Sequence record: NC_100371.1
Direction: 5' to 3' (one strand)
From: a phage
DNA: 64,000 nt
Part shown: positions 1 to 64,000 of the stretch, one piece after another
Numbering within the stretch: position 1 is the first letter of the stretch
How the letters are laid out: each line of letters starts with the position of its first letter
Made by a program: the position numbers and the translations under genes
The notes under the pieces: model-generated
What the model was told of the DNA's origin: nothing
What the model saw: only the letters and a program-made list of their open reading frames with translations
The model's database searches: none

Positions 1-893
1 TGAGCGTACTCTTTCTTAAGCTCGATGGTGACCACGTGCAGTGTTTTAGCCACATCTAAAGGGCTGTCAATCTTAAACCCGCGATCCAGGATGATCTGCA
101 ATGCATTGATACTGTGCCCTGTCTCTACACCGATGGGGTCGTAAGAGGATTTACGCTTACCACCAGAACCTTGTGTACCGTTCTCTGCTTTAGGCGGGTA
201 GGCCTTGAAGCCGCTGATAATATTCCCGGTGTCTTTGTCAACAATAGCTGCAACACGACCGCCAACCACCAGGTCTTTAAGCTGCTCATCAGAGACAACC
301 ATAGCACCTTCACCAATCTTGTGATCATTGACAGTAACCACGTTGCCAACAATCTGAGTCACATCACCATAGATGCGTAAAACGTCCTGATTGGCATTCT
401 GCTGAGGTTTCTGCTTCTGGCCTTGTGATTGTGTGCCTTGTTGCTGTTTTTGTTGCTGTGGAGCTGCTGGAGCCTCTCCTGCCCCCAACTTAACCATTTT
501 AGCCAGTGAGCCTTTGTAGTAGGTCTTGCCGTTATGCTCGTTTGCCTTCAAAGGGATATTTACGATCCATCCTGGCGTTACGGTTTCCCACTTGTCGTCA
601 ATTTTAACAGAGACGGAGTCTTGATGACCAGGCTTAAGCAGCTTATCACCCATACTGATCCAAACTTCTTCACCACCTTGGAGCAGGTTATCAGAGGAGT
701 CCAGTTCAGAAATCAGTAAAGAGATGGTGTGGCTGGATTCAATTTTCTTACCTTGCCACACAGTGGTTTTAATACCTGTTGTAGGATCAGCACCTTTAAT
801 GGGCTTGATGCTGACACGTTTAATCATACCGTGAGCCAGTAAAACAGTTTCACGCGGATTCATCGGGTTGGCAAATTGTTGAATAACGCTCAT
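1..893 (-). CDS. hypothetical protein, partial (3' end beyond window); two domains joined by a Gln-rich linker
   Basis: Manual translation of the minus strand from ATG at 893-891 is open through position 1 (~297 codons, no stop); absent from the ORF track because it runs off the edge. Start overlaps the upstream stop (TAATG). Low-complexity APAAPQQQKQQQGTQSQGQKQKPQQNANQ linker. Confidence 0.55.
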   Translation of the reverse strand, partial: MSVIQQFANPMNPRETVLLAHGMIKRVSIKPIKGADPTTGIKTTVWQGKKIESSHTISLLISELDSSDNLLQGGEEVWISMGDKLLKPGHQDSVSVKIDDKWETVTPGWIVNIPLKANEHNGKTYYKGSLAKMVKLGAGEAPAAPQQQKQQQGTQSQGQKQKPQQNANQDVLRIYGDVTQIVGNVVTVNDHKIGEGAMVVSDEQLKDLVVGGRVAAIVDKDTGNIISGFKAYPPKAENGTQGSGGKRKSSYDPIGVETGHSINALQIILDRGFKIDSPLDVAKTLHVVTIELKKEYA

Positions 894-1258
894 TATTTGT
901 CTCCTTGTTCTTCGTTGGTGTTTGCTGTGTGTGCAAACCCTGCTTGAATTAATTTGTCCTGGACTTGAGCTAACAGGCCCATTGCAAAACTCGTCGTCCC
1001 AGAAAGGGCCATTAGCATATCTCGTTGTTGAGCTACCCAACCTAAGGCATAATCCAAACGACGATATTTTTCTTCTTCACGCAGAGCCTGAAATAACTGT
1101 TCAGCCTCTGGTTGTTGTGTGAGCTCCTGAAGTCTTCCCATAAAAGAAGAAAGTACCAGCAGAAGAGACACTTGATCTTTGCTTAACCCTAAGAAAAATT
1201 CTTGAGGTTGTTCTTGCTCGTTCATCGCAACCGACGCTTGATCGTTCATTTGTTCCAT
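893..1258 (-). CDS. hypothetical protein
   Basis: ORF track 893..1303; preferred start is the internal ATG (MEQMNDQ...) preceded by GGAGA. Stop overlaps the next start codon. Confidence 0.45.
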   Translation of the reverse strand: MEQMNDQASVAMNEQEQPQEFFLGLSKDQVSLLLVLSSFMGRLQELTQQPEAEQLFQALREEEKYRRLDYALGWVAQQRDMLMALSGTTSFAMGLLAQVQDKLIQAGFAHTANTNEEQGDK

Positions 1259-1340
1259 TGTGGAATCTCCGATTTTATTTGAACAACATAAAGGAGACAC
1301 CATTTTAGCATCTCCCTCTGTAAATTACAACAGATATTTG

Positions 1341-1586
1341 TTAGCCAATTACTTCGAAAGTACCCCAACTCCCGTTCAGCAGGCAGGTGATCGGATCACC
1401 ATCATCGTCAATTATTTCAAAGTTTTCAACATCCAGAATATGGTCATCGAACACAATACTTTCGTCACCACCACCAGAAACAACAGTGTATTCCTTACCT
1501 TGAGTCAAGTTTTGACACCCTTTGCCACCAAAACCTACTTCAACACAACGTACTTTCTGTCCTGCGCGAGCAACTACTTCAGCCAT
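1341..1586 (-). CDS. hypothetical small protein (81 aa)
   Basis: ORF with AGGAGA RBS about 6 nt upstream of ATG; co-oriented with the operon. Confidence 0.5.
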   Translation of the reverse strand: MAEVVARAGQKVRCVEVGFGGKGCQNLTQGKEYTVVSGGGDESIVFDDHILDVENFEIIDDDGDPITCLLNGSWGTFEVIG

Positions 1587-1603
1587 CTTAAGGTCTCCTG
1601 ATA

Positions 1604-1924
1604 TTAATCGTCAAGTTCAAAATAGATTTTAACAGCTTCATCAAAGATTGGAATCCCGATGTTGTTGATAAGCTGCCAAACTACCATATCTTTTCCTGGA
1701 TCTGGGAGAATGTCAACCTTTCTCCATGCGCTGTATATCCAGTTCGGACCGCCTTCTGCACTAACTGGTAGATTTTCACCAGCTTCCTGTAGATACTTAT
1801 ACAGCAAAAGATATTCTGGGTACTCTAGAACACTATCTTCTGTAGTATACAGCAGTTCACGGTATACTTTCAAGAATCCTGTTGGGTTGATGTTTTCAGT
1901 CTTCATTTGCTGCTTCTCCTGCAT
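1604..1924 (-). CDS. hypothetical protein (106 aa)
   Basis: Co-oriented ORF in operon; start uncertain (overlaps upstream gene by 29 nt if the first ATG is used). Confidence 0.4.
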   Translation of the reverse strand: MQEKQQMKTENINPTGFLKVYRELLYTTEDSVLEYPEYLLLYKYLQEAGENLPVSAEGGPNWIYSAWRKVDILPDPGKDMVVWQLINNIGIPIFDEAVKIYFELDD

Positions 1925-2300
1925 TCATCAGATCTGCCATAGCGTCACCAACGAAGAGGACAACCACGTCGTTGACAGCGTCAGCATCATCTTTATTGAT
2001 GTTGCTGAATTTGGGGCACACTGCAATGACCATATAGACCCCGTTGCCCAACTGAACAGTGCGTGTAGTGCACATCAGTGTGGTGCTTGTGCCTTCTTTA
2101 AAGGCAAATCCTTGCAGACGTTCTTCCAGAGAGTCACCTGTTGATTTCAACAAGGCAAGATCTCCCAATGCGTAGGTAGTGTCCTCATAGGTCAGTCCAG
2201 AGGTCAATGTTACCTTTCCATCAGAGACTATAATAACTCCATCGGCACCGTCAAGCTCAGAGGCTTCAAAGATATTAATATCCCAAATGTTTTTCATCAC
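1896..2300 (-). CDS. hypothetical protein (134 aa)
   Basis: ORF with GAGGAA RBS-like sequence upstream; ATGA-type overlap with the upstream gene. Confidence 0.45.
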   Translation of the reverse strand: MMKNIWDINIFEASELDGADGVIIVSDGKVTLTSGLTYEDTTYALGDLALLKSTGDSLEERLQGFAFKEGTSTTLMCTTRTVQLGNGVYMVIAVCPKFSNINKDDADAVNDVVVLFVGDAMADLMNAGEAANED

Positions 2301-2569
2301 GCTTCCTCGTCATCTAAGTAATCATCAAGAGAGGTGAAGATTTCACCGAAGTATTCTAATACCTCCAGCTCTCTGGTGGTGCAACAAACATAATCCCCCT
2401 GGTCATCCTTGATAGTAGCCTCCTTACCTAGCACATCCACTTCAAATTCATCGTTTAGCAGGACGGCCCCTGTGTAAATTTTGTCTGCTGTGCAGTCCCG
2501 AAAAGCAGAGTCCTTCTCCAGATAGTCTGGCTTAACCTTGGCTTTAATTCGTTGATATTGTTTGGTCAT
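2297..2569 (-). CDS. hypothetical small protein, paralog family A (AF[RK]DCT ... DD[QE]GD motif)
   Basis: ORF track 2297..2629 (TTG at 2629); preferred ATG at 2569 has a strong AGGAGA RBS and aligns with the N-terminus of the neighbouring paralog 2633..2887. Confidence 0.5.
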   Translation of the reverse strand: MTKQYQRIKAKVKPDYLEKDSAFRDCTADKIYTGAVLLNDEFEVDVLGKEATIKDDQGDYVCCTTRELEVLEYFGEIFTSLDDYLDDEEA

Positions 2570-2632
2570 TGCTGTGGTCTCCTTTCGTTTTGATAGGGCC
2601 ATTATATTAGGCCCCATCACTGTTGTCAAGTA

Positions 2633-2887
2633 TTAATGTTCAGGTTTTACAAAAACTACTTCATTAACAGTGCACCAGACAGAGTCTCCTTCATCATCTT
2701 TAAAGGTAAGGCACTGTGCTGAGTTTTCCAGCTCATCAATCTCTTCTTGTGATAAAGGGGCCCCTTCTTCCAGAAGGGCTTTTACCCGGGGATTCTCACA
2801 AAACTCTGCTTCATAAATTGCACCGACTGTGCAATCTTTAAAAGCTCGGTCATTTGCAACGCATTCTGGCTTCAAAGTGATTTTCAT
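2633..2887 (-). CDS. hypothetical small protein, paralog family A
   Basis: AAGGAGA RBS upstream; shares KP...AFKDCT...IY...KDDEGD pattern with 2297..2569. Confidence 0.5.
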   Translation of the reverse strand: MKITLKPECVANDRAFKDCTVGAIYEAEFCENPRVKALLEEGAPLSQEEIDELENSAQCLTFKDDEGDSVWCTVNEVVFVKPEH

Positions 2888-2962
2888 CTTGGAGGTCTCC
2901 TTAATTATTTGAAATCAACGCTCTGTTTGTGTGAAGCATCTTATATCTAATCTTACTTCTTG

Positions 2963-3334
2963 TCAATGGCTATTTTCAATCAGCCACACAGGGTCGAGGT
3001 AAATTTGTTGGCGTTTTGCCCAATGACAAACTTCATTGTACATCTGAATCTCTTTGTCTGTCAATTCACGAATAGGCTCATCTATACCCTCATTTTTGTG
3101 GTAATCCCAGTCGGCATCGATTTCCCACAACCATGACTTGTTGTCACCACGCTTACGCACACAGAAGTCACCGGGGCGGCCTGCCAGTGCATTTAAGAAC
3201 TCGTTCTCCGCTCGCTCCTGGAGAATACTGAGGAGCAAAACGTTGGAGCATGACTGTAAAATATGCTTCAGCTCGCAGTCATCAATCTCAACTTCAATAC
3301 GTTGCTTGACTGTGTGGGTACCTTTTACTAACAT
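2963..3334 (-). CDS. hypothetical protein
   Basis: ORF track 2963..3361; internal ATG at 3334 has a GAGGAGG RBS and avoids overlap with the upstream gene. Confidence 0.45.
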   Translation of the reverse strand: MLVKGTHTVKQRIEVEIDDCELKHILQSCSNVLLLSILQERAENEFLNALAGRPGDFCVRKRGDNKSWLWEIDADWDYHKNEGIDEPIRELTDKEIQMYNEVCHWAKRQQIYLDPVWLIENSH

Positions 3335-3344
3335 TCTACCTCCT

Positions 3345-3539
3345 CTATACAAACTCTGCAAGGGTTGTGTTGTTCACCGCACCGCAGTAGATGGAATATC
3401 CCAACCCATTATGGTGCAGAAACCACGGCACACCTTGGTCATCCTTCACGTATACATCTCCATTTTCCGTGAAGGGCCAATACTCTTCCCCAAGGGTAAA
3501 ATACCTACTCATACCTTCAGCCAGATACTTTACTTTCAT
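3345..3539 (-). CDS. hypothetical small protein, paralog family B
   Basis: 64-aa ORF; shares KDDQG-x-W[FY] ... hydrophobic C-terminal pattern with the next two genes; ATGA overlap. Confidence 0.45.
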   Translation of the reverse strand: MKVKYLAEGMSRYFTLGEEYWPFTENGDVYVKDDQGVPWFLHHNGLGYSIYCGAVNNTTLAEFV

Positions 3540-3763
3540 AGATCCTCTTCAACAACTACAAACTTGGCAAGCAGGGTGGTCCCATAGATATGATACTCAC
3601 CATTTGCCAGATGGGAGATATACCAGGAGATACCGTCCTCGTCTTCGATCATATTGTTCCTGCGATCCTTATCGTAATAAACCTTGTAGACCTTACCTTC
3701 TTCAAAGAATGACAGGTCTGTCATCTTTTCTTCTACAAACGTAGCTTTAACCAAAGTTGTCAT
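3536..3763 (-). CDS. hypothetical small protein, paralog family B
   Basis: 75-aa ORF; EDEDGISWYISHL...IYGTTLLAKF resembles flanking paralogs; ATGA overlaps on both sides. Confidence 0.45.
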   Translation of the reverse strand: MTTLVKATFVEEKMTDLSFFEEGKVYKVYYDKDRRNNMIEDEDGISWYISHLANGEYHIYGTTLLAKFVVVEEDL

Positions 3764-4044
3764 TGATCTGTCTCCTTCTTGTTGAGCCGGAACACTGCAA
3801 TAATAGCATTTCCAAGATGCAGTGTCAAATCATTCCCCAGATACCATAACATTCCACGGTCATCTTTAATGAAAGGGTAACAATCCGGTGCCTTCCAGAC
3901 ATTATACACTTTGCCGACCTGAAAGAAATCAGGCCCTGTTGGAATTTTAGTACCGGGCCACACTTGGGACACCTGAACGCACTCTACCTGCATAATGACA
4001 GGGATAGTCATGGAGGTAAATGTTTTTGTTGGTTCTACTACCAT
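3760..4044 (-). CDS. hypothetical small protein, paralog family B
   Basis: 94-aa ORF; KDDRGMLWYL...AIIAVF pattern; RBS AGAGGAGA upstream. Confidence 0.45.
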   Translation of the reverse strand: MVVEPTKTFTSMTIPVIMQVECVQVSQVWPGTKIPTGPDFFQVGKVYNVWKAPDCYPFIKDDRGMLWYLGNDLTLHLGNAIIAVFRLNKKETDQ

Positions 4045-4095
4045 AAAAGTCTCCTCTCTTTGTCTAACAACACTTCCGTGTGTTGATAGTTTACA

Positions 4096-6873
4096 TTAGT
4101 GACAATCGCCCCAGTTACGACCGCACAAGTATTCACCTGTGATCTGGAACGGAACGCCCATCATTTTAGAAGCCTGCCAGAAGCAATGCACCACCATTTC
4201 GCCCACAGGGCTCCAGATAAGTTCAAGCTTTCCGTCATCATTCAAGATAGGATCATATACCGTATTTCCGTCCTTGTCAACCACTTCGTTTCCATCCTCA
4301 TCCTTGCGTGCCTTTTTGTACTTATGACCGTCGAACACATGAAGTTTAGCCTCCTGCTTGGCCTTAAATGTTTCCAGCTCTTCAATTGTGTCGAAGGTGT
4401 ATACGGTTTTATACTTAGGTGTGTCAGGCACTTGAAGCTGATATTCGTCATGGTAATAAATAATACGACGAACACCCTCATCATACCATCCACGCTTCAC
4501 CATCTGGTGGTGCATGAGTATCCCAACTAAGTCACACAATGATGCACCGCCATTTTGCTGGTATGCATTAAGCAAAGAGTGTTTAGAGCGGGTCCAAATA
4601 GCATGACCGTCAAAAGAGTAGATAAATTTCTTACCTGTTGCTTCCCAGAATTTCTCCAGATCCTCTTTGCGCCCCTTAAGACCTGGGTTGGCATCCCAGA
4701 GAGCATCGATTACTCTCTGCCCCAGTTCTGGAGAGATATCCAGCATATCTGCAACTTTATCTTTTTGTGCCCCATACATAACCCCATACGTGATAGGTTT
4801 ACCATCGTTACGAGACACCTCTCTACCTGCTACTTTTGTATATGCCTCAGCATTGTTTTGGTGCGCGTCCCCGTTACTTACAACATCATAATACAGACCG
4901 TTGTCAAACTCAAAGGCACCCCAGGCCCCGATGAGCTGCTCTAAGTTGGACCCGTCAATACCGATCTCAAAGTATCCCGGAGGAACACCCCACAGACTAC
5001 GCATCTCTTTACCCATAACCACTTTAGGAGATGGTTTAGGCATGTTTGCACAGATACTATGTTTCTGTCTGGAAGTGTTTGTTAATCCAGAACTTTTAGC
5101 AGGAAGCTTGTGGTCAATCTTCAAACGTGGATGATTAAGAAGACCAGTATCAACCTTATCTTCCTTGATTGGATCAAGGACCGATCTGCGGTTTCGCAAT
5201 GATAACCACAAAACGATATCTTTAGCCATCTCTCCGTTCAATTTTTCAAGATTCGGGCACAGGTGTCCAAACGTATCTTTCAGTTGCGGAGAAGTAATAA
5301 GCGCTCTGGCTTTTCTACGTATCTTCCCAAACACTTCCTTTTTAATCCTTTCTGAGTTAGGGAAGCTTCGGAACTTATGCACAGTTGTCTGGAACTTGGC
5401 ATCAGTTTTGTTCCAGAAGTTGATAATTAGATCACAATACTCTGACTCCAAAAGCTCGTCCATATATGCATATACGCGTGCATCAACATCTGCATCAGGT
5501 AAAGCTTTCTTCTTACTATCCTTAGTTACATCTTTAGTTCTCCACATTGTTGGGAGCCAACCAGCACTGATCAGGTATCGCTTGATGTCGTCCTGATTGC
5601 TGATTTTCATAGGTATCTTGCAGTCAGGCATTCGCTTCTGCTGCAGATCACTTATTGCCTGATCCATTAGCTCTTTAGGTAAAGGGTGTGGTGTAGAAGT
5701 TCCTTTGATATACCCCCTCAAGAAATCAGCCATCTTATCTGGGTCTTTACAGCCCATCTCTTCACACCATTTTATCCCCATTTTGCTGACATCTCCTGTG
5801 GAGGTAAATGCTCGCTTAGGTGGAGCTTTGAACTCTAAAGCACTCATGTCCACAGGATAGCCAAGCTTGTCTTTTAACCATTTCCAACCATTATTGGAGA
5901 TTGTCCCATCCTGGTTAAACGGCTTTTCAGGGAACTTAGGCCGCTGAGACATTGATAACTCTTTTAAAGGAAGCTGTGGTTCAACACGATCAGCGATCTC
6001 TTTCATCCACGCATCGCAACGGTCACGTAAAGCAATAGCCCCATCTATGTCGAAATACACCCCCTGTCGAGCCTGCAGCTCCATCAGGAAGTGCTGTAAC
6101 ATGCCTCGGCGTAATGCGTTCTTCCAGGTGATCTTCTTGAAGCCTTTCGGCTTCTCTTTGGCAGGATCGTACATAAAGTTCTGCATGTCAGATTTGCCGT
6201 AGAATACACCTTTTGATTCAGCTACCAACTCCTTCCAGAGCAACTCCTGAATGATAACGTCCTCGAACACACGATCCACATACTTCCACAGCGGAAGCTC
6301 ACGCCAGTCATCGATTTGAACTTTCTGGTTACCAAGGGCATAGCCCCATGCCATAAGGCCATGAGGCCCAACAGGCTGCATTTTCTTGGTAACTGGATTG
6401 AATACTGCGTCCGGACAACCTTTTGGCAAAGGGCGGTCAGGCCACAAGATTCTACTCATCGCTAACGTATCAAACAGATTAACCTGGTGGTCATTGATAG
6501 TTCCCATGCATTTAGGATCACGGAACATATCAAAATGAATACCGGATAATCTTTCCATCAGCATAAAGTCGTAACTGTAGCAGTTATGGCAGTTCAAAGC
6601 CGTAGGTGACCAGTCTGAATTGCCTGTAAGCCAGCCTTCCAACTCTGAAAAATCTGCTATGCGAGCCTCAAAATCTGTATAAAGGGTCTTCTTTGCCAGA
6701 ATGAAGTTCTTAGCTTTCTCCACATCCTCTTCAGAGTAGTGTGTGCGGTCATTTAGGGGAAGGAACAGCATAAAACGGTTCTTATTCAGCTCTTTAAACA
6801 AACCGCAGTGATAATAAAGATCTGGGTCTTCCAGCAAGCCAGAGGCCTCAAAATCGAACGACCACATGCTCAT
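4096..6873 (-). CDS. DNA polymerase, family A (Pol I-like) with N-terminal 3'-5' proofreading exonuclease
   Basis: 925 aa. Exo I-like FDFEASGL near N-terminus; Pol A motif A-like IGIDGSNLEQLIGAW, motif B RNDGKPITYGVMYG, motif C YYHDEYQLQV. AAGGAG RBS upstream of ATG. Confidence 0.9.
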   Translation of the reverse strand: MSMWSFDFEASGLLEDPDLYYHCGLFKELNKNRFMLFLPLNDRTHYSEEDVEKAKNFILAKKTLYTDFEARIADFSELEGWLTGNSDWSPTALNCHNCYSYDFMLMERLSGIHFDMFRDPKCMGTINDHQVNLFDTLAMSRILWPDRPLPKGCPDAVFNPVTKKMQPVGPHGLMAWGYALGNQKVQIDDWRELPLWKYVDRVFEDVIIQELLWKELVAESKGVFYGKSDMQNFMYDPAKEKPKGFKKITWKNALRRGMLQHFLMELQARQGVYFDIDGAIALRDRCDAWMKEIADRVEPQLPLKELSMSQRPKFPEKPFNQDGTISNNGWKWLKDKLGYPVDMSALEFKAPPKRAFTSTGDVSKMGIKWCEEMGCKDPDKMADFLRGYIKGTSTPHPLPKELMDQAISDLQQKRMPDCKIPMKISNQDDIKRYLISAGWLPTMWRTKDVTKDSKKKALPDADVDARVYAYMDELLESEYCDLIINFWNKTDAKFQTTVHKFRSFPNSERIKKEVFGKIRRKARALITSPQLKDTFGHLCPNLEKLNGEMAKDIVLWLSLRNRRSVLDPIKEDKVDTGLLNHPRLKIDHKLPAKSSGLTNTSRQKHSICANMPKPSPKVVMGKEMRSLWGVPPGYFEIGIDGSNLEQLIGAWGAFEFDNGLYYDVVSNGDAHQNNAEAYTKVAGREVSRNDGKPITYGVMYGAQKDKVADMLDISPELGQRVIDALWDANPGLKGRKEDLEKFWEATGKKFIYSFDGHAIWTRSKHSLLNAYQQNGGASLCDLVGILMHHQMVKRGWYDEGVRRIIYYHDEYQLQVPDTPKYKTVYTFDTIEELETFKAKQEAKLHVFDGHKYKKARKDEDGNEVVDKDGNTVYDPILNDDGKLELIWSPVGEMVVHCFWQASKMMGVPFQITGEYLCGRNWGDCH

Positions 6874-6931
6874 ATACAGTTCTCCTTAAAGGGGAGGCGG
6901 TTGTACTACCCCTCCCACTCTTGGTTAAACA

Positions 6932-9010
6932 TTAAAAAGGTGTTTCGTCGTCTTCAAAACCAGGAACGTGGTTAGAGGACGGATCATCATACTGAAGATC
7001 TTCCTGTGTGTCAACAGGGTTAACAGCAGGAGTTATAACCTTATCAGCCACAACCTTGCCCACAGGTGTTTCTACAACTGCATGCTCCTGATCCTCAAAC
7101 ATAGCTTGAGGTCTCCAAACAACCTCTCCACCTTCCCCGTCTGTAAACATCTGCATCTCTTTATCCCAATACCAATTGCTGGCATCGTGGAACTTGCCTG
7201 TGTGGGGATCCATAACTAGGGTGTCCGCAATACCTAAGGTTTTTGCTGGGCGGTTTTTAAGACCTACCAGCCGGACACGCCCACGGGAACGATCCACCAT
7301 CTCCTCTGCCTCTACCCCGACAACCACCCAGCTAAGTTGCTCCAATCCGGCACTACCGCGAAGGTTCTCTTTTCGTACAGGGTACCAGAAAGGTAACGGA
7401 TTTCCATCCTTATCCTTCGGAGGTACAATCTCTGTGCGCTTCAGGTGAGCAATCACCAAGATAAACACATTAAACTGCTTACAGAACGCGGCTAGTTGAG
7501 TCATAGCCATGTCAAGCTCTTTACGCTCATCCTTAACATTAAGCCCTGAAATCACCATAGACAAGTGATCCAGCACAATGTAACGGCAGTGATACAGGCA
7601 CACCATTTGTTTAAGCTTAGTGATCAGCTCATCTACAGGGATGGAGCCGAAATGCTTGAACACTTTGATTTTTCCGGCCTTGGCCCAAGATTGATGAATC
7701 TCAGCGTGCTCCTGATCGGTCAGGAACTGACTGGGGTCTTCAACAAACTCTTTAACATCAAACCCCAGCTGGTTAGCGTACAGAGAGTTGATTGCTTCCT
7801 CTGGATCCTCTTCAAGATGAATCAGGCACAGGCGATCATCCTCTTCATAATCATCAGCTTTAGGGCATGTTGGATCCATCAAGTATCTTGCAATGCAGTG
7901 TTCCAGTTTCTTGGCTACAGTTGTTTTACCACCACCAGATGGGCCTGTCAGCATCATCAAGGTGCCTTTGTGGAGCCCTTTCAGCATCTTCTGCAATTTA
8001 GGGAACTCCGCACTGATATCTACGCCATTGGAAGTCTTCTTACGAAGAGATTCAATGGAGAAGTCTTCTAAATCAGATACAGCATCAGGCACATATTTGA
8101 CTGGGTGACGGAACATGTTGACAATATCTTCCAGCTTTTTAGCCTTCAGCATGTCACGGATATCTTTTACACCATCAGGGTCGTTTACCTCGCCAGGATA
8201 TTCCACGTGGTAAACGTTGTCAGCCATCAAAAATGCTGCGATATTATGTGTAGCTTCAACACCTTTGATAACGTGTTTTTGCTTCTCTACCTCGTTAGCT
8301 GCATCGTTGTCCATTGCAAGGACTACTGTTCCGTAGCTACGGATAAATTTCTCATTGTTCGCAAAAGTGTCTACGGCGTTTGCACACCCGCAGTTAATTC
8401 CGACAAAAGGCAGGCATGGTTTTCCTGCCAGATCACCGCCGTTGATAACTGCATCAATCCCATCCTGGACTTCTTTAGCCCACTGCTTCACCTTCGCTGG
8501 GGCTTTAGCATTGGTGAGAATTCCTTTTACTTGTACCTGATATGCAGCCTGCCACGCTGCAATAACATCTCCTTCCCCCTCACAAACGTTAATCTGCTTG
8601 CGGTTGTTGGAGGATGCACACAGCTTTTGACCAAACATCTGGGAGTTGGCCTTTACTATGCCGACAACCGAGAAATGGCCCCTTTGCTCTTTAGGGATTG
8701 TCCAGTCCCGCTTTTTAAAGCCGGATAGATTACCGTAGCGGTCATAGTACGGGAAGTAGGTGGCAGTAACAGTTACACCATCCTCTTGGGATAGGGATGA
8801 TCGTACACCAAAATATTGTGCAGCCATCAGTCCAATATTTTGTTGTGGAACAGGGACAATTTTAGTGTTTTCTAAAACAGTCTCCACAGTTTCAACTTCT
8901 TTTTCATCACGATAGTCTCGTTTCACACTTCCCCCACTTTTATACTTAGTTGCTTTCGGGTTTGGCTCACCGAAACGGTTGTATGCAGATGCCATGAATT
9001 TACTGCCCAT
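6932..9010 (-). CDS. bifunctional DNA primase (TOPRIM) / replicative helicase, T7 gp4-like organisation
   Basis: 692 aa. TOPRIM signatures (VCEGEGD ... LAMDNDAANE) in N-terminal half; Walker A MLTGPSGGGKTT plus DnaB/gp4-like helicase region in C-terminal half. AAGGAGA RBS 7 nt upstream of ATG 9010. Confidence 0.85.
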   Translation of the reverse strand: MGSKFMASAYNRFGEPNPKATKYKSGGSVKRDYRDEKEVETVETVLENTKIVPVPQQNIGLMAAQYFGVRSSLSQEDGVTVTATYFPYYDRYGNLSGFKKRDWTIPKEQRGHFSVVGIVKANSQMFGQKLCASSNNRKQINVCEGEGDVIAAWQAAYQVQVKGILTNAKAPAKVKQWAKEVQDGIDAVINGGDLAGKPCLPFVGINCGCANAVDTFANNEKFIRSYGTVVLAMDNDAANEVEKQKHVIKGVEATHNIAAFLMADNVYHVEYPGEVNDPDGVKDIRDMLKAKKLEDIVNMFRHPVKYVPDAVSDLEDFSIESLRKKTSNGVDISAEFPKLQKMLKGLHKGTLMMLTGPSGGGKTTVAKKLEHCIARYLMDPTCPKADDYEEDDRLCLIHLEEDPEEAINSLYANQLGFDVKEFVEDPSQFLTDQEHAEIHQSWAKAGKIKVFKHFGSIPVDELITKLKQMVCLYHCRYIVLDHLSMVISGLNVKDERKELDMAMTQLAAFCKQFNVFILVIAHLKRTEIVPPKDKDGNPLPFWYPVRKENLRGSAGLEQLSWVVVGVEAEEMVDRSRGRVRLVGLKNRPAKTLGIADTLVMDPHTGKFHDASNWYWDKEMQMFTDGEGGEVVWRPQAMFEDQEHAVVETPVGKVVADKVITPAVNPVDTQEDLQYDDPSSNHVPGFEDDETPF

Positions 9011-9764
9011 TAATTCTTCTCCTTACTGCAGGCTCGTTTGCTAAGAATACAGCTCTTGCCCAGCCACGTGGTGTAAGGCTTCGAATCATCTTCGTCCTTG
9101 CGCTCTTTCCACCTAGCTTAGCGTGTTGCATGGAATAACCACTAACCACATCAACTATTTGCGGGACAGGCTTTGTGGCAGGGATTATAAATCCATTGCC
9201 TATCCAACCGCAAGTTATTTTTGGGTAGGCATCCCGTGGAGCTATAAATTCAGGAAACCAGGGGTTTACATCATCCTCCGGTAAATACCCGCCATAATCT
9301 GAAGGATGAAAACGGTAATCAGGTTTTCGCCACAGTGTTGACATAACTCCTACAGGGTTCTCTACATGCCACGGGCAATCGTAAATCTCTCCCAACTCTT
9401 CTGCAACCCGAGCATCTTTCACAGCATTAATTTGGATCAGAGGATCCTTAGCCAGCTTTTTCTTAAAGTGTGCAGCTCCGGATACTGCTAAATGCGTGCA
9501 CGGAGGGAATGCAAGAATAAAGTCTGGAGCTGGATACATGCAAAAAGTTTCTTGAGGGAACCATGGATCAATCCAATAATCCACATAGTGAATGTTAGGA
9601 TGATCTGTTATCACCTCTGCATAACTGCCGTGGTCAGCACCTTCTGCATTAAAGCACAGGCACAGGTACCCAGCTTTTGCCCAGTCAATAACTGCACCAC
9701 CCGACCCGTCAAATAGACTCCACACAACACCTTTGTGGTAGTGTTCTTTGTAGATAAATTTCAA
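9000..9764 (-). CDS. putative DNA (cytosine-5)-methyltransferase-like protein
   Basis: Motif I-like VWSLFDGSGG, motif IV-like AFPPCTHLAVSG, motif VI-like HVENPVG in canonical C5-MTase order. ORF-track start (GTG 9794) lies inside a hairpin; TTG at 9764 with GGAGA RBS is preferred. Short for a C5-MTase (~255 aa). Confidence 0.5.
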   Translation of the reverse strand: MKFIYKEHYHKGVVWSLFDGSGGAVIDWAKAGYLCLCFNAEGADHGSYAEVITDHPNIHYVDYWIDPWFPQETFCMYPAPDFILAFPPCTHLAVSGAAHFKKKLAKDPLIQINAVKDARVAEELGEIYDCPWHVENPVGVMSTLWRKPDYRFHPSDYGGYLPEDDVNPWFPEFIAPRDAYPKITCGWIGNGFIIPATKPVPQIVDVVSGYSMQHAKLGGKSARTKMIRSLTPRGWARAVFLANEPAVRRRINGQ

Positions 9765-9815
9765 TTTGCTGTCTCCTAATGCAAAAAGCCCCACCCTTTC
9801 GGGCAGGGCCTAGTG

Positions 9816-10298
9816 TTAAACCCGGATACCTATTGTATACTCGGTGGATACCAATGTCAAATCTAAATTTAAAATTTCTTGCATCTCATAGTATGCGTCT
9901 AGGGTGAGATACATTTCACCATCCTTTTCTACATACTTGTCAAGGTGTTTGAGGCATTTTGGATAGCTATCAAGGGCAGCCTTTAGGCACTCAAACTCCG
10001 TGCTGTTGATGAATCCTTCCATCTTGGCTACCCGTTCCGGAGTAACGATAGCACTGTAGTGAGATTTAGCTTCCTGAATGCAATGGGTCCAAGCATCAAC
10101 TTTCTCTTCGAAAAGTCCGAAGAACTTCTTCTTGGTGAGCTTCAGATTCTTTAAGTGCTTAAGAACTCGGTTGCCGATTACAGACACATCACGAAACTTA
10201 AGGATCACTTTGTCAATATCCTCGCGGCCTATTTTCACAAAGCAGGCCTCACACATTTCAGGAGAGGCATAGCCTACTTTCCACATAAAATCTGACAT
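9816..10298 (-). CDS. hypothetical protein (160 aa)
   Basis: Co-oriented ORF; no recognisable motif. Confidence 0.45.
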   Translation of the reverse strand: MSDFMWKVGYASPEMCEACFVKIGREDIDKVILKFRDVSVIGNRVLKHLKNLKLTKKKFFGLFEEKVDAWTHCIQEAKSHYSAIVTPERVAKMEGFINSTEFECLKAALDSYPKCLKHLDKYVEKDGEMYLTLDAYYEMQEILNLDLTLVSTEYTIGIRV

Positions 10299-10310
10299 AA
10301 CACTCTCTCC

Positions 10311-10706
10311 TTATTCCTGAAAAGCAACAATATCATATGCACTTGCAGATGATCCTGGTGAAGAGTGACTCCAGTCTAGGTCATCAGAGTAGTCAGCATA
10401 CTGTGCACCGCTACGTAGTTTGTATTTTACCCACTTACCTGGTGCAGGGTTCTCACCACCTTCCCATGCTTCCCAGCCTTCTGGCAGGCCATCTTGAGAG
10501 TAGTAGTCCACCTCACTAATAATCTTAGGGTTTGGCACCAAGATTCCGGCTGGTTCTTCCTTCTTAGCAAGTGTCCACACAATGTATGTGTCTGAACAGG
10601 AGCATGTCAGTAAAGTATACCCACTGTTCAGAACTTCTGAAAGCTCTTTTTCAGCATCTTCTAATTTGGTTAGGTGGTATTGGATAATCTTCACATCTGT
10701 AATCAT
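10311..10706 (-). CDS. hypothetical protein (131 aa)
   Basis: Co-oriented ORF; 1-nt overlap with the upstream gene. Confidence 0.45.
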   Translation of the reverse strand: MITDVKIIQYHLTKLEDAEKELSEVLNSGYTLLTCSCSDTYIVWTLAKKEEPAGILVPNPKIISEVDYYSQDGLPEGWEAWEGGENPAPGKWVKYKLRSGAQYADYSDDLDWSHSSPGSSASAYDIVAFQE

Positions 10707-11008
10707 TAGAAGCCTCCCACTTCTTCAGCAAATGCTGCCGCTGTCGTCGCTGCATCCAGATAGGACTCTAGTTCACGTGCTGCACGTTTGTAAATCGAGT
10801 GGCGCAGATCGTTTGGTAACTGGTGAAAATCCACCTCTTCTCCGTTGTGGTAAACATGCACATCAGTAATCTGTCTAAATCCATAATAATCAACATCAGA
10901 ATCACGGCACTCCGGATCTGGCAACTGGACAACTGCCTGAGCTTCTACAGTGAGCATATCGTCAAGTTCGAAATCGATTTCAAAAGTGTATGGTTTATAA
11001 CGCTTCAT
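10706..11008 (-). CDS. hypothetical protein (100 aa)
   Basis: Co-oriented ORF. Confidence 0.45.
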   Translation of the reverse strand: MKRYKPYTFEIDFELDDMLTVEAQAVVQLPDPECRDSDVDYYGFRQITDVHVYHNGEEVDFHQLPNDLRHSIYKRAARELESYLDAATTAAAFAEEVGGF

Positions 11009-11067
11009 CGTTTGGTGTTCTCCTTATCTTGTGTGAAGAGTAGACCTACCCTTCGATATTTTAAATA

Positions 11068-12411
11068 TTACTCTAAATCTTCTTCTGAGTCAAGCTTATC
11101 TTTCATAACTAAGTTCGGGGCAAGTTTGTAATAGCGAAAGCCCCCGCCACCTTGCCAGTTTACAGATTTAGAAATACCACTTTGATCTTCGCCATCGATC
11201 ACTTTTTGCAAGCGCGGGATGATATGGGTATGACAATGATCACCTAACTCGACAGAGATCCAACGTCTTTTCATCTTGTGAGCTACAGCAGCAGTAGTTC
11301 CTGAACCGCCGAATGAATCCAAGACTAAATCTCCTTCTCGCGTACACATTTCGAAAATTCGCTTCAAAAGCGCTTCGGGCTTTTTTCCATTTTTGAAACT
11401 AACGCCGCCTTCATTTGCTATTCCATTCCAACTAATGTCGGTCCAAACATCAGTTATTAGTTCAGCAGGCTGCATCTCACCGTCAATTTCCAAAAGCCTA
11501 TTGGAATAAAAGACCATTTGCCTACCATTTGCGATATAAAAGCCTTCGACATCCTCATTTGGATGTACATAAACCTTATCCCTATCTTTCTTTGACTTCT
11601 CGATAGTTTCTTTTCTCTTTATTTTGGCACCACCACCAATTGCAACGGATTGAAATACACGTTCTGCATTATCAATTGCAAATTGTGCTAATTCATCATC
11701 AAATGTATCAGGAAGTTTTTTCTTGGCTTCTTTTGCATCCTTATATCCATTGGCCTTTGCAAACGCATCGGCAATACCGCACCACGTCCAACTTTTATAA
11801 TGGTCATCTGGGTTTAATAGATATTTGTTATATCCCGTATCATACTCTTTAGGTATATAGATTTTGTTAAGTGGTTTCTTGGTACGATCTTTTGCATATA
11901 CAAGCAAAAAGTTTGCTGTGGAGAAAACTGTAGTTCCTGTTGCCTTAAAGCCTGAAGGGCAATTTGTAGTCATCGATATGGTATTTAACTGATTTGCACG
12001 ACCAAAAATCTCGTCCATCAAGACTTTTAAATAAGCCATTTCGCAGTCATCTAAGTGAACGAATATCACTCCATCATCGCTTAGCAGATTACGAATTATT
12101 TCTAATCTGTCCCGCATTAAGCCCAGCCAAAGGGAGTGCTCCAGGCTATCATCGTAGTGCTCAAAATCCCTTCCGGTATTGAATGGCGGGTCTATGTAAA
12201 CACACTTCACTTTGCCTGCATACTCTTGCTCTAGTGCCTTCAATGCCAGTAAGTTATCTCCAAAAATCAGTTTATTATCAAAAATATCGTTTTCGGTCAC
12301 CTTTTTACTGGCGTGATAAGACTTGCTCGAATCTTCTAACAAAATGTGAGGCTCTAGCTTTTTGCGCTCGTTCTTACCTATCCAGGTAAGTTCTAATTTG
12401 GTTTTACTCAT
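11068..12411 (-). CDS. DNA methyltransferase, beta-class N6-adenine/N4-cytosine (N6_N4_Mtase-like)
   Basis: 447 aa. Catalytic motif IV VYIDPPFNTG precedes SAM-binding motif I DSFGGSGTTAAVA (circular permutation typical of beta-class amino-MTases). AAGGAGAG RBS upstream. Confidence 0.85.
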   Translation of the reverse strand: MSKTKLELTWIGKNERKKLEPHILLEDSSKSYHASKKVTENDIFDNKLIFGDNLLALKALEQEYAGKVKCVYIDPPFNTGRDFEHYDDSLEHSLWLGLMRDRLEIIRNLLSDDGVIFVHLDDCEMAYLKVLMDEIFGRANQLNTISMTTNCPSGFKATGTTVFSTANFLLVYAKDRTKKPLNKIYIPKEYDTGYNKYLLNPDDHYKSWTWCGIADAFAKANGYKDAKEAKKKLPDTFDDELAQFAIDNAERVFQSVAIGGGAKIKRKETIEKSKKDRDKVYVHPNEDVEGFYIANGRQMVFYSNRLLEIDGEMQPAELITDVWTDISWNGIANEGGVSFKNGKKPEALLKRIFEMCTREGDLVLDSFGGSGTTAAVAHKMKRRWISVELGDHCHTHIIPRLQKVIDGEDQSGISKSVNWQGGGGFRYYKLAPNLVMKDKLDSEEDLE

Positions 12412-12437
12412 CGTTTGGTGCTCTCCTTAGTTTTTGT

Positions 12438-12455
12438 GGGGAGGAGTGCCTCCCC
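12438..12455. other. perfect 7-bp intergenic stem-loop upstream of the methyltransferase RBS
   Basis: GGGGAGG-AGTG-CCTCCCC; on the minus-strand transcript it is followed by A-rich sequence and the RBS, so not a canonical terminator in that direction. Confidence 0.4.
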
Positions 12456-12472
12456 TTTATACTCACATCTTA

Positions 12473-12814
12473 CTACTCAAGGTCTTCAGAGTCAAGCTCA
12501 AAAAGAATCAAACTGTGCATGCCTGCAGAGAGATCAACACACCCTGCAACAATAAGGGTTTGATAGTAAGGTTCAGCACCCTCAATATCTTCGTTAAAAT
12601 CCACAACAAGGTAGTCACCTTTGTTAAAGGTGTATTTGTCCGATGTAAACGCAAAACCTGCCCAGTCCCCTACTGCAGGATCTTTATCAGTCACCTTTGT
12701 TAGCAGTAGATCTTTTTCACGAGATCTTTTAGTAAAATCGTGAATCACAACATCCTTCTCTTCAGGAGTCGGATTGCCACACACGTAGTTAACGATATTT
12801 CTCCACAAACTCAT
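12473..12814 (-). CDS. hypothetical protein (113 aa)
   Basis: Co-oriented ORF; ATGA overlap with the upstream gene. Confidence 0.45.
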   Translation of the reverse strand: MSLWRNIVNYVCGNPTPEEKDVVIHDFTKRSREKDLLLTKVTDKDPAVGDWAGFAFTSDKYTFNKGDYLVVDFNEDIEGAEPYYQTLIVAGCVDLSAGMHSLILFELDSEDLE

Positions 12815-13458
12815 ACGTCCCCCTTTTCTGCTCTAGTTTCAAAATCTTTCCTGACTTTCTCGTCTAAACCAGGGAAAGTTGTATTATAAAACTCTACGAC
12901 TCTCGGGTCAACAATAATATCCACCTCTCTTAATGGACGCAACAAGTTTATTCCTTGTATCGTCTTAACCCGACTCAAGGCAACATACGTCATTCCGGGA
13001 GAGAAAGCTCCGTTCTTTCCGAGGTCTAGGTTGTAACAATCTAACGTAAGTCCTTGACTTTTATGCGATGTTACTGCGTACCCAGATTTCAAAGGAAGTT
13101 GCTCATAAGACCCGATCACAACCCTCTCTATGAACTTCTCCATCTTCCTTTCGGCAATATTGTACCTCTGGGAAGGTTTGTACTCGTTATTCTCCCACAA
13201 TCTCGGCTCAATTTCAACCTGTGTCCCGTCTTCCAGCTCAACCACCACAGACTTGGTCTTGAATTTTACCACTGTGGCTCGTGTCCCGTTGACATAGTAC
13301 GGAACTTTGTGTGTCGGGTCAACATCGTTTGAGGTTATCATAACCTTCATCCCTATCTTCAGCCTCATTTCCTGCTCCACAGGTAGTGTGGAAGGGAACT
13401 TACCTTTCATTTTACCAATGTAGGTCTTCTCTGGGGCCTTGATGGCATCATAGAAACG
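12811..13458 (-). pseudogene. Pif1/RecD/Dda-like SF1B helicase, C-terminal part (frame-shifted relative to the N-terminal part)
   Basis: Contains helicase motifs V/VI (VTSHKSQGLTLD, TYVALSRVKT). This frame is open upstream to 13458 and overlaps the end of the N-terminal ORF in a different frame. Confidence 0.7.
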
Positions 13459-14179
13459 TCATCACCTCCTCTGCTTGCTTATTGGTGGCACAGATGGTCA
13501 AGGCATCTGTTGGGACACCACCATGATAGCAACGAGTGTTAAGCTCTGCTACAACCTCTTTTATGCGACGACCTTCACGAACACAGTTCAACATTGTGGC
13601 GAAGCGAACAGATTCCTGACGGAACTGGTCTACTAATGCTATGTTGTGAAGATTAAGATCCTCCCAAGATTCTGTATAGCAACACAGATCTGTGTGGTAG
13701 AAGTTGAAGTAGGCTTCTTTCTCCATAGAAGAGACAACTGGAGGTGCTTGGTAGAAATCTCCAAACAATAACACCTGAATGCCTCCGAAAGGTTTGTCAT
13801 TTTTCCGAAGAAAGCGGAGTTTTCTATCCATCTCTATGAACTTGTCAGCACGGATCATAGAGATTTCATCGATAATCAGGATGGTAAATGCCTTGCTTTT
13901 CAGAGGCTTTGCTGTTTTTGCCCTTATTGCTGTCCAGTCTGACTCCATGCTCACACCTGCGGCAAGATCGAAAGTTCGGTGCGCTGTTGCTCCATTAACG
14001 TTTAAAGCGGCTACCCCTGTCGGGGCAACCGTTATGCAAGAGTCTCCATACATGGACTGGATCATGTTGATAAGATATGTCTTCCCGGTTCCACCAGGTC
14101 CACTTACGAAGACATTCTCACCGCTCATGATTGCAACAAGGGCAGCATCTGTGCCTACATCGTACTGCCCTTTTTCCAT
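13448..14179 (-). pseudogene. Pif1/RecD/Dda-like SF1B helicase, N-terminal part
   Basis: Walker A GPGGTGKT, motif II LIIDEISM, motif III LLFGDFYQAPPV; ends ...ATNKQAEEVMTFL and continues in another frame as the C-terminal part. Confidence 0.7.
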
Positions 14180-15420
14180 TACGCCTCCTCGTAGATAATG
14201 TCGATAGTATTACCGTCGCGGTCAACCACGTACTCAATTGGGTCGCCATCTTTGCGCGATTCTGGAGCTACTACGATTTCGTAGCGGCATGCACGGCACT
14301 TGGCGCTGTTGTGTTGGTAAGGTACACTAACTACATCAGCAGGGTCAACCATAACCGTCATCACAGTTCCGTAGCTCTTTGCATACTCTTTGCTGGCACA
14401 GTGCAGGCCATAAGAGCATGCAGCTTCCGGATCATCCTCTACAAAGTTACGAGGCATGGATACAAAAGCCCCCTGGTATTGTGGGACTTTACCACTGTGC
14501 CAATCCACCCACTTGTCGCCGTTAAACTGAACCCCTTTGTAGCAAATGATTCGACCATCTTCTGCAATCTGAATGTCGTTTGCCTGCATAAAATCGTAGA
14601 GCATGTTTACAGATTTTGCAGAAGGATTGCGTAGCAGGCGAACGAGGAATTTCACATAGCGGTCATCCAGTGTTCCGTCTGCATAATCTTTCTCAATTTT
14701 CTTTGCAATGGTGGATCGCATCTCTACACCGTAGTAGTAGAGCTTACCATCTTTCATGATCAGGTTGTCTGCAAGTGTGGTGAACTCATTCTTGCGTTCC
14801 AGCCAGACAAGGATTTCACCAATTGCCTCGTCATATTCCTGAACAGAGATATGGTCGAAGACTTTCTGGTAAACTTCCTCACTTTCACTGCGGCGAATTT
14901 CAAAAATACCTTCGTTGCAGGTGATCTGGAGGAGTTCCCCGCAAATAACCACCAAAGGCTCGATGCTTCGGGTCTGTTGCTGAGACACACTGCTCACCAC
15001 CTCCAGCACCGGGTCTTTGACTTCTACTAAAGGTTCTTCTGACTTGATTGCTACCCCAGTGAACCCTACACCGTGAACAACACACAGCGGATATACCACG
15101 CCCCAACGTTTAACGGAACCTTCGCCTAAGTCTAAGATCATGGCGTACTTACCGTTATCTTCCAGCCCATATCGAAATAAACGGGCCTCTTCACGGGTTT
15201 CAAAATCCTCACGGGTGTAGCAGACGCTGTCACGGTCAGGATCGAACAACTCTGGGGCACCTACTGCCAGTGTCCAGGTTGTGTTACCTTTCTCAATAGC
15301 GCATGTGAAACCCTTCTTCTCAAGCTCTGCACGGCGGTCACGTGCTTCTTTACGAGTTTTGAAATGTTCGTAGATGAAAATCATCTTGGTCTCCTTATTT
15401 GATGTTATTCTTTGTATCAA
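14179..15420 (-). CDS. hypothetical protein with two N-terminal ~45-aa repeats
   Basis: 413 aa; repeated F-x-TR-x-EAR-x(4)-LE-x(2)-G motif (IFIYEHFKTRKEARDRRAELEKKG / YTREDFETREEARLFRYGLEDNG). Overlaps the GHKL gene by 26 nt. Confidence 0.5.
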   Translation of the reverse strand: MIQRITSNKETKMIFIYEHFKTRKEARDRRAELEKKGFTCAIEKGNTTWTLAVGAPELFDPDRDSVCYTREDFETREEARLFRYGLEDNGKYAMILDLGEGSVKRWGVVYPLCVVHGVGFTGVAIKSEEPLVEVKDPVLEVVSSVSQQQTRSIEPLVVICGELLQITCNEGIFEIRRSESEEVYQKVFDHISVQEYDEAIGEILVWLERKNEFTTLADNLIMKDGKLYYYGVEMRSTIAKKIEKDYADGTLDDRYVKFLVRLLRNPSAKSVNMLYDFMQANDIQIAEDGRIICYKGVQFNGDKWVDWHSGKVPQYQGAFVSMPRNFVEDDPEAACSYGLHCASKEYAKSYGTVMTVMVDPADVVSVPYQHNSAKCRACRYEIVVAPESRKDGDPIEYVVDRDGNTIDIIYEEA

Positions 15421-17377
15421 TCAGTTCACGGTATTCAATCATAGCAGGAGTGTCCCAATATTTCAAGCCTACATGCTTCAAAAGTGGATATTTCTTTTCC
15501 AATCTTGCAATATAGGCCTTCCCGCACTTAACCCGGTTGGCGATTAAGATTTTGGCACGATGATTTAGCTCACCGTACTTCCACGTGGTGCTACCTTCCC
15601 ACTTGTGGAAATGTGGCCGATAACTTCCAAAATCCTGCATGGGGATAATTTTACCTAACTGTCTGTACAGGTTGTCATATGAAGTTTCATTTGCTGCGCG
15701 AGTTAGTAAGAATTTCCAAGCATCCTCTTTCAACAAATGTTCCACATTCTTCTCTGTAACATATTGGCAATCAGGATCAGTCCAAAGCAGACGAGATTCC
15801 GACACCAGGTACAGATCTTCCCCTTCAGGAATCTGGAGTGCCGCACGCACACGGTCATAATCTTGCTGGTAGATGTTGCTCATCTGCCCTAGCCAACAAC
15901 TTCCGCGTTGGATATCCCCCTCATACGGTATGCAGTGCTTAATCTTCCTGAACTCTGCCTTAGTAATACGCTCACGCCGGAAGTAACCATCCTTCTCAAG
16001 TTTTTTAACCCAATAGCCTGGTTCGTAACGGGTTTTGGTTTCACCTTTCTTCGTAGGTCGGCGTGGAAGCTCCGATAACAATTTGACCGTATCTGCAAAA
16101 AACGGATGGTGTGCCGCCTCTTTAAACTCTTTCACCAGATCCGTGTTACGGCAATAGAAAACGTTGCGTCCGGTAATCTCGCTTAAGTAGTTACACTTAT
16201 TCCGGTTATATTTGCCGTCTCCGTCGTTAAATACTAAATAAACTCCCCGTAAGAATTCTACCTTTCCGTAGCAGGCGTAACCTATGCGGCCTTTATTTAA
16301 GCCGCCAGCGAAGATCTCGCAGTCCCCCAAATTTCCTAGCCCTGTTTCTTCCCAGCGGTCATACATAAAATTCTTACCGAAGATGTGCCCGAACACTCCA
16401 CTGTTCTTCATCATCTCGCGTGCTTCTGAGGATGTTTTTGCTGTCTCCAGTTCTGCAACAACTTCTGCTCCACGAAGGCGAATGCCTTCTTTGACAAAAG
16501 CTTCCAAACGCTCTTGGAATCCACCATCGTCGTGACCTTCTATGGTCCATTCACGCCCTGGGTTAATATTGCAATCTCCGATAGGGATCTCTACACAAAT
16601 TGCAGGATAATCTATTAGTGTCTCCAGGAACTTAGAACGGTAAGGTTGGTGACCCATTACCACACGACTCTCGTCAGAGCTGGTATAACCCTTCAGGATG
16701 GTCATCTTCCAACCATCTTTTTCATAATAATACTGCGCCTCTACTTTGTCTCCCTCCAGCATCTTGCTCGTCATCGGGTCGGTGACAGTGAACGGAAATT
16801 TTGCATAGCGCAGGCATGATGCAATAGCGGTGCGATATTTCAGAACATGCTCTTTCTTAACATGAAACTGAACTTTTACCCCGTTGTGCTCTTCAGTCTT
16901 CCGCTCACGGATCTTGGTGACATTTGGGATACCCTGGTCCAAGAACAATAGGTATGTGCTTTCCACACCGTTGTGCACACTGATTACATCGAAAGTGTCC
17001 ACCATGCTGAACGGGGCCTTTGAACCAACACCTTTATTGCCTACCAGAGCGTTGCTGTTGCGCTTGGTCGACTCACCGAGGTTCATGAAAGTGTTACGGA
17101 CCATCTCTTCTGACATGCCTAATCCAACGTCCTGCACAAAGAAGTATGGTTCAAGGTCTGTAGGAGAGTGAATGATGATCGGAACATCACCCCGTCCAGA
17201 CTCAACATGGGAGTCCACAGCATTGAAGATCGGTTCACGGCAGCTTGCCAGTACCTTATCTTCATAAATCCCTTTGATGATTAGCCCAAAAGTCTCTTTG
17301 TTCAGAGAAATTGATCCCCTGGTTACCTCCATATTCCCAGTTAGCACCGCTTTAGTTTCATTGCTGTTTACAATCAT
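15395..17377 (-). CDS. GHKL-superfamily ATPase (Hsp90/MORC-like ATP-binding domain) with ~450-aa C-terminal region of unknown function
   Basis: 660 aa. N-terminal Bergerat-fold motifs: REPIFNAVDS (N box), DVGLGMSEEM (G1), GNKGVGSKAPF (G2). Confidence 0.65.
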   Translation of the reverse strand: MIVNSNETKAVLTGNMEVTRGSISLNKETFGLIIKGIYEDKVLASCREPIFNAVDSHVESGRGDVPIIIHSPTDLEPYFFVQDVGLGMSEEMVRNTFMNLGESTKRNSNALVGNKGVGSKAPFSMVDTFDVISVHNGVESTYLLFLDQGIPNVTKIRERKTEEHNGVKVQFHVKKEHVLKYRTAIASCLRYAKFPFTVTDPMTSKMLEGDKVEAQYYYEKDGWKMTILKGYTSSDESRVVMGHQPYRSKFLETLIDYPAICVEIPIGDCNINPGREWTIEGHDDGGFQERLEAFVKEGIRLRGAEVVAELETAKTSSEAREMMKNSGVFGHIFGKNFMYDRWEETGLGNLGDCEIFAGGLNKGRIGYACYGKVEFLRGVYLVFNDGDGKYNRNKCNYLSEITGRNVFYCRNTDLVKEFKEAAHHPFFADTVKLLSELPRRPTKKGETKTRYEPGYWVKKLEKDGYFRRERITKAEFRKIKHCIPYEGDIQRGSCWLGQMSNIYQQDYDRVRAALQIPEGEDLYLVSESRLLWTDPDCQYVTEKNVEHLLKEDAWKFLLTRAANETSYDNLYRQLGKIIPMQDFGSYRPHFHKWEGSTTWKYGELNHRAKILIANRVKCGKAYIARLEKKYPLLKHVGLKYWDTPAMIEYRELIDTKNNIK

Positions 17378-17874
17378 TTATTGCGCTCCTTGTAGTAGAT
17401 ATGACTCCCGAATTGAGCTGTCCTCTGCATCTTTTTTGCCCATTTCGGTCGTACTTTTGTTGTATGGTAGTGTGTTGCTCCACCTGTTATATCCATAGCC
17501 ATGTATGCAACATGGTTGTTATTATAAACCTTTAGAAGCATCTTTGCAAGACTTTTAGCGTGATCCCATGAATCTTTTTCTGTCACCTTAAAAGTTTTGC
17601 CGTGGTTTGTCCACGAAAACTGGTTAGGTTGGTAGACAATCTTTCTTATAGTGTCTGGGTATTTGGGGTGAGATTTCCTGTTTAGTGTGGCAAATCCGGA
17701 TGCCAGCATCCCCATCGTGCCATCCCCTCTAGCCTCCCTGTAGATATTGCATGCTAGAATGTTTTCCTTAGTATCCGACGGCTTGCAAGTGTGATATACT
17801 TTTTGTTTTGGTGCTGCAACAACAGGCAGCGATAAAAATGCGCTCAAAATAATAGCAAAGATTTTAATTTTCAC
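17374..17874 (-). CDS. secreted SleB/CwlJ-family cell-wall hydrolase (candidate signal-peptide endolysin)
   Basis: 166 aa, GTG start with GGAG RBS. N-terminal signal-peptide-like MKIKIFAIILSAFLSLPVVAAP; SleB/CwlJ signature ACNIYREARGDG ... LNR ... QPNQFSW. Confidence 0.75.
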   Translation of the reverse strand: MKIKIFAIILSAFLSLPVVAAPKQKVYHTCKPSDTKENILACNIYREARGDGTMGMLASGFATLNRKSHPKYPDTIRKIVYQPNQFSWTNHGKTFKVTEKDSWDHAKSLAKMLLKVYNNNHVAYMAMDITGGATHYHTTKVRPKWAKKMQRTAQFGSHIYYKERNK

Positions 17875-17894
17875 AATAGCTCCAAATAGAAAAT

Positions 17895-17910
17895 CCCCGC
17901 CGAAGCGGGG
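17895..17910 (-). terminator. intrinsic terminator (UUCG-loop hairpin)
   Basis: Minus-strand RNA CCCCGC-UUCG-GCGGGG followed by AUUUUCUAUUU; same 16-mer as at 44316-44331. Confidence 0.55.
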
Positions 17911-17923
17911 TGTGTCTTAGAAA

Positions 17924-18304
17924 TTAATCGTAGTGTGCCAAAATCTCTCCATCGTTGCAAGTCCCCTCTACGAAGTTGTGAAGATTCATGCATTCATCTT
18001 GATAGAAGAATTTACCGCTTTTCAGCCGTAGACCAAACAACTCCGCATCTCCACGATGGCAAGCCTCTACAAGTTCATAGATTTCATACGGTAATTCCCC
18101 ATCGTCATGGAAGAACCCCGCTTTATCGTTGACATAGATGAAGAAATAGTCACTGCTGTCGCAAGCGTCCAGTATTTTAAACCAGATTTCATCCACATCT
18201 TTTTCTCGGATATCGATCACACAAGTGGAGCTGCATTCGTACTCCTTCTCCGGCTCCTCGGTCAATACCACTAGGTAGTTTCCCCGCTTACCTACTTTAG
18301 CCAT
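17924..18304 (-). CDS. hypothetical protein (126 aa)
   Basis: Co-oriented ORF followed by a terminator hairpin. Confidence 0.45.
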   Translation of the reverse strand: MAKVGKRGNYLVVLTEEPEKEYECSSTCVIDIREKDVDEIWFKILDACDSSDYFFIYVNDKAGFFHDDGELPYEIYELVEACHRGDAELFGLRLKSGKFFYQDECMNLHNFVEGTCNDGEILAHYD

Positions 18305-18313
18305 ACAACCTCC

Positions 18314-19498
18314 TCAAGCTTTAGCTAAAATGGCGCTAAACTCTTCACCAAACTCTTTTACAATCTTCATCAGGTTTGGGTATGCTTTGATCAGCTGAGC
18401 AACGATCTTGTCCCTGCCTTTACCAATAAGTAAGGCATTTCCTAAGGCGTTAGGTTTCATCATCGCCATAAAGACTGAGAATACAAAGTCTCGGTTCTCA
18501 TCCTTGAAATTTTCCCAAAGGAAATCAAGGAAGTTTGCCACACAGCTGACGAGATCTTCGTCGGAGATACTTGCATTTTCCATCATATTACGAATAGCGA
18601 TACAACCTTCAGACCCCAGAATCCACAAGATGTCTGGCTGCTTAGGACCTACATATTCTTTGCAGCCTCCTGCCATAATCCGACCGATTTCTGGCAAGTT
18701 TCGTTTCTTGGTGTGGTAGGTCCAAATTTCTACCGCTGCAGTGTGACCAATTGCACCTTGTAGAAGGACACGGGCCATAGCGTCAGAAATAATACCGCTG
18801 TCAAAATCGTGCAGGATGTCAGATGCAGCAACCCAAGATCGCGGTGTAGCAAAAGATGGACAATTAATCTCAGCCATGGCCTCATAATTATCGATGGCTG
18901 ATGGGACTCTTTTCAGATATCCAATTACCGAGGAGTGCACCCCATTAAGGAATGCATAGTCCTCAATAAACACCTCTGCACTGCTTGTAACTTCTACAAT
19001 GATAAAGCGGTTAGCTAGAGGAGCTTCGAGCGCCGAAAGAACAGCACCGTCTGTAGCACGGTTACCTGCAGCTACAAAAACAGAGCCCTTAGGAAATGCA
19101 TAGGTGCCGCACTTGTGGTCGAGCATAATTTGCATTGCAACCTTCTGCAGGTAGTTATCTGCATGAGTAAGCTCATCTAGAAAGATAATTCCGCTCCAGT
19201 CCGGATCTGCAGGCCAAAATTCTGGAATTGCAAACACTGTGCGTGTAGTCCCATCCGACTCTACAGGGATAGGTAGCCCAGATAAGTCAGCAGGATCTTT
19301 ATCTGACAACCGCACGTCAACCAGGTTGTCATCTCGCTCACCGAACATATTATCAGCAATCTGCTTCATCACCTGGCTCTTCCCCACGCCCATCGGTCCT
19401 AAAATCAGGACAGATCGGTTATGACGCTGGGCAAATTGAATAATAGCTGGCAACTCGCGGACAGTGATTTGACCACTTTCGAATACGTTTCTTGACAT
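18314..19498 (-). CDS. MoxR-family AAA+ ATPase (AAA_5; CobS/RavA-like)
   Basis: 394 aa. Walker A ILGPMGVGKS, Walker B IIFLDELTHA, sensor/arginine region AAGNRATDG ... ANRF typical of MoxR/CobS AAA+ proteins. Confidence 0.8.
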   Translation of the reverse strand: MSRNVFESGQITVRELPAIIQFAQRHNRSVLILGPMGVGKSQVMKQIADNMFGERDDNLVDVRLSDKDPADLSGLPIPVESDGTTRTVFAIPEFWPADPDWSGIIFLDELTHADNYLQKVAMQIMLDHKCGTYAFPKGSVFVAAGNRATDGAVLSALEAPLANRFIIVEVTSSAEVFIEDYAFLNGVHSSVIGYLKRVPSAIDNYEAMAEINCPSFATPRSWVAASDILHDFDSGIISDAMARVLLQGAIGHTAAVEIWTYHTKKRNLPEIGRIMAGGCKEYVGPKQPDILWILGSEGCIAIRNMMENASISDEDLVSCVANFLDFLWENFKDENRDFVFSVFMAMMKPNALGNALLIGKGRDKIVAQLIKAYPNLMKIVKEFGEEFSAILAKA

Positions 19499-19767
19499 TA
19501 GTAAAAGTCCTCTACTTGTGTGTAAGTGTTTTCAAAGTTTTCCAAAACAGACATCACATCGGATCTGTCAATATCATACGCAACTCTCCAGCCATATGCA
19601 ACCCTTTCTGCTGTTGCCTCTTCTGGCGCTAGTCGTCTGCTGGCATAAAAGAGTGTTGGAGTACACTTTCTTGCTTGCCCTCTAACTTTCCCATAATAAT
19701 ATCTGTGAATATCTTTGTCAAAATTTAATTCTTTTTCTGCACGAAGTTCGTACTGCTGGTATAACAT
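19498..19767 (-). CDS. hypothetical protein (89 aa)
   Basis: Co-oriented ORF; 1-nt overlap with the MoxR gene. Confidence 0.4.
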   Translation of the reverse strand: MLYQQYELRAEKELNFDKDIHRYYYGKVRGQARKCTPTLFYASRRLAPEEATAERVAYGWRVAYDIDRSDVMSVLENFENTYTQVEDFY

Positions 19768-19811
19768 CTCTACTGCTCCTTAAGCAGCATCCTTGCCGCC
19801 ATCCCTACCCA

Positions 19812-20192
19812 CTAAAATGCAGTCCGAATCCAGACAAGGTTCTTATCTGCCCAATCATAGAGGCAAGTCATTGCACTATTGAATTGCTCACACGGAGGAT
19901 AATCTTCTTCCATCTTGCGCATAGCAGAGCCTTGTGGGTAAAGCTCCCGTGCTGCAAACCACGCGTCGTAGTCATCAACGGTATCGAAGTAGTATACAAC
20001 ATCCTCCAACTCAGGATCGAACTTTGAACTATCAGGATCCAGCCGTTCAGGGAACTTGGAGCGTAACTTGCCAGCCACAATACTTGCCAACTCGCTAACA
20101 TGTTTGTTGTCCCACTCTACCAGTTTCCCGTCTTCAGTTATGCGTCCTAACCACTGATCATGAAGGTCAACTGTTGTCTTCCACTGGGCCAT
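19812..20192 (-). CDS. hypothetical protein (126 aa)
   Basis: Co-oriented ORF. Confidence 0.45.
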   Translation of the reverse strand: MAQWKTTVDLHDQWLGRITEDGKLVEWDNKHVSELASIVAGKLRSKFPERLDPDSSKFDPELEDVVYYFDTVDDYDAWFAARELYPQGSAMRKMEEDYPPCEQFNSAMTCLYDWADKNLVWIRTAF

Positions 20193-20194
20193 TA

Positions 20195-20452
20195 TCAGTC
20201 TACCTCTTCTTCTCGTTGCAGTTCAAGATACCCATAGGTCTGGATATCTTCAAAGGTGTGGAACTCTCCATCTGCCGCTAAGGCACGGACAACCTGGCAT
20301 AGAGTTTTATAAGGTACTTTCTCCAAACCCAGATTCAGCGCAGGAAAAACCTTATCTAAGTCAACAAAATATACAAACTGTAGCTCACCAGTTTCAAAAG
20401 GCGTATCTTCGATAAACATCTTCTCGGCATTAGTTAAGATTTGCACTTTCAT
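20195..20452 (-). CDS. hypothetical protein (85 aa)
   Basis: Co-oriented ORF; tightly packed. Confidence 0.4.
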   Translation of the reverse strand: MKVQILTNAEKMFIEDTPFETGELQFVYFVDLDKVFPALNLGLEKVPYKTLCQVVRALAADGEFHTFEDIQTYGYLELQREEEVD

Positions 20453-20808
20453 TATTCTGCCTCCTCTTCTTTTTCTTCAGCATTAGTTTCAGTACCACCC
20501 CACTCTGGAGTTTCCACCTCGACAGTAAACTCACGCACTACACGGTAATTGCCCATGAAGCGCTCCACTTCTTCAAGGCTTATGGAGAGGCCATTGGCAA
20601 CCAAGTCTGCAGCACCCTTCTCTACCAGGTAGTCCAGATTGGCTTCCAAGGCTTCAGGCTCAAACCCTGTCAATGCAATCATATAACCTTCCCCTTCATC
20701 AGGGAGGGCAATACAGCCCAACTGATTTTCTTTAAAAAAGCAGTGACCATCACTATTGATTGGTTGCTCATTGCAGTAAATAGCTGCACGATAAGTAACT
20801 TTAGACAT
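20452..20808 (-). CDS. hypothetical protein (118 aa), acidic C-terminus
   Basis: Co-oriented ORF; C-terminal AEEKEEEAE tail. Confidence 0.45.
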   Translation of the reverse strand: MSKVTYRAAIYCNEQPINSDGHCFFKENQLGCIALPDEGEGYMIALTGFEPEALEANLDYLVEKGAADLVANGLSISLEEVERFMGNYRVVREFTVEVETPEWGGTETNAEEKEEEAE

Positions 20809-20820
20809 TGATAGGCCTCC

Positions 20821-21099
20821 TTAGGCAACTGTCATTTTACATTCTTGAAATTTTAGCACAAGACGGTGATTGTGTCTAGTGTCTAAAAAGATTTTTTCAA
20901 CCATCAGGCACACGGTATAACCGTCTGTCTTGTTGACAACAAAATCCCCAGGGTGAGGGAGAATGTCCCCAGGATTGGGGAAACATAACCCGCTCAAGAA
21001 GGCATCATCGGTGGTGGACTTAATGGATTTCCACACACTATCTGCCTGAACATTCTCACCAACATAATATACACTACCACATGACTTCATCATAGTCAA
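20821..21099 (-). CDS. hypothetical protein (92 aa)
   Basis: Co-oriented ORF. Confidence 0.4.
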   Translation of the reverse strand: MTMMKSCGSVYYVGENVQADSVWKSIKSTTDDAFLSGLCFPNPGDILPHPGDFVVNKTDGYTVCLMVEKIFLDTRHNHRLVLKFQECKMTVA

Positions 21100-21995
21100 A
21101 TCTCCGCGTAAATTAAACTGGAATCAGTATACTTCTTTAGTGGGTAAATATCCTGTCCATAGATGCCGTCATTAAACACCTCATCTACCCAAAGGCTACA
21201 CTTATATCCCATCATCTCTAAAACACCCATCTCTTCTTCGGTAAACTTATCACCGCTCTTGCAAGATGTCAACACCTCATTCTGTACTCTTGCTACCTCG
21301 AAGCGATTATTGGCAATATCGCTATTGGCGATCAAATACTCACCTAAAGGGTGTGCGGCATTAAAGATGCACAGTGGGCGGTTGACGTAATAGTCTCCAG
21401 GTGTATAAAAATTATTGAGGTCTTTCACTAGGACATTCTTATCAGTCACTTCATTTATAACATCATGCATATCGCACATCTTTATATGTTTGAGGATTCC
21501 ATCCCCCATCACAAAATAAAAACTTGCTGAGACACTCTCGGCATAGATCTTACTAGATCCGTTGTAGTTGTATTTTACTCGGATGCTAACGGGGGTTTTT
21601 CCTGTCGCGTTAGCCATCATCCAAAGAAATGGCAGCTCATACTTCTCCTCTGAGGAAACAAAAGGTGAAGTTGCCAGAGATCGGAAACCTCCAGAGAAGT
21701 TGAAAGTTACAGAACCGCTCCGGCGGTATGATACTGCGTATTCCACTTTTATATCAACATATCCGTTGGAGTAAGTATGCCCTCCATTATCAAGGTATGT
21801 CCACTTATCTGACCCAGATACCAACCTCCGCTCAATTACCTTCATCACTACAGGGATTAGCGGATTAGTACAAACCGATTTTGAAGTAGCTTTATCATCC
21901 AAAGCCTCGTAAATTGCAGAAAGGATATCACCTGCTGAGAGATTGGTTGTGATATCTTGTTTCCACCTGGTGCTAAAACTGTTAAGATTTGCCAT
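21096..21995 (-). CDS. hypothetical protein (299 aa), first gene of the leftward operon
   Basis: ATG at 21995 with AGGAG RBS; immediately downstream of the minus-strand promoter. Confidence 0.5.
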   Translation of the reverse strand: MANLNSFSTRWKQDITTNLSAGDILSAIYEALDDKATSKSVCTNPLIPVVMKVIERRLVSGSDKWTYLDNGGHTYSNGYVDIKVEYAVSYRRSGSVTFNFSGGFRSLATSPFVSSEEKYELPFLWMMANATGKTPVSIRVKYNYNGSSKIYAESVSASFYFVMGDGILKHIKMCDMHDVINEVTDKNVLVKDLNNFYTPGDYYVNRPLCIFNAAHPLGEYLIANSDIANNRFEVARVQNEVLTSCKSGDKFTEEEMGVLEMMGYKCSLWVDEVFNDGIYGQDIYPLKKYTDSSLIYAEI

Positions 21996-22035
21996 GAGTA
22001 AGTGCTCCTATGTTAGTTTTCTTTTGAATGGGTGC

Positions 22036-22064
22036 ACTATATCGTGGATTTAGAGTAAAGTCAA
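22036..22064 (-). promoter_or_regulatory. sigma70-type promoter, leftward (-35 TTGACT, 17-nt spacer, -10 TATAGT)
   Basis: Read on minus strand: TTGACT-N17-TATAGT in the divergent intergenic region upstream of gene 21096..21995. Confidence 0.6.
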
Positions 22065-22077
22065 TACGTTTTTCAGG

Positions 22078-22106
22078 TTGACATCTTCTCAGGCACTTGG
22101 TAAGAT
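22078..22106 (+). promoter_or_regulatory. sigma70-type promoter, rightward (-35 TTGACA, 17-nt spacer, -10 TAAGAT)
   Basis: TTGACA at 22078-22083, 17-nt spacer, TAAGAT at 22101-22106; upstream of the first plus-strand gene. Confidence 0.6.
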
Positions 22107-22138
22107 TTCTCCACCCACAGAGAACAAGAGACAACTCA

Positions 22139-23127
22139 TGAATCTTGAAAAATATTATACACCAGAAGAGTTAGAGCGCTTGCTCAAAAAATACAGACGC
22201 AAACAGAATAACGCACGGAAACGGGATATAGAGTTCAACCTGTCATGGGAAGAATATCTCCTATTTGGTAAAAAACTTTTAGGAGAGGGAGTATGCGACT
22301 ATACCCTTATACCTTTCGACATGCACACAGATGAAAACGGACTGGGAAATCCTTTCTACCCATCTCTAGAGCGGATAGATGATGAAGGTCCTTATGCGGT
22401 TGATAACTGTTGTGTGGTAGGATTGAGATGCAACTCTCTAAAGGACTGTCTGGTAGATAAAAAGACCGCAGTCTTGATTAAAGACAAAACTGATCGAAAA
22501 ATTGTCCAGCAGATGATGCTCCACCTGAGCGAAGAGCGTATGGAGAAATTGAAAGGTGATTACACTTTTGAAGATTTCATCTTGCAATATGGAACGGAAG
22601 AGGATAAACTAGCACTCTTTGACGAAGAATGGGAGGAAGATATGTCACCAATGCAGGATTTTAAAAACTTCATGGCTAATCGTGGAGCCAACAAGCACAT
22701 TTCTGACATTGTAAACGAGCCTGCAGTAGAGGAGATTGAAGAGATGACGCAACAGGCTTACGAAGAGGAAAAAGAGCCTCAAGGGGTCGAAGAAGAGCTT
22801 ACAGAAGAGGTTCCTGCACTGCCTGACGATGTTGAGATTGCCAAAGCTTACACTTTCTATTGCCAGACGTTCTACGATGCAGGTATGAAAGTTGATCTGT
22901 CATTCAGCCAGTTTAAGAGCACATACATTCGAAAATGTTGTGCTTTAACTGGTGAACGTCTCGGTGCCGGACTTAAACCCCTATTAGTTACCGACTGGAA
23001 CAAAGGTTTCACCAAAGGTAACTTCATGGTAGTATCTCCAATCATGGAGAAGGCTATGACAGACCTTATGAAGACCACTCGCATGACAATGACCGAGTTG
23101 GCTGGTATTTTCAAGCACGTTAAATAA
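22139..23127 (+). CDS. hypothetical protein with internal duplication and acidic linker
   Basis: ORF track 22078..23127 starts at a TTG inside the promoter; ATG at 22139 preferred. Two related segments (…SLERIDDEGPYAVDNCCVV… / …LTGERLGAGLKPLLVTDWNKGF…NFMVV…) separated by a Glu-rich region. Confidence 0.5.
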
Positions 23128-23160
23128 TGACAGGGGCCAATGGCCCCTTCTGGAGTTTTA

Positions 23161-24621
23161 ATGGATAGCAGAAGTTCAGAAATCATTACCGCACAAAAAG
23201 ATGATGCCTTGCGAATGCTGCAGGCCGCTCGCATGTACCTTCTTGAAAAGCTGCCGTTTTATGGCACACTGTTGTCAGGGTTACAGTTCGTAGAAAACCA
23301 CACATGGTGCTCCACTATGGCAACAGACCATAAACGCATCTACTACAGTCCTGAGTTCATTATGGGGTTGGCAGATGAGCGTAAAACCATTCTTAAAGCA
23401 TCTCTGACTGACAAGCAGTTTGAGATGGCTGAAGTTTTCTATTCCCCAAAATCTGTGAAAGAGGTGGCCTTTCTTCTGTCACATGAGGTGGGGCATATTA
23501 TCTGTGATCATCTGGTCCGTGGTAAAAGCTTTGAGCCGGAACTGTTCAATATTGCTTGTGATCACGTTATCAACACAGGTCTTGTGGTTGACTTTAGCAA
23601 GCCTCCTTGTGTTTTCTTCCCGAAGGGGAAAAGCACTGAGTTCGTAAAAGGTAAGCCTTTTGGCTTCTTAGCCAGTTGCTACTGCGACATGGAGTTTCAT
23701 GGATGGATTGCTGAGAACGTCTATGCAGTTCTTGATAAACAAAGAGATCAGAATAGCGGTAAAAGTAAGAACGGTAAAGGTGAGAACTCCCAAGGAGATA
23801 AACGACAAACCGATGATCACATGAGTGGGAACGGTGGCACCAGTGATGATCTTGGAAAGGCTATGGGGTATGATCAGCCGCAACCAGTAATCAGTCAATC
23901 TGATAAAGATCAGGCCATGCAGGACTCTGGTGACATGTTGGAAGCAGCAATGCAAGCTTCAGGAGGTCGTTGCCCCGAGGCGGTGCGCGAGTTTGTCAAA
24001 AACAGAGGCAAGCCTGTAATCAATTATATAGATATTATTAAGCAACGTATGTTATCTAAAAGAAAGGCTGAGTTAACCTACAGAAAACCTGGTCGCCGAT
24101 CTGGGTCTTTGACCACCACAATGCGAAAAGTTGGAGCTATAAACAAGAATCAACACGTTATTGTTCCTGGTCGTAATCCGGAAAACACTATAGATATTGT
24201 AGTGGCTTTAGACGTTTCTGGATCGATCTCACAAAGAACTTTAAAGAAAATGTTCAATGAGATCACCGGGTTGTGCAATTTGTATAAAGAGTTTAAGGTT
24301 ACGATGTTCTGTTGGTCAACCGAGGTTGGAGAGGTTAAAGTATACACTCGCGGTAACATCGATGAGATGATCAACTATGAGGTCCACTCAACATGGGGCA
24401 CAACAGCCGCCTGCGTGTTCGAGTATCTGGATGCTAACATACCGAATGCAAAAGATGTCATCGTCCTTACCGATCTCTACTTTGAGCATAACTTTGAACA
24501 AAAGGCTGTTGACAACAAGTGGAAAAAGTACGATACTTTATGGGTTCTCACTGAAGGGTATAATAAAAATTATATCCCGAGCTTTGGGAAAACTGTGGAA
24601 TTAATCGAGTACGTTAAATAA
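23161..24621 (+). CDS. HExxH metallopeptidase-like / von Willebrand factor A (vWA) domain protein
   Basis: N-terminal HExxH (LLSHEVGHIICDH); C-terminal vWA with MIDAS DxSGS (VVALDVSGSIS) and VIVLTDLYF. Preferred start ATG 23161 (GGAG RBS) after hairpin 23132-23148; ORF-track start 23140. Confidence 0.7.
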   Translation: MDSRSSEIITAQKDDALRMLQAARMYLLEKLPFYGTLLSGLQFVENHTWCSTMATDHKRIYYSPEFIMGLADERKTILKASLTDKQFEMAEVFYSPKSVKEVAFLLSHEVGHIICDHLVRGKSFEPELFNIACDHVINTGLVVDFSKPPCVFFPKGKSTEFVKGKPFGFLASCYCDMEFHGWIAENVYAVLDKQRDQNSGKSKNGKGENSQGDKRQTDDHMSGNGGTSDDLGKAMGYDQPQPVISQSDKDQAMQDSGDMLEAAMQASGGRCPEAVREFVKNRGKPVINYIDIIKQRMLSKRKAELTYRKPGRRSGSLTTTMRKVGAINKNQHVIVPGRNPENTIDIVVALDVSGSISQRTLKKMFNEITGLCNLYKEFKVTMFCWSTEVGEVKVYTRGNIDEMINYEVHSTWGTTAACVFEYLDANIPNAKDVIVLTDLYFEHNFEQKAVDNKWKKYDTLWVLTEGYNKNYIPSFGKTVELIEYVK

Positions 24622-24636
24622 AGGAGGAGATTATTT

Positions 24637-24900
24637 ATGGCAACAGAGTTAAAATTTGCATCCAACCGTAAAACTAAGAAGTATCTGTCTTCAGTAGCTC
24701 CAGGTACTGTGGTGATGTTTGTTGATGAACTTGGAGATGTGAATACAGCACTTGTTGTGAGATCACATCCTGCAAACATATATGTTGGGGTATTTGACCT
24801 GTTCAGAAAGGTGTTTGCAGAACTACCTCACACCTTGGTTGTTACAGAAATGGATGCCTGCATAGAAATTCTTGGCGAAGTTATGGTGGAGGAACAATAA
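24637..24900 (+). CDS. hypothetical small protein, tandem paralog 1 of 4 (87 aa)
   Basis: AAGGAGGAG RBS; MAT...GTVV...D..G pattern shared with the next three genes. Confidence 0.55.
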   Translation: MATELKFASNRKTKKYLSSVAPGTVVMFVDELGDVNTALVVRSHPANIYVGVFDLFRKVFAELPHTLVVTEMDACIEILGEVMVEEQ

Positions 24901-25163
24901 TGGCTACTAGCATTGTATTCAATTCTAAAGTGAAGAACAAAAAGCGTGCAGACAGTTTTCCATGTGGGACCGTGGTAAGTTGTGACGGAGACGGCATTCA
25001 AAACATAGTTATGATTGTCAAAACAGGGGAACATTGTGTATGGGGGTTCGATTTAGAAAATAATGAGTTGTACGATCTGCCACCAAACATGAAAGTTACA
25101 GAGCTTGACACCAAAATTACCATCCTTGGAGAGACAAGCTATTCAAAAGAAGGAGGAGAATAA
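24900..25163 (+). CDS. hypothetical small protein, tandem paralog 2 of 4 (87 aa)
   Basis: TAATG stop/start overlap; same length and pattern (MATSIVF...CGTVVSCDGDG). Confidence 0.55.
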   Translation: MATSIVFNSKVKNKKRADSFPCGTVVSCDGDGIQNIVMIVKTGEHCVWGFDLENNELYDLPPNMKVTELDTKITILGETSYSKEGGE

Positions 25164-25426
25164 TGACCACGAAAATCACCATTGCAGAACCAAAAGCTAA
25201 CACGCAACCTATCGAAAAGTTTAAATGCGGTGAGGTGGTAACATTTACACCAGATAATGAAGATGCTAAGATTTTTGCCATGGTAACAGCCGAGTGGATG
25301 TGTGACAATACCACACAGGTGCTGCGTTTTGACACCTATCTTACAGATGAAATCAGGAACGACAAGATCGTGACTGGTGTGGATACTGAGATTATTTTCT
25401 ACAAGAGCTTTTTAGAGGGTTTCTGA
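25163..25426 (+). CDS. hypothetical small protein, tandem paralog 3 of 4 (87 aa)
   Basis: TAATG overlap; KFKCGEVVTF pattern. Confidence 0.55.
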   Translation: MTTKITIAEPKANTQPIEKFKCGEVVTFTPDNEDAKIFAMVTAEWMCDNTTQVLRFDTYLTDEIRNDKIVTGVDTEIIFYKSFLEGF

Positions 25427-25427
25427 T

Positions 25428-25661
25428 ATGGCAAAAATTCGTAAATTATCCAGCAATCAGGTTGTGAAAGACTTTGAATCTGGAGAGATCTTGTATGTCC
25501 GTGATGCAGATGATGAATGTGAAGATCTTGTTATGCTGGTAGGGCACGCTGAAGACGGATGCATCCAGGCTGTTTTTCTTGAAACAGCGATGGTGCACTG
25601 GATAGAGCTGGACCTGAAAGCACGAAAACCTAAAGCAGAAATCATTATTTACGAAGATTAA
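25428..25661 (+). CDS. hypothetical small protein, tandem paralog 4 of 4 (77 aa, more divergent)
   Basis: Adjacent, co-oriented; FESGEILYVRDADDECEDLVMLV pattern resembles paralogs 1-3. Confidence 0.5.
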   Translation: MAKIRKLSSNQVVKDFESGEILYVRDADDECEDLVMLVGHAEDGCIQAVFLETAMVHWIELDLKARKPKAEIIIYED

Positions 25662-25677
25662 CAAGAAGGAGAGAGCC

Positions 25678-26127
25678 GTGTTGAGCAAACGTGAATGCGA
25701 CAGCATTAGCCTGAATTCTTATAAGAAACAATGGTTTGGGGTAGAAGTTTGCCGACTACGGCTGGGCTCCTACTTGAACTTCGTCTATTATGAGAGTGAC
25801 AGTCGTATCGTTTCTTATGAAGTGTTCTACACTAAGAATACATTCGAGCTGAGACGTAAGGTGGATGGCGGGAGATCTACCGCCCAGAATAATTGGGAAA
25901 CTATTCTGCCTCCAGATGTTATAGGAAGTCCCCTGAATGTATCTGAAGATGAAAATCTTATGGTTCATGCTATGATGGGACTTGACAGCTTAGAGCTGGC
26001 GATCTATGATATGTCTATCGAAGCAGTTAAGCTGGACTACATCGAAAACACTTTAGAGGAAGGTATCAAGAAGTTTCTCGGTGAGAAATTGAAAGCCCAC
26101 TTTCATAAGGAGCTATATCTGTTATGA
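25678..26127 (+). CDS. hypothetical protein (149 aa)
   Basis: ORF with AAGGAGAG RBS; non-ATG (GTG/TTG) start likely. Confidence 0.45.
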   Translation: MLSKRECDSISLNSYKKQWFGVEVCRLRLGSYLNFVYYESDSRIVSYEVFYTKNTFELRRKVDGGRSTAQNNWETILPPDVIGSPLNVSEDENLMVHAMMGLDSLELAIYDMSIEAVKLDYIENTLEEGIKKFLGEKLKAHFHKELYLL

Positions 26128-26369
26128 AGACCCGTAAAGAACGTAACAAGATTTTACCTGGCGCTCTCGAACACATGATGAAGTGCAGATCTATCTGGCA
26201 CTCTGCCAAGGAGGGGCAGCATGTGGTCGTGGTTAGTGATAATGCCAACCCGTTCGGTGATTATGTCACCATGATGACTCCATACATCCGCGACGGTGTT
26301 GTGGAAGTGGTTCCTTATAGTGGTCTGCATGAGAGGCATTTTGAGAGCACTTTGCTAGTGGAGCTATAA
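26124..26369 (+). CDS. hypothetical protein (81 aa)
   Basis: ATGA overlap with the upstream gene. Confidence 0.45.
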   Translation: MKTRKERNKILPGALEHMMKCRSIWHSAKEGQHVVVVSDNANPFGDYVTMMTPYIRDGVVEVVPYSGLHERHFESTLLVEL

Positions 26370-26371
26370 TT

Positions 26372-26938
26372 ATGGCGGTCAATGTGGCTTACAACACAGG
26401 AAAGCTTGACAGAGACATTGGGTGTCTTGTCCTTTCAGATACAGAGGAGTATTGGGGTTATGGGTTGCTGTCAGACCCACACCCGAGCAACCTTGTATCA
26501 ACAGTGCTATATCGCTACGACCCTGTACCAACGGTGCACGACAAAGATATTCACGACCTTCGGGTCAAGTGTCTGGAAGATCTTCTGAACAATGGCTGCA
26601 ACGATCTGCAGGTAGCCAAGGAGAAGCTTACAAACATCCACAAAGAGGAAGTGATGAGCACCCTCAGTAAGAGGTCAGTGCACAAAAAGATGATGCTGAA
26701 CTTTGCAATGGGTATCTACATGGATGGGTATAAGGGAGGGGATCCGATCCTCAAGCTTCGCTGCCCAACACTGTGGGAAAGAGTGGTTGACAGTAAGGAC
26801 GGTACTGCCCTGCTAGAACTCCACACTGCAGGTTGGATTTGGCGGTATGTAGACGGATACCCTCTGTGGGCATGTGGACCCGGTGAGTTTGTTGACAGAC
26901 CTAGCGCGGTGGTGGATTTGCTATTGCAGTTTGAATAA
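26372..26938 (+). CDS. hypothetical protein (188 aa)
   Basis: Co-oriented ORF, 2-nt spacing from the upstream gene. Confidence 0.5.
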   Translation: MAVNVAYNTGKLDRDIGCLVLSDTEEYWGYGLLSDPHPSNLVSTVLYRYDPVPTVHDKDIHDLRVKCLEDLLNNGCNDLQVAKEKLTNIHKEEVMSTLSKRSVHKKMMLNFAMGIYMDGYKGGDPILKLRCPTLWERVVDSKDGTALLELHTAGWIWRYVDGYPLWACGPGEFVDRPSAVVDLLLQFE

Positions 26939-26994
26939 AAGGTGAGTTATAAAGCATTCATACACCTATCAACAATACAACAAGAGAGACTGAG

Positions 26995-27270
26995 ATGACG
27001 AAAGAAGAAGCTGACGTATTAGACTTTGCACTAGAGGCTACGCAAGAGGCTCTAGTGTTAGCTTGGAAAATGAACCAACGTGCTGCAGAATGCAACCGCC
27101 GAATCAATGAGATCCTGGGTATGTCTATGTATGATTTCACCATGCATGCTGGAGAGATTCCTGAATTAACTGCTGAGATGAATGATCTTGACAATAAAAT
27201 TAATATCATTCTGAAGACAGCAGAAACAACTCACCAAACCGCCCGTAAATTTATCAACGAGAAGGTGTGA
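26995..27270 (+). CDS. hypothetical protein (91 aa), predicted helical
   Basis: Co-oriented ORF. Confidence 0.45.
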   Translation: MTKEEADVLDFALEATQEALVLAWKMNQRAAECNRRINEILGMSMYDFTMHAGEIPELTAEMNDLDNKINIILKTAETTHQTARKFINEKV

Positions 27271-27746
27271 ATATGGACTACAGCTACTGCGGAGAAGAAG
27301 TACCTTTTAACTACAGCAATCTCACCACGAGCAATCCATATGAGACTCGTCACGGCACGCATATCATTGCTATTGACTTTGATGGAACGTTTAATGCGAG
27401 CCCTTTCATCTTCTCCCGCCTTATTAAGGACCTGAAGAAGGAGGGGTGGACAGTCTATCTTGTGACTTTCCGATTCATCACTCAAGACAACGTGGACATC
27501 GAATACTGGCGCAAGGAGCTCGATGTTGGAGTGTTTTATACTGGAGGCGTTCAGAAGGCCGCTTATCTGGCGCAGTTTGATATCTACCCAGACATCTGGG
27601 TTGATGATTCTCCAGCTTGCATTCCGGCTAAGAATCAGTTAGAGTTTGCAATGAAGGAGATTGAGTATAAGTCTGACGCTAAGCGTAACGGATGGCCCTT
27701 TATTATTGAAGATTACCCAGATCCTGAACCGGAGAAAGAACCATGA
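27267..27746 (+). CDS. HAD-superfamily phosphatase (possible nucleotidase)
   Basis: HAD motif I IIAIDFDGT and C-terminal acidic motif IWVDDSP. Confidence 0.6.
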   Translation: MNMDYSYCGEEVPFNYSNLTTSNPYETRHGTHIIAIDFDGTFNASPFIFSRLIKDLKKEGWTVYLVTFRFITQDNVDIEYWRKELDVGVFYTGGVQKAAYLAQFDIYPDIWVDDSPACIPAKNQLEFAMKEIEYKSDAKRNGWPFIIEDYPDPEPEKEP

Positions 27747-27913
27747 AACGAAGATACCATTACGTGATGTGGAAGTTATATCATGGTGCTGCTAAGGCTT
27801 ATCGAGCCGTGTTTGGTAATGACAATCACTGCATTATGTTACACCTTACATCCATTGAGCATCACAATGAGTGGATTCGTGAAATCGTAATAGGTGACAA
27901 AGACTTTAAGTAA
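27743..27913 (+). CDS. hypothetical small protein (56 aa), below the ORF-track length cutoff
   Basis: Manual translation MKRRYHYVMWKLYHGAAKAYRAVFGNDNHCIMLHLTSIEHHNEWIREIVIGDKDFK; ATGA overlap with HAD gene stop; GGAGA RBS ~7 nt upstream. Confidence 0.4.
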   Translation: MKRRYHYVMWKLYHGAAKAYRAVFGNDNHCIMLHLTSIEHHNEWIREIVIGDKDFK

Positions 27914-27943
27914 AGTATGGCTTTCTAGATGGAGACTGACTAA

Positions 27944-28324
27944 ATGTGCAAGTGTAAATCTTATAATTGGAAAGTGAAAGGTGCCAAGCATCCAAATGTT
28001 ATCGTTGATGTGCCTAAAAAGCTCCGTGACGGCAAAAAACGTGTGTGCCTTGATAAGTGCATGGCTAAACCTATCATGAGTCTATGGGCGGCAGGATTGA
28101 AAACTCTAAACTGCTGCTGTGGTCATAACAAAGATGTTCCAAGCATCATTATCCCAGAGGATGCAGACCCTAAAGCTTATGCCAAAATACTGACTCGCTA
28201 CCCCAGCACCTTTCTGATCGGAAAATGGTGTCACGATGAACTTCAATGGTGGATAGCGTACGGTAGTGTAGGTGCTGCTTTTGGCTTCCCAGCTTTGTCA
28301 GAGCGCTACGTCAAATCGTCATAA
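27944..28324 (+). CDS. Cys-rich hypothetical protein (126 aa)
   Basis: Cysteine clusters CKC...C...C and NCCCGH; GGAG RBS. Confidence 0.5.
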   Translation: MCKCKSYNWKVKGAKHPNVIVDVPKKLRDGKKRVCLDKCMAKPIMSLWAAGLKTLNCCCGHNKDVPSIIIPEDADPKAYAKILTRYPSTFLIGKWCHDELQWWIAYGSVGAAFGFPALSERYVKSS

Positions 28325-28428
28325 TCTGTTTTAAGGCCTCAAACGAGGCCTGTGCCTTCATAAACTGCCTACCTCTGTGTGATTACCTCTCTAAATAAAA
28401 TACCCTCTCAAATTGCTTAAAATTAAGC

Positions 28429-28457
28429 TTGACATCAACACCAGATTTATATATGAT
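28429..28457 (+). promoter_or_regulatory. sigma70-type promoter (-35 TTGACA, 17-nt spacer, -10 TATGAT)
   Basis: TTGACA 28429-28434, TATGAT 28452-28457, ~30 nt upstream of ATG 28488; preceded by hairpin AGGCCTC-AAAC-GAGGCCT (28331-28350). Confidence 0.55.
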
Positions 28458-28487
28458 TATCTCATCAACCAAGCAGAGGAGATTGTC

Positions 28488-28895
28488 ATGGATAATCTTG
28501 CAAGTGTGAACGTCGAAATTGTTAAACTAAAGTTCTTGGGCTTTCGAGACCCTAATTCTCTAACAGCTATACTGATGGATACCCACTTCACACCTGGGAA
28601 AGAGTACACTGCCTTCCGTTATATTTGTGGAGATCACGAATCGGCCTATAGTGTGAATACAAACCTCGGCGAGGGGTATTTCATCAAAGATATCACAGAT
28701 CACTTGTGGGGTATGTGGGAATTGGTGGAAGAAGAGAATAAATCCCTTCCCAAAGAGATTTGGGTGCACACCTTCCACACAGGTAAGTTCGGAGGTACGG
28801 AACATAAGTCTATCCACTATGAAGAAGAAAGTGCCATCAAACAACAAGCTGTGCTTGGTGGATCTGTAGAAAAATTTGTTAAATGCGAGGACTGA
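28488..28895 (+). CDS. hypothetical protein (135 aa)
   Basis: ORF track 28413..28895; ATG 28488 preferred (GAGGAG RBS, downstream of promoter). Confidence 0.5.
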   Translation: MDNLASVNVEIVKLKFLGFRDPNSLTAILMDTHFTPGKEYTAFRYICGDHESAYSVNTNLGEGYFIKDITDHLWGMWELVEEENKSLPKEIWVHTFHTGKFGGTEHKSIHYEEESAIKQQAVLGGSVEKFVKCED

Positions 28896-28898
28896 GAA

Positions 28899-29099
28899 AT
28901 GGCTGATTTTTGTAAAGATTGCTCTGAAGAGTTGTTTGGCTTTGACTGCAAAGATTTGGAAGGTCTGATCACTGAGGATCAGTGGAAGGAAGGCTATGCA
29001 GCACCTGTTATTTGTGAAGGTTGTGGCTATACCTATGTTGACCATAAAGGTAAGCGCGTCAAGCCGTCTGAAGATGGGGCATGTTGGGAGTATTACTAA
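28899..29099 (+). CDS. small zinc-ribbon-like Cys-rich protein (66 aa)
   Basis: CKDC ... CEGCG cysteine pairs. Confidence 0.45.
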   Translation: MADFCKDCSEELFGFDCKDLEGLITEDQWKEGYAAPVICEGCGYTYVDHKGKRVKPSEDGACWEYY

Positions 29100-29112
29100 C
29101 TATAAAAAGAAA

Positions 29113-29137
29113 GGGGCCATTTGGCCCCCCTTTTTTA
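29113..29137. terminator. bidirectional intrinsic terminator between convergent operons
   Basis: GGGGCC-ATTT-GGCCCC hairpin flanked by an A-run upstream and a T-run (TTTTTT) downstream. Confidence 0.7.
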
Positions 29138-29148
29138 TCTACTACTTG

Positions 29149-32100
29149 TTAAAGAGAGAAAGTCGCGTAGGCTCCCAGACGATACTGCTGGTCACCAGGG
29201 AACATAACACCTATAGAGGCTGTCCCTAGAATCCTGCCTTCCTTTCCAGACTCCATTCTGAACCCTACCCATCCTGAACTCCTTGCAGCCTCGATGTTGT
29301 CGCTATACCCGAAAGTGGCAAGATCGTCAACACCAGCCCCAAACAGCAACTGAAGCTGACTTCTCGGAAGCCCTATAATTTCAGGAATATATGCACCAAA
29401 GTACACCATCTGCCCTACCTTAGGACCGCTGCCGTACTCCATCGGCTTGCTTGTAGCAAAAGTCTTCATACCAGAAGTCCCTGCCGGATTAGGGTATGCC
29501 CCGTTTGTTGCTGTACCTATCCACATTCTCCACTGTGGTGTCATCTGTTTGACAGTAAAAGATGTTGAAGACGTTTTGCGACCTGCATCATCAGTAGCTA
29601 CAAACTTTATAGTGACATTACCAGGAGCTTTAAATGTTACCAGCCCTGTGGTAGCATACACTGTTGCAATGTTGGTATTACTGCTTTCCCAAGTCTTTCT
29701 AATCCCAGACACATTGGAAGGGGTAATAGAAGGTTCCTGCATCTGCAGTTTACCACCCACAATCCCTATGCCGTTACCTGGGTTATACAACGCACCAACT
29801 TCATCTATAATGTTACCTGCCTTGAGACTGTACTTCCTTGAGAAGTTGTAAGTTCCGTTATAAGCGTGTGTCCCTGAGAAGGTGACATCTGCTTTTCCGT
29901 AAGAGATGCAAACCAAAGCATACTTCCTGTCAGGCAACGTTTCTCCAGTCTCTGGGTGAGTTTTACCTACCTGGAACACACTCGGGTCAGTGGAGTCGTG
30001 GCTATCACTAACGGAGCTTGGACCACCCATCAGTTGTGACAAGCAATTCCTTACCCATGTCCAGTTATTGTCACTGGAGAAGTCTACGGTCAAATCAAAC
30101 ACAACCCACTCATTTGGCTTCCACACAGGTGTTGTGATCAACTTACCAACACCCCCACCCTGAAGAGTAGGAGATTGTTCAGTGATCAGGGCAGAGTATG
30201 CCAGAGTGCCCAACTGCATAGTCTGGCTTGCTGTCCTCACTACCTTAGAATCAGCATCTGTGAAGTTGTTGATGATCTGGAATGTGCCATAAGTGTTTTT
30301 ACAGGTAATTCTGGCGTTCAGTGTGTCAATCTTCCTCACATCTGCCATAGCAGTGTTAGACACAGAGAAGTCAGAAGCTTTAGCTGAGTTTGCCGCAACA
30401 GCAGGATCAACGTTAAGAGTTGCGTTGAACTGACAAGCAGGGGTAACCAGCAGCTTGTTATCACCTATTTGCTTCCATGAAACACTTTGAACAGGGAGAT
30501 TCCATTTAATACCTGAGAAAACTTTAGCAACCCTTGGTCCCAGGGCTCCAGTCCTGTTGTCTTTACAGCACATGGACATGGTGATCGTTGACGGAGTTGC
30601 CTGACCAAACAATTGCTGTGCTTTTGCAGAGGACATAGTGTAGAAATTGTCCTTAACAAACTCATCAGCCGCTAACGATCCGTCAGATCTCCACCATTGT
30701 ACCTGGTATCCTGTCTTATCCCAGCCACCAACCTGCTTCAAGTCCTCCCAAGAGATTTCCAGATCCCCAGTGGTAGGGTTGATTGCCGCAGTTCCTGGTG
30801 TTCCAGATGACCATATTGGGATATCGAACCACGCTGGTTTAACAGACTGCACTGCGTTAGGTCCTATTGCAGCAGCAAGTTGTTGACCCATCAATACGCG
30901 AGCATCTTTCACCAGGCCCCACTCAATCATAGATCCAGAGTAACCCTCTTTCTTATATGCAGAGGACCCGTTCAAATGGATGAGCCTGCTGCAGTCGAAG
31001 CCATACGCTCCACCACCATTAGGGTCTGCGAAGTTAGTTATGATTCTATCCCTAATATTTTTCCATGCCCTACCCCCAATCTCGTAGTCATGGTCATAAC
31101 ATCTTTGCAGCGTTGTCCAGCAAATGATTGCCATTCTTCTGCCACCTGTAAACCCGAAAGCGCCGTCATTCAACTCTTTCCACAGGTAGCAGTTAGTTGT
31201 CCACATAGCTCTGTGAATGTTGAACCAGTTTATGGACTTGGCTGAGTTATCCCACTGAGTCCCAGGTAATTCAGGCCACACTGCATTAACCAGCATGTCT
31301 TCTGTTCCTGCATCAACCAAGAACCCTCTTACCTTTTTACCCATGCCTACCCTGTCTTTTGCAATCCAACTGCCAAACAATCTCAGTTTTGGACCGTAAA
31401 CAACATCTTCCGGATGCTCAAAAGAGACATACTTTAAGTAGATTGTTGGGTCACCGTAGGTGCCATCACAAACACTTTTGTGCATGTTTTCGCCAAGATC
31501 TAGACGAAGCCCTGTCACCACTTTAGACGTGTCAGTGAATTTGTCTGTTAAATCAAATTCATACCACCACCATCCACCACCAAGCATAAATTTCTTGCAT
31601 CGAGTATTGTCTGTATCAGATATTCTCTTATCCCCTGCAAAAGGTGAATCAGCAAACTGATAATGCAGAGCAGTCTCGAATAGATGTGTTGAGGTTCCGT
31701 TTTCTGCAAGAACTTGCTTACCTATTAAGTCGCACTTAATGATCATCACAACACGTTTGTACCCGTTTGTTACTGGAACTTGCATAGATATGGATGTTCC
31801 GTCCATGTTCGATCTTAGTGCTGTCATGATGATATATGGGTCAACAGCGTTGCCTAAAGTTTCAGGCCCTGGGATTATCTTGTACTTCTTAACCTGCCCC
31901 ATGAACCTGTCACTGGCGTAAGTTGCAGCCTCAAAGCAAGATCCTCCATTAGGCAGTTCGCCAGGACCCCAGAAAAATGCGCCATAACAGTTATAAAACC
32001 ACTTGTTAGGGTCGTATTTGTTCTTGAAGGTCTGAACCTCGTTAGCCTGTTTTGTCAAGAAAACCTGCGTATCTGTAAAGATTGCAGGATTTACTCTCGC

Positions 32101-32883
32101 CTGACGTTGAGGGTACCCTGTCGATTGGTTAAACCACTGATTACAAGAGTAATCTCTCATATAGTCATAATCAGAGTATTTGTTTGCATCTTCGTTCCAA
32201 CACATATTTAGGTTGGTACCGCCCATGCACACAATGTATTCTGCGATATACTTATCGCTTCTGGTAGGAATACCTATGAACCATCTATTAACAGGCTCAT
32301 CCCAAGCTGTGCGCTCATCTTTAACGCAGATAGCAATCCAGTCATGTGTTCCTGTTTTCTTGCATACATCTCGCTTCATACCGTAGTAGAACTCTTTAGT
32401 ATTCGGCTCAGGTGCATTTATCAGGTAACTCCATGCCTGATTTGCATAAGTTCCATTGGTTCGCGGGTCATGATCAAAGGCATACATGATGATCCTTTCC
32501 CCACCAAGATGTTCGCCAAGAGTAACTTTGACATTCACATCGCCGTAACCATTGCGAACAACATCCATATTATCAATAGAGATGCCCCTAGGGGTGTAGG
32601 CAATTTTCAGAGAGCTATCTTCACTGGTGCCTCCAAGTGTAATCCCTATGTTGTTTGTTGTCCCGTCGGCATATCTTACTGTGGCTTCCCAGCGTATTCC
32701 GAAATATCCTGCATCATGGCTGACAATTTTCAGTGTACGAGCACCTGGGTGAGGTTTTCCAGGATCAGGCCAAGGGTCTGGGTGTTCGTGGACAGTCAAC
32801 GACGTTCCGTTTTGCTCGTTAACCTGCAACATTTTACCGCCTCTGCCGTTAGGGTTGAACTCCCATACGGCCTGTGTCTGCAC
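29149..32883 (-). CDS. large virion-associated protein with C-terminal Big_2-like Ig domain (putative distal fibre/adhesin)
   Basis: 1244 aa; last gene of the tail operon. Ig-like Big_2-type segment (ITPSNVSGIRKTWESSNTNIATVYATTGLVTFKAPGNVTIKFVATDDAGRKTSSTSFTV). Confidence 0.55.
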   Translation of the reverse strand: MQTQAVWEFNPNGRGGKMLQVNEQNGTSLTVHEHPDPWPDPGKPHPGARTLKIVSHDAGYFGIRWEATVRYADGTTNNIGITLGGTSEDSSLKIAYTPRGISIDNMDVVRNGYGDVNVKVTLGEHLGGERIIMYAFDHDPRTNGTYANQAWSYLINAPEPNTKEFYYGMKRDVCKKTGTHDWIAICVKDERTAWDEPVNRWFIGIPTRSDKYIAEYIVCMGGTNLNMCWNEDANKYSDYDYMRDYSCNQWFNQSTGYPQRQARVNPAIFTDTQVFLTKQANEVQTFKNKYDPNKWFYNCYGAFFWGPGELPNGGSCFEAATYASDRFMGQVKKYKIIPGPETLGNAVDPYIIMTALRSNMDGTSISMQVPVTNGYKRVVMIIKCDLIGKQVLAENGTSTHLFETALHYQFADSPFAGDKRISDTDNTRCKKFMLGGGWWWYEFDLTDKFTDTSKVVTGLRLDLGENMHKSVCDGTYGDPTIYLKYVSFEHPEDVVYGPKLRLFGSWIAKDRVGMGKKVRGFLVDAGTEDMLVNAVWPELPGTQWDNSAKSINWFNIHRAMWTTNCYLWKELNDGAFGFTGGRRMAIICWTTLQRCYDHDYEIGGRAWKNIRDRIITNFADPNGGGAYGFDCSRLIHLNGSSAYKKEGYSGSMIEWGLVKDARVLMGQQLAAAIGPNAVQSVKPAWFDIPIWSSGTPGTAAINPTTGDLEISWEDLKQVGGWDKTGYQVQWWRSDGSLAADEFVKDNFYTMSSAKAQQLFGQATPSTITMSMCCKDNRTGALGPRVAKVFSGIKWNLPVQSVSWKQIGDNKLLVTPACQFNATLNVDPAVAANSAKASDFSVSNTAMADVRKIDTLNARITCKNTYGTFQIINNFTDADSKVVRTASQTMQLGTLAYSALITEQSPTLQGGGVGKLITTPVWKPNEWVVFDLTVDFSSDNNWTWVRNCLSQLMGGPSSVSDSHDSTDPSVFQVGKTHPETGETLPDRKYALVCISYGKADVTFSGTHAYNGTYNFSRKYSLKAGNIIDEVGALYNPGNGIGIVGGKLQMQEPSITPSNVSGIRKTWESSNTNIATVYATTGLVTFKAPGNVTIKFVATDDAGRKTSSTSFTVKQMTPQWRMWIGTATNGAYPNPAGTSGMKTFATSKPMEYGSGPKVGQMVYFGAYIPEIIGLPRSQLQLLFGAGVDDLATFGYSDNIEAARSSGWVGFRMESGKEGRILGTASIGVMFPGDQQYRLGAYATFSL

Positions 32884-32934
32884 TAAGTTGTTGTAGGTAT
32901 TTCGTCTCTGATCATAAATCTCTTGGGTAACATC

Positions 32935-34785
32935 CTAGGTGACTGATCCAGCATCCATTCTGTGGAGTCGGACCATATACGATGTATCTCCTTCTACCGC
33001 AGGCTGAGTCCCATTCAGCCCGAAGTATACAGTATCGTTAACATGGAACTGCTTGTTTCTACCAACGGTATGCCACTTACCGTCAGAAGGATACGCAGGA
33101 ACTATGGTGTTCCAGTTCAAAGTCCTTGTCGTGTGAGTTCTTCCTGTGCCATGTTTGTCATGATAGGTTATTTTTACAGAGTACAGGCCACGTCTGTTAA
33201 CATTCCTGTTATACTGAGTAACAACAACTTCGTTGGCCCCGCCGTGGTTCCAGTTGGTGGAGAATTGGTAATTTGCATCTGTAACAACCGTACCCGCAGC
33301 ATTTACCAGTTCAATCTTGTCAATAATGAACGTAGCCCCCTCTGGCTGAGGCTTCAATTTCATCTTGACCGTGTCACCAATGTAAATATTGCTAACACTG
33401 CTAACACCGTTAACGTCAAAAATATCATCAACACCCCAACTGTCTACTGGGACATTTTTATACCAATTCTCAGGAACCTCTGTGAACCCCTGACTATTAA
33501 GTCTTCCGCCAAACAGGTTGTTAGAGCCTGCAAAACTTCCCCTTGGGATGCCTGACCACCAAAGTTTACCATTAACAACAGTAAAGGTACCTAAAAAACC
33601 TTCTCTGTGAATGCCCTGGAAATAAACACTCTCTGTCCAGCTAACTGGGAGGCGTTGCTCAACGTATTTGGCTGTGGCAAGAGCTTGATAGTGGATAAAA
33701 TTGGCCCTAGGGTTATTGTTTGCAGATTGTGCGCCAATATCATTACATAAGTTGCGAGAGAATCCGCGATACTGCTTAGTGCCATTATTGAAGAAAATGC
33801 CACTTGTTCCGTACCCACGAGCCATTATTACTTCATGGGTGTAGGTAATATTTAAGGAACGCCATGTATCATCTCCCCAGACATCTTGCCCGTAGAATAC
33901 GTTAACAAGCTGCTGATCATTAGGCTTGTGCATCCTCTGCGTTGCAATTATCGCCCCGTTCGGACCACACATGAATCCTTTCCACTCCTCATCTGCAGGA
34001 ATGCCTTTCAAATCGTTGCGAGTAATCTGAGCAGGGGGCCAAACAAGGTCGTTTCTACTGTTGTTTCTCAGAAAGTCGTATCCAGCAATCCAAAAACCTC
34101 TGGGCCCACCGAAAATAACAGAGTTGTCATGCACCTCGCAGTTGATACTTGGGTTTTTCCAAGGGCCTGTTTCAGGATTTTCCGATGTTTCACCAATCTT
34201 TACAGGGGTTGCATGCTGGTTCTTATCTACATGTAAAGATCCGTAGGTGTTGTTACCAGACCCGTACAGGTGTAAAATGCCGTCACCCTCAGCCTCTGCC
34301 ATAACCCAAACAGTGTTGTTAATACCGCCCATTACCTCGATAAGGCGCTCTGGGTGGGTGTCAAGGTGCAATCCTTGAACAATCTGTTCCGGAAGAGGTG
34401 TCCACTCGTTTACGCAAACATCGTTACCACCTGCCGCAGTGGATCCGATAAGACCTGCAGTGCAGCCGATGTAGAAAAACTGGTTATCAAAAGTCCGGAT
34501 CACAAACGCACGGTCTGCTCTCCACACATGATCAACATTCCAGGCCGTCTCGCTCGGGTAGTTTATAGGGTTACGATCCCCAGTGCGACACTCCCCGAAC
34601 TTGTTATAGCCAGTAATATTAAGCTGACCATCGTCAAAAAGTATAGCTAAGCTATTTACATAAGCTACTGTAGTGCTTGTACCGTCACTGTTGTCTATTG
34701 GGTATGACAGAACAGCAAGTTCCTTAACTCCACCCCTCTTATCGAGGAAATGACGACCAAGTTTTAGCAAAGGGATTGGAAGCAT
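32935..34785 (-). CDS. putative tail fibre / receptor-binding protein
   Basis: 616 aa, Gly/Asn-rich beta-type sequence; located in fibre cluster. Confidence 0.45.
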   Translation of the reverse strand: MLPIPLLKLGRHFLDKRGGVKELAVLSYPIDNSDGTSTTVAYVNSLAILFDDGQLNITGYNKFGECRTGDRNPINYPSETAWNVDHVWRADRAFVIRTFDNQFFYIGCTAGLIGSTAAGGNDVCVNEWTPLPEQIVQGLHLDTHPERLIEVMGGINNTVWVMAEAEGDGILHLYGSGNNTYGSLHVDKNQHATPVKIGETSENPETGPWKNPSINCEVHDNSVIFGGPRGFWIAGYDFLRNNSRNDLVWPPAQITRNDLKGIPADEEWKGFMCGPNGAIIATQRMHKPNDQQLVNVFYGQDVWGDDTWRSLNITYTHEVIMARGYGTSGIFFNNGTKQYRGFSRNLCNDIGAQSANNNPRANFIHYQALATAKYVEQRLPVSWTESVYFQGIHREGFLGTFTVVNGKLWWSGIPRGSFAGSNNLFGGRLNSQGFTEVPENWYKNVPVDSWGVDDIFDVNGVSSVSNIYIGDTVKMKLKPQPEGATFIIDKIELVNAAGTVVTDANYQFSTNWNHGGANEVVVTQYNRNVNRRGLYSVKITYHDKHGTGRTHTTRTLNWNTIVPAYPSDGKWHTVGRNKQFHVNDTVYFGLNGTQPAVEGDTSYMVRLHRMDAGSVT

Positions 34786-34833
34786 TGTGTTCTCCAGATA
34801 AGAAAACCGCCCCGTCAGGAGCGGTCAGATATA

Positions 34834-36579
34834 TTAACGTTGTGCAATAACCACATCCACAATATCACCAACACCACAATATGTCAATTGTAGCAAGGTG
34901 ACACTGTTGGCTTTGTTGTTAATAACAGGAGTAGCCGACAGTATGGCATATTTATCGTGTAAAGTCACGTTGTGGCCTACAGCATCCTGAATGACATAGA
35001 TGATTGCAGTGAACGGGTAAGGTTTATCTTCAGCCGATGTTCCAGGCCATTGCCCTATTGTAAAATCCCCTTTCGCGTGGACAACATACATATTGGCCTG
35101 CCCGTTAGGTGTCCATGTCCCACTAGATGCGTCAGCCTCCTCTAAGTCAAACTCCACCTTCCCTGCATGGAAAGCAGGGGCAGTAATAGTTTTACCAGCT
35201 TCAATTTCTTGAGAGGTGGTTATCTTGCCACTAGAGTTAATGCCATTACAGACAAAGTTGACATTAGAGAAGTCTGGCAGCCACCCAGTCACTGTACCTG
35301 ATATTTCAAGGTTGTGAAGGTGGGTGGTGCCAGTCCCTGCTGCGTTTAAACTAACATCTCCATTTACCTGCAAGTTTCTGGTAACGTTGCAGTTTTCAGA
35401 GTTTGCAGTTGTTGCAGTTAAAGTGGTGGTTGTCAGCTCGGTAATTACACCTTTGTTGGCTGTAAGTCCTTCTCCTTCAAAAGTGGCACGCTCATTCACC
35501 CTCAGAGTATTTAAAGATATGTTCTGGACAGATGCTGTGCCACGAATGACTATAGATCCTCCAACCTCTAAATCTCCATTGATCAGTGCATCTCCCGTGC
35601 TTTCAATATAGCTAGGGTAGATCATGGTGCCATCTACAGAGTAGGTTATCCCTGTAACGGTGCCTGTCACCTCAAGGTTCTTAACCCTAGTGGTCCCATC
35701 AACCTGCAATGTCGGTTCGGTGGCTGCCTTCATGGCATTACCGCGAATGTACACGTAGTCAAAAAAGTTATTACCTAGACCATCAAAATGCACATCGTTG
35801 TTATTAGCCACTGGTTTCCCAGAAGTTATAGTGTCAGCTATAACTCTGTGAGTTGATACTTCATGAGGTTGCAGCTCTGTGCTCCTCCAGTCTGCATGCT
35901 TAGGATCGCTCCACGCAAAAGTCAGTGTAGAAGTATTTGCCGTAAGGATTAGGTTCCTGAAGCGTGCAGTAGAATCTGCTCCATTAACAGGTCCGTGTAA
36001 GGTAAGGGTACCCCCAACTATAGTGTTAGCAAGTTCTGTAAGACCTTTTACCACCAAAGATCCTACAGTAACTTTCATCCCCTCCATGGCTTTAAATATG
36101 CTATCCACATAGTCAACAACAAACTCTGTGTTTGCTATAGACTCGGACTTATCATCCATTGGAGGTGTAGGTACTCTCGGGTCACCTTCGAACCTTGGGC
36201 TGTTAAGTTTTGCGTAGTATTTTGCCATTACTGCAGAGTCGGTGTATAATCTCCAGTTCGGAGATTGTGAAGGATCTGCTGGCATCCTAACCGGGTTAGA
36301 TTTTGACGCTGCTGGAGCGTACCACCACTGAGGGCCTGTATCTCCTTTAAACTCATACAGCTGGTTAAAAACTGTTGTGGATGCACCATACGCCCAAGGG
36401 ATCGGTGGCGTTTTAAAATAAAGGTTGTCAAGCATGGCTTTTCGTACCGTAGGGATAGTGGTCCCATCCTCTACGACAACTTCATCCACAGCGTTACCGT
36501 TGACAACCAAGTGCAAACGTTCAGAATCAACAATTACTTGATCTACCGCCTGCTCGAAGCTTGTCATGTCTTGCGCCAT
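34834..36579 (-). CDS. putative tail fibre protein (beta-helix-like repeats)
   Basis: 581 aa; repetitive Thr/Gly/Asn-rich segments (NLEVTGTVTGITY, LEVGGSIVIRGTASVQNISL). Confidence 0.5.
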   Translation of the reverse strand: MAQDMTSFEQAVDQVIVDSERLHLVVNGNAVDEVVVEDGTTIPTVRKAMLDNLYFKTPPIPWAYGASTTVFNQLYEFKGDTGPQWWYAPAASKSNPVRMPADPSQSPNWRLYTDSAVMAKYYAKLNSPRFEGDPRVPTPPMDDKSESIANTEFVVDYVDSIFKAMEGMKVTVGSLVVKGLTELANTIVGGTLTLHGPVNGADSTARFRNLILTANTSTLTFAWSDPKHADWRSTELQPHEVSTHRVIADTITSGKPVANNNDVHFDGLGNNFFDYVYIRGNAMKAATEPTLQVDGTTRVKNLEVTGTVTGITYSVDGTMIYPSYIESTGDALINGDLEVGGSIVIRGTASVQNISLNTLRVNERATFEGEGLTANKGVITELTTTTLTATTANSENCNVTRNLQVNGDVSLNAAGTGTTHLHNLEISGTVTGWLPDFSNVNFVCNGINSSGKITTSQEIEAGKTITAPAFHAGKVEFDLEEADASSGTWTPNGQANMYVVHAKGDFTIGQWPGTSAEDKPYPFTAIIYVIQDAVGHNVTLHDKYAILSATPVINNKANSVTLLQLTYCGVGDIVDVVIAQR

Positions 36580-36588
36580 GATTTCTCC

Positions 36589-36780
36589 TTAAGCTTTTTG
36601 CTCTTCGTTTTTAACGTGGTCAGGGTGCTGGCAACCCCACCGGAGCGAGATGAATTTGCTAATAAGCTGGGGGCAGGCTACTGAAGGTGCGTATATCCAC
36701 GCATACCATTCAGGAAGCGTATCATTGTACCCCATATGAATAAACACCCCAGTCATCACTGCCATGCCTATGTAGACCAT
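36589..36780 (-). CDS. questionable small ORF (63 aa) with hydrophobic N-terminus
   Basis: Only ORF in a 284-bp gap; no convincing RBS. Confidence 0.2.
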   Translation of the reverse strand: MVYIGMAVMTGVFIHMGYNDTLPEWYAWIYAPSVACPQLISKFISLRWGCQHPDHVKNEEQKA

Positions 36781-36863
36781 AGCTTAGATTGGGACACTTT
36801 CGTAGGGTCATCCGATGCCGCAACCAACCCCCATAAAAACTGAGTTAATTTCATTTACCCTCT

Positions 36864-37907
36864 TTAAGCATAAGATATAGTGATCCATTGACCGTTTACA
36901 AATTTTTGAATGGCACCAGTCCAATAGTCGCCTTGATACGGGTGTTTATAGGCGTAATTGCCGGAGCACATTACATGCCCAGGGTATACTCTTGATTCTC
37001 TGTAGGTGGTTCTGAAACGGTTTGCTATCCTTACATCTTCAACACCCCTACTAGGCATAGGAATAGTAAGGTTACCACTGCTATCTGCGCTACTACCATT
37101 TACCCTGCGGACCACGTTTCTCCCACCAACTGTTGCATATTGACCCCTGGCGGTGTTATCGTTACAATCCACTCTTCCACCTATTTGAGCGCTGCCGCAG
37201 GATTGTTGTCCATTAACAGTGGCTCTTGGTATCGTTACCGCATTAGCATTTGCAGAGGAGCTTTTTGCATCATTGCATTCAAGATTCCCTTGGATAGCCA
37301 GTCTTGCACGGTTGGCAGTTATAGCATTAAGCTTCATAGCCGAAAACACAGGCTGCCCACCAGAAGGTTGAAATCTCCAACGGAAACCGTCTATTTGGTG
37401 AGAAGGATCATCAAGGTCTGTGCCGTCAGCGCCGCCGATGTTGTCCATAATCCAGAAATCCATCATCGTTTTGTCTGGAGTTATGGTGGTGTATATCGCT
37501 GCATTGTCTGTTGACGCGGATGCAAACTCGATTCTTTGAAGACCCAAAGTTTGAGTCTGGGTCATTGTGTCTCCAGTCTTGTCAACATACAGGTCATCCA
37601 TTTCTTCAGGCGAGTATACATTGAGGACTTTACGTGCAGCAGCTTTGTCTGGAACGTCTGCCAGATTATTAGTGACCCTTAAGAATCTATTATCCCATCC
37701 AGGGACAACATCTTCTGTTAAATGCTTTAGCCACGCAGAGAGCATGTGGAGTTCAAAGTTAACAACTTCACATGCTATCCTTTGTGTCATATCCCAACCT
37801 TTCAATCTCTCTTCTTTGTTCGGTTGAGACTTGTTCAACTCTCCTGTATTTTCAAGCACAACATCCTGATTGGCCCAAATATCGAGAGGGATAACTGGTT
37901 TAGTCAT
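36864..37907 (-). CDS. tail fibre protein, P2 gpH-like C-terminus (paralog 2)
   Basis: Paralog of 38923..39963 at both ends (MTKPVIPLDIW ... QKFVNGQWITISYA); C-terminus resembles the gpH-family tip. ATG 37907 with AGGAGA RBS (ORF-track GTG at 37910). Confidence 0.6.
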   Translation of the reverse strand: MTKPVIPLDIWANQDVVLENTGELNKSQPNKEERLKGWDMTQRIACEVVNFELHMLSAWLKHLTEDVVPGWDNRFLRVTNNLADVPDKAAARKVLNVYSPEEMDDLYVDKTGDTMTQTQTLGLQRIEFASASTDNAAIYTTITPDKTMMDFWIMDNIGGADGTDLDDPSHQIDGFRWRFQPSGGQPVFSAMKLNAITANRARLAIQGNLECNDAKSSSANANAVTIPRATVNGQQSCGSAQIGGRVDCNDNTARGQYATVGGRNVVRRVNGSSADSSGNLTIPMPSRGVEDVRIANRFRTTYRESRVYPGHVMCSGNYAYKHPYQGDYWTGAIQKFVNGQWITISYA

Positions 37908-37926
37908 CACATTCTCCTGAGAAAAT

Positions 37927-37989
37927 TCCTTAAGGACTATTTTAACACTTTAGAGAACAAAATGCAAGAACGGCATCCTTACCGTTCTT
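37927..37989 (-). promoter_or_regulatory. terminator hairpin followed by extended -10 promoter-like motif
   Basis: Minus strand: hairpin AAGAACGG-N8-CCGTTCTT (37966-37989) then TTGCAT-N17-TGT-TAAAAT (-10 at 37939-37944) upstream of fibre gene start 37907. Confidence 0.4.
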
Positions 37990-37997
37990 ACCTTTGT

Positions 37998-38312
37998 TTA
38001 CCTTTTACTATGCTCTACAAGCATGTGCAAAATCTTTTGTACATCAGCTCGGATACCGGAGACATCTGTCCTGACATCTTGCTTAAGGTCGTTAATATCG
38101 GCCTCTAGCTTACTTAACCGGGTCTCGATAATGGAATCAAGTCTATCTTTTGTAACCATGCTATTTTTCACTAAAATGAGGTCTTTCTCCAGCTCATCCA
38201 ACCTCTTGGAAATGCCTTTCCATTTGGTGTGCCACTGGTTGAAAGCCCATACACAGATCGGGACAACGGTACCCATGCAGATACCGTACAATGCCGCCAA
38301 ATCCAACTCCAC
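37998..38312 (-). CDS. membrane-anchored coiled-coil protein (104 aa)
   Basis: N-terminal hydrophobic segment LAALYGICMGTVVPICVWAF followed by charged helical region. Confidence 0.45.
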   Translation of the reverse strand: MELDLAALYGICMGTVVPICVWAFNQWHTKWKGISKRLDELEKDLILVKNSMVTKDRLDSIIETRLSKLEADINDLKQDVRTDVSGIRADVQKILHMLVEHSKR

Positions 38313-38323
38313 AACACCTCCTC

Positions 38324-38908
38324 TTAGAGGGTAGGTCGTTCCGGGAAGAAAATGTCAGGGGCTTTAGATGTATCTATTTCAAGAAGTTTTACCCTGTACA
38401 TTTTCAAATCTCTGATGTTGCGTTTTTGGTCATCAGTAAGATCGTATTCAAGGTCAATCATGTCTTGATAGGCACCAATTCTAGCAGTAGCCCAAGCAAG
38501 TTCTGTCTCTATGACACCCTCTGCCTGTTGAACAAAGAATTCATTGTCTGTGACAAATTCATCACCAACTAAACGCAAAGCGTCGTGGTGGAGCATAATG
38601 TTTTCTGGTACCTCTTCTTTTTTGGCGATAACCACACGAAGACCTGGAGCAGGCCACAAGGCATCAGGTTCTTCTGTAGATGTCTTAAGAATACCCTTCT
38701 CGTCAACAAGTAAGAAGATACAGCCGGGATTTTCTTGTCGCAGTGTTCGTGATTGCACATACCAATCGCCATCATCATTACGTAAAAAATATCCAGTGTA
38801 TGCTGTGTAATCCTCAACCTCCTGAGGAGTCAGCTCCTTGGTCTCCTTGTTGGTGTAGTATTCGCCAGATCCCGGTTGGTAAAGTTTAAACTCTTGAAGT
38901 ATTTTCAT
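38324..38908 (-). CDS. tail fibre assembly protein (Tfa / P2 gpG-like chaperone)
   Basis: 194 aa immediately downstream of a fibre gene; C-terminal region DQKRNIRDLKMYRVKLLEIDTSKAPDIFFPERP matches the conserved Tfa C-terminal pattern. Confidence 0.7.
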   Translation of the reverse strand: MKILQEFKLYQPGSGEYYTNKETKELTPQEVEDYTAYTGYFLRNDDGDWYVQSRTLRQENPGCIFLLVDEKGILKTSTEEPDALWPAPGLRVVIAKKEEVPENIMLHHDALRLVGDEFVTDNEFFVQQAEGVIETELAWATARIGAYQDMIDLEYDLTDDQKRNIRDLKMYRVKLLEIDTSKAPDIFFPERPTL

Positions 38909-38922
38909 GCTAGTCCTCCGAT

Positions 38923-39963
38923 CTACGCATAATTAACAGTGATCCATTGACCATTTACAAGTTTTTGTAAAGGTCCTGCCCAGTAGGTTGAACCACGCAT
39001 CTCTTTTTTATCACCAAAATGCCAACCTGTGACAACGTAGCCGTTGCGAACTGGAGATTCAGAAACACCATCAACAAGTCTTGCACCGATTCTGATATCC
39101 TGTACCCCTGTCTGCGGGATGGTGATCGTTACATCTCCGTTACCGTTAGCCGTCACTCCATTCACAGAGCGCACCACATTTCTGTTACCGACAACACAAT
39201 GCTGGCTTCTTACAACCATACTGTCACAACTTGCACCGCCATTAACATATACGGACCCAGCGGTCAACTGACTAGCCACATTACAGTTGGTGAATGTTGC
39301 TGTGCTGCTGATGGTAAGGTTGTTACACCGCATGTTATCGACAACTTCAACATTACCTACCACTTTCAACAGCGCACGGTTAGCCGTGATCGCGTTCAGG
39401 TACATCAAAGTGAACTCTGGATTAATGTCTGGCTGAGTTGGCTGGAATCTCCAACGAAACGCATCTACTGTAGATGTGCCACCATCATCAAACGCCCCAG
39501 TGTTATCACTTAACCCAAAGTCGAGAGTTGTCTTATCTGGACCAATAGTTGTCTCTATCCAAGCCTTATCTGTCTCGGCAGCTTTAAAGTTGATACGCTG
39601 CAAACCTAAGGGGCCTGTCATTGTATCGCCTGTAACTTTTACATACCTGGCGTCTGCCTCTTCCTTAGTGATAATCCCAAGGTTTCTACGGGCAACAGGA
39701 ATGTTCAAAAGATCGCTCAGGTTATTATCACGTACCAGATAACGGCCCTCTTGGGCAGGGATCTGCTCGTCAGCAATATATTTTGCCCAAGTCCCGAGCA
39801 TATTGAAAATATAGTTAAGTTCTTCACATGACGGCTTTTGACCAAGATCCCAACCTTTTCTCCACAAATCATCAATCGGGCGTAGCCTGTTCTGTCTGTG
39901 GGTGTTAGGCAGAACCTGATCCTCCTCTGCCCAAATCTCTAATGGAAAACTAGGTTTTGACAT
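38923..39963 (-). CDS. tail fibre protein, P2 gpH-like C-terminus (paralog 1)
   Basis: 346 aa; N-terminus MSKPSFPLEIW and C-terminus LQKLVNGQWITVNYA shared with 36864..37907. Confidence 0.6.
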   Translation of the reverse strand: MSKPSFPLEIWAEEDQVLPNTHRQNRLRPIDDLWRKGWDLGQKPSCEELNYIFNMLGTWAKYIADEQIPAQEGRYLVRDNNLSDLLNIPVARRNLGIITKEEADARYVKVTGDTMTGPLGLQRINFKAAETDKAWIETTIGPDKTTLDFGLSDNTGAFDDGGTSTVDAFRWRFQPTQPDINPEFTLMYLNAITANRALLKVVGNVEVVDNMRCNNLTISSTATFTNCNVASQLTAGSVYVNGGASCDSMVVRSQHCVVGNRNVVRSVNGVTANGNGDVTITIPQTGVQDIRIGARLVDGVSESPVRNGYVVTGWHFGDKKEMRGSTYWAGPLQKLVNGQWITVNYA

Positions 39964-39975
39964 TTTATCTCCTGA

Positions 39976-42048
39976 TTATGAGAAGTCTGGCGGAACAACA
40001 TCTTCTACATACCCTTTCAGAGCAACCTGCCCCATATGCAGAACAGTAGAATCTCTGGCGGTAACAGTGATGCTGTCAGACATTACTTGCGGGTATGCCC
40101 ACACATACTGTTTTACCTCAGGGTATCTATACTCTATGGTTGCCATGTTTCCGCAAATACATCTCCATAAAAATTCTTGGTAATTCCTGGTTGGGTCGTA
40201 GCCATATACCGGAGCAAGCTCTTTGCTAGGAACGAACCCTGCAAGGTATTGTATTTCAGACGGTTTCCAACCTAACTTAACGATAGGTATGTTTACAGAC
40301 TCTTTTGCCTTTTCAATACCTCCCTGCATCACCCAATCGTAGCACTCAGTGCAGAAGAAATCAAGAGCACCTGCTTCCTTTTTATATTGGTCAGCAAGGT
40401 TCAGTTTTTGCGTAAGCTCGGTTTCCATAATAGTGGGGAAAAACAGTAAAGCTGTCATCTGAGCCGATGCAGCGTGTGCTTTTATTGCCTTTGAAATGGC
40501 TGCAATACGAGCGCCAAGCTTACCACGACAAAATGCTACATACTTGTCATAAACACCGCCAGTTTTAGGATCGTCAATAGTCCCAATGTCTAGTGCATAT
40601 TCACCAGTCTCATCATAAAACGCCTGCTTTGTAGGGTAGTCATAAATACAAGGCTTACGAGTATCGGTATTGAACCACCACCACGGTTCACCAATCTGCA
40701 TAATCACTGGCAGGTTGTTTCTCATAGCGGCTGATGCAAAATTCTTAAATACTGCAGTAAGGAAATTCATGCCCTCTTCAATGGTTGGAGACAGGAGGTA
40801 ACTACAAGGCGTATAGCCTGTTTTAGCATAGTTATCGTTCCAGTCTCTCTGGGTCCATTCCAACGGACAGGCATCGCTATAAAGCTCAAAGCTTACAGAC
40901 TGCATAACGTCGAAGTCATGTCGTTTGGCATTGTACATAAAATCATCATGCCATTTATAAGCTGCAGCGTTTAGAGCTCCTGTTTTGTTTATAGACCATT
41001 GGGTTCCTGACCATGTGTAGTCATAATAATGGCTCATACCAACATAATGGTTTATGGTTCCTGTATAGCCCAGACGCTTGATATTGCTCAACACCCTTAA
41101 AGGGGATACGTTCCACATATCGTCATATGCTGTGCAGATCCCAACATCGTGTTCTTTCACCTGAATATTGTTAAGTTGCATCATTTTCCAGCCTGTGTCC
41201 GGCTGAAGAAGATCTAGACGCAACTCACACTCTACATTTTCCGTTCTCGGGTCTGTGCTATTACCTACCCAATCTTTAGGCATAAGTGGTATTAGAATCC
41301 TTCTCACCTGCCGAGGATCAACACCCATCATGTTGTTGTTCTGGTCCATCCCGACGCAGTCCTCGAAATCAATATGAATTTCTGCAACATTCTTATCCTC
41401 TGAGATGCTGACAGCATATTGAGCTAAAGGAACATAGATGATTGTACCATCAACAAGGTCTACAGTCATAATCATCTTTTCAGGGGTGGAGAAGTTGCTG
41501 GCATTGGTTATTGACATTCTGAACCAAAGCTTGGTGTTTCTCATCTCGTAGTGATCATCAAATCCAATGCCGAAATGGTCATACTTGTCAACTGTTTCCC
41601 AAATGCACCCAGCCATGCCCCCATATGTTCTTGACACTAAACGGTTAATACAGCAGTTATTATCCGCAACAATACAGGTGCTTTCAGTCTGCTGTGTGGT
41701 TGTAACCCAGTATCTTGGGTGAAACATTCTCTCCTCAACTGTATCCCAAGATATTCTGTCAAGATTCTCATCTGAAACTATTGTACATTTCGCTCTTTGT
41801 GTTCCAATCATAACCCCTTGGGAGTTTGATGAAAACTCCATAAAGAAGCTCCTTGGCAACCTGTTTGGCAATTTGTCAACAATTTCTACAGGGATCTCGA
41901 TACTGGTTGCCCCAACCGGGATAGTTACATCGCCCTCAACATGATCATAATCCCTACCCGGAACTGCAGTATCCTGAACTGTGCGGTAATGAAACCGTGC
42001 AGCCATTGTAGAGTAATCACGGTAAGGTTTAAAAACAGCTGTTGCCAT
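39976..42048 (-). CDS. baseplate-associated structural protein (possible fibre or glycan-binding/hydrolase)
   Basis: 690 aa; follows gpI-like gene; N-terminal Calx-beta-like segment (RDYDHVEGDVTIPVGATSIEIPVEIVD). Confidence 0.4.
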   Translation of the reverse strand: MATAVFKPYRDYSTMAARFHYRTVQDTAVPGRDYDHVEGDVTIPVGATSIEIPVEIVDKLPNRLPRSFFMEFSSNSQGVMIGTQRAKCTIVSDENLDRISWDTVEERMFHPRYWVTTTQQTESTCIVADNNCCINRLVSRTYGGMAGCIWETVDKYDHFGIGFDDHYEMRNTKLWFRMSITNASNFSTPEKMIMTVDLVDGTIIYVPLAQYAVSISEDKNVAEIHIDFEDCVGMDQNNNMMGVDPRQVRRILIPLMPKDWVGNSTDPRTENVECELRLDLLQPDTGWKMMQLNNIQVKEHDVGICTAYDDMWNVSPLRVLSNIKRLGYTGTINHYVGMSHYYDYTWSGTQWSINKTGALNAAAYKWHDDFMYNAKRHDFDVMQSVSFELYSDACPLEWTQRDWNDNYAKTGYTPCSYLLSPTIEEGMNFLTAVFKNFASAAMRNNLPVIMQIGEPWWWFNTDTRKPCIYDYPTKQAFYDETGEYALDIGTIDDPKTGGVYDKYVAFCRGKLGARIAAISKAIKAHAASAQMTALLFFPTIMETELTQKLNLADQYKKEAGALDFFCTECYDWVMQGGIEKAKESVNIPIVKLGWKPSEIQYLAGFVPSKELAPVYGYDPTRNYQEFLWRCICGNMATIEYRYPEVKQYVWAYPQVMSDSITVTARDSTVLHMGQVALKGYVEDVVPPDFS

Positions 42049-42734
42049 TAACCCTCCTGTCTAGTTGCGTTTACTGTAATACTTTCACAATAAATGGTTG
42101 TAGTGTCCCAATCAAGTCTTACGTCAGGAACATATAACAAAGTAGCCAGCCCACCAACCCCGAACTGATTTTCTTCCCACACTGATCCAAAGCCGAGAGC
42201 TGTAGAGTCCCCTTCAAAACCAAAAGCTTGTCCTTGCGACTCCGTAAGACGCAAATGACAAGGCAATGGCAGCATATCTAAGATTTGGTCGATAGACTGC
42301 AATATGTCAAAGCAAGTTTTTCTAATGTTTATGTCAAACCTGAAATTGTCACCTTTCCACGTATCGAAATTATCTCTTCCGAACAACTGTCGTAAGGTGG
42401 AGATGACATCTTCGCGAGTACCACCTCTTGATGATGCTGCCTGCTGAATAATCAGCGTAGCACGAAAATCCGCGTCTGAAAGACCATTCCTAAGAATACC
42501 AAGTTGATTACCAACTTCGTCAAGGTATCTCCCGCTGGCATTGTTAAGCAATCTTCCTTCAGCCAAGCCTACCAGCATTTTATCAACATTCTCCAACCTT
42601 TTAAGGTACACGGTTAAGAATGTGACTAAATTAACCTTCTCAGCCAGAAAATCCCCAGAGAGGTAATCAAGACCTCCCTGAACAAAATCTGGCAGAGTGT
42701 GGATGTGGTTGACATCCGACTTAATCTCTGCCAT
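42048..42734 (-). CDS. putative baseplate wedge protein (P2 gpI / Mu gp48-like position)
   Basis: 228 aa immediately downstream of the Baseplate_J-like gene with 1-nt overlap; assignment by synteny only. Confidence 0.35.
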   Translation of the reverse strand: MAEIKSDVNHIHTLPDFVQGGLDYLSGDFLAEKVNLVTFLTVYLKRLENVDKMLVGLAEGRLLNNASGRYLDEVGNQLGILRNGLSDADFRATLIIQQAASSRGGTREDVISTLRQLFGRDNFDTWKGDNFRFDINIRKTCFDILQSIDQILDMLPLPCHLRLTESQGQAFGFEGDSTALGFGSVWEENQFGVGGLATLLYVPDVRLDWDTTTIYCESITVNATRQEG

Positions 42735-42745
42735 ATCTCACCGCC

Positions 42746-44236
42746 TTAAATAGTTTGTTGGAAAGTTATATTACTTTCGTCTAGATCAAACACCTCAGTC
42801 ATGTTTGCAACAATATCGTTTGTGGTGTAAGCTTCATCAGAGGCCCCCACAGGTTTGACTTGAATTACAAGTCTGTTAAATCTGCCTATTGACACAGCAG
42901 CCGATGCAGCACCAACCAATTGGATATTGTACAATGTATCTGCAACATCCAGTCCGTTAACAACCTGCAAAAGAGCCTCTACAATGGCATCTTTTTCGGT
43001 TGTAGAAAGCGCAGCACCTGAGTAGGTAATTCTTACATCTAGGCGGTAGGTATTTGCCTTGGAGTAATAAATCCTTTCAGTCTGACCGTCTGATGTGGTA
43101 ATATCGTAGAAGATATTCCCATAAGTTCTGTTTGTGCAAGCTATGGTTTGATACAGCGCCTGACAGATATCCTCTGTTGCACCACCAAACACCACCACTT
43201 GAAACTTATAAGGTGGTATACCTTTCGCATCCGTTTTATCGGTGTTGTTAGAGAACACTCTTACTTTCTCAACACCCTTCACCTCGCTTACAGCGCTAAG
43301 GATTGCAGGACGGGTAGCTTTAGATGTCAACTGTTTAGTGCTGGAAGCTCTTAGGCGATACTCAGAGTCTTTCTCAACATCCCTGCCCTCATTGAATCTT
43401 TCTCGGTTGGTAAGCTTGATAAATCCACTGGGAGTAGGTGACATTGTTGTCACGGTTTCTGCCTCTCTTGACAGCTCACCCGCCTCGTTAGCGATAACAT
43501 CTAGGGTGATAGTTCTTTCCCCTACAATCGGGGATACTCTGAAATCTACCCTGCTATTAAGTCCAACTTGATCAAGATTCGAATTGTACCCTATCCACAA
43601 CGTCCCTGTCAACATATCTATCTGAATTAAATCATCATTCAGCAGGGTTGTATTATCGACAATGAATTGCTTAATCTCGCCGTAAAAGCTTGGCAAATCA
43701 GAAGAGTCCAGAGCCTTATCTGTTAAAACCAGACTTTTTGTTTTGATACTTCCGTCTGTCTGGTTGGTAATTTGAAAGTTGTATTTCCCAATTCTTAGGT
43801 CTGGAGCGTTTATTCTGTGAGCAATAAGATTTCCCGCCACCTGCACATCGTTGCTAAGAACAAAGTTGCCACTGTCCAGCGTATAAGTTTTGGAATCATA
43901 AATCATATTGTACGGCACAGTTGTATTGATTGTCAACTGGCAGGTACCTGATGATTTAGAACGGCCTCTTCGGTAAATACCCTGTCTTCCAAGAAGCTCA
44001 TCCAGGTAAATACCTTCTGCCCCATATAGCGTCTGTGATGCGTATACAGATGCTGCCATAAGAATAAGTTGATATTCTCGCTCGTTGAAAATAGTGGTCA
44101 GCTTATCTGCAACTGAGTTACTTTGTACGTTGAAGTTTTCGCCAAAAGCACGGATCAGGCTTTGCTTAGTTTCAACGATTAGGTCATTTAGGGTTGGTAT
44201 AACGAAACCAGCCTCTGTCAATCCATACTTAGCCAC
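42746..44236 (-). CDS. baseplate wedge protein, Baseplate_J-like (P2 gpJ / Mu gp47 family)
   Basis: 496 aa; N-terminal MAKYGLTEAGFVIPTLNDLIVETKQSLIRAFGENF typical of Baseplate_J proteins. Confidence 0.55.
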   Translation of the reverse strand: MAKYGLTEAGFVIPTLNDLIVETKQSLIRAFGENFNVQSNSVADKLTTIFNEREYQLILMAASVYASQTLYGAEGIYLDELLGRQGIYRRGRSKSSGTCQLTINTTVPYNMIYDSKTYTLDSGNFVLSNDVQVAGNLIAHRINAPDLRIGKYNFQITNQTDGSIKTKSLVLTDKALDSSDLPSFYGEIKQFIVDNTTLLNDDLIQIDMLTGTLWIGYNSNLDQVGLNSRVDFRVSPIVGERTITLDVIANEAGELSREAETVTTMSPTPSGFIKLTNRERFNEGRDVEKDSEYRLRASSTKQLTSKATRPAILSAVSEVKGVEKVRVFSNNTDKTDAKGIPPYKFQVVVFGGATEDICQALYQTIACTNRTYGNIFYDITTSDGQTERIYYSKANTYRLDVRITYSGAALSTTEKDAIVEALLQVVNGLDVADTLYNIQLVGAASAAVSIGRFNRLVIQVKPVGASDEAYTTNDIVANMTEVFDLDESNITFQQTI

Positions 44237-44269
44237 GTCACTCCTCCGGTATGAAAATCTCTACAAGGT

Positions 44270-44331
44270 ATTTTACCAAATTTTGTAACAATAGTCAATC
44301 TGAGCATAAAAATAAACCCCGCCGAAGCGGG
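44270..44331 (-). promoter_or_regulatory. intrinsic terminator (UUCG-loop hairpin) followed by extended -10 promoter
   Basis: Minus strand: CCCCGC-TTCG-GCGGGG (44316-44331) + U-rich tract, then TTGACT (44297-44292), 16-nt spacer, TGG-TAAAAT (-10 at 44275-44270). Confidence 0.55.
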
Positions 44332-44341
44332 GCTTTAAAGG

Positions 44342-47300
44342 TTAGTCGTGAGACTCGTTCCAAGGTCCCTGGAAGCTTGAGTTAGAACGACTAACGATCA
44401 CAGTGGGACAGGAGATTGTGACACCTGTCACGCTAGACGTTGACCACGGTGTGTAAATCTCGATAACAATGTCTATAGTTTGTTCACCCAGACCTGTTAT
44501 CCCTACCGCACACATGCCGTTGTTGTCGTTAAAATACTTCTTGCCAGCAAGGATCTGATGACCAGCTATCCATGCATTCAGCTGGGAGCTGGCAAGAGTA
44601 CCATTCAGTTTAAAGAAGAATGTTACGTTCTTACCCTGACCTGAAACGTTATCTACGTATCTCCACCTCCAACGGCAAACCCTTTGCTGGGAGTTATATA
44701 CTGGAGCACAATCTCCGTAAGTCCTGTGTGCAACGATTGCACCTTCGAACTGGTTAGCACGGATAACGGAAGCTTCTACACGTCCACGGAATGTACCTCC
44801 TGTTGCATCTATGGTCCCTCTAAAGCTACCGTTGTTGGCATAAACATCCCCACGGAAGGTACCACTGGTGGCGTTAACTGCCCCTGTGAAGTTACCTGCA
44901 CTAGCGTTAATGTTACCTTTCACCCACACATCCATAAACTGGGCGTGCCCGTTCTTGTTAATATACCAACCGTATTTGTGGTACCCATTGCCATCGTAGT
45001 TGTTTGACGAAATTTCTTGCGCGATCTTGGCAGAAGAGATCGTGCCGTTCTCTATAAAAGCGTCTTTCAAGAACGCTTGGTTGTTCTTGATTGCGAAAGC
45101 AAGGGTTGCTGTCCCATTGCCCGGGTTGTATACCGCAAAGTTGTTTGCGCTAACCATGAAATATGACTGAACTTGGCCTCCAGAGCCTTCCATGCCTAAC
45201 TGGATACCTGCCACATACTTATTCCCTGCGGAGTCTACCTGTATTTTTGTGCCCCATTGAGCATTTACTTTGCCCTCTAAGTCGGTCACAGCCTTAGATG
45301 TTGTAGCCACTGCAGCTCTGAGCTCTGACACATCCCCAACATCATCAATGATCTCCTGCTTAGCAACAGCAAGTTCTTGACGAATAGCTGACGCTGTGCC
45401 GTTAATAAGATCCACGGTTGCTTTGTTGGTATCGGAAATTGTAGCATCCAGAGCTGTCTTTGTGGAGGTCAGTTTACCATCTAAATCCTTAATCGCCTGT
45501 TTGTTGGTAGAAATCTCCCCACGTGCAGAGGTTATCTGCTCTGACAGTGCAGAGGTTTTCTGATTCAACAAATCGGTGGTGGCCTTGTTGGTATTGGCAA
45601 TCAAGGTATTGAGATCAGTTTTTGCGGTAGTTATCTTACCATCAAGGGTGGTATAGTTTTTAGATACCGTCGCGTTTGTCTGACTAATCTTTTGATCCAG
45701 GGTCTCAGAGGTCTTGTTCAAAAGATCCACTGTCGCTTTGTTGGTGCTCAGGATGCTTGCATCAAGTTCCGTTCTCTGGGTGTTGATCTTGCCATCCAGA
45801 GTTTTATCTCCGGCAAGGTATCCGCTCTCCACACCATCTATTTGTTCTACCAACTCCCCTTTGGCTGCAACCAATTTCTCGTCTAAAGCCTCTGTCTTTT
45901 TGTTCAGAAGATCAGTGGTTGCTTTATTGGTTGTCTCGATCAGGGATGCCAGTCTTCCACTTTCAGTGTTCAGATCGTTGGTGAACTTGTTCTGTGCAGC
46001 AACAAGTTTCCTATCCAGAGCTGTGATATTTCCATTGACATCCTCAAACTTCTGAGTTGTCTCTGTAACTACCGCACCTATCCTATCTCCAAGTTGTTGG
46101 AATGCCTCATCTACCCTTCCGTCCATGTACTTGTTAAGCTCTGTGACACGATTTTCAACCTCCTCGATAGAGGAATCTAAAGTGCTCATCAACTCTTTAT
46201 AAGTTTCTGTCTTTTTAAATTCAGCATCTATCTGAGGCATCAAATCTTCAATAGAGGTGTAGCAGCGTGCAGCGCATTCTACAAACTGAGAACTACCAAA
46301 AGCGTTTGTGGTTCGAATATACCAATAATAAATCTTATCGTTCTGCAGACCTTCAGATGTCCAAGTTGAACCAACACCCATACGGGTGGCTTTTGAAGTA
46401 ACGGTTGCATCACTTGTGTCCGGCAACCTTGTCATACCAGATGTCCAAAAATCATACTGGGTGCTTACACTTGCTAAGTCCCTGCTGTGCGGAATCAAGG
46501 TGATAGCAAAGTATCCCTGCTTAACTTCTACAGAAACAGGAGCTTCAGGTGCTTGAATGTTGAACTCGCAGTAGGCTTCTGGAGATACACCACCTTTATA
46601 AGATGTTGCAACCACGGTTGCTGTGTATGACCCTTTGGTCAATCCTTCTACGCGGACAAACTGCTCGACTGTTTGTGCTGTCCAAATAATCTCTCCGTTC
46701 TTTCTTACCTGCACAATATTTTGAGCATAAGTTCCAACGTTGTCCCAAGCCAAAACACCATGAGTTACTTCCCCAGCTTGAAGAACAGAGTATCTGAAGT
46801 TTTGCGGTTGAGCTACGCCGGACGGGGATATCGGAATATCCACATCTCCAGAATCCGGAAGTTGCCCTGTGGCATCATTCCACTCTTTAGCATCTTGACG
46901 GAGTTTTACCTTGACACCGCCCTTTTTGGTGAACTCCCATTCAAGAACCCTCATTTCTTGGCCCACTATACCAATACTTGGAAGGTCCATCGTAACGTAA
47001 CGCCCAGGCTTAAATTTAAAACCCCGCATATTGCAGGTTACTTCAATAATCCTGCCAGCTCTGGCACGTCTTAAGAATATTGCGGAAACACGCTGAGCCT
47101 GATAAGGACTGGTAACAAAACGATAATCTATATCAATTATCTTTCTTTCTCCGTCCTTCTCTACCCATTCAGGTACGAACACCGACGGGAAGTCTGTTTC
47201 AGAATACCCTTTGGTTGGACTGGTGAATCTTCCGGTTATTGTGTTTGATCTTTTGTCGAAGGAGGCTTCAGGATAGATCTTAACCTCACCGCAAACACAG

Positions 47301-48181
47301 TCCTCACTCAGTGTCATTGTTGCCGGGCCATAGTATGCACCTACCAGTAGACCATATTTGCCAGCCACATAGCTAAGGTCTGCACCACAAGCCTTCAGCA
47401 TCTCTGCCATAATACTTGCTGGTGCTTCGTCCATGTCGAACTCGCCATTAATGGTGTAACGGCGCTCACTGGTTCCGTCCGCGTTTTTTACAGCCTCGTC
47501 GCATATGTTGGCAGCTTCCTTGAAGGACTCCCAGTTGATGGTTTCGTCAGGACATTTAAGGTACGTTCTTAGATAGTCCAGAATCACCAAGGCAGCGTTA
47601 TTGGTATACATCTCTTTACTGATACGAGGATCATAACATTTTTTACCAACCTTGACAAGTGTAACGTTTGGCAACCCAAAAGGAAACTTGTTAGGGTCAA
47701 ACTTAAAGCTGGCACGTAGCCAACTGATACCTCTACCTATCATGTCTGGTGACCACGAAGGGCAGTGTGTTCCCATGAAAGGATCAGAGGTTTTCCTGTC
47801 GTTATGTAACTCCCACGATACCAAATCCCCATACGAGGAAATAGGATTACCGTCGATAAGTATATCTTCTATACCTTCCAAGGGATGATTGGCAAGAACA
47901 ATAGCACAATGAAGGGTTCTGTCCCTGTCCTGCTCCAAAAACGCAAGCAACCCAGATGTGCGTGTCTTCCCATACACTACAGAGCAAGGTGCAGCAGAAG
48001 ATCTGAGAAGTTTTTGTCTATCTTGCTGACTCCTGTAAGATTTGTTTCCTTCGAAAATCTTATCCAGGGTTCTGGTGGTAACAGTGTTCAGGCTGTCAGC
48101 CAGAGCTGCCTTGGATGCGTTCCAGTCATAGCTCGAAGATCTTGCAGAAGCAACGATGTTATCAATCATTGCAATTGGCAT
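44342..48181 (-). CDS. central tail fibre / host-specificity protein, lambda gpJ-like, with internal coiled-coil tandem-repeat insertion
   Basis: 1279 aa. FN3-like region (APEAPVSVEVKQGYFAITLIP ... YYWYIRTTNAFGSSQFVE) and C-terminal region (FMVSANNFAVYNPGNGTATLAF) resemble lambda J from memory; ~200-aa insertion with TNKAT[TV]DLLN-type repeats. Confidence 0.65.
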   Translation of the reverse strand: MPIAMIDNIVASARSSSYDWNASKAALADSLNTVTTRTLDKIFEGNKSYRSQQDRQKLLRSSAAPCSVVYGKTRTSGLLAFLEQDRDRTLHCAIVLANHPLEGIEDILIDGNPISSYGDLVSWELHNDRKTSDPFMGTHCPSWSPDMIGRGISWLRASFKFDPNKFPFGLPNVTLVKVGKKCYDPRISKEMYTNNAALVILDYLRTYLKCPDETINWESFKEAANICDEAVKNADGTSERRYTINGEFDMDEAPASIMAEMLKACGADLSYVAGKYGLLVGAYYGPATMTLSEDCVCGEVKIYPEASFDKRSNTITGRFTSPTKGYSETDFPSVFVPEWVEKDGERKIIDIDYRFVTSPYQAQRVSAIFLRRARAGRIIEVTCNMRGFKFKPGRYVTMDLPSIGIVGQEMRVLEWEFTKKGGVKVKLRQDAKEWNDATGQLPDSGDVDIPISPSGVAQPQNFRYSVLQAGEVTHGVLAWDNVGTYAQNIVQVRKNGEIIWTAQTVEQFVRVEGLTKGSYTATVVATSYKGGVSPEAYCEFNIQAPEAPVSVEVKQGYFAITLIPHSRDLASVSTQYDFWTSGMTRLPDTSDATVTSKATRMGVGSTWTSEGLQNDKIYYWYIRTTNAFGSSQFVECAARCYTSIEDLMPQIDAEFKKTETYKELMSTLDSSIEEVENRVTELNKYMDGRVDEAFQQLGDRIGAVVTETTQKFEDVNGNITALDRKLVAAQNKFTNDLNTESGRLASLIETTNKATTDLLNKKTEALDEKLVAAKGELVEQIDGVESGYLAGDKTLDGKINTQRTELDASILSTNKATVDLLNKTSETLDQKISQTNATVSKNYTTLDGKITTAKTDLNTLIANTNKATTDLLNQKTSALSEQITSARGEISTNKQAIKDLDGKLTSTKTALDATISDTNKATVDLINGTASAIRQELAVAKQEIIDDVGDVSELRAAVATTSKAVTDLEGKVNAQWGTKIQVDSAGNKYVAGIQLGMEGSGGQVQSYFMVSANNFAVYNPGNGTATLAFAIKNNQAFLKDAFIENGTISSAKIAQEISSNNYDGNGYHKYGWYINKNGHAQFMDVWVKGNINASAGNFTGAVNATSGTFRGDVYANNGSFRGTIDATGGTFRGRVEASVIRANQFEGAIVAHRTYGDCAPVYNSQQRVCRWRWRYVDNVSGQGKNVTFFFKLNGTLASSQLNAWIAGHQILAGKKYFNDNNGMCAVGITGLGEQTIDIVIEIYTPWSTSSVTGVTISCPTVIVSRSNSSFQGPWNESHD
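45380..46010 (-). repeat. imperfect tandem repeats (~160 bp unit, about 4 copies) inside the gpJ-like gene
   Basis: Recurrent DNA segments near 45400, 45560, 45720 and 45905 (e.g. gatccac[tg]gt[tc]gctttgttgg) encoding repeated TNKATxDLLN units. Confidence 0.55.
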
Positions 48182-48618
48182 TAATACCTCCAGACATCAA
48201 CAACGATAGAATCTTTCATGTCGAACATAAAGATCCCTTTATCACCTTTCGCCCAAATCTGGTTGTTCCAGAACACACCAGCGGTTAGCCCGTTCAGACC
48301 TTTGAAAATAACAATATCACCACGCTGAACCTGTTTAGGAGTATCCAGTCGAGTCAAAAAGAGATCAAAAATAGTAGGCAGGTGTGTGGTTTTGAAACGA
48401 AGCATGCACCATCTCTTGCTTTCCAACTCTGTTTTATATGTTCCTTCAAAGTTAGAAATAAAATCTGTTCCGTATTGGGCATCAACACACTTAGCCGCAA
48501 AGGTGCAGCAATCGTGGAATCCCCATTCAAACGGGACGGTGGCTTCTTCGTCAAACACTTTCCACAATCTTTCTTGCCAGTCTACTAAACGAGGGTGTGT
48601 GCTCATTAAACCTCCCAA
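48181..48618 (-). CDS. tail assembly protein, NlpC/P60-like (lambda gpK-like position)
   Basis: 145 aa directly upstream of gpJ-like gene (start/stop overlap); HDCCTF and GDIVIF resemble a possibly degenerate NlpC/P60 fold. Confidence 0.35.
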   Translation of the reverse strand: MGGLMSTHPRLVDWQERLWKVFDEEATVPFEWGFHDCCTFAAKCVDAQYGTDFISNFEGTYKTELESKRWCMLRFKTTHLPTIFDLFLTRLDTPKQVQRGDIVIFKGLNGLTAGVFWNNQIWAKGDKGIFMFDMKDSIVVDVWRY

Positions 48619-49172
48619 ATGATCGGGCGGCTTGCCACCTGATCCACATATTTAAAAAATCTGTCATTATCGTTTCTTGAGCTATGGCTTTCCTCTGTGT
48701 ATCGATAAGGAAAACCTCTTAACCAGCTGTTGAAGATGGAAGAGATGGATATAGACAAAGCACTATTCTCCCCTGTCTGAATAGCCATGTCTGTTATAAG
48801 GCCGTCAAACAAGCCATTAGTTGTAACAGGTAAACCATTCTCCATAGCGGTGATATATAACGTGGCACGGCAACCAGAATACTCCGTCTTCAGCAGATCA
48901 CCTACATACTTGGGATCAAACCCGTTCAATGTTGCTACCACAGATCCGAAGTTGGTGGCATCTTTCTCAGACACAGCAGTCAATGTTGCTGATCCACCTA
49001 TTCCTATAAAATGTTGCCCCTCAATCACCACAACACCAGTGCCTGAGCACACCCTGACAGTTCCTGTTGGCAGCTCTAGCTTTGCAGCAATTAAGATCTC
49101 AACACTATCAAGCTCTAGCTTTTCAAGAAATAAATTATCTAATGGCGCTCTTATCATCTTAGAAATCCTCAA
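48606..49172 (-). CDS. putative minor tail protein (lambda gpL-like position)
   Basis: 188 aa; synteny upstream of K-like and J-like genes. Confidence 0.3.
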   Translation of the reverse strand: MRISKMIRAPLDNLFLEKLELDSVEILIAAKLELPTGTVRVCSGTGVVVIEGQHFIGIGGSATLTAVSEKDATNFGSVVATLNGFDPKYVGDLLKTEYSGCRATLYITAMENGLPVTTNGLFDGLITDMAIQTGENSALSISISSIFNSWLRGFPYRYTEESHSSRNDNDRFFKYVDQVASRPIIWEV

Positions 49173-49749
49173 AGAAGTTGATAACTATATTGTCACCTTT
49201 CTGCATAGCATCAACCTTTTGCTTAATCTTATAGAGATCCCTGATATGAAATCTACCCTTCGGAGATTGAGTTATTATCTTCATAGTATCTCCTGCGGCA
49301 ATAGGTTTCCTAAGTCTTGGTGATATGTTTATAACAGCTGCCCCCACACCATCACTTCGCACTGAGGATGTTACAACTTTCAACTCATCATTGACAGATA
49401 TTTTATCCCCAGCCCTGACTATATCTCTGTTCGGTTCCCAACCAACCGTCTTCAAAAAATCGTCATTACCAGTTGGTCCTAGAGCGATTGGCTCATTGGA
49501 AGTAACTGAATGACCATAGGCCTTGATAAGAAAAATGTTTCCATCTTTGTAAACCTGATCAACAAAACTTTTAAGCTCCAATAGCTGGGACTCACTTATA
49601 TTGGAAACCGTCAAAGTTCCTTTCCAGTTGGGCGTGGCATAGGTTACTTTTTGCGTCTTACCTGTAAACGGGCTTTTAAACGTAACAATATCTGCCAGCA
49701 ACTCCAATCTAATATCTGGAAGATATCTAGGTCTTTCCCATAAAAACAT
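49159..49749 (-). CDS. putative tail protein (196 aa)
   Basis: First gene after a terminator/promoter junction; GGAGG RBS. Confidence 0.4.
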   Translation of the reverse strand: MFLWERPRYLPDIRLELLADIVTFKSPFTGKTQKVTYATPNWKGTLTVSNISESQLLELKSFVDQVYKDGNIFLIKAYGHSVTSNEPIALGPTGNDDFLKTVGWEPNRDIVRAGDKISVNDELKVVTSSVRSDGVGAAVINISPRLRKPIAAGDTMKIITQSPKGRFHIRDLYKIKQKVDAMQKGDNIVINFFEDF

Positions 49750-49780
49750 TATGCCTCCAGGTTAAACAATTATGATAGTT

Positions 49781-49840
49781 ATTTTACCAGATTTTAAGTT
49801 AATACGCAATACAAACAAAAAGCCCTCGCCGAAGCGAGGG
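49781..49840 (-). promoter_or_regulatory. intrinsic terminator (UUCG-loop hairpin) followed by extended -10 promoter-like motif
   Basis: Minus strand: CCCTCGC-TTCG-GCGAGGG (49823-49840) + CUUUUUGUUUG, then TTGCGT (49809-49804), 17-nt spacer, TGG-TAAAAT (-10 at 49786-49781). Confidence 0.5.
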
Positions 49841-49854
49841 CAATACTTTATACT

Positions 49855-50187
49855 TTAAAGTGCTTCCAAGGTAGATACTGATGGGTCGAACATGTTCAAC
49901 CTTATCGGATCTACAATTTTTCCGCTTTTAGAGATGATATTTTCTGCATCTTCGTCCAGAGCCAGAACGTTGACATAAAACAATTTACTTTTCTCGCAAA
50001 CTGGGTAGACAACCATGTTGCCAAACTCATCCTCGGCCTCATAAGTGTCTTCAGTTTCTGTGTAAATGAACCCGACAACCTCTACAAGAAGGGTGTTTTG
50101 CAACACCTCATTCTCGTAAAAGCCGATTTCGTCCATGAAACCGTTAAAATCCTCCCTACCAGTAAACCCAAGGGTAAAAGTATTCAT
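49855..50187 (-). CDS. hypothetical protein (110 aa), possible fibre chaperone
   Basis: Start overlaps the stop of the 1479-aa fibre gene; acidic. Confidence 0.4.
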   Translation of the reverse strand: MNTFTLGFTGREDFNGFMDEIGFYENEVLQNTLLVEVVGFIYTETEDTYEAEDEFGNMVVYPVCEKSKLFYVNVLALDEDAENIISKSGKIVDPIRLNMFDPSVSTLEAL

Positions 50188-53100
50188 TATTCAACACTCT
50201 CCATCATAAGCTGGGTGTCGGTCAATGCAGAGTTCCAAACTCTTACATCTTTAATATGACCAAACAAATGTCTTTCACCTGTCGCCGTTTGACCTCCGAG
50301 ACGGATGAGAGCGCCTCCTGCCAGGAATTCCCAAGAAGATTGCGTTTCCGTACTCACCAATCCGTTAGCAAAAGAGCAGGTTTTACCGTCATCTTTTATC
50401 CTGAACCCAATTTTCAATTTACGTGTTTTAGCCATCTCATAGACACGTCTGTTTGAACCGCCAATATCACAATATGGATAACCATCTTCTGCAATATTTG
50501 CTGCAGAGCCAAATCCCATGATAAATGCAGCACCGTATTGGTGGCCCTCTGTATCAATAACTCTAGGAGCTGCGTTAGGAGCTTTTCCCCAACCTCTCCA
50601 GTTGGCATCCACCGTAGCGGCGATGGTGAACGGTCTAGGTGCTAAATTATCAGTCATTGGGAATTTACAAAGGTCTGCTGCCCTAGTCACTGGTGAAGAC
50701 CCTGTAGGGATAAACGAGGACTCACAAGATCCTAACTCGAACTGAGGTATTGCGACGTCAACCCAATCCCCTACGGCATGTTGAGAACCATCCGGTGGGG
50801 CAATCTGGAACTGGCACCCAATATTCATGTCAGAGTCCACTGCCTCAAACGTAGCAACAACTCTTATCCAAGCAGGTCCGGCTGTTTGCCATCTCTCAGC
50901 TTTTACTTTAATTCTCCCAGCTGCAACACCTGTTGTTTTAACTTCAAGTGTTGACAGGTTAACATAGGCATCACCTTGGAATACTGTGGTGGATCCGTTA
51001 TACATGTCAAATCTTACACGCAGTCTCTGGTGAGCTTTACCACCTCTTGCAATAATAGACCCAGTACAAAATTTCTCAGCACCTGTTACATCTGCACCAC
51101 GGGTGGCTGGAACTGTAGCCAGGTTTAACGCTGTTGTTTCTACACCGGATACGTTGCTTACTGTAAATCTTGCACCTTTTGTGCCGTTGGTGTTTGTTAC
51201 AGTGTTACCGACCGTAATCTGTGACTGGGCTCCCCATTTGCTCGGATCTTCACTGTTAAGCATCAGATTTGTCCTTTGACCTTCAATGAGCAGACCATCT
51301 CTTTCGAAACGTGGTTGGTTTGCCTGTGCAACAGCCATGACACCGCGCTTAGTGAAATAGGTTGCGGTAGAAGGTCTGGAGAAGATCATCTCCCCCTCAC
51401 CTAACACAGGTTTCAGGTTAGAGGTTAAAGGTAGCCACAGATCTGGCATAACTGGGGCAGTTGTACTTTCTGGGAAGCTAGTTCTCTTCCAAGGGCTCCA
51501 GTTCATTCCACTGCCAGTGTTATTATAATACCTTTCCCACGTTCCACCAAGATACATTTTATATATCTGGACACACCCTGTACCCTCGTTGGCAGAGTTT
51601 CTAAGCACGATAAGCGTACCAGCCATCTGCTGTCCTGGTGGGTAGTGTCTCTCCGCTGTGGCGTTGGCATTTGCCTCTTGATGGTAAATACCTTCGCGAT
51701 CCGCTTTGTAATCGTTAAGGTCGCTAGTTCCCAACCCTTGTCCACGGTGCTGAATAACTTTGTTCCACGCTCTGTGGTTACCCTGCTCTATGGAACGGGT
51801 GTACAGCTGATCTAAACGACCTGCCATCTGGAAAGCATAGTTTCCAGAAAATGCCACAGACAACCCACCAACAACCATTGAACCTTCAGGCCCGTTGACG
51901 TTGCCAGCCAGTATTTTGGACGGATTATTATTTCCGAACTGGTTGTTCCAGTCTGCACCTGTGTGGCATACAAAACCACCTGGGGCCGAGAAAGTACCGT
52001 CTTTGTTGAAATTGTAGAATCTGTGAGCTGTGCCAACAACATCGCGAACAATAACTTGACCCGCTTCTGGAGTAGATCTGAACTCTGCCTGACCTTTGAG
52101 ACCAGCACCATTGCCGCATTTAGAGGTAAATGTGCCGTTAGTCAGATCCTCTGTCCCATCTGATGCACACTGGAATCCTGCATTAGAGAATAACGCCTTT
52201 CTAGGACTGCTGTAGCACAAATAGTCAATACCGTCTGCCCATAGCTCGACTTTCGGCATGTTCATTTTGCTCATCACTGCATAGCGTTCAGCAGTGCCTA
52301 TATAGTGCCACTGTGTGCCGCCGCCAGTGTAGAACCCAGAAGTACCTTTGAAGTCAACAATAGGTCTGGTGTTTGTATTGTTATCTCCAAGAACAGCAAG
52401 ATTCAAGTCTGCCGACTGGAGAGGTGAAACGAACTTAACACCGTCCTGATTGTTTGTTACAGAGCCGACCTGATAATCTTGCTCTCTGGTAAACACTTCG
52501 ACAACATTTCTACTTGCGTATATGCTAACAGGGAAAGCACGAGCCTCTACATAGAAAGCAACATACTCTTGTTTACCCCTTGTTGGAGCAACCATCCCAA
52601 GAATTGCTTTTTCATTCTGGTAGAAATTTACTACCCCGTAGAAAGAGTCTCCTCTGTCTGTCCAACCACCAGTTCTATAGTGACACTGCAAGGTGGCGCA
52701 GTTCATAGGGTCACCGCCAGATGAAGATCTGGTAACTATGGTAATATCAGTGCCAGTTGCTGGAGCATAGTACGGATCTGTTCTGACGATGATCGGGTAG
52801 TATTTCCCATCTTCCATTCCTGCGGTTCTTGGCAGTGTTAAGAAGTCTTTTACACCTGCTGCTATAGGAACTTTGAACAGATTCTGAGCATCTGCTAAAG
52901 TTGTAGCCCCAGTGCCGCCTGCGGCTTGAGGTAAAGGTTCCCACTTGGCCTTCCGGTTGTTATACACACCCCATTCCAGAGTGCCGTTACCGGATTCATC
53001 CATCCCTCCATCCCAAACGACCATTTTTGCGGCTTTCTTGGATCCCCAGAACCCTCTTTCTGCTCCTGAACTACGGATCCATTCCCCAAGTCCCCAGTTT

Positions 53101-54626
53101 GTCAGCTGACCAGTGAGATCCCCAACCTGCATGTATTTAGGACAATCTAATACGCCATCCTCACGGAATCCTAAATATCTATGAGTTTCAGATCCTTTTG
53201 CACCTTTGTGGAGGTGAATTGTTAACCAAGCCTTATTATCGTTTCTTACCTCGGAGTAGATCCTATACCCATGCTCAAGAACACCGTCGGTGTCATATTT
53301 ATCCCCATGGAGAATACCTGAAGCAGATTTAACATCTCCTGAGTATTGAGCCAAGTAAAGGTGCCCGAAAGCAGGGGAGTTGTTTTTACCAAGGCCGATA
53401 TGAGATCTGAAGGTGTCATCATTCCGAGGTCTGACCATCGGCTGCCATGCAGTCCACTGGTTTGTGTTGGCCTGATAGGTTCTCAAATACCAAACATCTA
53501 CGTTAGAGAATGGATAGTATTCCTGACGACAGCCAGTGCCACCGTTAGCATTGTTCTGCCAAACAATCAGGTGACCAGCACCAGAACCTGCAGGGTAACC
53601 ATTTGCCTCAGTTGCATTAGCGGTTATCGGCTGGTAGTATATGCCGTCCTGATTACCAGTCAAGTTATTGATATTGAAATTTGCCTCAAGGGCTGCACGT
53701 TGCTTATAGAAAGCACCGATATTGATACGGACTCCAGCGGCATCTCTAGCTCCTGTACCGCCTTGCTCTATAGCAAGAGGTTGCCACGAGGCTGTTTGTT
53801 GGTTCCACATGCCCCAACGGCCTGCTGCATCAAGCTGCAAATACCCTGCCGTGTTTAAATCATCTCCGGCACGGATAACTGTTCTTGTTGGGTTGTTTGC
53901 CTCTAGGCGTTTAAATTCATCACGAAGTGCTATTCTTTTTGTTGTTGCCACACCGTTGGTCACTGCAATGGTGTACATGGCTCCGGAGGTAGCGCCACGG
54001 AAAATACCATCAACAGTTGTAGTATCACGACGAGATACCACACCGTTCAGAAATTTTTCACCAGCTGCTTCAGAAGGGTAGTTAGTAGTTCTTCCCTCTT
54101 CAATAACTGCAGGACCCACAAAGTTGACAAGGTGAATAACATCGCCTACAGTATGCACTGTACCAAAATCTACCCGCTGTGCAAGTGCTTTAGCATCGTT
54201 GGCTGTCTGAACAGTAACATCCATTACATCCTGGACAGACTGCCCTTCGGCTGTCATGATCATAGATGCGCCAATGGTAGATTCCAGCTCCTCCCTTAAG
54301 GACGGATCTGTATATACCATCCATGCAGCGTCAGTAATCCCCCCGTCGGAGTACGGTGAAGACAGTGCAGGAACAGTGTGTGGAAATTCGCCTTTCCAAC
54401 GCAGGTAGAGGTCTTCCTCTTCGAAGTAGGCAAAATCCATTGGGCCGTTTAACTTACCACCTTCCTTAAAGGAGATTACATGAGAAACAGTCCCATCCAC
54501 ATGGACAACATCGCCAATTTTTACACGACGGGTCAGGTCTGGTTGTTGAACAACCAGGTAATCATCCTCTGTCACTGCGGTAGTGGCAGGAAGAGATTCA
54601 ATTCTGACAACTTTAATATCAGCCAT
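50187..54626 (-). CDS. large tail fibre / receptor-binding protein with N-terminal anchor domain and C-terminal LamG/ConA-like lectin domain
   Basis: 1479 aa. N-terminal ~100 aa shared with 57263..57931; repeated W-x-PL-x(3-5)-GGTGA motifs; C-terminal LFGHIKDVRVWNSALTDTQL resembles the LamG-type signature. Confidence 0.6.
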   Translation of the reverse strand: MADIKVVRIESLPATTAVTEDDYLVVQQPDLTRRVKIGDVVHVDGTVSHVISFKEGGKLNGPMDFAYFEEEDLYLRWKGEFPHTVPALSSPYSDGGITDAAWMVYTDPSLREELESTIGASMIMTAEGQSVQDVMDVTVQTANDAKALAQRVDFGTVHTVGDVIHLVNFVGPAVIEEGRTTNYPSEAAGEKFLNGVVSRRDTTTVDGIFRGATSGAMYTIAVTNGVATTKRIALRDEFKRLEANNPTRTVIRAGDDLNTAGYLQLDAAGRWGMWNQQTASWQPLAIEQGGTGARDAAGVRINIGAFYKQRAALEANFNINNLTGNQDGIYYQPITANATEANGYPAGSGAGHLIVWQNNANGGTGCRQEYYPFSNVDVWYLRTYQANTNQWTAWQPMVRPRNDDTFRSHIGLGKNNSPAFGHLYLAQYSGDVKSASGILHGDKYDTDGVLEHGYRIYSEVRNDNKAWLTIHLHKGAKGSETHRYLGFREDGVLDCPKYMQVGDLTGQLTNWGLGEWIRSSGAERGFWGSKKAAKMVVWDGGMDESGNGTLEWGVYNNRKAKWEPLPQAAGGTGATTLADAQNLFKVPIAAGVKDFLTLPRTAGMEDGKYYPIIVRTDPYYAPATGTDITIVTRSSSGGDPMNCATLQCHYRTGGWTDRGDSFYGVVNFYQNEKAILGMVAPTRGKQEYVAFYVEARAFPVSIYASRNVVEVFTREQDYQVGSVTNNQDGVKFVSPLQSADLNLAVLGDNNTNTRPIVDFKGTSGFYTGGGTQWHYIGTAERYAVMSKMNMPKVELWADGIDYLCYSSPRKALFSNAGFQCASDGTEDLTNGTFTSKCGNGAGLKGQAEFRSTPEAGQVIVRDVVGTAHRFYNFNKDGTFSAPGGFVCHTGADWNNQFGNNNPSKILAGNVNGPEGSMVVGGLSVAFSGNYAFQMAGRLDQLYTRSIEQGNHRAWNKVIQHRGQGLGTSDLNDYKADREGIYHQEANANATAERHYPPGQQMAGTLIVLRNSANEGTGCVQIYKMYLGGTWERYYNNTGSGMNWSPWKRTSFPESTTAPVMPDLWLPLTSNLKPVLGEGEMIFSRPSTATYFTKRGVMAVAQANQPRFERDGLLIEGQRTNLMLNSEDPSKWGAQSQITVGNTVTNTNGTKGARFTVSNVSGVETTALNLATVPATRGADVTGAEKFCTGSIIARGGKAHQRLRVRFDMYNGSTTVFQGDAYVNLSTLEVKTTGVAAGRIKVKAERWQTAGPAWIRVVATFEAVDSDMNIGCQFQIAPPDGSQHAVGDWVDVAIPQFELGSCESSFIPTGSSPVTRAADLCKFPMTDNLAPRPFTIAATVDANWRGWGKAPNAAPRVIDTEGHQYGAAFIMGFGSAANIAEDGYPYCDIGGSNRRVYEMAKTRKLKIGFRIKDDGKTCSFANGLVSTETQSSWEFLAGGALIRLGGQTATGERHLFGHIKDVRVWNSALTDTQLMMESVE

Positions 54627-54640
54627 TCTTTCTCCTGAAA

Positions 54641-54657
54641 GGGGGCAAACAGCCCCC
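54641..54657 (-). terminator. intergenic hairpin (weak terminator/attenuator) between 865-aa and 1479-aa genes
   Basis: GGGGGC-AAACA-GCCCCC with only a short U tract on the minus-strand RNA, immediately before the RBS AGGAGAAAG of the next gene. Confidence 0.35.
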
Positions 54658-54663
54658 TATATG

Positions 54664-57261
54664 TTAAAGGTACAATCCACGGTATTGAGCATAAAGACCC
54701 AGACCGCGAAGGATTTCGCCAGAGTGATAGCCAACCGGATCAGAAACTGCCCAGCAGCCGTTTAAAATATTATCCCCGTTAATGAAGTGGTGCTTTTGCA
54801 GTAACTTCACACAGGCCTCTACAACAATATCTATTTGAGGTATTGTCTCTGAATACCCGCAAAGACCTAGCCAGCAGCAACCTGCAAGCCATTCACCTAC
54901 CACCCACATCCTGTCACCTCTGTCTTGATAAGAGTATCCACCAGAGGTGTTAAAGTCTGTAGGCAAATTTCCTGAATGGGATGACTGGAATCTGTTGAGG
55001 AACCATGCCCATTTCTGGCAGAACAGGAATAGTCTTTCATCAACAGGCTCTTTATGTTTCTTGAGCTCATATATTGTGCGGCACGCAGCAACAAAAGATC
55101 TTGACTGGAGTTTAGAGTTATCTACCATCTCCCACCAACCAGTCAACCCTTCATTACCTCTCTGCCATACATAACGTGAGGCAACTGGACCCTCTGTCTT
55201 AAATGTATTGTTATACCAGACTTGAGAGTCATACAGAAAGCCTATTGTATTTGACAATCTATGGCGGTCTATGTTTTCTGCGCCCATGCAGTAGACTGCT
55301 GGGTATTGCATACCAGGGTAGGGCCAATTTGGCCTTTCCTCTAAGAGATAATTTTCCTTATCTATCACCTTTCCGGCAGGGAACACACCCGGCGTGTGCC
55401 TGTATGCACCTTGCTTGTAGTTTCTGACATAACAATCGCCAACCTTAGCGGTCGATTCTGTCTTGCTTGCCATCCATACACTAAACCAAATTAGGTAAGC
55501 ATCTCTATCTGCAACATAAAATTGCGGTAGCGTGTTGACGCAATACAGATCAAACAAGCCATTGCCTATCTGCCTGTCGCTCAGACTGAAATCTACAGAG
55601 GTGATCCCCTTGGTGTTAGCAAAGAAAGGTTTAATCTCCTCTTCGGTGTGATGAGGTTGTGTAGGGTCTAGTTTAAAATCTCCCAGAGTAAGAGTTTCTG
55701 TTATCCATTGTCCATTAGTGGCATATAGATCAGCATACCATAACCAACGGTCTTTGTCAAGAAATTTGACCCTTACCATCTCATCATCTGATCGATAAGT
55801 CACTGAGTTTAAAGAAATCTCTCTTCCAAAATTGAAAGTTACTTTGCCTTTTACTATATTGCAACGGGTGAAGTTGTCAGAGTGGTTGTAAATGTCGGTA
55901 TCATACTGCATACTAACACTAGCGCCACCGCTTACGGCAATGTTTTCCTCTTTTGGCAAGAGATATGGGTTACCGTCTTTACCAACCACCTCTACAAAAT
56001 CAGTAACCTTGGCAACTGTTTCTGTTACCTCTGCCCCTCCAAAAGGGACACCTATTCTGTACTGTTTTTTGTTATTGTTGCCATCATTAAGGATGAAATG
56101 TGGCTGGAACAGAACCCCTTCTCCTCCGAAATTCATAACAATTTCAGCATCTCTGCCTATTTTGTATGTAGTCCCTTTTTGGATTATTTCGCAAGGCTGG
56201 CGTGCGTTCATTCTAAAATTGATATATCCGTCACTATCCCTACTTATGACAGGTACTGTTCCTGCAACTAGACAAGTGCCATCTGTGAACGGGGCCTTAA
56301 TCAACGTGGTCTTTCTGAACAGCTTGTCGTAGGCATTTATATCACTAAAATTAAGCAACTTATTGTAAGACTGCTTAAACGCGGTGTAATACTTTTCCTC
56401 ACCTGTCAGGGTGTAGAGTTGATAACAAGCGTCACACCACATCTCTTCCCCATCTAACTCTGGGGCTTGATTGTCTGCAACCACGTTTATAGGATTTACA
56501 ATTACAGGGGATCCAGCAGGTATCACCGATCCGCCCTGCTCTTGAGGCAATCTCACACAATAGGTAACCTTGTGGTTGCCTGTAACACCCTTATCTTGCA
56601 GTTGGATTGTGCCGAACTCTGCAGACGTATGACCACTGTCGGCTATGCTACCGTTGGCCCAATAGCGGTTACCATCCCATGCTATATACCACTCAACCCA
56701 CCAACTTAATCCGGAAGTTGTCCAATTAGGATTAGCATCTGTGCCGCCGTAAACATCAGAGTCTACAGTGTTTCTTCCTAAAACACCGTTATACGCCTGA
56801 AAAGCCTTGTCCAAGTATTCTCCCCATGTCGGGGATCCTGCTGGTATTTTTCCTCTACCTTTGTTAAAAGACACAACCACATCTTTAAACCCACCATGTG
56901 ATGGAACTCCATCTGTGGATAACGGGTAGTGGGACAATCTTTGCATTTTACTTTCTACTGCATATACGCCCAGAAGATGACTGTTGTAGGCTTCCCAAGC
57001 CTCTTTGGCCCTGTCTAGATAAAAATCGCTTTTTGATGCCCTGTATGCCTCAATGTATCCCAGAATCAACACAGCTTGGGACTCATGCATTGCCCAATCA
57101 TTATTTATCTTACTCCCTGACCAACCTGACGCTATAAGTCCATCCTGGTTTACCAGTTTGTTCTGTGTAGGGAGATTGGTAATACCTGTGTTGTTATCGA
57201 GGCACTTCCTGTGCCCCTCGATCATCTGAAATACGTTATCAATGTTGTGTTGAATACGCAT
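54664..57261 (-). CDS. virion structural protein, putative tailspike / glycan-degrading enzyme
   Basis: 865 aa in fibre cluster; aromatic-rich sequence faintly reminiscent of alpha/alpha-toroid glycosidases. Confidence 0.35.
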   Translation of the reverse strand: MRIQHNIDNVFQMIEGHRKCLDNNTGITNLPTQNKLVNQDGLIASGWSGSKINNDWAMHESQAVLILGYIEAYRASKSDFYLDRAKEAWEAYNSHLLGVYAVESKMQRLSHYPLSTDGVPSHGGFKDVVVSFNKGRGKIPAGSPTWGEYLDKAFQAYNGVLGRNTVDSDVYGGTDANPNWTTSGLSWWVEWYIAWDGNRYWANGSIADSGHTSAEFGTIQLQDKGVTGNHKVTYCVRLPQEQGGSVIPAGSPVIVNPINVVADNQAPELDGEEMWCDACYQLYTLTGEEKYYTAFKQSYNKLLNFSDINAYDKLFRKTTLIKAPFTDGTCLVAGTVPVISRDSDGYINFRMNARQPCEIIQKGTTYKIGRDAEIVMNFGGEGVLFQPHFILNDGNNNKKQYRIGVPFGGAEVTETVAKVTDFVEVVGKDGNPYLLPKEENIAVSGGASVSMQYDTDIYNHSDNFTRCNIVKGKVTFNFGREISLNSVTYRSDDEMVRVKFLDKDRWLWYADLYATNGQWITETLTLGDFKLDPTQPHHTEEEIKPFFANTKGITSVDFSLSDRQIGNGLFDLYCVNTLPQFYVADRDAYLIWFSVWMASKTESTAKVGDCYVRNYKQGAYRHTPGVFPAGKVIDKENYLLEERPNWPYPGMQYPAVYCMGAENIDRHRLSNTIGFLYDSQVWYNNTFKTEGPVASRYVWQRGNEGLTGWWEMVDNSKLQSRSFVAACRTIYELKKHKEPVDERLFLFCQKWAWFLNRFQSSHSGNLPTDFNTSGGYSYQDRGDRMWVVGEWLAGCCWLGLCGYSETIPQIDIVVEACVKLLQKHHFINGDNILNGCWAVSDPVGYHSGEILRGLGLYAQYRGLYL

Positions 57262-57262
57262 C

Positions 57263-57931
57263 TTAGATAGCTCCTGCGATGATCAGTGCCCCGTACCAAG
57301 TTAGTCCATTATCATATGTTTCCAACTTGAAAATGTCTGTTGCACCAGCTGTAAATGTTAGGATAGGATCTCTTCCGTAGGCCCATTTAACATTGTCAGG
57401 CCAATAAACTTTGTTACCACCAGAGGTCTGCGTTATGCATACAGTTATAGTTCTTGCCACTCCGTCGAGCCCTTCTGTTTGATTTTCAAAAGAGATTGTG
57501 GTGTTTGAAGTGAGCCGAACTTTAAACGTGTCTGCAACGTCAAGATCCATGTCAAGTTGACCACCAATAGAGCCGTAATCAACTATCCTACCTGAAGAAG
57601 TTGCAGCAAGCTCTCCAAAAACAGACCATGCTTTTGCAGACACACCTCCGGCACCCTCTACAGTGGAATCTGGGAGGATTATTTTAGGATAATCTCCATT
57701 CCATGTGTAGTAGCGCTTAGTTTCCGGATCATAAGCAAAATCCTTCTTGCTCTTAAGATAACCGCCCTCTGTGAAATAAACTATTTTAGTAATGCTAAGA
57801 TCATTGACAACATCATCAATCTTAGCCTTTCTTGTCCCGTCAGTCTGGTTGACAACCAAGAAGTCATCACTCAAGACTGTTTCTGCATCTTCAAGATCTG
57901 GGATTGGTATTGTAGGATAAGCTACAGCCAT
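57263..57931 (-). CDS. tail fibre adaptor-like protein sharing N-terminal domain with the 1479-aa fibre
   Basis: 222 aa; N-terminus LEDAETVLSDDFLVVNQTDGTRKAKIDDVVNDL aligns with the 1479-aa protein N-terminus LPATTAVTEDDYLVVQQPDLTRRVKIGDVVHVD. Confidence 0.5.
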   Translation of the reverse strand: MAVAYPTIPIPDLEDAETVLSDDFLVVNQTDGTRKAKIDDVVNDLSITKIVYFTEGGYLKSKKDFAYDPETKRYYTWNGDYPKIILPDSTVEGAGGVSAKAWSVFGELAATSSGRIVDYGSIGGQLDMDLDVADTFKVRLTSNTTISFENQTEGLDGVARTITVCITQTSGGNKVYWPDNVKWAYGRDPILTFTAGATDIFKLETYDNGLTWYGALIIAGAI

Positions 57932-57940
57932 GATTTCTCC

Positions 57941-58657
57941 TTAGTTAACATCAATAGCACGACCAGACTGGTTGGCAATAGCCTCATCATTAGAGGTAGC
58001 AATAACACCAGAATATTCGCGCTCATCTGGAGCAAGCGTCCAGGTATTGCGGTTAATGGTTTGTTCTGCATCAGTCATCAGCAGATCTTTATCCTGAGTC
58101 AACAGAGAACCTACAGGGATCGGGTTTTCCATCTCAGGACCAGCATACTGGTTCCACCACGTAGCATCCCCAGTTCTAGGCAATCTGAAATTGATCAGGT
58201 AGTACAGTTTATTAGCCCACTTAATCCAACCTTCATCATCACAAAGAGAGGTTGCCCCGTCATCAGGCTGTGGGTAGGTAAACTGATCAAGACCTACGAA
58301 AGCCAGCCTTACAATCTCGTTCTCCTTGGTAACAACCTCAAAGAACGCTTGGTATGTTCTCGATCTTCGATCCATAGTAGACTGGAAGTTTATGATGTTT
58401 AGCACATCTGGCTCTTGTCTTGCCACTTCCATAATCTTGTTATCAAGAACAGTCTTCATGACCTTCTTACTGAGAAAGTCCATATAAGGGAAACCAAACA
58501 ACTCATCAAAGTACCAGCTCCCCTTCCATGTATTAAACCTCATCCACAGGCGCTGGCGCAGACTTACTTGGTTTGAATCTATCAACTCAAGACCTTTGTC
58601 TATCGCCAAATCACCTGTCTGTGGGTCCATCAATATATCACTATAAAGCGTAGCCAT
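57941..58657 (-). CDS. putative baseplate protein (gp25/W-like or Mu gp46-like)
   Basis: 238 aa; N-terminal LAIDKGLELIDSNQVSLRQRLWMRFNTWKGSWYFDELFGFPY resembles small baseplate wedge proteins. Confidence 0.4.
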   Translation of the reverse strand: MATLYSDILMDPQTGDLAIDKGLELIDSNQVSLRQRLWMRFNTWKGSWYFDELFGFPYMDFLSKKVMKTVLDNKIMEVARQEPDVLNIINFQSTMDRRSRTYQAFFEVVTKENEIVRLAFVGLDQFTYPQPDDGATSLCDDEGWIKWANKLYYLINFRLPRTGDATWWNQYAGPEMENPIPVGSLLTQDKDLLMTDAEQTINRNTWTLAPDEREYSGVIATSNDEAIANQSGRAIDVN

Positions 58658-58669
58658 TCAAGCCCTCTA

Positions 58670-59347
58670 TTAGTGCGGTCCACTTGTCTCGCCATCAGGG
58701 CAAGAGTGGGTATGACCTTTATATTCTGCATAGAATGAGTCCAAATCCACACCAGCAGCCGTTATAATTCTACCTGATGGGTCTATTGTGGCACCATTCA
58801 TTCTGATATTTCCATCCACAGCAGCTCGTAAATTGGCAGCCCCGTTGGTGAAAGAAAACTCCCCGCTACTGTCGCACCGTAATGTTCCACCAGGTGTTTG
58901 AAGCTCAAAATCACCAGAAGGTGTCAGCTTAAAATAAACCCTATCATTCCATAACTCCACATTATCAGGATCGATCTGTAAAGCGTTAGAGTCTGAATGA
59001 ACAGAGGTTATTGCCCACCCTGGAAACAGGCCGTGAGTTTGTTGATCATCATTATTGTTTTCATTTCTCTCTGAAAACTGCAATCCTACAACATCACCAG
59101 CCTTAATAGGAAGTGTTAACCTTGCCTTCCCGCTGTTTGCAGACATCACCTGGATTGGCACATCATAGATAAGAGGGTATCTCTCAACATCCCCGTCATC
59201 AAACGTGGTTTCAGCTATTGGCTGCACTGCTGCGGAGGGGATACTGTAATCTACACTGACAACTCTGGCCCTGATACTGGTGTGGTAGTCCCTCATTATT
59301 TTTTCTATAAAGGATCTTACAGCAGCATCTTTCCTATTAATTGCCAT
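58670..59347 (-). CDS. baseplate spike protein (P2 gpV / Mu gp45-like)
   Basis: 225 aa; C-terminal YKGHTHSCPDGETSGPH resembles the spike-apex HxH motif. Confidence 0.5.
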   Translation of the reverse strand: MAINRKDAAVRSFIEKIMRDYHTSIRARVVSVDYSIPSAAVQPIAETTFDDGDVERYPLIYDVPIQVMSANSGKARLTLPIKAGDVVGLQFSERNENNNDDQQTHGLFPGWAITSVHSDSNALQIDPDNVELWNDRVYFKLTPSGDFELQTPGGTLRCDSSGEFSFTNGAANLRAAVDGNIRMNGATIDPSGRIITAAGVDLDSFYAEYKGHTHSCPDGETSGPH

Positions 59348-60348
59348 TATACCTCCTCAGTTTTGTCAACAACTCCACCCACTGTTTCCCCAAGGCCAAG
59401 CTCTGTAGTGTAATCACCACCTTCTATGGTGCCCTTATGATGGACTGTGATCACCTTATAGAAGCCTGTGTATTGCCTACTTTTAAGATAAATGGTGGAC
59501 TCTGGGAGGATAGCCCCGTTAAGACATGTGGTTACAGTAAGACCAACATCCTCTCTCGGGTTTTTCTTTTTCTTCTTACTTGTGCCACCTTTCGCAGCAG
59601 CTTTAGCTTTTCGTTTTTTAGCAGGTTCTGGGTTTTTAGGTGTGGGTGAACCGTGCATCCCAGACTCTGCACTTATTTCAAACACAGAGTCCTTGAACCT
59701 TTTTCCAACCTTGGTCCAATATAAAGCCCCGTCCTGAACGCTAAATGTTGAGTTTGTCAGCCTTGCAAACCTGCGCAGGTTCTCTGCGGTGTTTCCGGAG
59801 AAAGCCATAGAGTATTGCAAAGTTTGGTTTCCAAAACCAACAACCCTCCCTTTTGGCAAGTTCATATCCTTCAGCAGGTCATTAAGCACAGAGTTCAGAG
59901 GTGTACCTTTCTGATAAGATCTTGTGCTTTGGCACTTAATGATGTTCTCAGTGCCATCCCCAAAGATGAACTTAGTTTTTCTGGTAGGGCCTTCCCATCT
60001 GTCCTCAACAAACTCTACAGTTCCGGAGAATATCAACTGGTTCTCATTATCATAGCCAGCCTCAAACATAACTGCAAGAGCATCAGCTTGATGCATATCT
60101 AGATAGTTAACTGTATCGTCAGACAGGTTGTAAACTGTCACATAGCCTTTGTTTGGCTCTTTGGTATTGTCCTTTTGTATGTCAAACTCTATATTGGCAG
60201 CACCAGTGTCCGAGCTAATCTCATAAACTCCGGAATCACTTTCTCCTTTCTTTTCAACAGATTTCGGGATATTGGTTTTTGATTTACCACCATGCTCTAC
60301 AGGGCGACCAAATAACAATCGCCATGTTCTACGTCTGTACTCTGCCAT
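59347..60348 (-). CDS. putative baseplate hub protein with internal Lys-rich segment
   Basis: 333 aa directly upstream of spike gene (start/stop overlap); KKRKAKAAAKGGTSKKKKKNP stretch; assignment by position. Confidence 0.35.
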   Translation of the reverse strand: MAEYRRRTWRLLFGRPVEHGGKSKTNIPKSVEKKGESDSGVYEISSDTGAANIEFDIQKDNTKEPNKGYVTVYNLSDDTVNYLDMHQADALAVMFEAGYDNENQLIFSGTVEFVEDRWEGPTRKTKFIFGDGTENIIKCQSTRSYQKGTPLNSVLNDLLKDMNLPKGRVVGFGNQTLQYSMAFSGNTAENLRRFARLTNSTFSVQDGALYWTKVGKRFKDSVFEISAESGMHGSPTPKNPEPAKKRKAKAAAKGGTSKKKKKNPREDVGLTVTTCLNGAILPESTIYLKSRQYTGFYKVITVHHKGTIEGGDYTTELGLGETVGGVVDKTEEV

Positions 60349-60728
60349 TATTCTAACCCTTGCTGTTCCTTGTAAAGATCAACTGGAGTACCGTATACAA
60401 GTTGCAACTCAGATCTTGCTCCAAGGTTGTATCTTCCAACTCTCCCCCAATATTGATCGTCTTTAAACGACAGCGCCATCAATCTACCTTTCGGTAAATC
60501 GTCTCTGTAATGCAGTCCGTCTAGAATATCTTGACAAGCTGTTACTTTTCTGGTTACTAAAGGGCTGTCACCTACCGGACCAAGAGATAACCACCAGGAC
60601 TCATCCCTCTCATTCCATTGCATACGCATTTCATACGTCTCATTGTCTAAAACAACACGCATGGTTTGATCAGGAAAGCCGTCAATGTCCCACACAAAGG
60701 TGATTATGCACCAATCTTTAAGCTCCAT
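60348..60728 (-). CDS. putative small baseplate/tail protein (126 aa)
   Basis: Co-oriented tightly packed ORF between the TMP-proximal gene and hub. Confidence 0.35.
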   Translation of the reverse strand: MELKDWCIITFVWDIDGFPDQTMRVVLDNETYEMRMQWNERDESWWLSLGPVGDSPLVTRKVTACQDILDGLHYRDDLPKGRLMALSFKDDQYWGRVGRYNLGARSELQLVYGTPVDLYKEQQGLE

Positions 60729-60739
60729 TGCACGCCCCC

Positions 60740-61651
60740 TTATTTTCCGTTAACTTTGTTGTAGTTTCCCTGCTCAGATGGGACTATGGTAGAAGGTCTT
60801 CCATATTCCTGATAGTACCAATCCGCAGCAGATTGGGTGACACCGTTTTCATCTGTCCACATCATAGATTTGTATGGCTGCCACTCTTCTGCGGCATTTG
60901 TGGATGCAGTGTCTGCAAATGCCCCTGTGTCCCTCTTGTTACCTACGTTACTGCCATTCTTACAGTCGTTGACAGCACCTTTTTGCTGGGTCTTGCCTAC
61001 TTTCTTAGGGTTGCTGTATACAGTTGCATTAACAACCTTGTTCAAGTAGAATGTGCGGAACTCTGTAAGTTCTACATCAAACACCATCGCAGCACCTTCA
61101 CCAACAGACTTGTTGGCAGAAAGGCTGGTTATGATGTAGTTCTCAAGGAGTCTTTCCTCGGTAACCAAAGAAACCAACTGGCGCTTATTAATGATCTCAG
61201 TCAAAGCCTCCAGTGCAGCGCCTGGTCGCATAGATGCTGCAGGATTTTTAGAGTCAGTATTCCTGTCAATGTAGTTTTGCTCATAGATTATATGTGGTGA
61301 TGTATTTACCCTACCAGTAAAAGAAAATACACCATCTTTAATTACAGCGTGGTCTGACAGAGTAGATTTATCTTCCACCGCAAACCCAGTTTTATCAACA
61401 GAATGTTTGAAAGAGTAGTTCTCAACCTGATCGAAGATAATGGCAAGATCGTTAGTAAAGTTTTTACCCTTCATCTCCATATTGCGACCACCATAGTTAA
61501 GACCGCTGACAAACATAGTGTACTTTACATCGCTTTCAGTTTGCTGCTCTGCCTTTTCAGCCTTTGGAGATTTAACCTCTTGAGGCTTGTACAGGTCTTT
61601 TTCATCAACTATATTGCTTGGCATAACCTCTCCAGGACACTCCGATACCAT
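60740..61651 (-). CDS. putative tail protein following tape measure (distal tail / DNA-circulation-like position)
   Basis: 303 aa; first gene after TMP; start may be at a downstream ATG (MPSNIV...). Confidence 0.35.
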   Translation of the reverse strand: MVSECPGEVMPSNIVDEKDLYKPQEVKSPKAEKAEQQTESDVKYTMFVSGLNYGGRNMEMKGKNFTNDLAIIFDQVENYSFKHSVDKTGFAVEDKSTLSDHAVIKDGVFSFTGRVNTSPHIIYEQNYIDRNTDSKNPAASMRPGAALEALTEIINKRQLVSLVTEERLLENYIITSLSANKSVGEGAAMVFDVELTEFRTFYLNKVVNATVYSNPKKVGKTQQKGAVNDCKNGSNVGNKRDTGAFADTASTNAAEEWQPYKSMMWTDENGVTQSAADWYYQEYGRPSTIVPSEQGNYNKVNGK

Positions 61652-61701
61652 CTAGATATTGTATCATAAAATAGCCGTTTTTACAACACCGATAAAATAA
61701 A

Positions 61702-61717
61702 GGGGGCCGGAGCCCCC
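61702..61717 (-). terminator. intrinsic terminator-like hairpin after the tape-measure gene
   Basis: GGGGGC-N4-GCCCCC followed by UUUAUUUUAU on the minus-strand RNA. Confidence 0.5.
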
Positions 61718-61730
61718 TATGTGCCGTTTA

Positions 61731-63920
61731 TTACCAAAGATCTGTTGACATAAAGTTAATATCTTTGTTGTTCTCCCACTCAAGTTTTGCATCAATTATT
61801 TTGTTAAACTCGCCCTCATTTATTGAAATAGTGATTTTCCCATCACTGATCTCTAAAGGTAGCATTTCCATAGTTCTTAATTGAGAAGCAAAACCAGGGC
61901 CACCTGGCAACGGAAGAGTACCGCCAAGTAAGGTGTCCAAAGGATCAACAAACCCGTTACCTCCCGATATGATATCTTTGCGAATCATATCGCTGATAGT
62001 ATCCAGTTGCTGATTTCTCTCACTCAGTGGGTTGAAACGGTCATTAAATAACTCTCCGGCGCTCAATATTGTACCGATAATACCCAGCTTACCAAGCAGG
62101 CCAACTTTACCACCAGGTGTCTTGAGGCCACCTCCACCTTTTCCTGCCGCGCCACCACCACCAGATCCTTCTGCAGTAGCTGCACCTGCTGCTCCAGCTG
62201 CGCCTCTTATAGAGCTAAGGAATTTAAAGGTTTTTACAAGCATAGATGCCATGACAAAACCTTTTGTTAGGGCGTTGACGACCAGCATGATGGCAGCAGC
62301 AAAACCTGCCCATTTAGCATAACTAAAGGTGTCATGAAGCTCTTCAGAATATTCCTTCGTCTTAGCTGTTATGAATCCCCATTTAATCCCCCATTCAAGG
62401 AAAAACAGGCGGATCTTGACTATGGTATTGTTTAGTTCACCAACTACCCAGTTGAGGCCTCTCACAAACCCGCTAACAAAATCACCAGAGGCATCCCACA
62501 CAAATTGCAAAGTCTCACCAGTGCGAATCAGTGTATAATAGAACTCTGTTAGTTCGTCAGCCCAACGGGTGAACAGTTTCTGACGGGACAGTTCGATGAA
62601 GGTTTTCAGCCTGTTTTCTGCCAACACGTTAGACTTCTGCATTCTCTCATAACCAGCTGCAGATGCCTCGTTCATGTACTTAGCCACATACTTCATGATC
62701 TTGGCTGTTTTAACCTCGCCTTTCTTCATCATGTCCATGAACTGATCCATGGAGAGTTCAGAAAGACCAAAAGCCTCTTTGGTGGCCTTGATAAAAGGTT
62801 CATATGCCCCAGGTAACGCTTCAGCAAGCTGTTGCTTAAGTTCTTCGGACATTACCTGCCCTTTACCGAGCATTTGCTGGATTGCCATAATACCGCGCTG
62901 GTATTTTACCTCATCAGCACCATAAGCAGCAGCATACTGGGAGTATGCAGAGAATAGCTCATGGACCTCTTGGTTTGTCATCTGGTTTTTGGCGTTTACC
63001 GCCATCTGGGCGTAACCTTGAAGACCAGATTTGAGATCAAAACCAAGACGCATAGCCTCTTGCTGGACAAACGCAACCTCACTGTTGGCTTTGTTTGGAT
63101 CTCCAGTAACAGCAGTAAGAGCAGCACTTGCCCCCTCCATCATGTGACCAGATCTGTTCACAGCAGTAAATCCAGAGAAAGCCGTATACGCAGCTGTTGC
63201 ATTAATAACAGATCTACGTAAGTCTCTCATGGCATCGCCTAGTGTAAGCGTTTGGCTGGTGGCGCTTTTAAATCCAGACTGCAGCGCTGACAGGTGGGCG
63301 TTAAAGGTTGACTTTTTCATCTCTCCGCGAGCAAACCTAGACTCTAACTCTGAGTATCCAGGCAAGCTTCCACGGAATCCGGCTCCATACTTGGCAGAAA
63401 GTCTTATTGCAGAGTTGTAGAGGTGGGTTCTCCTTGCCTCACGATCCGACATAAGCCTATTATCCATACCAGCTTTACTGTCCCTTCTTAGCTGTCTATG
63501 ATAACGATTCATAGCTGCTGTCTGAGCTTTCACAAGGTTAGGGTCGGAAGCCACACCACCCATATTAGGGTTACCGGGGATATACTTGAAAGATTTGGCA
63601 TTAGCCAAAACTCTTGCCTTAGGTGCCTTATAACCGCCGTAAGACACTGGTGCAGATTTGGCAACCTTTTTGGCCTCTTTAGCTTGCTGCTGGTAGAACT
63701 TACGCATCCTAGCCATTTCTGGATTTTTAGCGGTAAGATTACCTACAGCTTGTTTACGTCTCGCGTTCTCCCTACGTTCTATTGCAGCCCTTACTGCAGC
63801 CTCTTTCTTGGCTTGTGTTACGCTCTCCCTGTGCAGTTTAGCATTTGCCTGAGATTGCTGTCTGGCAACCCGCTGCATTGTTTGCTGGGTTTTAACAGCC
63901 ACTGCCTGCCATCTACTCAT
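61731..63920 (-). CDS. tail tape measure protein (possibly 5'-partial)
   Basis: 729 aa from first in-window ATG; reading frame stays open upstream to the window edge. Helical Ala/Gln/Lys-rich N-terminus, hydrophobic segment, Gly-rich stretch GAAGAAGAATAEGSGGGGAAGKGGGG. Confidence 0.65.
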   Translation of the reverse strand: MSRWQAVAVKTQQTMQRVARQQSQANAKLHRESVTQAKKEAAVRAAIERRENARRKQAVGNLTAKNPEMARMRKFYQQQAKEAKKVAKSAPVSYGGYKAPKARVLANAKSFKYIPGNPNMGGVASDPNLVKAQTAAMNRYHRQLRRDSKAGMDNRLMSDREARRTHLYNSAIRLSAKYGAGFRGSLPGYSELESRFARGEMKKSTFNAHLSALQSGFKSATSQTLTLGDAMRDLRRSVINATAAYTAFSGFTAVNRSGHMMEGASAALTAVTGDPNKANSEVAFVQQEAMRLGFDLKSGLQGYAQMAVNAKNQMTNQEVHELFSAYSQYAAAYGADEVKYQRGIMAIQQMLGKGQVMSEELKQQLAEALPGAYEPFIKATKEAFGLSELSMDQFMDMMKKGEVKTAKIMKYVAKYMNEASAAGYERMQKSNVLAENRLKTFIELSRQKLFTRWADELTEFYYTLIRTGETLQFVWDASGDFVSGFVRGLNWVVGELNNTIVKIRLFFLEWGIKWGFITAKTKEYSEELHDTFSYAKWAGFAAAIMLVVNALTKGFVMASMLVKTFKFLSSIRGAAGAAGAATAEGSGGGGAAGKGGGGLKTPGGKVGLLGKLGIIGTILSAGELFNDRFNPLSERNQQLDTISDMIRKDIISGGNGFVDPLDTLLGGTLPLPGGPGFASQLRTMEMLPLEISDGKITISINEGEFNKIIDAKLEWENNKDINFMSTDLW

Positions 63921-64000
63921 TGGGTTGGCTGAGTTAAAATCCTCGCCCAGTTTCCTGAACTCCCTCCCAATACTGCGAATTTTCTCTACAGCTTTTTTGT

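Follow-up and report, generated by a model that had tools for sequence, protein, structure and literature searches.

The window analysed here, a 64,000-nucleotide stretch of an rV5-like myophage of the genus Vequintavirus, carries two tandem families of small paralogous genes, A (A1 and A2) and B (B1, B2 and B3), and the B genes encode a domain that is widespread among phages of Gram-negative and Gram-positive hosts and is without a Pfam model. With A1 and A2 counted at profile-level support, the window holds at least seven copies rather than the five initially listed (Table 1). We propose that these duplicated small beta-barrel domain genes probably act as acidic protein-binding modules, likely on host or defence proteins, or possibly on replisome partners.

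Table 1. Genes, expression signals and structural elements of the A and B families in the window
Feature	Coordinates	Strand	Description
B3	3760..4044	-	94 aa; first gene past the DNA polymerase; B-type beta-barrel domain; phrog_12922 match 1e-67
B3 loop between strands 1 and 2	3760..4044	-	long insert
B3 ribosome-binding site	upstream of B3 ATG	-	GAGAGGAGA
B2	3536..3763	-	75 aa; B-type beta-barrel; start overlaps B3 stop codon (ATGA)
B1	3345..3539	-	64 aa; B-type beta-barrel; start overlaps B2 stop codon (ATGA)
A2	2633..2887	-	84 aa; divergent SH3-like barrel; two-helix insert between strands 2 and 3
Promoter	2601..2629	-	A2/A1 spacer; TTGACA-N17-TATAAT; 12/12 match to the sigma-70 consensus
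A1	2297..2569	-	90 aa; A2 paralog without the helical insert
A1 C-terminus	2297..2569	-	acidic tail SLDDYLDDEEA
A1 ribosome-binding site	before ATG 2569	-	AAAGGAGA
Fourth B-superfamily gene	1341..1586	-	81 aa; phrog_4927
Fifth B-superfamily member	28488..28895	+	135 aa; phrog_15992; separate gene cluster; one B-type domain at about residues 31-89

The A and B genes sit within the replication-gene transcription unit, just 3' of DNA polymerase. The array directly follows the genes for a primase-helicase (6932-9010) and an intact 925-aa family-A DNA polymerase (4096-6873), and the rV5 genome paper assigns these genes to transcription unit 10-1-238-164, with host-type promoters, mentioning no paralog families (PMC3606486). 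At the nucleotide level, region 1300-4200 matches two Escherichia phages, ECP2303 and ECP2309, at 97% identity, and FV3 at 96%; in FV3 the counterparts are ORF200-205, every one annotated as hypothetical; at least 80% of the region is covered in 114 of the 117 matching phage records.

All five ORFs of the array are present on the minus strand, and they are real accessory genes that code for proteins in this Vequintavirus phage. A GGAG-type ribosome-binding site lies upstream of each of the five ATG starts, and because such a site precedes ATG 2569 we take this codon as the start of A1; a longer alternative beginning at TTG 2629 was rejected, as this TTG belongs to the -35 box of the consensus promoter in the A2/A1 spacer. 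The -10 box of the same promoter falls within the loop of a GGGCC/GGCCC hairpin, and further host-type sigma-70-like promoter sites occur in and around the array. Comparison with FV3, rV5_ev147, HdK5 and YN3 revealed purifying selection on all five genes (dN/dS 0.00-0.25), including B3 (dN 0.000 at dS 0.56-0.80), B1 (dN/dS 0.03-0.11) and A1 (0.03-0.06). Judging from the promoter-like sequences, the genes would be expressed at the same time as the replication genes, and B3, B2 and B1 would be co-expressed by translational coupling through their ATGA overlaps, which were read directly at 3760-3763 and 3536-3539, as initially described.

The initial annotation proposed two tandem paralog families, and Smith-Waterman scores compared with 2000 shuffles bear this out. 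A1 and A2 scored 99 against 26.2 +/- 4.9 for shuffled sequences (z 14.9, Gumbel P 3e-9), and within B the pairs B1-B2 (z 8.7, P 8e-6), B2-B3 (z 9.5, P 3e-6) and B1-B3 (z 5.5, P 5e-4) were likewise significant, so that similarity between paralogs holds throughout, at P values from 3e-9 to 5e-4. None of the pairs involving the four neighbouring genes reached P < 3e-3 in the same test. Each protein also matched the PHROG of its paralog. The A motif KP...AF[RK]DCT...IY...KDD[QE]GD is exact in A1 and A2. The core described for B, DD-x-G-x-W[YF], is present with a different spacing, its true form being D-[DE]-x-G-x-x-W-[YF], in which G and W stand two residues apart rather than one, and the KDDxG element that had been ascribed to all five proteins reads EDEDG in B2 of this window. 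The three B genes originated by tandem duplication.

Searches beyond the genus showed that the B-type domain, about 60-75 residues long and present in one copy per B gene, is found far outside Vequintavirus. Scans of all members against Pfam, NCBIfam and PADLOC gave nothing above threshold, and when the A and B profiles were searched against 5.8 billion word-indexed proteins, or 50,697 phage records were queried by tblastn, only Vequintavirus relatives came back. An exhaustive HMMER search with the B profile of 1.84 billion representative proteins found few proteins (P0095-P0108), among them proteins of 60-67 aa with a single domain, proteins with two repeats, of which one is fused to DUF3310, and proteins with 4-6 tandem copies of the B-type unit. 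Four of the matches (P0096, P0098, P0101 and P0103; 1636-2562 aa), which are repeat proteins with ankyrin-type and surface repeats among them, were discarded because their scores were sums of weak repeats. In annotated phages, recognisable relatives occur mostly in Enterococcus phages, and PHROG scans linked them to phrog_3523, 4927, 10169, 3249 and 16833, all annotated as of unknown function. Proteins of this network, such as gp10 of Enterococcus phage IME-EF4, share with B an FTxGKxYxV...DDxG domain, but they carry 2-6 repeats per polypeptide and often a C-terminal coiled coil or DUF3310, whereas B consists of separate, translationally coupled genes. The domain thus occurs as single genes, tandem gene arrays, 2-6 internal repeats and DUF3310 fusions, with a common signature of strand 1, a loop, [FW][TF]xGKxYxV, hxhxD[DE]xGxxW[YF] and a hydrophobic C-terminal strand. 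The 'cytidine deaminase' labels of two Enterococcus/Streptococcus phage homologues were dropped, as these proteins are without a deaminase domain.

A profile built solely from the foreign repeats and run on 475 window ORFs recovered B2 (E 1.4e-11), B3 (6.5e-9), B1 (7.3e-9) and the gene at 1341-1586 (1.6e-8), and the B family aligned to a foreign-only profile in hhalign at P 1.9e-11. Enlarging the superfamily HMM added the gene at 28488-28895 (E 2.1e-7; hhalign P 1e-6, probability 91%), whose start at ATG 28488 was set by the start of its PHROG match (a longer alternative begins at 28413). Both additional genes had been missed by the initial annotation. In single-sequence hhalign 1341-1586 gave P 3e-12, a test that is not independent, since the profile includes this gene and its ortholog from the diverged relative L011; its dN/dS is 0.00 against FV3, with no amino-acid differences, and 0.21-0.26 against three other Vequintavirus genomes. 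Outside the window, FV3_00148 scored 1.4e-4. Recurrent matches to DUF7244 (PF23896) below its cut-off of 27 bits (1341-1586, 15.6; P0108, 21.8; IME-EF4 gp10, 15.6; L008, 13.5) suggest a related family rather than membership.

Whether A and B are distantly related to each other, as had been suggested from KDDxG, depends on the depth of the comparison. KDDxG by itself is not evidence of kinship, because this Asp-box-like hairpin is also found in unrelated folds such as sortilin. One alternative is therefore that A and B are unrelated small beta-barrels in which the hairpin turn arose by convergence, and several results are consistent with it: pairwise Smith-Waterman comparison of A with B was not significant (best P 0.02), hhalign with shallow profiles gave P 0.041 over 20 columns confined to the hairpin, superfamily HMM searches gave A1 and A2 E-values of 0.2-1.3, also not significant, and sortilin Asp-boxes in the PDB match the same hairpin motif. 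The sortilin matches are at motif level only (E 1.3-2), and a barrel is predicted rather than the beta-propeller of repeated S-x-D-x-G-x-x-W hairpins that marks the Asp-box/BNR group, placing the proteins outside it. Set against convergence is a deeper test, in which the A family was enriched with two diverged orthologs and compared with a superfamily profile free of any A sequence. This comparison gave P 4.4e-5 over 32 columns, with a score of 27.6 compared to a maximum of 17.6 among 300 column shuffles (0/300 reaching the observed score), and removal of all Vequintavirus rows from the profile left a P of 3.3e-5 (0/200 shuffles; 0/500 over both tests) compared to P 0.09-0.78 for neighbouring genes. 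The HH probability of the match between A and the superfamily is 69-72%.

The content of the alignment argues in the same direction. Beyond KDDxG alone, A and the superfamily share two collinear motifs (AFxDCTxGxxY with FTxGKxYxV, and hthKDDxGD with hxIxDDxG), A and B match the same stretch of the Vequintavirus-free profile (27-58 and 27-64), and the aligned segments coincide with predicted strands in the models of both B2 and A2, whose strand registers agree. A2 and A1 rank next after the five members among 232 window ORFs, and bridging sequences include the DUF3310 fusion L008, which scores on both the A and B profiles, phrog_17459, matched by A and by B, and P0108. We therefore regard convergence of unrelated barrels as doubtful, while giving it appreciable weight, and the profile comparisons support, without proving, the view that A1 and A2 belong to the B superfamily as a further-diverged SH3-like branch with five strands. 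Profile searches, put forward initially as a check, carried B to foreign families, and the modelled A2 matched SH3 folds in general rather than the specific relative found for B2.

That relative is Gp54 of Escherichia phage Bas11 (PDB 9AXB; PF25180, 'Phage antiviral trigger protein Gp54'; PHROG 7421; Zhang et al., Nature 2024). The model of B2, built from a 26-sequence alignment without templates (pLDDT 92.5, pTM 0.81), has six strands, the first two joined by a long connection that contains a short helix, and this predicted fold closely matches the six-stranded barrel with a prominent strand 1-2 loop seen in Gp54. Like B2, Gp54 is an acidic, single-domain protein (66 aa) whose strands 1 and 2 are separated by a long loop, and like the B genes it is encoded among small accessory genes. 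The two proteins also have in common the order F-x-x-G/G-x-x-W (F21/G24/G40/W43 in Gp54; F20/G23/G44/W47 in B2), in which G24 and W43 of Gp54 are sites of CapRel escape mutations. Gp54 is small and non-essential and binds directly to the antitoxin domain of CapRel (PMC11578894); its close homologues in Bas5, Bas8, Bas10 and SECphi27 do not activate CapRel (PMC11578894). The systems differ in that Gp54 is a single gene of a T1-like siphophage, whereas B is a tandem triplet plus further copies in an rV5-like myophage.

Because sequence tests detect no homology, the connection to Gp54 is one of predicted structure only. B1, B2 and B3 had no match to PF25180 at E <= 10 (gathering threshold 27 bits), compared to 116 bits for Bas11 Gp54, and hhalign of the Gp54 family with the B family or the superfamily was not significant (P 0.49 and 0.14, respectively), so the likeness could reflect convergence among SH3-like barrels. 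Sequence searches of the PDB with the B and superfamily profiles returned nothing meaningful. A Foldseek search of BFVD turned up dozens of small phage proteins with this fold (TM 0.7-0.8), all uncharacterised, mostly from T1-like phages with several per genome, and others from CR9 and phAPEC8. The A2 model is of moderate confidence, and its fold search returned generic SH3 folds, not Gp54; the barrel is five-stranded and superposable on SH3 domains. SH3-like barrels (SH3, MIB/HERC2 and the retroviral integrase C-terminal domain) have no sequence relationship to A or B, and, compared to these, A2 adds a 25-residue two-helix insert and B adds a sixth strand.

The array is stable within the genus and variable outside it. 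Its arrangement is fixed within Vequintavirus, with the A pair in 115/115 matching records. The BASEL Vequintavirus Bas52 has an ortholog of A1, bas52_0082. In some isolates A2 or B3 is frameshifted, or B3 contains an internal duplication of 11 residues, and the genes therefore tolerate damage. In L011, a diverged rV5-like relative with 97% protein identity in DNA polymerase and 77-81% nucleotide identity in alignable core genes, seven B-type genes lie between the polymerase and a phrog_6273 homolog, alongside the A pair and a homolog of 1341-1586. Thus the comparison of copy number that had been suggested initially gave a number fixed within the genus and ranging from 3 to 7 B-type genes between relatives. 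The L011 orthologs of the A and B genes show 45-73% protein identity, and given the identity of the polymerases, the A and B genes diverge far faster than the core. No A or B homologues were detectable at this position in 4MG, Seu621, EspYZU14 and Ro1, or in ICP1. The DUF551 gene that follows the 4MG polymerase is unrelated.

The predicted proteins are acidic (pI 4.1-5.2, except B3 at 6.5), and as acidic, soluble, single-domain modules they would most likely act by binding other proteins, with host factors, defence components and possibly the phage replisome as candidate partners. Duplication and fast divergence may have produced different binding specificities, and, by analogy with Gp54, host immune sensors could detect these proteins. 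We favour host or defence proteins as the targets, because the genes show the fast evolution and dispensable behaviour of accessory genes and because the one structural relative that has been characterised, Gp54, binds an immune protein of the host. The position next to the polymerase and the DUF3310 fusions would be just as compatible with involvement in replication or nucleotide metabolism, and the proteins might be small adaptors linking enzymes or accessory factors to the phage's own replisome. The location of the array directly downstream of the primase-helicase and polymerase genes is consistent with such adaptors, as are the DUF3310 fusions found elsewhere (P0107 and L008; DUF3310 is labelled nucleotide kinase by PHROGs), the occurrence of the domain in other phages next to a nucleoside deoxyribosyltransferase, a dNMP kinase and a primase, and the acidic tail of A1, which to us recalls replisome-interaction tails. 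Replisome adaptors would not be expected to diverge so much faster than the polymerase or to vary so widely in copy number between relatives; moreover, sister genera have different genes at this position, and the frameshifts in some isolates are what would be expected of dispensable accessory genes. On this evidence we consider the adaptor role unlikely, yet a serious rival in view of the genomic position and the DUF3310 fusions.

Direct binding of nucleic acid, with regulation of transcription or translation as its outcome, appears highly improbable. SH3-like, Sm, KOW and Tudor-type barrels often bind nucleic acids, the SH3-like fold matches include integrase C-terminal domains, KOW and PAZ, and PHROG 14634, a related one, bears the label 'DNA binding protein'. 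However, four of the five proteins have a net charge of -4 to -12 and a pI of 4.1-4.8, making this role unlikely; their composition suggests no basic surface, and none matched a nucleic-acid-binding family in Pfam or NCBIfam. Binding to host or defence proteins continues to be our preferred reading.

Tandem families of small accessory genes are commonplace in large phages. The analysis defines a domain not represented in Pfam. In over 100 sequenced rV5-like phages, including several used in biocontrol or therapy, these genes carry the label 'hypothetical', and with at least seven genes per genome carrying one domain, many orphan genes collapse into one family. A broader interpretation is that the Gp54 fold, described as very rare, marks a large pan-phage superfamily of small protein-binding modules that has been amplified in tandem (3-7 genes here; in Enterococcus phages, 2-6 repeats within one protein) as diversifiable inhibitors of host factors or defence, and that CapRel-type sensors recognise the fold as a molecular pattern; we regard this as quite unlikely at present. 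Among proteins with this fold, only Gp54 of Bas11 has been characterised, as one that directly triggers a toxin-antitoxin immune sensor, and a large, diversifying family with the same predicted fold provides concrete candidates for testing what Gp54-like proteins do for the phage. In sum, the family allows one to ask whether immune sensors recognise the Gp54-type fold more generally.

The A2/A1 spacer (2570–2632) contains a perfect match to the σ70 consensus promoter, and the loop of a GGGCC/GGCCC hairpin holds its −10 box. The TTG called by the ORF finder as the start of a long form of A1, one of the two predicted SH3-like barrel paralogs, is part of the −35 box of this promoter. Four further sites on the same strand match at 11 of 12 positions, and the total of promoter-like sites was 19, compared to 10.1 ± 3.3 in shuffled sequences. 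The products of the paralog pair differ at the C-terminus, where A1 ends in the acidic tail FGEIFTSLDDYLDDEEA, which A2 lacks; speculatively, this tail is reminiscent of the partner-binding tails of SSB-type proteins.

Features in and around the array and in related records
Feature	Location	Strand	Remarks
σ70 consensus promoter, TTGACA-N17-TATAAT	2601-2629	minus	12/12 match
Four promoter sites	7014, 4280, 3828, 3064	minus	11/12 match
A1 C-terminus	2297-2350	minus	acidic tail with aromatic residue(s)
DNA polymerase gene	4096-6873	minus	intact, 925 aa
ORF	12811-13410	minus	weak, non-significant domain profile match, E 0.087
FV3_00148 (phage FV3)	L018:14172-14423, outside window		domain family match, E 1.4e-4
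Bas11 small ORF	L007:47216-47653		weak B-type profile match, E 3.5e-4
Bas11 small ORF	L007:45147-45338		weak B-type profile match, E 2e-3
Bas11 small ORF	L007:37578-37943		weak B-type profile match, E 0.02
Enterococcus phage IME-EF4 gp10	L015:1471-2133		labelled 'cytidine deaminase'
Streptococcus phage SP-QS1 gp64	L016:1471-2103		labelled 'cytidine deaminase'

Upstream of the array, the DNA polymerase gene is uninterrupted, in contrast to FV3, rV5 and several BASEL relatives, in which an HNH homing endonuclease insertion interrupts it. The array itself is expanded to seven B-type genes in a diverged rV5-like phage contig within a bacterial assembly (positions 4900-9700 of our extract L011; GCA_012894635.1, contig AATLQU010000010.1), including two (6280-6507 and 7098-7352) overlooked by the collection's gene caller, and an Ead/Ea22-like gene is inserted after the B3 homolog. 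Over the array region, 16 MG0656xx records titled 'Campylobacter phage', with C. jejuni as the listed host, showed ~91% identity to E. coli rV5-like phages, and these deposits look like cases of a mislabelled host or contamination.

Searches for the barrel domain that includes B1–B3 revealed candidates elsewhere. FV3_00148, located in a small-ORF region in a scan covering FV3 outside coordinates 46-88 kb, is likely an additional family member, and its motif FDCDDDGDDRYVCEV looks intermediate between the A and B types. IME-EF4 gp10 and SP-QS1 gp64 each consist of two barrel domains followed by a coiled-coil tail; the deaminase domain is absent from both, and the label is probably a propagated annotation error. 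Finally, three small ORFs of phage Bas11 matched the B-type profile weakly, and Gp54, the CapRel-triggering barrel of this phage, was unmatched in the same search, suggesting from these profile comparisons that both kinds of barrel may be present together in T1-like phages.

Follow-up and report, generated by a model that had tools for sequence, protein, structure and literature searches.

A truncated type III Mod homologue and a minimal C5-methyltransferase-like gene, two putative orphan DNA methyltransferases in the replication region of a Vequintavirus

The DNA analysed here (the window) is a 64,000 nt stretch of sequence record NC_100371.1 from a Vequintavirus, an rV5-like E. coli myophage, and is 93-98% identical to published genomes. 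Two ORFs singled out by the initial annotation as DNA methyltransferase genes are both present on the minus strand, at 9000..9764 (gene A below) and 11068..12411 (gene B); the gap between them is 1,304 bp, in agreement with the 1.3 kb first given. In those published genomes both genes already carry a methyltransferase annotation, the labels in close relatives being "DNA cytosine methyltransferase" and [quoted passage not shown], and at the annotation level the finding is not new. The region with the two genes has matches in 117 phage records, 85 of which cover at least 80% of it. Both genes lie within the replication gene block, which the rV5 paper places in the transcription unit of genes 10-1-238-164 and which bears sigma-70-type promoters (PMC3606486); they may belong to an early operon, as originally suggested. 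The features discussed are as follows.

9000..9764, minus strand: gene A, short C5-cytosine-methyltransferase-like protein, 254 aa, rV5 ORF231, phrog_757 (match 5.8e-87)
9354..9362, minus strand: ENP, motif VI of gene A, aa 135-137, with invariant Glu135; aligned with the HhaI ENV motif (hhalign)
9498..9509, minus strand: FPPC, motif IV of gene A, aa 86-89, with invariant catalytic Cys89; aligned with HhaI Cys81 (hhalign)
9696..9713, minus strand: FDGSGG, motif I of gene A, aa 18-23
9762..9777, minus strand: AGGAGA Shine-Dalgarno sequence (9777..9772), 7-nt spacer and TTG start (9764..9762) of gene A
9786..9860, minus strand: upstream of gene A, sigma-70-like promoter TTGACA-17-TACAAT (9860..9832; P231 in rV5), then a terminator-like hairpin with a T-run (9811..9786)
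9816..11008, minus strand: three small ORFs of 160, 131 and 100 aa (rV5 ORFs 232-234) between the two methyltransferase genes
11068..12411, minus strand: gene B, orphan type III Mod-like beta-class N6-adenine DNA methyltransferase, 447 aa, rV5 ORF235 (PF01555, PADLOC and PDB matches)
11071..11082, minus strand: last four codons of gene B, unlike the E. coli gene; truncation at the linker between methyltransferase domain and C-terminal domain
11082..12424, minus strand: block common to the gene B region and an E. coli chromosomal type III mod gene, 1,344 bp, 94.3% nucleotide identity (blastn, window versus E. coli contig L005, 7987..9330)
11299..11313, minus strand: FGGSG, SAM-binding motif I of gene B, aa 367-371
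12181..12192, minus strand: DPPF, catalytic motif IV of gene B, aa 74-77

The gene B protein matches Pfam PF01555 (N6_N4_Mtase) with 147.8 bits (cut-off 26.7) and the PADLOC profile MTase_III PDLC03636 with an E-value of 2.8e-205 (681 bits, profile positions 2-445 of 575), and the solved structures closest to it are those of type III Mods, 6k0w (1e-28) and the EcoP15I Mod 4zcf (1e-23). The DPPF of motif IV precedes the FGGSG of motif I and the recognition region lies between the two, and this is the beta-class order that the initial annotation had recognized; adenine-N6 enzymes typically have an Asp in motif IV. Judged by its sequence, gene B is a type III Mod-type N6-adenine methyltransferase. 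It resembles EcoP15I, EcoP1I and H. pylori M.HpyAXVII in motif order and in its layout of N-terminal, methyltransferase and target-recognition domains, and it differs from such Mods in that the Res-docking domain at the C-terminus and a res gene are both missing and in that its carrier is a virulent phage. In EcoP15I, Res is contacted extensively by the C-terminal domain of ModA, the Mod subunits dimerise through their N-terminal and methyltransferase domains, and the Mod2 dimer works as a methyltransferase by itself (PMC4490356).

The closest E. coli relative of gene B is the 567 aa Mod P0391, with 95% protein identity over 99% of the phage protein (443 aa). The shared block runs from 13 nt upstream of the gene B ATG to codon 443, where the similarity stops, and so the phage copy is without the C-terminal domain of about 120 aa, as the end of the profile match at 445 of 575 also indicates; no remnant of this domain was found anywhere in the window. 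The rV5 copy is truncated at the identical point and has a different tail. The codon differences between gene B and the E. coli gene comprise 47 synonymous and 22 non-synonymous changes, which indicates purifying selection, and only two substitutions fall within aa 201-400, leaving the target-recognition region almost unchanged. The gene immediately downstream of P0391 in three E. coli contigs encodes a 912 aa ResIII/Helicase_C protein (Res), and the island in which the pair lies has AlpA, SNF2, Abi_2 and AIPR genes as well. The window contains no such partner, as was originally observed: the best tblastn hit of the E. coli Res protein in the whole window has an E-value of 0.29, which is not significant; the ORF upstream of gene B and the three between the genes gave no Pfam or PADLOC nuclease match and no ResIII match; no profile of any kind identified a nuclease among ORFs 232-234, none of which is the missing Mod C-terminal domain; and the helicase near the genes is a Pif1/Dda-type SF1 enzyme. 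Full-length Mod homologues that include the C-terminal domain are spread across bacterial phyla (59-77% identity), and in P0391 the divergence of the C-terminal domain matches that of the N-terminal 443 aa. These two observations favour a transfer that, on sequence comparison, probably ran from bacterium to phage.

A complete chromosomal P0391 mod-res system is present in 29 of 5,426 complete E. coli genomes (about 0.5%), cattle and chicken isolates included. This rarity, set against the occurrence of gene B in apparently all Vequintaviruses, counts against the explanation of gene B that is preferred below.

Gene A does begin with a non-ATG codon, as first proposed, a TTG preceded at 7 nt by its Shine-Dalgarno sequence, and the GenBank annotators of rV5 and S127 BCL3 picked the same 765-nt CDS; the start of a longer GTG-started ORF (9794) falls within the terminator-like hairpin. 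At its 3' end the gene overlaps the start of the primase/helicase gene (ATG at 9010) by 11 nt. The protein belongs to a family with 4,183 close homologues and 1,013 representatives after clustering at 50%, whose members are about 210-260 aa long. It had been called unusually short, and this is true relative to canonical C5 methyltransferases (254 aa, compared with about 330 for M.HhaI), whereas within its own family its length is normal.

The initial annotation had named the lack of a catalytic Cys in a proper alignment as an observation that would speak against its assignment of gene A to the C5-cytosine methyltransferases from FDGSGG, PPC and ENP. In such alignments Cys89 is present in 26 of 26 close and all 64 divergent relatives; among the latter Glu135 and Pro137 are likewise universal, Asn136 is found in 61, and six residues besides Cys89 and Glu135 are invariant. 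Motif I is FDGSGG in gene A and F-D-x-T/S-G in the wider family. The structure model (pLDDT 89) has its best structural matches exclusively among C5 methyltransferases, with DNMT3B at the top, and hhalign against M.HhaI sets motifs I, IV and VI in register (E 0.16-0.18). As modelled, gene A thus has the C5-cytosine methyltransferase fold with the catalytic Cys and Glu kept. It shares fold, motif I/IV/VI order and these two residues with the canonical enzymes (M.HhaI, M.HaeIII and Dcm; PF00145) and the DNMT3A/3B catalytic domain, and a very small recognition region with DNMT3B. A conserved insertion of about 20 residues between the DYG element (DYGG in gene A) and the next strand sets it apart from canonical C5 enzymes, as does the Asn that takes the place of the motif II acid (Asn39 in 26 of 26 members of its own clade, Asp in 60 of 64 of the wider family). 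A conserved R177..K182 stretch is also present. Only about 43 residues separate the last strand from a C-terminal RSLTPRG(F/W)A helix that resembles motif IX or X in a register that is not fixed, and motifs VIII to X have no confident mapping onto M.HhaI. Gene A does not reach the curated PF00145 threshold (five of the 64 relatives reach E<1) and has no NCBIfam match. The missed threshold, the motif II Asn and the unmapped motifs VIII-X count against gene A as a C5 enzyme.

Relatives of gene A occupy early or replication modules elsewhere, in lambdoid prophages (adjoining Dam, NinG and RusA) and in T1-like phages, and no nuclease partner lies beside them in those two contexts.

It is probable, with some reservation, that the two proteins are stand-alone methyltransferases which modify the phage DNA, gene B being a captured host Mod and gene A a minimal C5 enzyme. 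Of the orphan protective methylation proposed initially, the orphan status of both genes is supported; protection is plausible, and it can be put much more specifically and with better support for gene B with its 94% identity to mod, whose sequence makes it plausible that the phage methylates its own DNA pre-emptively against a single type III system of the host. Gene B would stem from the capture of a mod gene belonging to an E. coli type III restriction-modification system; the copy keeps the N-terminal dimerisation region, the methyltransferase core with DPPF and FGGSG and a nearly unchanged target-recognition region, and the C-terminal domain that docks the Res nuclease-helicase in EcoP15I has gone from it. 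A Mod2 dimer of the gene B protein, presumably active and with a specificity identical to that of the host enzyme, would place N6-methyladenine on one strand of the host system's asymmetric site, so that progeny DNA would be pre-methylated whatever the previous host and would escape cutting by that system or any of the same specificity, and no restriction complex could recruit the protein itself. Gene A would be a minimal C5-cytosine methyltransferase of a phage-specific family with a very small recognition region; if it is active, it would work by attack of Cys89 on C6 of a flipped cytosine and contact of Glu135 with N3/N4, with SAM as the methyl donor. Many of the matching phages were isolated on E. 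coli K-12 MG1655, a strain that carries McrBC, McrA and Mrr; these systems in the isolation host argue against dense 5mC in purine-C contexts.

If this is correct, the phage can probably disguise its DNA from the E. coli P0391 type III system. The lactococcal phage phi50, which reportedly took up a portion of pTR2030's LlaI methylase gene, is one example of the capture of host methyltransferases to escape restriction, and Bacillus phages with their multispecific C5 methyltransferases are another. The capture of a host methyltransferase by a phage as a counter to restriction has been reviewed as a "Trojan Horse" strategy (PMC12707154). Gene B is like such cases in being nearly identical to a host restriction-modification methyltransferase and in coming without the nuclease, and differs from them in its type III donor, in the loss of the nuclease-binding domain and in that protection is here predicted. 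In the BASEL study the Vequintavirinae were "exceptionally susceptible" to six restriction-modification systems (two each of types I, II and III) and apparently without any protection that is effective (PMC8594841). Any protection must therefore be narrow, and the P0391 system is apparently outside those six. The literature searched contained no methylome or restriction-digest data for any Vequintavirus.

The same susceptibility would also suit a different role, which we consider rather unlikely, in which both methyltransferases serve transactions of the phage DNA (marking of replicated DNA, packaging, avoidance of mismatch repair or timing of transcription) and not restriction evasion, and the likeness of gene B to the host Mod reflects only the origin of the gene. 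The position of both genes inside the replication block, with the overlap of gene A and the primase/helicase gene, and the replication and recombination genes that adjoin relatives of gene A in other phages are in keeping with such a role, and regulation of the viral cycle may be the task of many orphan methyltransferases of phages, as with P1 Dam at pac sites (2025 EcoSal Plus review, PMC12707154). However, no regulatory target is known, and gene B has a target-recognition region almost identical to that of a functioning host restriction-modification system and has lost precisely the Res-binding domain, a combination that mimicry of host modification would predict and that a housekeeping role would not need.

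That gene A is something other than a DNA 5-methylcytosine methyltransferase seems very unlikely. It might transfer a carboxymethyl group from Cx-SAM like the phage DNA cytosine C5-carboxymethyltransferase CmoX (PDB 8yf3), methylate tRNA in the manner of Dnmt2 or bind without catalysis, and the missing PF00145 and NCBIfam matches would agree with this, as would an Arg (R233, in 46 of 64 relatives) where the last helix starts or just beside that point. DNMT3 enzymes too have an Arg in motif X and use SAM as cofactor, the register of R233 relative to HhaI Asn304 cannot be fixed, and the best structural matches of the gene A model overall are SAM-using DNA methyltransferases, all of which speaks against another reaction. 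In CmoX the motif X Asn has given way to an Arg at the beginning of the last helix, which binds the carboxyl group, and according to the same paper E. coli makes Cx-SAM via CmoA (PMC12783734). Membership of gene A in the CmoX group, which is defined by an SPPC motif, an Arg at the motif X Asn position and CmoA/ligase genes nearby (PMC12783734), was considered and rejected: gene A has FPPC and not SPPC (Phe86 in 58 of 64 divergent relatives), the position of its Arg is ambiguous, and neither its own neighbours nor those of its relatives in two other contexts include a CmoA or ligase gene (CmoA/CmoY).

It appears highly improbable that gene B is a decaying, inactive truncated pseudogene or that the E. 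coli system took the 5' part of mod from a phage: all full-length bacterial homologues extend past the truncated end of the gene, its 3' junction differs between the rV5 lineage and that of the window, and its 20-nt translation leader recurs at the next phage gene, which points to local rearrangement, but the region persists in the 117 phage records with frames intact in the window, rV5, S127 BCL3 and several of the annotated relatives, every catalytic motif is retained, synonymous changes predominate, the point of truncation coincides exactly with a domain boundary and by analogy with EcoP15I would leave a self-sufficient Mod2 methyltransferase, and the phylum-wide full-length homologues and the parallel divergence of the two parts of P0391 oppose the reverse direction.

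For the two genes as a pair of stand-alone methyltransferases there is a precedent in print from a related phage. Both a cytosine methylase and an N6-adenine methylase have been described for Pectobacterium phage CB7, a Certrevirus of the Vequintavirinae, an arrangement like that of the window, with the difference that the CB7 adenine enzyme is Dam-like by ClaI digestion evidence and not a type III Mod (PMC7344957).

The section 8800-12600 of the window matches 117 GenBank phage records at 93-98% identity, and almost all of these records are Escherichia phages in the genus Vequintavirus (rV5, FV3, S127 BCL3, NHEP1, Murica, and others). Every gene in this section lies on the minus strand, and the gene order is that of rV5 ORFs 230-238: primase/helicase, ORF231, three small ORFs, ORF235, ORF236, helicase, and rIIB. 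The two methyltransferase ORFs reported in the initial annotation are both present as described (here genes A and B, corresponding to rV5 ORF231 and ORF235). The gap between them, claimed as about 1.3 kb, is 1,304 bp, and the claimed absence of a visible cognate endonuclease agrees with Pfam, PHROGs, and PADLOC profile searches, in which none of the neighboring ORFs matches a nuclease. The two genes and their motifs are the following.

Gene A, 9000..9764, minus strand: short C5-cytosine-methyltransferase-like protein, 254 aa
Gene A, aa 18-23: FDGSGG
Gene A, aa 86-89: FPPC
Gene A, aa 135-137: ENP
Gene B, 11068..12411, minus strand: type III Mod-like beta-class methyltransferase, 447 aa
Gene B, aa 74-77: DPPF
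Gene B, aa 367-371: FGGSG

The beta-class assignment of gene B, first made from the order DPPF before FGGSG, is borne out by a score of 147.8 bits on Pfam PF01555 (cut-off 26.7), and its best solved relatives are type III Mods, namely those of H. pylori (6k0w, 1e-28), EcoP15I (1e-23), and Mbo45V. The PADLOC MTase_III profile matches with an E value of 2.8e-205, covering only positions 2-445 of its 575 positions. Bacterial homologs occur in many phyla and are 560-600 aa long and 59-77% identical; the top database match, the 567-aa E. coli chromosomal type III Mod P0391, is 95% identical over 99% of the phage protein. By blastn, 1,344 bp of the E. coli mod gene align with window 12424..11082 at 94.3% identity. 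The shared block begins 13 nt before the ATG and ends at codon 443, and the final four phage codons are unrelated. The codon differences between the two genes are 47 synonymous and 22 nonsynonymous; aa 201-400, which include most of the recognition region and motif I, contain only two substitutions.

Aligned to EcoP15I Mod, the phage protein ends at about residue 525. EcoP15I Mod has four domains (N-terminal, methyltransferase core, recognition, and C-terminal), and its methyltransferase core ends at 516 and its C-terminal domain starts at 539 (PMC4490356). The gene B truncation lies between these two points, and therefore the methylating parts are kept and the nuclease-recruiting part is lost. 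No remnant of the missing Mod C-terminal part or of Res is present anywhere in the window; a 100-aa ORF just downstream of gene B (10706..11008), which has a weak match to a methyltransferase PHROG, was considered as the missing domain and ruled out (BLASTP E 13). The rV5 mod copy is cut at the same place and retains about 18 further nt of the E. coli ORF out of frame; the common truncation point and this remnant argue for a single ancestral capture. A 444-aa Mod without the C-terminal domain (P0395, 82% identical to gene B) is encoded at 7001..8335 of a second large phage-like contig, 38.8 kb long (L009, Logan SRR16894903), that also carries an NrdD gene split by homing endonucleases, PhoH, ClpP, and a Dam-type methyltransferase, and so trimmed Mods are not confined to Vequintavirus. 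A length of about 440 aa was rejected as a uniform phage signature, since P0395 is in a large phage and P0442 (65% identity) is in a degraded bacterial locus. The 20-nt leader AAGGAGA[G/A]CACCAAACGATG is found both at the start of the Mod gene (12409..12428, minus strand) and at that of the next gene (11006..11025, minus strand), where 0 matches are expected by chance, and these two repeats flank the captured gene like cassette ends. The E. coli mod leader is related to it, and the second copy is absent from rV5.

Three E. coli contigs carry P0391 immediately upstream of a gene for a 912-aa protein with ResIII and Helicase_C domains; the surrounding island also has AlpA, SNF2 helicase, Abi_2, and AIPR genes. 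P0391 and this 912-aa Res are a complete type III restriction-modification (RM) system in a defense island. In E. coli contig L005 (1..13600, GCA_026236215.1) the mod-res island has a 964-aa SNF2/ResIII helicase and is followed by IS66 genes, and it looks like a mobile defense island. The host system is present in 29 of 5,426 complete E. coli genomes (∼0.5%), always on the chromosome, and the strains that have it include cattle, chicken, and human isolates, and APEC E16002, LS45, and 2014C-3011 are examples; mod is ∼94.5% identical to the phage gene over its full length in 24 of the 29. Relative to other bacterial Mods, the divergence of P0391 in its C-terminal part parallels that in its first 443 residues. 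P0391 therefore has the look of an ordinary bacterial Mod and the phage gene that of the derived form, and the transfer looks to have been from bacterium to phage.

In EcoP15I, Mod dimerizes through its N-terminal and methyltransferase domains, the Mod2 dimer methylates on its own, and extensive Res contacts are made by the C-terminal domain of one Mod protomer (PMC4490356). The most likely function of gene B is pre-emptive methylation against the host type III system just described, for which we infer activity, a specificity identical to that of the host enzyme, and protection. The gene B product would methylate phage DNA in advance at the recognition site of the P0391-type III system, and progeny phage would then be protected regardless of their previous host; a phage Mod that has no Res-docking domain would not be incorporable into the restriction complex. 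The classic precedent for a “Trojan Horse” strategy is lactococcal phage phi50 and the LlaI methylase. The role proposed for gene B fits this known type (reviewed in PMC12707154).

Vequintavirinae are “exceptionally susceptible” to the six RM systems tested on them, EcoKI, EcoCFT_I, EcoRI, EcoRV, EcoP1_I, and EcoCFT_II (PMC8594841). None of the six is evidently the P0391 system, so this susceptibility narrows the breadth of any protection and leaves the specific hypothesis untouched. A host system this rare is an odd match for a gene that apparently every Vequintavirus has kept; the explanation may be a second role, or other hosts whose systems share its specificity. The weightiest rival, which we consider unlikely, is that one enzyme or both serve a housekeeping or regulatory purpose. 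It is quite improbable that the phage Mod, beyond pre-emptive methylation, acts during infection as a dominant-negative on the host type III complex through mixed dimers with host Mod, or, separately, that the short C5-like proteins modify cytosine with low specificity or with a group other than methyl; such mixed dimers are possible because the dimerization surfaces are kept (the host Mod is 95% identical) and the Res-docking domain is lost. Weighted below the housekeeping role, and very unlikely, are the readings of gene B as a dead fragment, against which its conservation, purifying selection, and domain-exact truncation speak, and as the product of a transfer from phage to bacterium, which is at odds with the parallel divergence of the P0391 C-terminal domain. 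In the literature searched, nothing specific turned up on methylomes of Vequintavirus, on digestion of rV5 DNA with restriction enzymes, or on any type III Mod described from a phage.

At the annotation level these genes are already known, their relatives being labeled “DNA cytosine methyltransferase”, “adenine methyltransferase”, or [quoted passage not shown], and the two-methylase arrangement has already been noted in print for the related phage CB7. Three points appear to be new within the literature searched: gene B can be traced to a near-identical source in one particular host type III system, the phage Mod has lost precisely its Res-docking domain, and gene A falls in a very large, uncharacterized family that has a minimal recognition region and is missed by curated profile libraries. 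Orphan phage methyltransferases are common, and the host defense that each answers is rarely known; for gene B, the sequence by itself points toward one partner, a type III system on the E. coli chromosome. Phages of the rV5 type are candidates for phage therapy and for biocontrol of O157 and avian pathogenic E. coli, and if pre-emptive methylation is correct they should be immune to the P0391 type III system. If confirmed, this would illustrate how one subunit of a multi-subunit restriction enzyme can be turned, by trimming, against restriction itself.

The non-ATG start claimed for gene A is well placed: the TTG at 9764 lies 7 nt after an AGGAGA ribosome-binding site, and the same 765-nt CDS was picked by the GenBank annotators. 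A longer ORF from a GTG (9794) was rejected because, compared with the TTG and its upstream AGGAGA, that codon lies within a terminator-like hairpin and lacks a ribosome-binding site. The stretch 9786..9860 (minus strand) comprises a strong promoter of the sigma-70-like type (TTGACA-17-TACAAT, P231 in the rV5 annotation) and, after it, this hairpin. The terminator-like hairpin and its T-run begin ∼14 nt past the expected transcription start of this P231-type promoter, and downstream of the hairpin come the ribosome-binding site and then the gene A TTG. This promoter-then-terminator order is unusual and might represent an attenuator or a stabilizing 5′ hairpin.

Gene A matches phrog_757 (“DNA methyltransferase”) at 5.8e-87 and has no match in Pfam or NCBIfam; on PF00145 it falls below threshold, and only five of 64 relatives reach E<1. 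The family comprises 4,183 homologs at 90% clustering (1,013 representatives at 50%), almost all of them 210-260 aa long. Gene A is thus as short as the initial annotation had it (254 aa), and this shortness is typical of the family and not peculiar to this phage. Across 64 aligned representatives (33-52% identity), eight residues never vary: Cys89 (PPC), Gly96, Glu135 and Pro137 (ENP), Pro154, Tyr180, Trp187, and Pro195. The M.HhaI sequence used for comparison is 100% identical to database protein P0271 and matches PDB 10mh over residues 1-327. Alignment by hhalign of the gene A family to M.HhaI, and to an HhaI-like profile that is shallow (the search seeded with M.HhaI yielded only relatives at least 71% identical), is weak (E 0.16-0.18). 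Its register aligns motifs I, IV, and VI and the DYG element, placing Cys89 on HhaI Cys81 and Glu135 on the ENV Glu; neither target gave a mapping of motifs VIII to X. Since Cys89 is both invariant and aligned to HhaI Cys81, the ORF does not lack a catalytic Cys, the deficiency that the initial annotation had named as telling against its assignment. Queries of the PDB with the gene A protein, the profile of its family, and its last 44 aa returned marginal N-terminal matches to M.HaeIII/DNMT3B (E ∼1) or nothing.

The position of Asn39 is the motif II ribose-binding site, aligned to the SAM-ribose-binding Glu40 of M.HhaI. This Asn (window 9639..9656 encodes aa 37-42) is invariant in the enterobacterial-phage clade (26 of 26), and 60 of 64 members of the wider family have Asp. 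The family also has a conserved insertion of ∼20 residues after the DYG element, and in gene A only ∼43 residues separate the last core strand from the C-terminal helix, which leaves a very small recognition region. Relatives lie in the nin region of a lambdoid E. coli prophage, adjoining Dam, NinG, and RusA, and near the primase of a T1-like phage; in these two contexts no nuclease partner lies beside them. The BFVD matches are phage proteins named cytosine methylases, and in one entry from an uncultured phage (A0A6J5SE15) a short C5-methyltransferase fold domain, 27% identical, forms part of a 1,397-aa fusion protein with a helicase annotation. E. coli K-12 MG1655 carries McrBC, McrA, and Mrr. 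Many of these Vequintavirus-type phages were isolated on that strain, so it is unlikely that gene A produces dense 5mC in purine-C contexts. The literature search found no biochemical work on the gene A family; knowing its target would close a gap in the annotation of T1-like, lambdoid, and rV5-like phages.

Sixteen of the GenBank matches, ∼93% identical to this E. coli phage region, are titled “Campylobacter phage” (e.g., MG065659.1, host Campylobacter jejuni; one record is 75.6 kb); they are probably mislabeled or from contaminated preparations. In rV5 (ORF237) and S127 BCL3, one unbroken CDS of 1,371 nt encodes the Pif1/Dda-type helicase. In the window (12811..14179, minus strand) a 2-bp deletion near 13461 splits it into two ORFs, 13448..14179 and 12811..13410, which could reflect a real pseudogene or a sequencing error.

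Follow-up and report, generated by a model that had tools for sequence, protein, structure and literature searches.

Bacterial Pif1 helicases, for which structures have been solved from Sulfurihydrogenibium (SsPif1, 8BNS), Deferribacter (DdPif1, 8BNV), Bacteroides (5FTB/5FHD) and Thermus (6S3E), are SF1B enzymes with a 1A/2A/2B architecture. Their motifs I–III lie in domain 1A and their motifs IV–VI in domain 2A; nucleotide binds in a pocket between the domains (PMC9964779). A signature motif with the consensus DKLeXvARaiRKqXkPFGGIQ followed by LI or LV has been described as unique to Pif1 (PMC6144861). T4 Dda and the phage family PHROG 325 ('Dda-like helicase') offer a second point of comparison: there, as in the locus described here, a phage SF1B accessory helicase stands beside a separate replicative primase-helicase.

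More than 100 Vequintaviruses have been sequenced, and from them the gene considered here, annotated as 'RecD-like' or 'Dda-like', is already known, as are the family it belongs to and its genomic setting. Examples of orthologues at the same position, with 97–99% nucleotide identity, are the helicases of FV3 (YP_007006388.1), B9-1 (WEM32719.1), S127 BCL3 (WGL32934.1) and ECP32 (QDB73830.1). Theirs is a single 1371-nt ORF, whereas the sequence examined here has a T in place of ACA and is divided over two frames.

The 64,000 nucleotides of phage DNA that we analysed (hereafter the window) come from a Vequintavirus, that is, an rV5/FV3-like E. coli myophage – nearly all of the 142 phage records that match the region are Vequintavirus. 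Over the helicase gene the closest relatives, at ~99% identity, are ECP32, NHEP1, B9-1, S127 BCL3 and Aya; over the wider window B9-1 is 97.7–98.1% identical. The helicase sits in an operon of rIIA, rIIB, helicase and a small ORF, upstream of an adenine methyltransferase gene (11068–12411), and all annotated relatives share this order with the helicase as one CDS of 1371 nt (456 aa). The features of the broken gene are as follows.

12811..14179, minus strand: Pif1-family SF1B accessory helicase gene with a broken frame, 1369 nt against 1371 nt (456 aa) in relatives
13448..14179, minus strand: ORF1, 243 aa from ATG 14179, ending in ...ATNKQAEEVMTFL and a stop (longer tail ...ICATNKQAEEVMTFL and a stop)
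13461, minus strand: the lesion, a single gene-strand T (A on the plus strand) replacing ACA, net −2 nt by alignment to relatives
13448..13450, minus strand: premature TGA of ORF1, four codons past the lesion
12811..13458, minus strand: C-terminal frame, native residues 243–456, with the rest of 2A, a putative 2B SH3-like insertion, and motifs V and VI

The helicase motifs at 14179..12811 on the minus strand are split over two frames but colinear, and mark an SF1B helicase gene of the Pif1 family. The initial annotation had listed these motifs from the DNA, and all of them are there in order: GPGGTGKT, IIDEISM and GDFYQAPPV in ORF1, TSHKSQG and YVALSR in ORF2. Frame mapping likewise bore out the overlap of the two ORFs at 13448–13458, and the proposal of a single helicase gene of ~450 aa when fused agrees with the one 456-aa ORF of relatives. 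ORF1 comprises native residues 1–240, then the out-of-frame residues M, T and F, a coincidental L, and the stop. It holds domain 1A, with motifs I, Ia and II, the Pif1 signature motif and motif III, and the first ~54 aa of 2A with motif IV (F186-R-Q). The C-terminal frame is +1 relative to ORF1; it is open from CGT 13458 to the stop at 12811, begins with RFYDAIKAPEKTYIGKMKGKF... (RFYDAIKAPEK...), and is shut directly upstream of 13458 by two TGA codons (13464–13459). Its first ATG, at 13410, opens a reading frame of 199 aa (ORF2).

Consistent with a Pif1-family protein, ORF1 scored 118.7 bits against the Pfam PIF1 model (PF05970; cut-off 25.9), compared with 117.1 bits for the intact ECP32 orthologue. 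ORF2 gave sub-threshold Pfam matches only, to the Pif1 2B domain and a helicase C-terminus; its putative 2B SH3-like insertion scored 17.7 bits against Pif1_2B_dom (cut-off 23.9), and this region aligns unbroken to 2B of 8BNS and 8BNV. On the PHROG 325 profile, ORF1 corresponds to positions 466–710 (E 1e-55) and ORF2 to positions 724–909 (E 9e-47). Since these stretches of the profile are adjacent, the two ORFs represent neighbouring pieces of one protein. The intact orthologue matched solved bacterial Pif1 helicases over its full length (E 3e-65 to 1e-53), the best match being SsPif1 8BNS (E 3e-65), where residues 19–433 align with residues 21–428 of the structure.

Motifs I, Ia, II and III in 1A and motifs IV, V and VI in 2A are colinear and align with their counterparts in SsPif1 and DdPif1, motif IV being the FRQ found in ORF1. 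Between motifs II and III lies the Pif1 signature, IEMDRKLRFLRKNDKPFGGIQ-VL, in which the PFGGIQ loop is complete (6/6) and R8, R11, K12 and K15 match; over the whole motif 10/21 positions are identical, with the helix part divergent. The PDB search gave 20 sequences at E ≤ 1e-3, none of them a chain named Dda or RecD2, and the strong matches were all to Pif1. The latter, together with the presence of the signature loop, sets the phage protein apart from T4 Dda. Because of the Pif1 matches in the PDB search and the complete PFGGIQ loop, 'Pif1-family' is, judged by sequence, a more precise label than 'Dda-like', which as applied to PHROG 325 is a broad family name. The helicase had been called 'Pif1/Dda-like'; the Pif1 half of that name stands and the T4 Dda half does not, no PDB chain of that name having been matched at E ≤ 1e-3. 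With bacterial Pif1 the protein shares the SF1B motifs, the PFGGIQ loop and probably the 1A/2A/2B architecture, but it has at most ~35–40% identity to those enzymes and is a phage-encoded minimal core that lacks a C-terminal extension, WYL or other. Its helicase function is predicted and, unlike theirs, its gene is broken in this window.

The initial annotation had placed the break beside a TTT run (13456–13454) and spoken of a possible 1-nt indel. Alignment to relatives corrected both points: the lesion lies 5 nt upstream, at 13461, and is a replacement of three nucleotides by one, ACA>T. Relatives read GAGGAGGTGA-ACA-GACGTTTC at the junction and the window reads GAGGAGGTGA-T-GACGTTTC, so that the span 13457–13465 is GTGAACAGACG in its intact form and GTGATGACG in its lesion form. 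A homopolymer slip at the TTT run is ruled out by the same alignment, in which the change lies 5 nt upstream of the run and does not alter the length of a homopolymer.

This lesion is private to the sequence examined. All ten relatives that we fetched (10/10) have an uninterrupted 1371-nt ORF without internal stops. A 161-nt junction query matched 115 records, and 60 rows, taken at even steps through the ranking, all showed a match of the query length plus 2 (60/60). A 33-mer specific to the lesion had zero exact matches in three public collections (viral, metagenome and genome), and no look-up match is on record for the truncated 243-aa product. A two-ORF arrangement with independent RBSs in related phages, put forward earlier as the mark of a genuinely split gene, was present in 0/10 fetched relatives and in 0/60 of those sampled from the 115.

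To place the lesion in time, we repaired the frame in silico. The resulting protein is identical to those of B9-1, S127 and EI-SP-GF, with 15 synonymous and 0 non-synonymous codon differences, and the 2 substitutions in the helicase gene that are private to the window are both synonymous. A search of the repaired gene for relaxed selection, the sign of an old pseudogene, found 0 private non-synonymous changes and a single disabling lesion. Only synonymous changes having accumulated in the repaired gene, the lesion is therefore either very recent or artefactual.

We also examined the quality of the record as a whole. Compared with B9-1, the 64 kb contain 12 indel events, which are mostly intergenic, in-frame, or paired in divergent stretches, and none of the 12 is a homopolymer frameshift within a gene. 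Of the 61 CDSs of B9-1 that were compared, the window has 58 in intact form. Across 45 genes (31.8 kb) that could be aligned gap-free to four relatives, private substitutions comprise 90 synonymous and 10 non-synonymous changes, a non-synonymous share of 10% compared with 19–24% in the four relatives. Given the few indels, the intact CDSs and the low non-synonymous share, the sequence is, by these comparisons, accurate at base level and appears naturally evolved. A generally low-quality assembly is ruled out by the 12 indel events, the 58/61 intact genes and the 90% of private changes that are synonymous. One further candidate for a broken gene, a truncated DNA methyltransferase at 9000–9539, was rejected; an upstream TTG/GTG leaves its ORF open, the situation also seen in S127 and NHEP1. 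B9-1 annotates a later start for this methyltransferase.

Two other genes in the window carry private knock-outs.

36589–36854, minus strand: gene for an 88-aa membrane protein, PHROG 1322 ('moron'), with AA>T on the gene strand at 36775, net −1 nt
29149–34785, minus strand: 1878-aa Ig-like/Big2 gene, with TAT replaced by the amber codon TAG at codon 617 (32937–32935)

At the 36775 lesion, 40/40 sampled relatives are 1 nt longer, and a 61-mer spanning the amber site had no exact match in any relative. The helicase and 36775 lesions share a rare signature, in which several bases are replaced by a single gene-strand T (ACA>T and AA>T), and their contexts are alike (GGTGA[ACA]GACG and GGTC[AA]ACATAGG). 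Both the Ig-like/Big2 gene and the 'moron' membrane-protein gene look accessory.

Three explanations had been offered for the broken frame: a sequencing or assembly error, a recent pseudogenisation, and recoding. The first two survive our analysis; the third does not, as relatives have no frameshift, the Shine-Dalgarno (SD) element is mis-spaced and there is no RNA structure. We consider the likeliest reading, by a little better than an even chance, to be that the phage stock which was sequenced carries a real and recent loss-of-function mutation. This reading is favoured because the record is clean, because an amber substitution occurs elsewhere, and because the three knock-outs all fall in plausibly accessory genes. 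Counting against it are the two frame-breaking lesions with the same rare signature, which would be unusual for independent spontaneous mutations, and the conservation of the helicase across the Vequintavirinae.

If the mutation is real, ACA>T (net −2 nt) at 13461 would shift the frame after codon 240, and translation would end four codons on. The expected product would be a 243-aa fragment with the Walker A/B ATP-binding domain 1A and motif IV, without motifs V and VI and 2B. Because the ATP site of SF1 helicases lies between 1A and 2A, this fragment is predicted to have no helicase activity. The accessory nature of the gene would explain why its loss is tolerated: a DnaB-like primase-helicase of the phage's own is encoded at 6932–9010. 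T4 Dda, an analogous helicase, is dispensable, and by analogy the helicase may be dispensable in rV5-like phages. What the analysis shows is the identity of the gene, the lesion with its private and recent character, and the want of recoding signals; a real mutation rather than an error in the record, and a dispensable gene, are what we infer.

There is a slight chance that the knock-out was selected, for instance as an escape from a host defence that senses the helicase. Searching the literature for Vequintavirus helicase frameshifts or escape mutants gave nothing relevant, and the frame break is a one-off lesion without sign of selection. The sole mention that we came across in the literature is that a Hachiman variant protects against Vequintaviruses.

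Ranking a close second to a real mutation is an error in the record, in which the lesion arose in consensus calling, assembly, polishing or a later edit and the phage itself has an intact 456-aa helicase. We regard this as a serious possibility, short of an even chance. It would account for a lesion that is unique among relatives and public collections, and for a repaired ORF with zero private amino-acid changes, as an intact gene would show. The 36775 lesion, with its 'several bases to one T' signature and similar context, suggests one systematic cause, and the shared signature hints at a common technical origin. That such errors occur in this group is illustrated by Alma (OV101294), which has a different 1-nt deletion in the same gene and a split rIIB as well; its broken genes point to poor assembly, and so show that poor assembly does break helicase and rIIB genes in these phages. 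The window, however, otherwise resembles a high-accuracy assembly, with no homopolymer frameshift in any gene and 12 indel events relative to a 97.7%-identical relative, and 90% of its private substitutions are synonymous. Nor is a complex 3-to-1 replacement typical of short-read or homopolymer errors, and the remaining private knock-out is simply a base substitution that creates an amber codon.

A third reading keeps the lesion and restores the protein at translation. Here, a leaky or programmed +1 slip at UUU_C (13456–13453) would yield a 455-aa helicase (…EEVMTF-YDAIK…), aided by the slow codon CUA, the nearby UGA and the SD-like GGAGGUGAU; the junction peptide of the product would be ...AEEVMTFYDAIK. 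Since the shift is confined to the four codons ACG UUU CUA UGA (13459–13448), the relevant elements are few.

13465..13470, minus strand: AGGAGG (extended as GGAGGUGAU, 13469–13461), SD-like, encoding E-E-V, 8 nt 5′ of UUU and present in relatives too
13454..13456, minus strand: UUU codon followed by C, the only site in the 4-codon window for P-site +1 re-pairing, with CUA and UGA after it

Some properties of this site would favour a shift. tRNA-Phe could move from UUU to UUC with perfect pairing; CUA, the zero-frame codon that comes next, is used infrequently in the window's genes (5.9 per 1000 and 8% of Leu codons); and a 9-nt anti-SD complement lies close upstream. Frameshifting that can 'correct' problem indels is described in a recoding review (PMC5009743). 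The site also recalls the +1 frameshift of RF2 (prfB), which has an upstream SD-like element, a +1 change and a zero-frame UGA nearby. It differs from RF2, where the stop adjoins the shift codon (CUU_UGA), in that the shift codon is apart from the stop, the SD element lies 8 nt rather than 3 nt away, and the site is unconserved and made by a private lesion. SD stimulation calls for a spacing of 3 nt for +1 and 9–14 nt for −1 shifts (PMC5009743), so the hexamer at 8 nt is mis-spaced for +1 stimulation.

The frame change is, moreover, absent from 10/10 fetched relatives and from 60/60 sampled of the 115, and nothing can therefore have been selected for frameshifting. Apart from the lesion, the apparent signals belong to ordinary coding sequence, which intact relatives have in identical form, and TTT with a C after it is found in frame 45 times across the window's genes. 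RNA downstream of the junction folds no better than shuffled sequence (z = −0.97), and the junction has no homopolymer long enough for transcriptional slippage. A scan of the window for tRNA genes, as a possible local source of a CUA decoder, found none, a result that is uninformative on frameshifting. Programmed recoding is thus unsupported for want of conservation, and we consider a functional +1 shift very improbable; in silico analysis leaves room for low-level accidental slippage. That the context created by the lesion, GGAGGUGAU-GACG-UUU_CUA_UGA, would let a useful fraction of ribosomes slip +1 into a near-native 455-aa helicase has, in our estimate, a slender chance of being correct. 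If true, the +1 slip at UUU_C would be a natural and newly arisen translational 'correction' of an indel.

The last reading, which we regard as most unlikely, is a functional split helicase, in which ribosomes would produce a 243-aa N-terminal polypeptide and, by termination-reinitiation, a ~199-aa C-terminal one, and the two would come together as an active enzyme. All motifs are kept across the two fragments, and a relay of starts and stops could link the ORFs.

13407..13451, minus strand: chance 14-codon mini-ORF in the third frame (MMPSRPQRRPTLVK and a stop), its ATG overlapping the ORF1 stop (ATGA) and its TGA overlapping the ORF2 ATG (ATGA)

The mini-ORF starts at ATG 13451 with a strong SD sequence 9 nt upstream, and a relay from there to ATG 13410 could yield some C-terminal fragment. 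This relay is chance sequence, however, and is identical inside the intact genes of relatives, which indicates that it did not evolve for reinitiation; the two-ORF arrangement itself is found in none of the ten fetched relatives and none of the 60 sampled. ATG 13410 is preceded by AGAGAAGACCTACATTGGTAAA and has no SD, whereas true starts nearby have GAGGAGG, AAGGGGGA or AAGGAGA. An internal promoter for ORF2 was also considered and rejected, as promoter-like matches on the minus strand (13322–13294 and 13217–13189) lie downstream of ATG 13410 and their total is near the shuffle expectation.

The position of the break argues against reassembly as well. In the structure-sequence alignment, the motif IV aromatic of SsPif1, Y186, aligns with phage F186, and since F186 lies in ORF1 the break after V240 falls ~54 residues inside the RecA-like domain 2A, past motif IV and ahead of the putative 2B insertion. 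A break at the boundary of the two RecA-like domains is thereby ruled out. Neither fragment has a whole 2A domain, and native residues 241–257 are missing from both. An evolved split gene is accordingly not supported by these sequence comparisons.

For annotation, a disrupted helicase gene is the fitting entry for this locus (pseudo, or 'frameshifted; verify with reads'), in preference to a pair of hypothetical proteins or a recoding site, and the three private knock-outs in one window are a flag to re-check the record or the stock. The helicase is kept across the Vequintavirinae, including phages of Klebsiella, Erwinia and Proteus, at 60–80% identity, and this conservation indicates that it matters in nature. 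Should the lesions prove real, they would be a hint that an rV5-like phage can be propagated in the laboratory without the Pif1-like helicase, the Ig-like protein and the small membrane protein.

Besides the lesion in its Pif1-family helicase gene, the window carries a second frame-breaking lesion that is private, that is, present in the window and absent from the relatives compared. It lies at 36775, within a gene for a small membrane protein:
36589-36854, minus strand: 88-aa membrane protein (PHROG 1322, 'moron' category)
On the gene strand, GGTC-AA-ACATAGG in relatives becomes GGTC-T-ACATAGG in the window, a net loss of one nucleotide, and a stop arises two codons past the lesion. At this site all sampled relatives (40/40) are longer than the window by 1 nt.

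The helicase and membrane-protein lesions resemble one another as a pair:
13457-13465 and 36771-36782, minus strand: paired complex replacements
Both exchange several bases for a single T and adjoin an A-rich ..A-ACA.. stretch, the contexts being GGTGA[ACA]GACG in the helicase gene and GGTC[AA]ACATAGG in the membrane-protein gene. This likeness in sequence may reflect one common cause, for example a consensus artefact or a specific mutational process. The artefact could arise, for example, at a modified-base motif; the phage encodes an adenine methyltransferase:
11068-12411: phage-encoded adenine methyltransferase

A private nonsense change was observed in a large gene:
29149-34785, minus strand: Ig-like/Big2-domain protein, 1878 aa
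Codon 617 reads TAG (amber) in place of TAT (window 32935-32937), and the top matches to this site among 115 relatives agree at 60 of 61 bases.

Two regions differ in annotation from the related phage B9-1. We rejected a lesion in the following ORF:
9000-9764, minus strand: DNA (cytosine) methyltransferase-like ORF
The frame can be read from a TTG/GTG start lying upstream, matching the annotation of the related phages S127 and NHEP1, and the B9-1 annotation covers only the last 540 nt. The region 17374-19498 (minus strand) contains three clear ORFs that are annotated in S127 and NHEP1 and have no CDS in the B9-1 annotation:
within 17374-19498, minus strand: cell-wall hydrolase/endolysin-like ORF, 166 aa
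within 17374-19498, minus strand: ORF of 126 aa
within 17374-19498, minus strand: MoxR-like AAA ATPase ORF, 394 aa

The DNA polymerase gene differs in NHEP1:
4096-6873: DNA polymerase
Its CDS spans 3747 nt in NHEP1 (PQ511146.1, 4468-8214), whereas the window, B9-1 and S127 each have a CDS of 2778 nt. The NHEP1 gene therefore carries an in-frame insertion of ~970 nt, which the window lacks; an intein or a homing endonuclease fusion could account for it.

Sixteen GenBank records bear the name 'Campylobacter phage' (host C. jejuni) and share 88% identity with the query region, as do the E. coli rV5-like phages in the same list. This suggests that hosts were wrongly assigned in that dataset or that coliphages contaminated it. 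In the related phage Alma (OV101294.1, 416-2991), the helicase has a 1-nt deletion at alignment column 374, different from the window's lesion; the adjoining rIIB is annotated as two pieces, and the record looks like a low-accuracy assembly. Broken helicase versions in databases can thus have a technical origin.

Follow-up and report, generated by a model that had tools for sequence, protein, structure and literature searches.

The interaction between Rex and rII was first described nearly seven decades ago (PMC11879866). Knock-down of RIIA and RIIB by CRISPRi-ART in five phages, including the Vequintavirus EdH4, reduced plating on Escherichia coli expressing lambda RexAB and had no effect on E. 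coli without Rex (PMC11879866), and T4 transposon data agree with this Rex-dependent rII phenotype (bioRxiv 10.1101/2025.11.20.689424). The BASEL study raised the point that RexAB is perhaps not primarily an immunity system; thus, the natural target of rII in the Vequintavirus lineage may differ. An N-terminal GHKL domain and a variable C-terminal domain have already been published for rIIA orthologs (Iyer et al. 2021, PMC7824862).

The window examined here (i.e., the whole stretch of 64,000 nucleotides of phage DNA, NC_100371.1) is 99.7% identical at the DNA level to deposited E. coli Vequintavirus genomes, in many of which the gene pair described below is already known and annotated as rIIA/rIIB. 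We identify with high confidence the open reading frame at 15395..17377 (minus strand; ATG start; 660 amino acids [aa], 75.9 kDa, pI 8.2) as rIIA and the next gene downstream (minus strand, 14179..15384; 401 aa) as rIIB, which together represent the classical rII counter-defense module of an rV5-like E. coli myovirus (Vequintavirus). This identification is based on a full-length match to phrog_612, a match to phrog_609, the homology of both proteins to their T4 counterparts, and their 97% identity to the EdH4 proteins. RIIA residues 1 to 658 align with positions 1 to 724 of the 725-position phrog_612 profile ("RIIA lysis inhibitor"; E 2.1e-123), and RIIB residues 144 to 385 match phrog_609 ("RIIB lysis inhibitor"; E 1.5e-61). 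T4 RIIA and T4 RIIB are assigned to these same two PHROGs, T4 RIIA matching phrog_612 with an E value of 9e-250. GenBank relatives carry the rIIA annotation, and the Pfam family PF26926 (Phage_T4_rIIB) is precomputed for a protein cluster (P0032) that is 99% identical to the RIIB of the window. A Slopekvirus gene that is labeled rIIB and matches RIIA was judged to be a mislabeled rIIA.

An experimentally studied relative is EdH4 (Vequintavirus murica, MK327930), whose gp63 and gp62 are each 97% identical to RIIA and RIIB of the window, respectively. These alignments are gapless (RIIA differs by 22 substitutions and RIIB by 12), and the genes on either side are shared, except that the helicase gene downstream of rIIB is intact in EdH4 and frameshifted in the window. 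The likeness to T4 is more distant. Both phages have rIIA and rIIB in the same order on one strand with few bases between them. Their RIIA proteins have the same layout, which is collinear with the family profile throughout: the GHKL domain comes first, a second domain follows, and a long C-terminal region completes the protein. All of the ATP-site residues are shared as well. T4 RIIA is longer (725 versus 660 aa), and pairwise similarity ends at about residues 190 to 310: BLASTP gave 28% identity over residues 1 to 190 (E 4e-21), and hhalign gave a probability of 99.96% over residues 1 to 312. In the latter comparison, T4 RIIA was used as a single sequence because the search for T4-type homologs listed only sequences 98 to 100% identical to T4. 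Past residue 312, it takes the PHROG profile or the fold to reveal similarity to T4 RIIA; neither pairwise BLAST nor our own thin profile shows it. A Foldseek search with the RIIA model returned RIIA proteins as all of its top matches, with full-length alignments. When the PDB was searched with RIIA, both by single sequence and by profile, only Hsp90-type N-terminal domains were matched, with no solved RIIA structure among them, and a comparison with PADLOC defense proteins gave only marginal matches (E > 0.004).

A preliminary description of this DNA regarded the rIIA product as an unrecognized GHKL ATPase. The GHKL domain is real, but the protein is not an orphan, as it matches the RIIA family over its full length. 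The Bergerat-fold (GHKL) ATP-binding domain spans approximately residues 25 to 185 (minus strand, 16823..17305), and Pfam HATPase_c_3 matches residues 50 to 147 (E 1.8e-8; 34.9 bits against a cutoff of 25 bits). The three motifs on which the GHKL assignment had been based could all be located, namely, REPIFNAVDS (residues 47 to 56), DVGLGMSEEM (83 to 92), and GNKGVGSKAPF (113 to 123); they contain motif I (E48/N52/D55), motif II (D83-G85-G87), and the lid (G113-G116-G118). The ATP-binding domain is followed by a transducer-like (middle-domain-like) domain at approximately residues 190 to 290 (minus strand, 16508..16810), in which Y246, G267, R275, and E276 are invariant. The structure model, for which the preliminary description had named absence of a Bergerat fold as grounds for rejection, displays a two-domain ATPase module like those of Hsp90, MORC, and MutL; structural alignments cover 250 to 304 residues against two-domain constructs versus 135 to 161 against N-domain-only chains. 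Across 76 distinct RIIA homologs, including T4 (median identity to the RIIA of the window, 27%), E48, N52, D55, D83, G85, G113, G116, G118, R275, and E276 are invariant. Residues 1 to 25 of the model are of low confidence, which would fit an exchangeable N-terminal strap but shows nothing by itself.

The remainder of RIIA (approximately residues 300 to 660; minus strand, 15398..16480) is an RIIA-specific region in which alpha/beta segments lead into a helical bundle (residues 543 to 659), and its pLDDT values are mostly 85 to 94. The last approximately 450 residues of the protein had been described as matching nothing recognizable, a statement that does not hold, as residues 301 to 660 alone match positions 402 to 724 of phrog_612 (E 2.4e-19). 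A search with residues 201 to 660 found only 15 cluster representatives among 1.84 billion, all of which are RIIA-sized proteins or fragments, and Foldseek alignments to the RIIA models of phages KVP40 and 44RR2.8t extend over 730 to 800 columns. Neither a TOPRIM nor a MutL C-terminal domain was matched in RIIA by Pfam or NCBIfam at E ≤ 0.1, and Pfam gave no match to a histidine-kinase dimerization domain, in agreement with the earlier observation that the protein carries no topoisomerase, MutL, or histidine-kinase partner domain.

The rIIA-rIIB junction (minus strand, 15385..15397) consists of the rIIA stop codon TAA (15397..15395), a Shine-Dalgarno sequence AAGGAG (15396..15391) that overlaps the stop codon, and 6 nucleotides (nt) preceding the rIIB start codon ATG at 15384. 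Both genes lie on the minus strand, so that the 413-aa gene called upstream in the preliminary description is in fact downstream of the GHKL gene. The 26-nt overlap reported for the two genes exists only when rIIB is taken as the longest open reading frame (413 aa from TTG 15420); the start at ATG 15384 with its strong AAGGAG ribosome-binding site leaves a gap of 10 nt and yields the 401-aa protein. The records of phages SYGMH1, EdH4, and S127 BCL3 also have rIIB annotated with this 10-nt gap. This junction supports a tight translational linkage of rIIA and rIIB, as read from its sequence. The proposal of a two-gene unit is borne out across other viruses, since 73 of 80 IMG/VR loci have an rIIB core open reading frame as the next gene downstream on that strand, and 6 of the 7 misses are cut off by the end of a contig. 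In phage RB43, the two proteins are fused (UniProt Q56C47; 1,049 aa; found in BFVD by Foldseek, E 8e-29). The fusion has the same RIIA fold, whereas in the window a stop codon and a ribosome-binding site separate the two genes. The RB43 fusion explains why phrog_609 is 1,055 positions long and matches RIIA N-terminally and RIIB C-terminally. The RIIB core was absent from our own set of RIIA homologs (P0001-P0031 and P0152-P0164), which thus contains no further RIIA-RIIB fusions.

Directly upstream of rIIA is a gene for a SleB-like cell-wall hydrolase, whose stop codon is overlapped by the rIIA start as ATGA; an AGGAG sequence is located 8 nt 5' of this start. Upstream of the hydrolase gene, a consensus scan detected a terminator-like G+C-rich hairpin with a T-rich tail (minus strand, 17895..17910), a match that alone is no evidence of function, and the EdH4 record has a terminator annotated at the equivalent place. 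This putative terminator probably ends the preceding transcription unit, in which case the unit containing the rII genes would be hydrolase-rIIA-rIIB-helicase. Sigma-70-like sites numbered 16 compared with 12.6 ± 3.2 in shuffled sequences; as this count does not exceed the shuffled expectation, no promoter is claimed.

RIIB is composed of a lineage-variable N terminus, a disordered linker, and the conserved Phage_T4_rIIB core. The core (residues 144 to 390; minus strand, 14215..14955) carries the motifs NPSxK, MLYDF, MPRNxVEDxP, CSxGLH, VDPADVVSVPY, and KCRxCRY and is shared with T4 RIIB (BLASTP, 37% identity over 204 aa; E 4e-39). In the window, the N terminus contains two tandem beta-alpha-beta-beta modules, possibly SPOR-like (Pfam PF05036; residues 1 to 42 and 54 to 102; minus strand, 15079..15384). 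They account for the internal repeat pointed out in the preliminary description, which was confirmed (residues 6 to 26 versus 59 to 79, score 44; shuffles, 20.1 ± 4.0, with the score reached in 0 of 2,000). T4 RIIB is shorter (312 versus 401 aa) and lacks these two repeats; its N terminus instead matches a PHROG annotated as "DNA binding domain." Neither the single sequence nor a profile of RIIB matched anything in the PDB. C323, H328, C363, and C366 of RIIB are invariant in the set of rV5-like and Klebsiella phages. T4 has Met at the position of C363, and a zinc site was therefore dropped as a feature of the RIIB family.

The Rex requirement of rIIA and rIIB in the window is carried over from the EdH4 orthologs, in which the phenotype was recorded, and would apply here by analogy. 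In all likelihood, the rII module of this phage is dispensable on naive hosts and required on hosts with RexAB-type abortive infection (Abi) systems (e.g., a lambda prophage).

Another possibility is that RIIA and RIIB are lysis-timing (lysis-inhibition) factors whose main job is to delay lysis under superinfection. Both families are filed under "lysis" in PHROGs, T4 rII mutants were first isolated as rapid-lysis mutants (according to the contingency-loci preprint), and the hydrolase directly upstream is called "endolysin" in some records. However, the database label is historical, and what was recorded in the five phages, EdH4 among them, is sensitivity to Rex and no defect when the host lacks Rex (PMC11879866). 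RIIA and RIIB also lack features of holins, antiholins, and spanins, and no convincing transmembrane helix was found in either protein (maximum 19-residue hydropathy, 0.93 for RIIA and 1.69 for RIIB). We consider this explanation unlikely. In T4, the rII proteins have been described as associated with the membrane, and for T4 RIIA an association with the inner membrane has been reported; given the lack of a predicted transmembrane segment in RIIA, any such association would be peripheral or mediated by a partner.

It is slightly more doubtful still that RIIA is a phage Hsp90-type chaperone that folds or remodels client proteins, with protection against Rex as a side effect. RIIA scores 17.9 bits against the NCBIfam HSP90 equivalog model (cutoff, 455 bits) and has no Pfam HSP90 match. 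Its C-terminal 360 residues are RIIA specific, and the C-terminal dimerization domain of the Hsp90 family (TRAP1, GRP94, and HtpG) was not detected. Furthermore, Hsp90 co-chaperones include nothing comparable to the obligatory rIIB partner, and there is no known client protein. The framing of the preliminary description, a previously unrecognized GHKL ATPase of the replication module that acts on DNA as a clamp like MutL, MORC, or topoisomerases, is very improbable and, as a claim of novelty, already largely refuted by the full-length match to a profile that contains T4 RIIA, by the lack of a detectable TOPRIM, MutL C-terminal, CW, or other DNA-enzyme domain, by the presence of rIIB after rIIA in almost every locus examined, and by the absence of a knock-down effect on Rex-less hosts, also for the 97%-identical EdH4 genes (PMC11879866), which argues against a core role in replication. 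The term "replication module" describes the neighborhood only (a Dda/Pif1-like helicase, a methylase, and a primase-helicase) and is itself no evidence for a role in replication. Compared with the MORC, MutL, and type II topoisomerase modules of the GHL clade, RIIA lacks the TOPRIM domain, the MutL endonuclease/dimerization domain, and the CW and coiled-coil domains of MORC, and it has instead the RIIA-specific C-terminal region and the obligatory RIIB partner.

For the rII counter-defense module, a mechanism can be proposed. The invariance of all catalytic and ATP-binding residues throughout the family suggests that RIIA binds and hydrolyzes ATP. By analogy with other GHL-class enzymes (GyrB, Hsp90, MutL, and MORC), RIIA would probably cycle through ATP-driven N-terminal dimerization (a clamp), in which the gamma-phosphate may be sensed by R275/E276, the invariant pair in the second domain. 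RIIA is likely to work in a complex with RIIB, and this complex would keep RexA/RexB, and probably other prophage systems as well, from being triggered or from depolarizing the membrane. The complete form of this proposal is tentative: RIIA may be an Hsp90/MORC-class clamp ATPase in which dimerization, sensed by R275/E276 and coupled to RIIB, physically sequesters or remodels the trigger or effector of a Rex-like Abi system, with the lineage-variable N terminus of RIIB (in the window, the two putative SPOR-like modules) possibly deciding on the host or prophage component that is targeted.

As an annotation, this analysis is of small value, since the locus is already labeled in relatives and near-identical genes have already been tested against RexAB. 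It adds the prediction of a whole two-domain Hsp90/MORC/MutL-class module in RIIA, beyond the ATP-binding domain alone; the invariance of the RIIA catalytic residues and of the Arg-Glu pair of the second domain across very divergent phages; and an RIIB core without a solved structural relative. These results refine the known rII system rather than represent a discovery, and they point to specific mutants and complexes. If the reading of RIIA as a clamp ATPase is true, it would provide a concrete biochemical mechanism for the long-studied rII locus.

The rIIA gene (15395..17377, minus strand) is an ATG-initiated ORF of 660 aa, with an AGGAG motif 8 nt upstream and a start codon that shares ATGA with the TGA stop of the preceding SleB-like hydrolase gene. 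The GHKL ORF reported in the preliminary description is real. Its three Bergerat-fold motifs are located at residues 47-56, 83-92, and 113-123, and Pfam HATPase_c_3 matches residues 50-147 (E 1.8e-8; 34.9 bits, cut-off 25); TOPRIM, MutL C-terminal, and histidine-kinase domains, which had been described as missing, were likewise absent in the Pfam search. The PHROGs profile for RIIA (phrog_612, "RIIA lysis inhibitor") aligned with residues 1-658 over profile positions 1-724 of 725 (E 2.1e-123), and T4 RIIA matches the same profile (E 9e-250). T4 RIIA is 28% identical to the window RIIA over residues 1-190 (E 4e-21), and a profile of the window family matched T4 RIIA over residues 1-312 with 99.96% probability. 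The C-terminal ~450 residues, previously thought to match nothing, do belong to the family: residues 301-660 alone match phrog_612 positions 402-724 (E 2.4e-19). When residues 201-660 were compared by phmmer with 1.84 billion cluster representatives, just 15 proteins were matched, each of them RIIA-sized or a fragment; judged by these sequence searches, the C-terminal region is very lineage-specific at the single-sequence level. A GHKL domain with a variable C terminus has already been published for rIIA (Iyer et al. 2021, PMC7824862). The gene also contains homopolymer runs (A6 at 16006, T6 at 16102, and G5 at 16328 and 15920); according to a recent preprint, an A6 run in T4 rIIA is a reversible frameshift "contingency locus."

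We modeled RIIA with AlphaFold2 using 22 homologs (mean pLDDT, 82; pTM, 0.55). The model superposed on the following structures (score; residues aligned): (i) TRAP1 (17.8; 304), (ii) GRP94 (16.1; 296), (iii) MORC2 (15.8; 260), (iv) the T6 topoisomerase II ATPase domain (15.7; 254), (v) ParE 43 kDa (14.8; 255), (vi) the MutL N-terminal domain (14.6; 253), and (vii) Hsp90 chains comprising the N-domain only (11.4-14.4; 135-161), with histidine kinases scoring 8.2 or less. The longer alignments to two-domain structures imply that ~100-140 residues past the Bergerat domain superpose on the transducer/middle domain of the GyrB/Hsp90/MutL/MORC class. In the predicted structure, RIIA is thus a whole two-domain ATPase module of this class, and the superposition makes the earlier "Hsp90/MORC-like" label apt. 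A Foldseek search against predicted viral structures gave only RIIA proteins as top matches (KVP40, 44RR2.8t, Marfa, and others), in alignments of 730-800 columns, indicating that the whole chain corresponds, including the C-terminal region. A sequence-profile comparison likewise places RIIA closest to Hsp90-family N-terminal domains among solved structures (E about 3e-9). RIIA nevertheless falls outside Hsp90 proper, and the idea that it is a true Hsp90 chaperone is unlikely, because the protein is below the family cut-off (NCBIfam equivalog, 17.9 bits versus 455 bits) and because a chaperone would leave rIIB unexplained.

We collected 80 viral loci encoding RIIA relatives and compared 76 distinct N-terminal sequences, including that of T4, with a median identity of 27% to the window RIIA. 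Ten residues of the ATP-binding domain (E48, N52, D55, D83, G85, G113, G116, G118, S119, and K120) and four of the second domain (Y246, G267, R275, and E276) are invariant in 76/76. Invariance at this level of divergence indicates very strong selection on the residues of ATP binding and hydrolysis, and RIIA is probably an active ATPase.

The adjoining 413-aa ORF (14179..15420) matches the RIIB profile (phrog_609, "RIIB lysis inhibitor"; E 1.5e-61), as does T4 RIIB (E 6.6e-111). T4 RIIB and the window RIIB share 37% identity over 204 residues (E 4e-39), and a RIIB cluster 99% identical to the window protein carries Pfam PF26926 (Phage_T4_rIIB). Because the two genes run on the minus strand, rIIB lies downstream of the GHKL gene and not upstream as first described. 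The reported 26-nt overlap arises only if translation starts at the TTG at 15420, as the longest-ORF rule dictates; the ATG at 15384, twelve codons further on, yields 401 aa and a 10-nt gap, which is the annotation in three relatives (SYGMH1, EdH4, and S127 BCL3). An AAGGAG before this ATG overlaps the rIIA stop codon (TAAGGAGACCAAGATG). Close translational coupling is therefore still plausible through the stop-overlapping ribosome-binding site, but not through overlapping reading frames.

The internal repeat noted in RIIB was recovered, with residues 6-26 against 59-79 scoring 44 (shuffles, 20.1 +/- 4.0; 0/2000 reached 44). In the predicted structure (mean pLDDT, 72), residues 1-42 and 54-102 each form a beta-alpha-beta-beta module, residues 101-141 a disordered linker, and residues 144-390 a conserved core. 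The N terminus (15079..15384, minus strand; residues 1-102) is modeled as two tandem SPOR-like modules, and no signal peptide was seen there when the sequence was read by eye. T4 RIIB, in contrast, lacks these modules, and its N terminus matches phrog_867 ("DNA binding domain"; E 4e-5). The RIIB ORFs differ in length across 73 viral loci (194 to 547 aa), indicating that the N-terminal part varies by lineage. In the core (14215..14955, minus strand), C323, H328, C363, and C366 are invariant in rV5-like and Klebsiella-phage homologs, and this C-x4-H ... C-x2-C arrangement looks like a metal site; T4 has Met at the C363 position, so the putative site is not universal. A 498-aa predicted protein (P0036; 481..1977 of viral locus L087) joins a TPR-repeat N terminus to the C-terminal 55% of the window RIIB at 100% identity. 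Its source is a single 3.3-kb metagenome scaffold from one sample; a genuine swap of the N-terminal domain and a chimeric assembly are the two explanations.

An HMM of the RIIB core located a matching ORF directly after rIIA, on the same strand, in 73/80 loci, in line with the suggested two-gene unit. Six of the seven others are cut by the contig end; the RIIB core was not found in L019 (IMGVR_UViG_3300002026_002465; 177,948-bp contig), the only such locus among the 80 with enough downstream sequence. In phage RB43, the two are fused in one protein of 1049 aa ("RIIA-RIIB"), and such a fusion explains why phrog_609 spans 1055 positions and matches RIIA with its N-terminal part and RIIB with its C-terminal part. 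Conserved adjacency and natural fusion are standard evidence that RIIA and RIIB work together. In Klebsiella phage vB_KM5a1-KLB27 (L006, 4926..7187), two adjoining genes are both annotated as "rIIB protein"; the first encodes 753 aa, resembles the N terminus of the window RIIA (34.5% identity), and by this similarity is rIIA, its public annotation being wrong.

The rIIA-rIIB DNA is 99.7% identical to that of Vequintavirinae sp. EcoIv14a_Aya and 99.6% identical to those of Escherichia phages S127 BCL3 and B9-1, and 119 phage records are at least 90% identical to it, many of which label the genes rIIA and rIIB. The window is thus from an rV5-like E. coli myovirus, and the gene pair is its rII locus. 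Sixteen "Campylobacter phage" records (15 with host Campylobacter jejuni) also match 14179..17377 at >=90% DNA identity; so distant a host suggests that they are mislabeled or contaminated. Upstream of rIIA are a SleB/CwlJ-type cell-wall hydrolase (17374..17874, minus strand; Pfam Hydrolase_2, E 2e-19; hydrophobic N terminus) and, two genes further, a MoxR-like AAA ATPase (18314..19498, minus strand; phrog_1297, E 2e-110). The order hydrolase, rIIA, rIIB, helicase is common to all three gene tables read (SYGMH1, EdH4, and S127 BCL3). The Dda/Pif1-like helicase gene downstream of rIIB (12811..14179, minus strand) is split near 13462 into ORFs of 243 and 199 aa by a deletion of 2 nt compared with the uninterrupted gene (456 aa) that is present in every relative checked (SYGMH1, EdH4, S127 BCL3 [99.6%], and L011, a 98% IMG/VR relative). 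The frameshift may be genuine or may reflect a sequencing error.

The window RIIA and RIIB align without gaps to gp63 and gp62, respectively, of the Vequintavirus EdH4, at 97% identity in both cases. With CRISPRi-ART, RIIA or RIIB was knocked down in T4, MM02, EdH4, SUSP1, and N4; there was no effect without Rex, the abortive-infection system of lambda, and plating was lower on E. coli expressing lambda RexAB (PMC11879866). The authors concluded that rII systems with <40% sequence identity all suppress Rex (PMC11879866), and transposon sequencing of T4 likewise showed conditional essentiality (bioRxiv 10.1101/2025.11.20.689424). The pair is thus very probably rIIA-rIIB with a Rex-type counter-defense role, the phenotype being taken from EdH4, whose orthologs are 97% identical. 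The natural target of rII may be something other than RexAB. T6 evades a CARD-gasdermin defense through loss of rIIB, and expressing RIIB is by itself enough to activate that system (PMC10312443), so RIIB can be a liability to the phage. "Lysis inhibitor" is a historical label, although lysis inhibition could still be a secondary phenotype of the pair. The full-length family match of RIIA, its lack of DNA-enzyme domains, and the absence of a knock-down phenotype on hosts without Rex contradict the reading of RIIA as a new GHKL enzyme that acts on DNA in the replication module.

RIIA may undergo an ATP-driven cycle of N-terminal dimerization, as in Hsp90, MutL, or MORC, with R275 as a candidate gamma-phosphate sensor, and a RIIA-RIIB complex would keep RexA/RexB untriggered or prevent them from depolarizing the membrane. 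This model draws on a two-domain ATPase of the GHL type whose catalytic residues are invariant, an obligatory partner encoded downstream, and a natural fusion, together with the conditional need for rII on RexAB hosts in a phage set including EdH4 (PMC11879866). The specific clamp mechanism is tentative and rather doubtful. No convincing transmembrane helix was found in RIIA or RIIB, which may count against the proposed mechanism. The CRISPRi-ART, T4 transposon, and CARD-gasdermin reports give no biochemical mechanism, and a review of T4 comparative genomics states that the precise rII functions are not known (PMC2993671).

The gene pair is the classical rIIA-rIIB locus of a common E. coli phage, already known from deposited annotations, from the published GHKL domain and variable C terminus, and from a functional test that included a 97%-identical orthologous pair.
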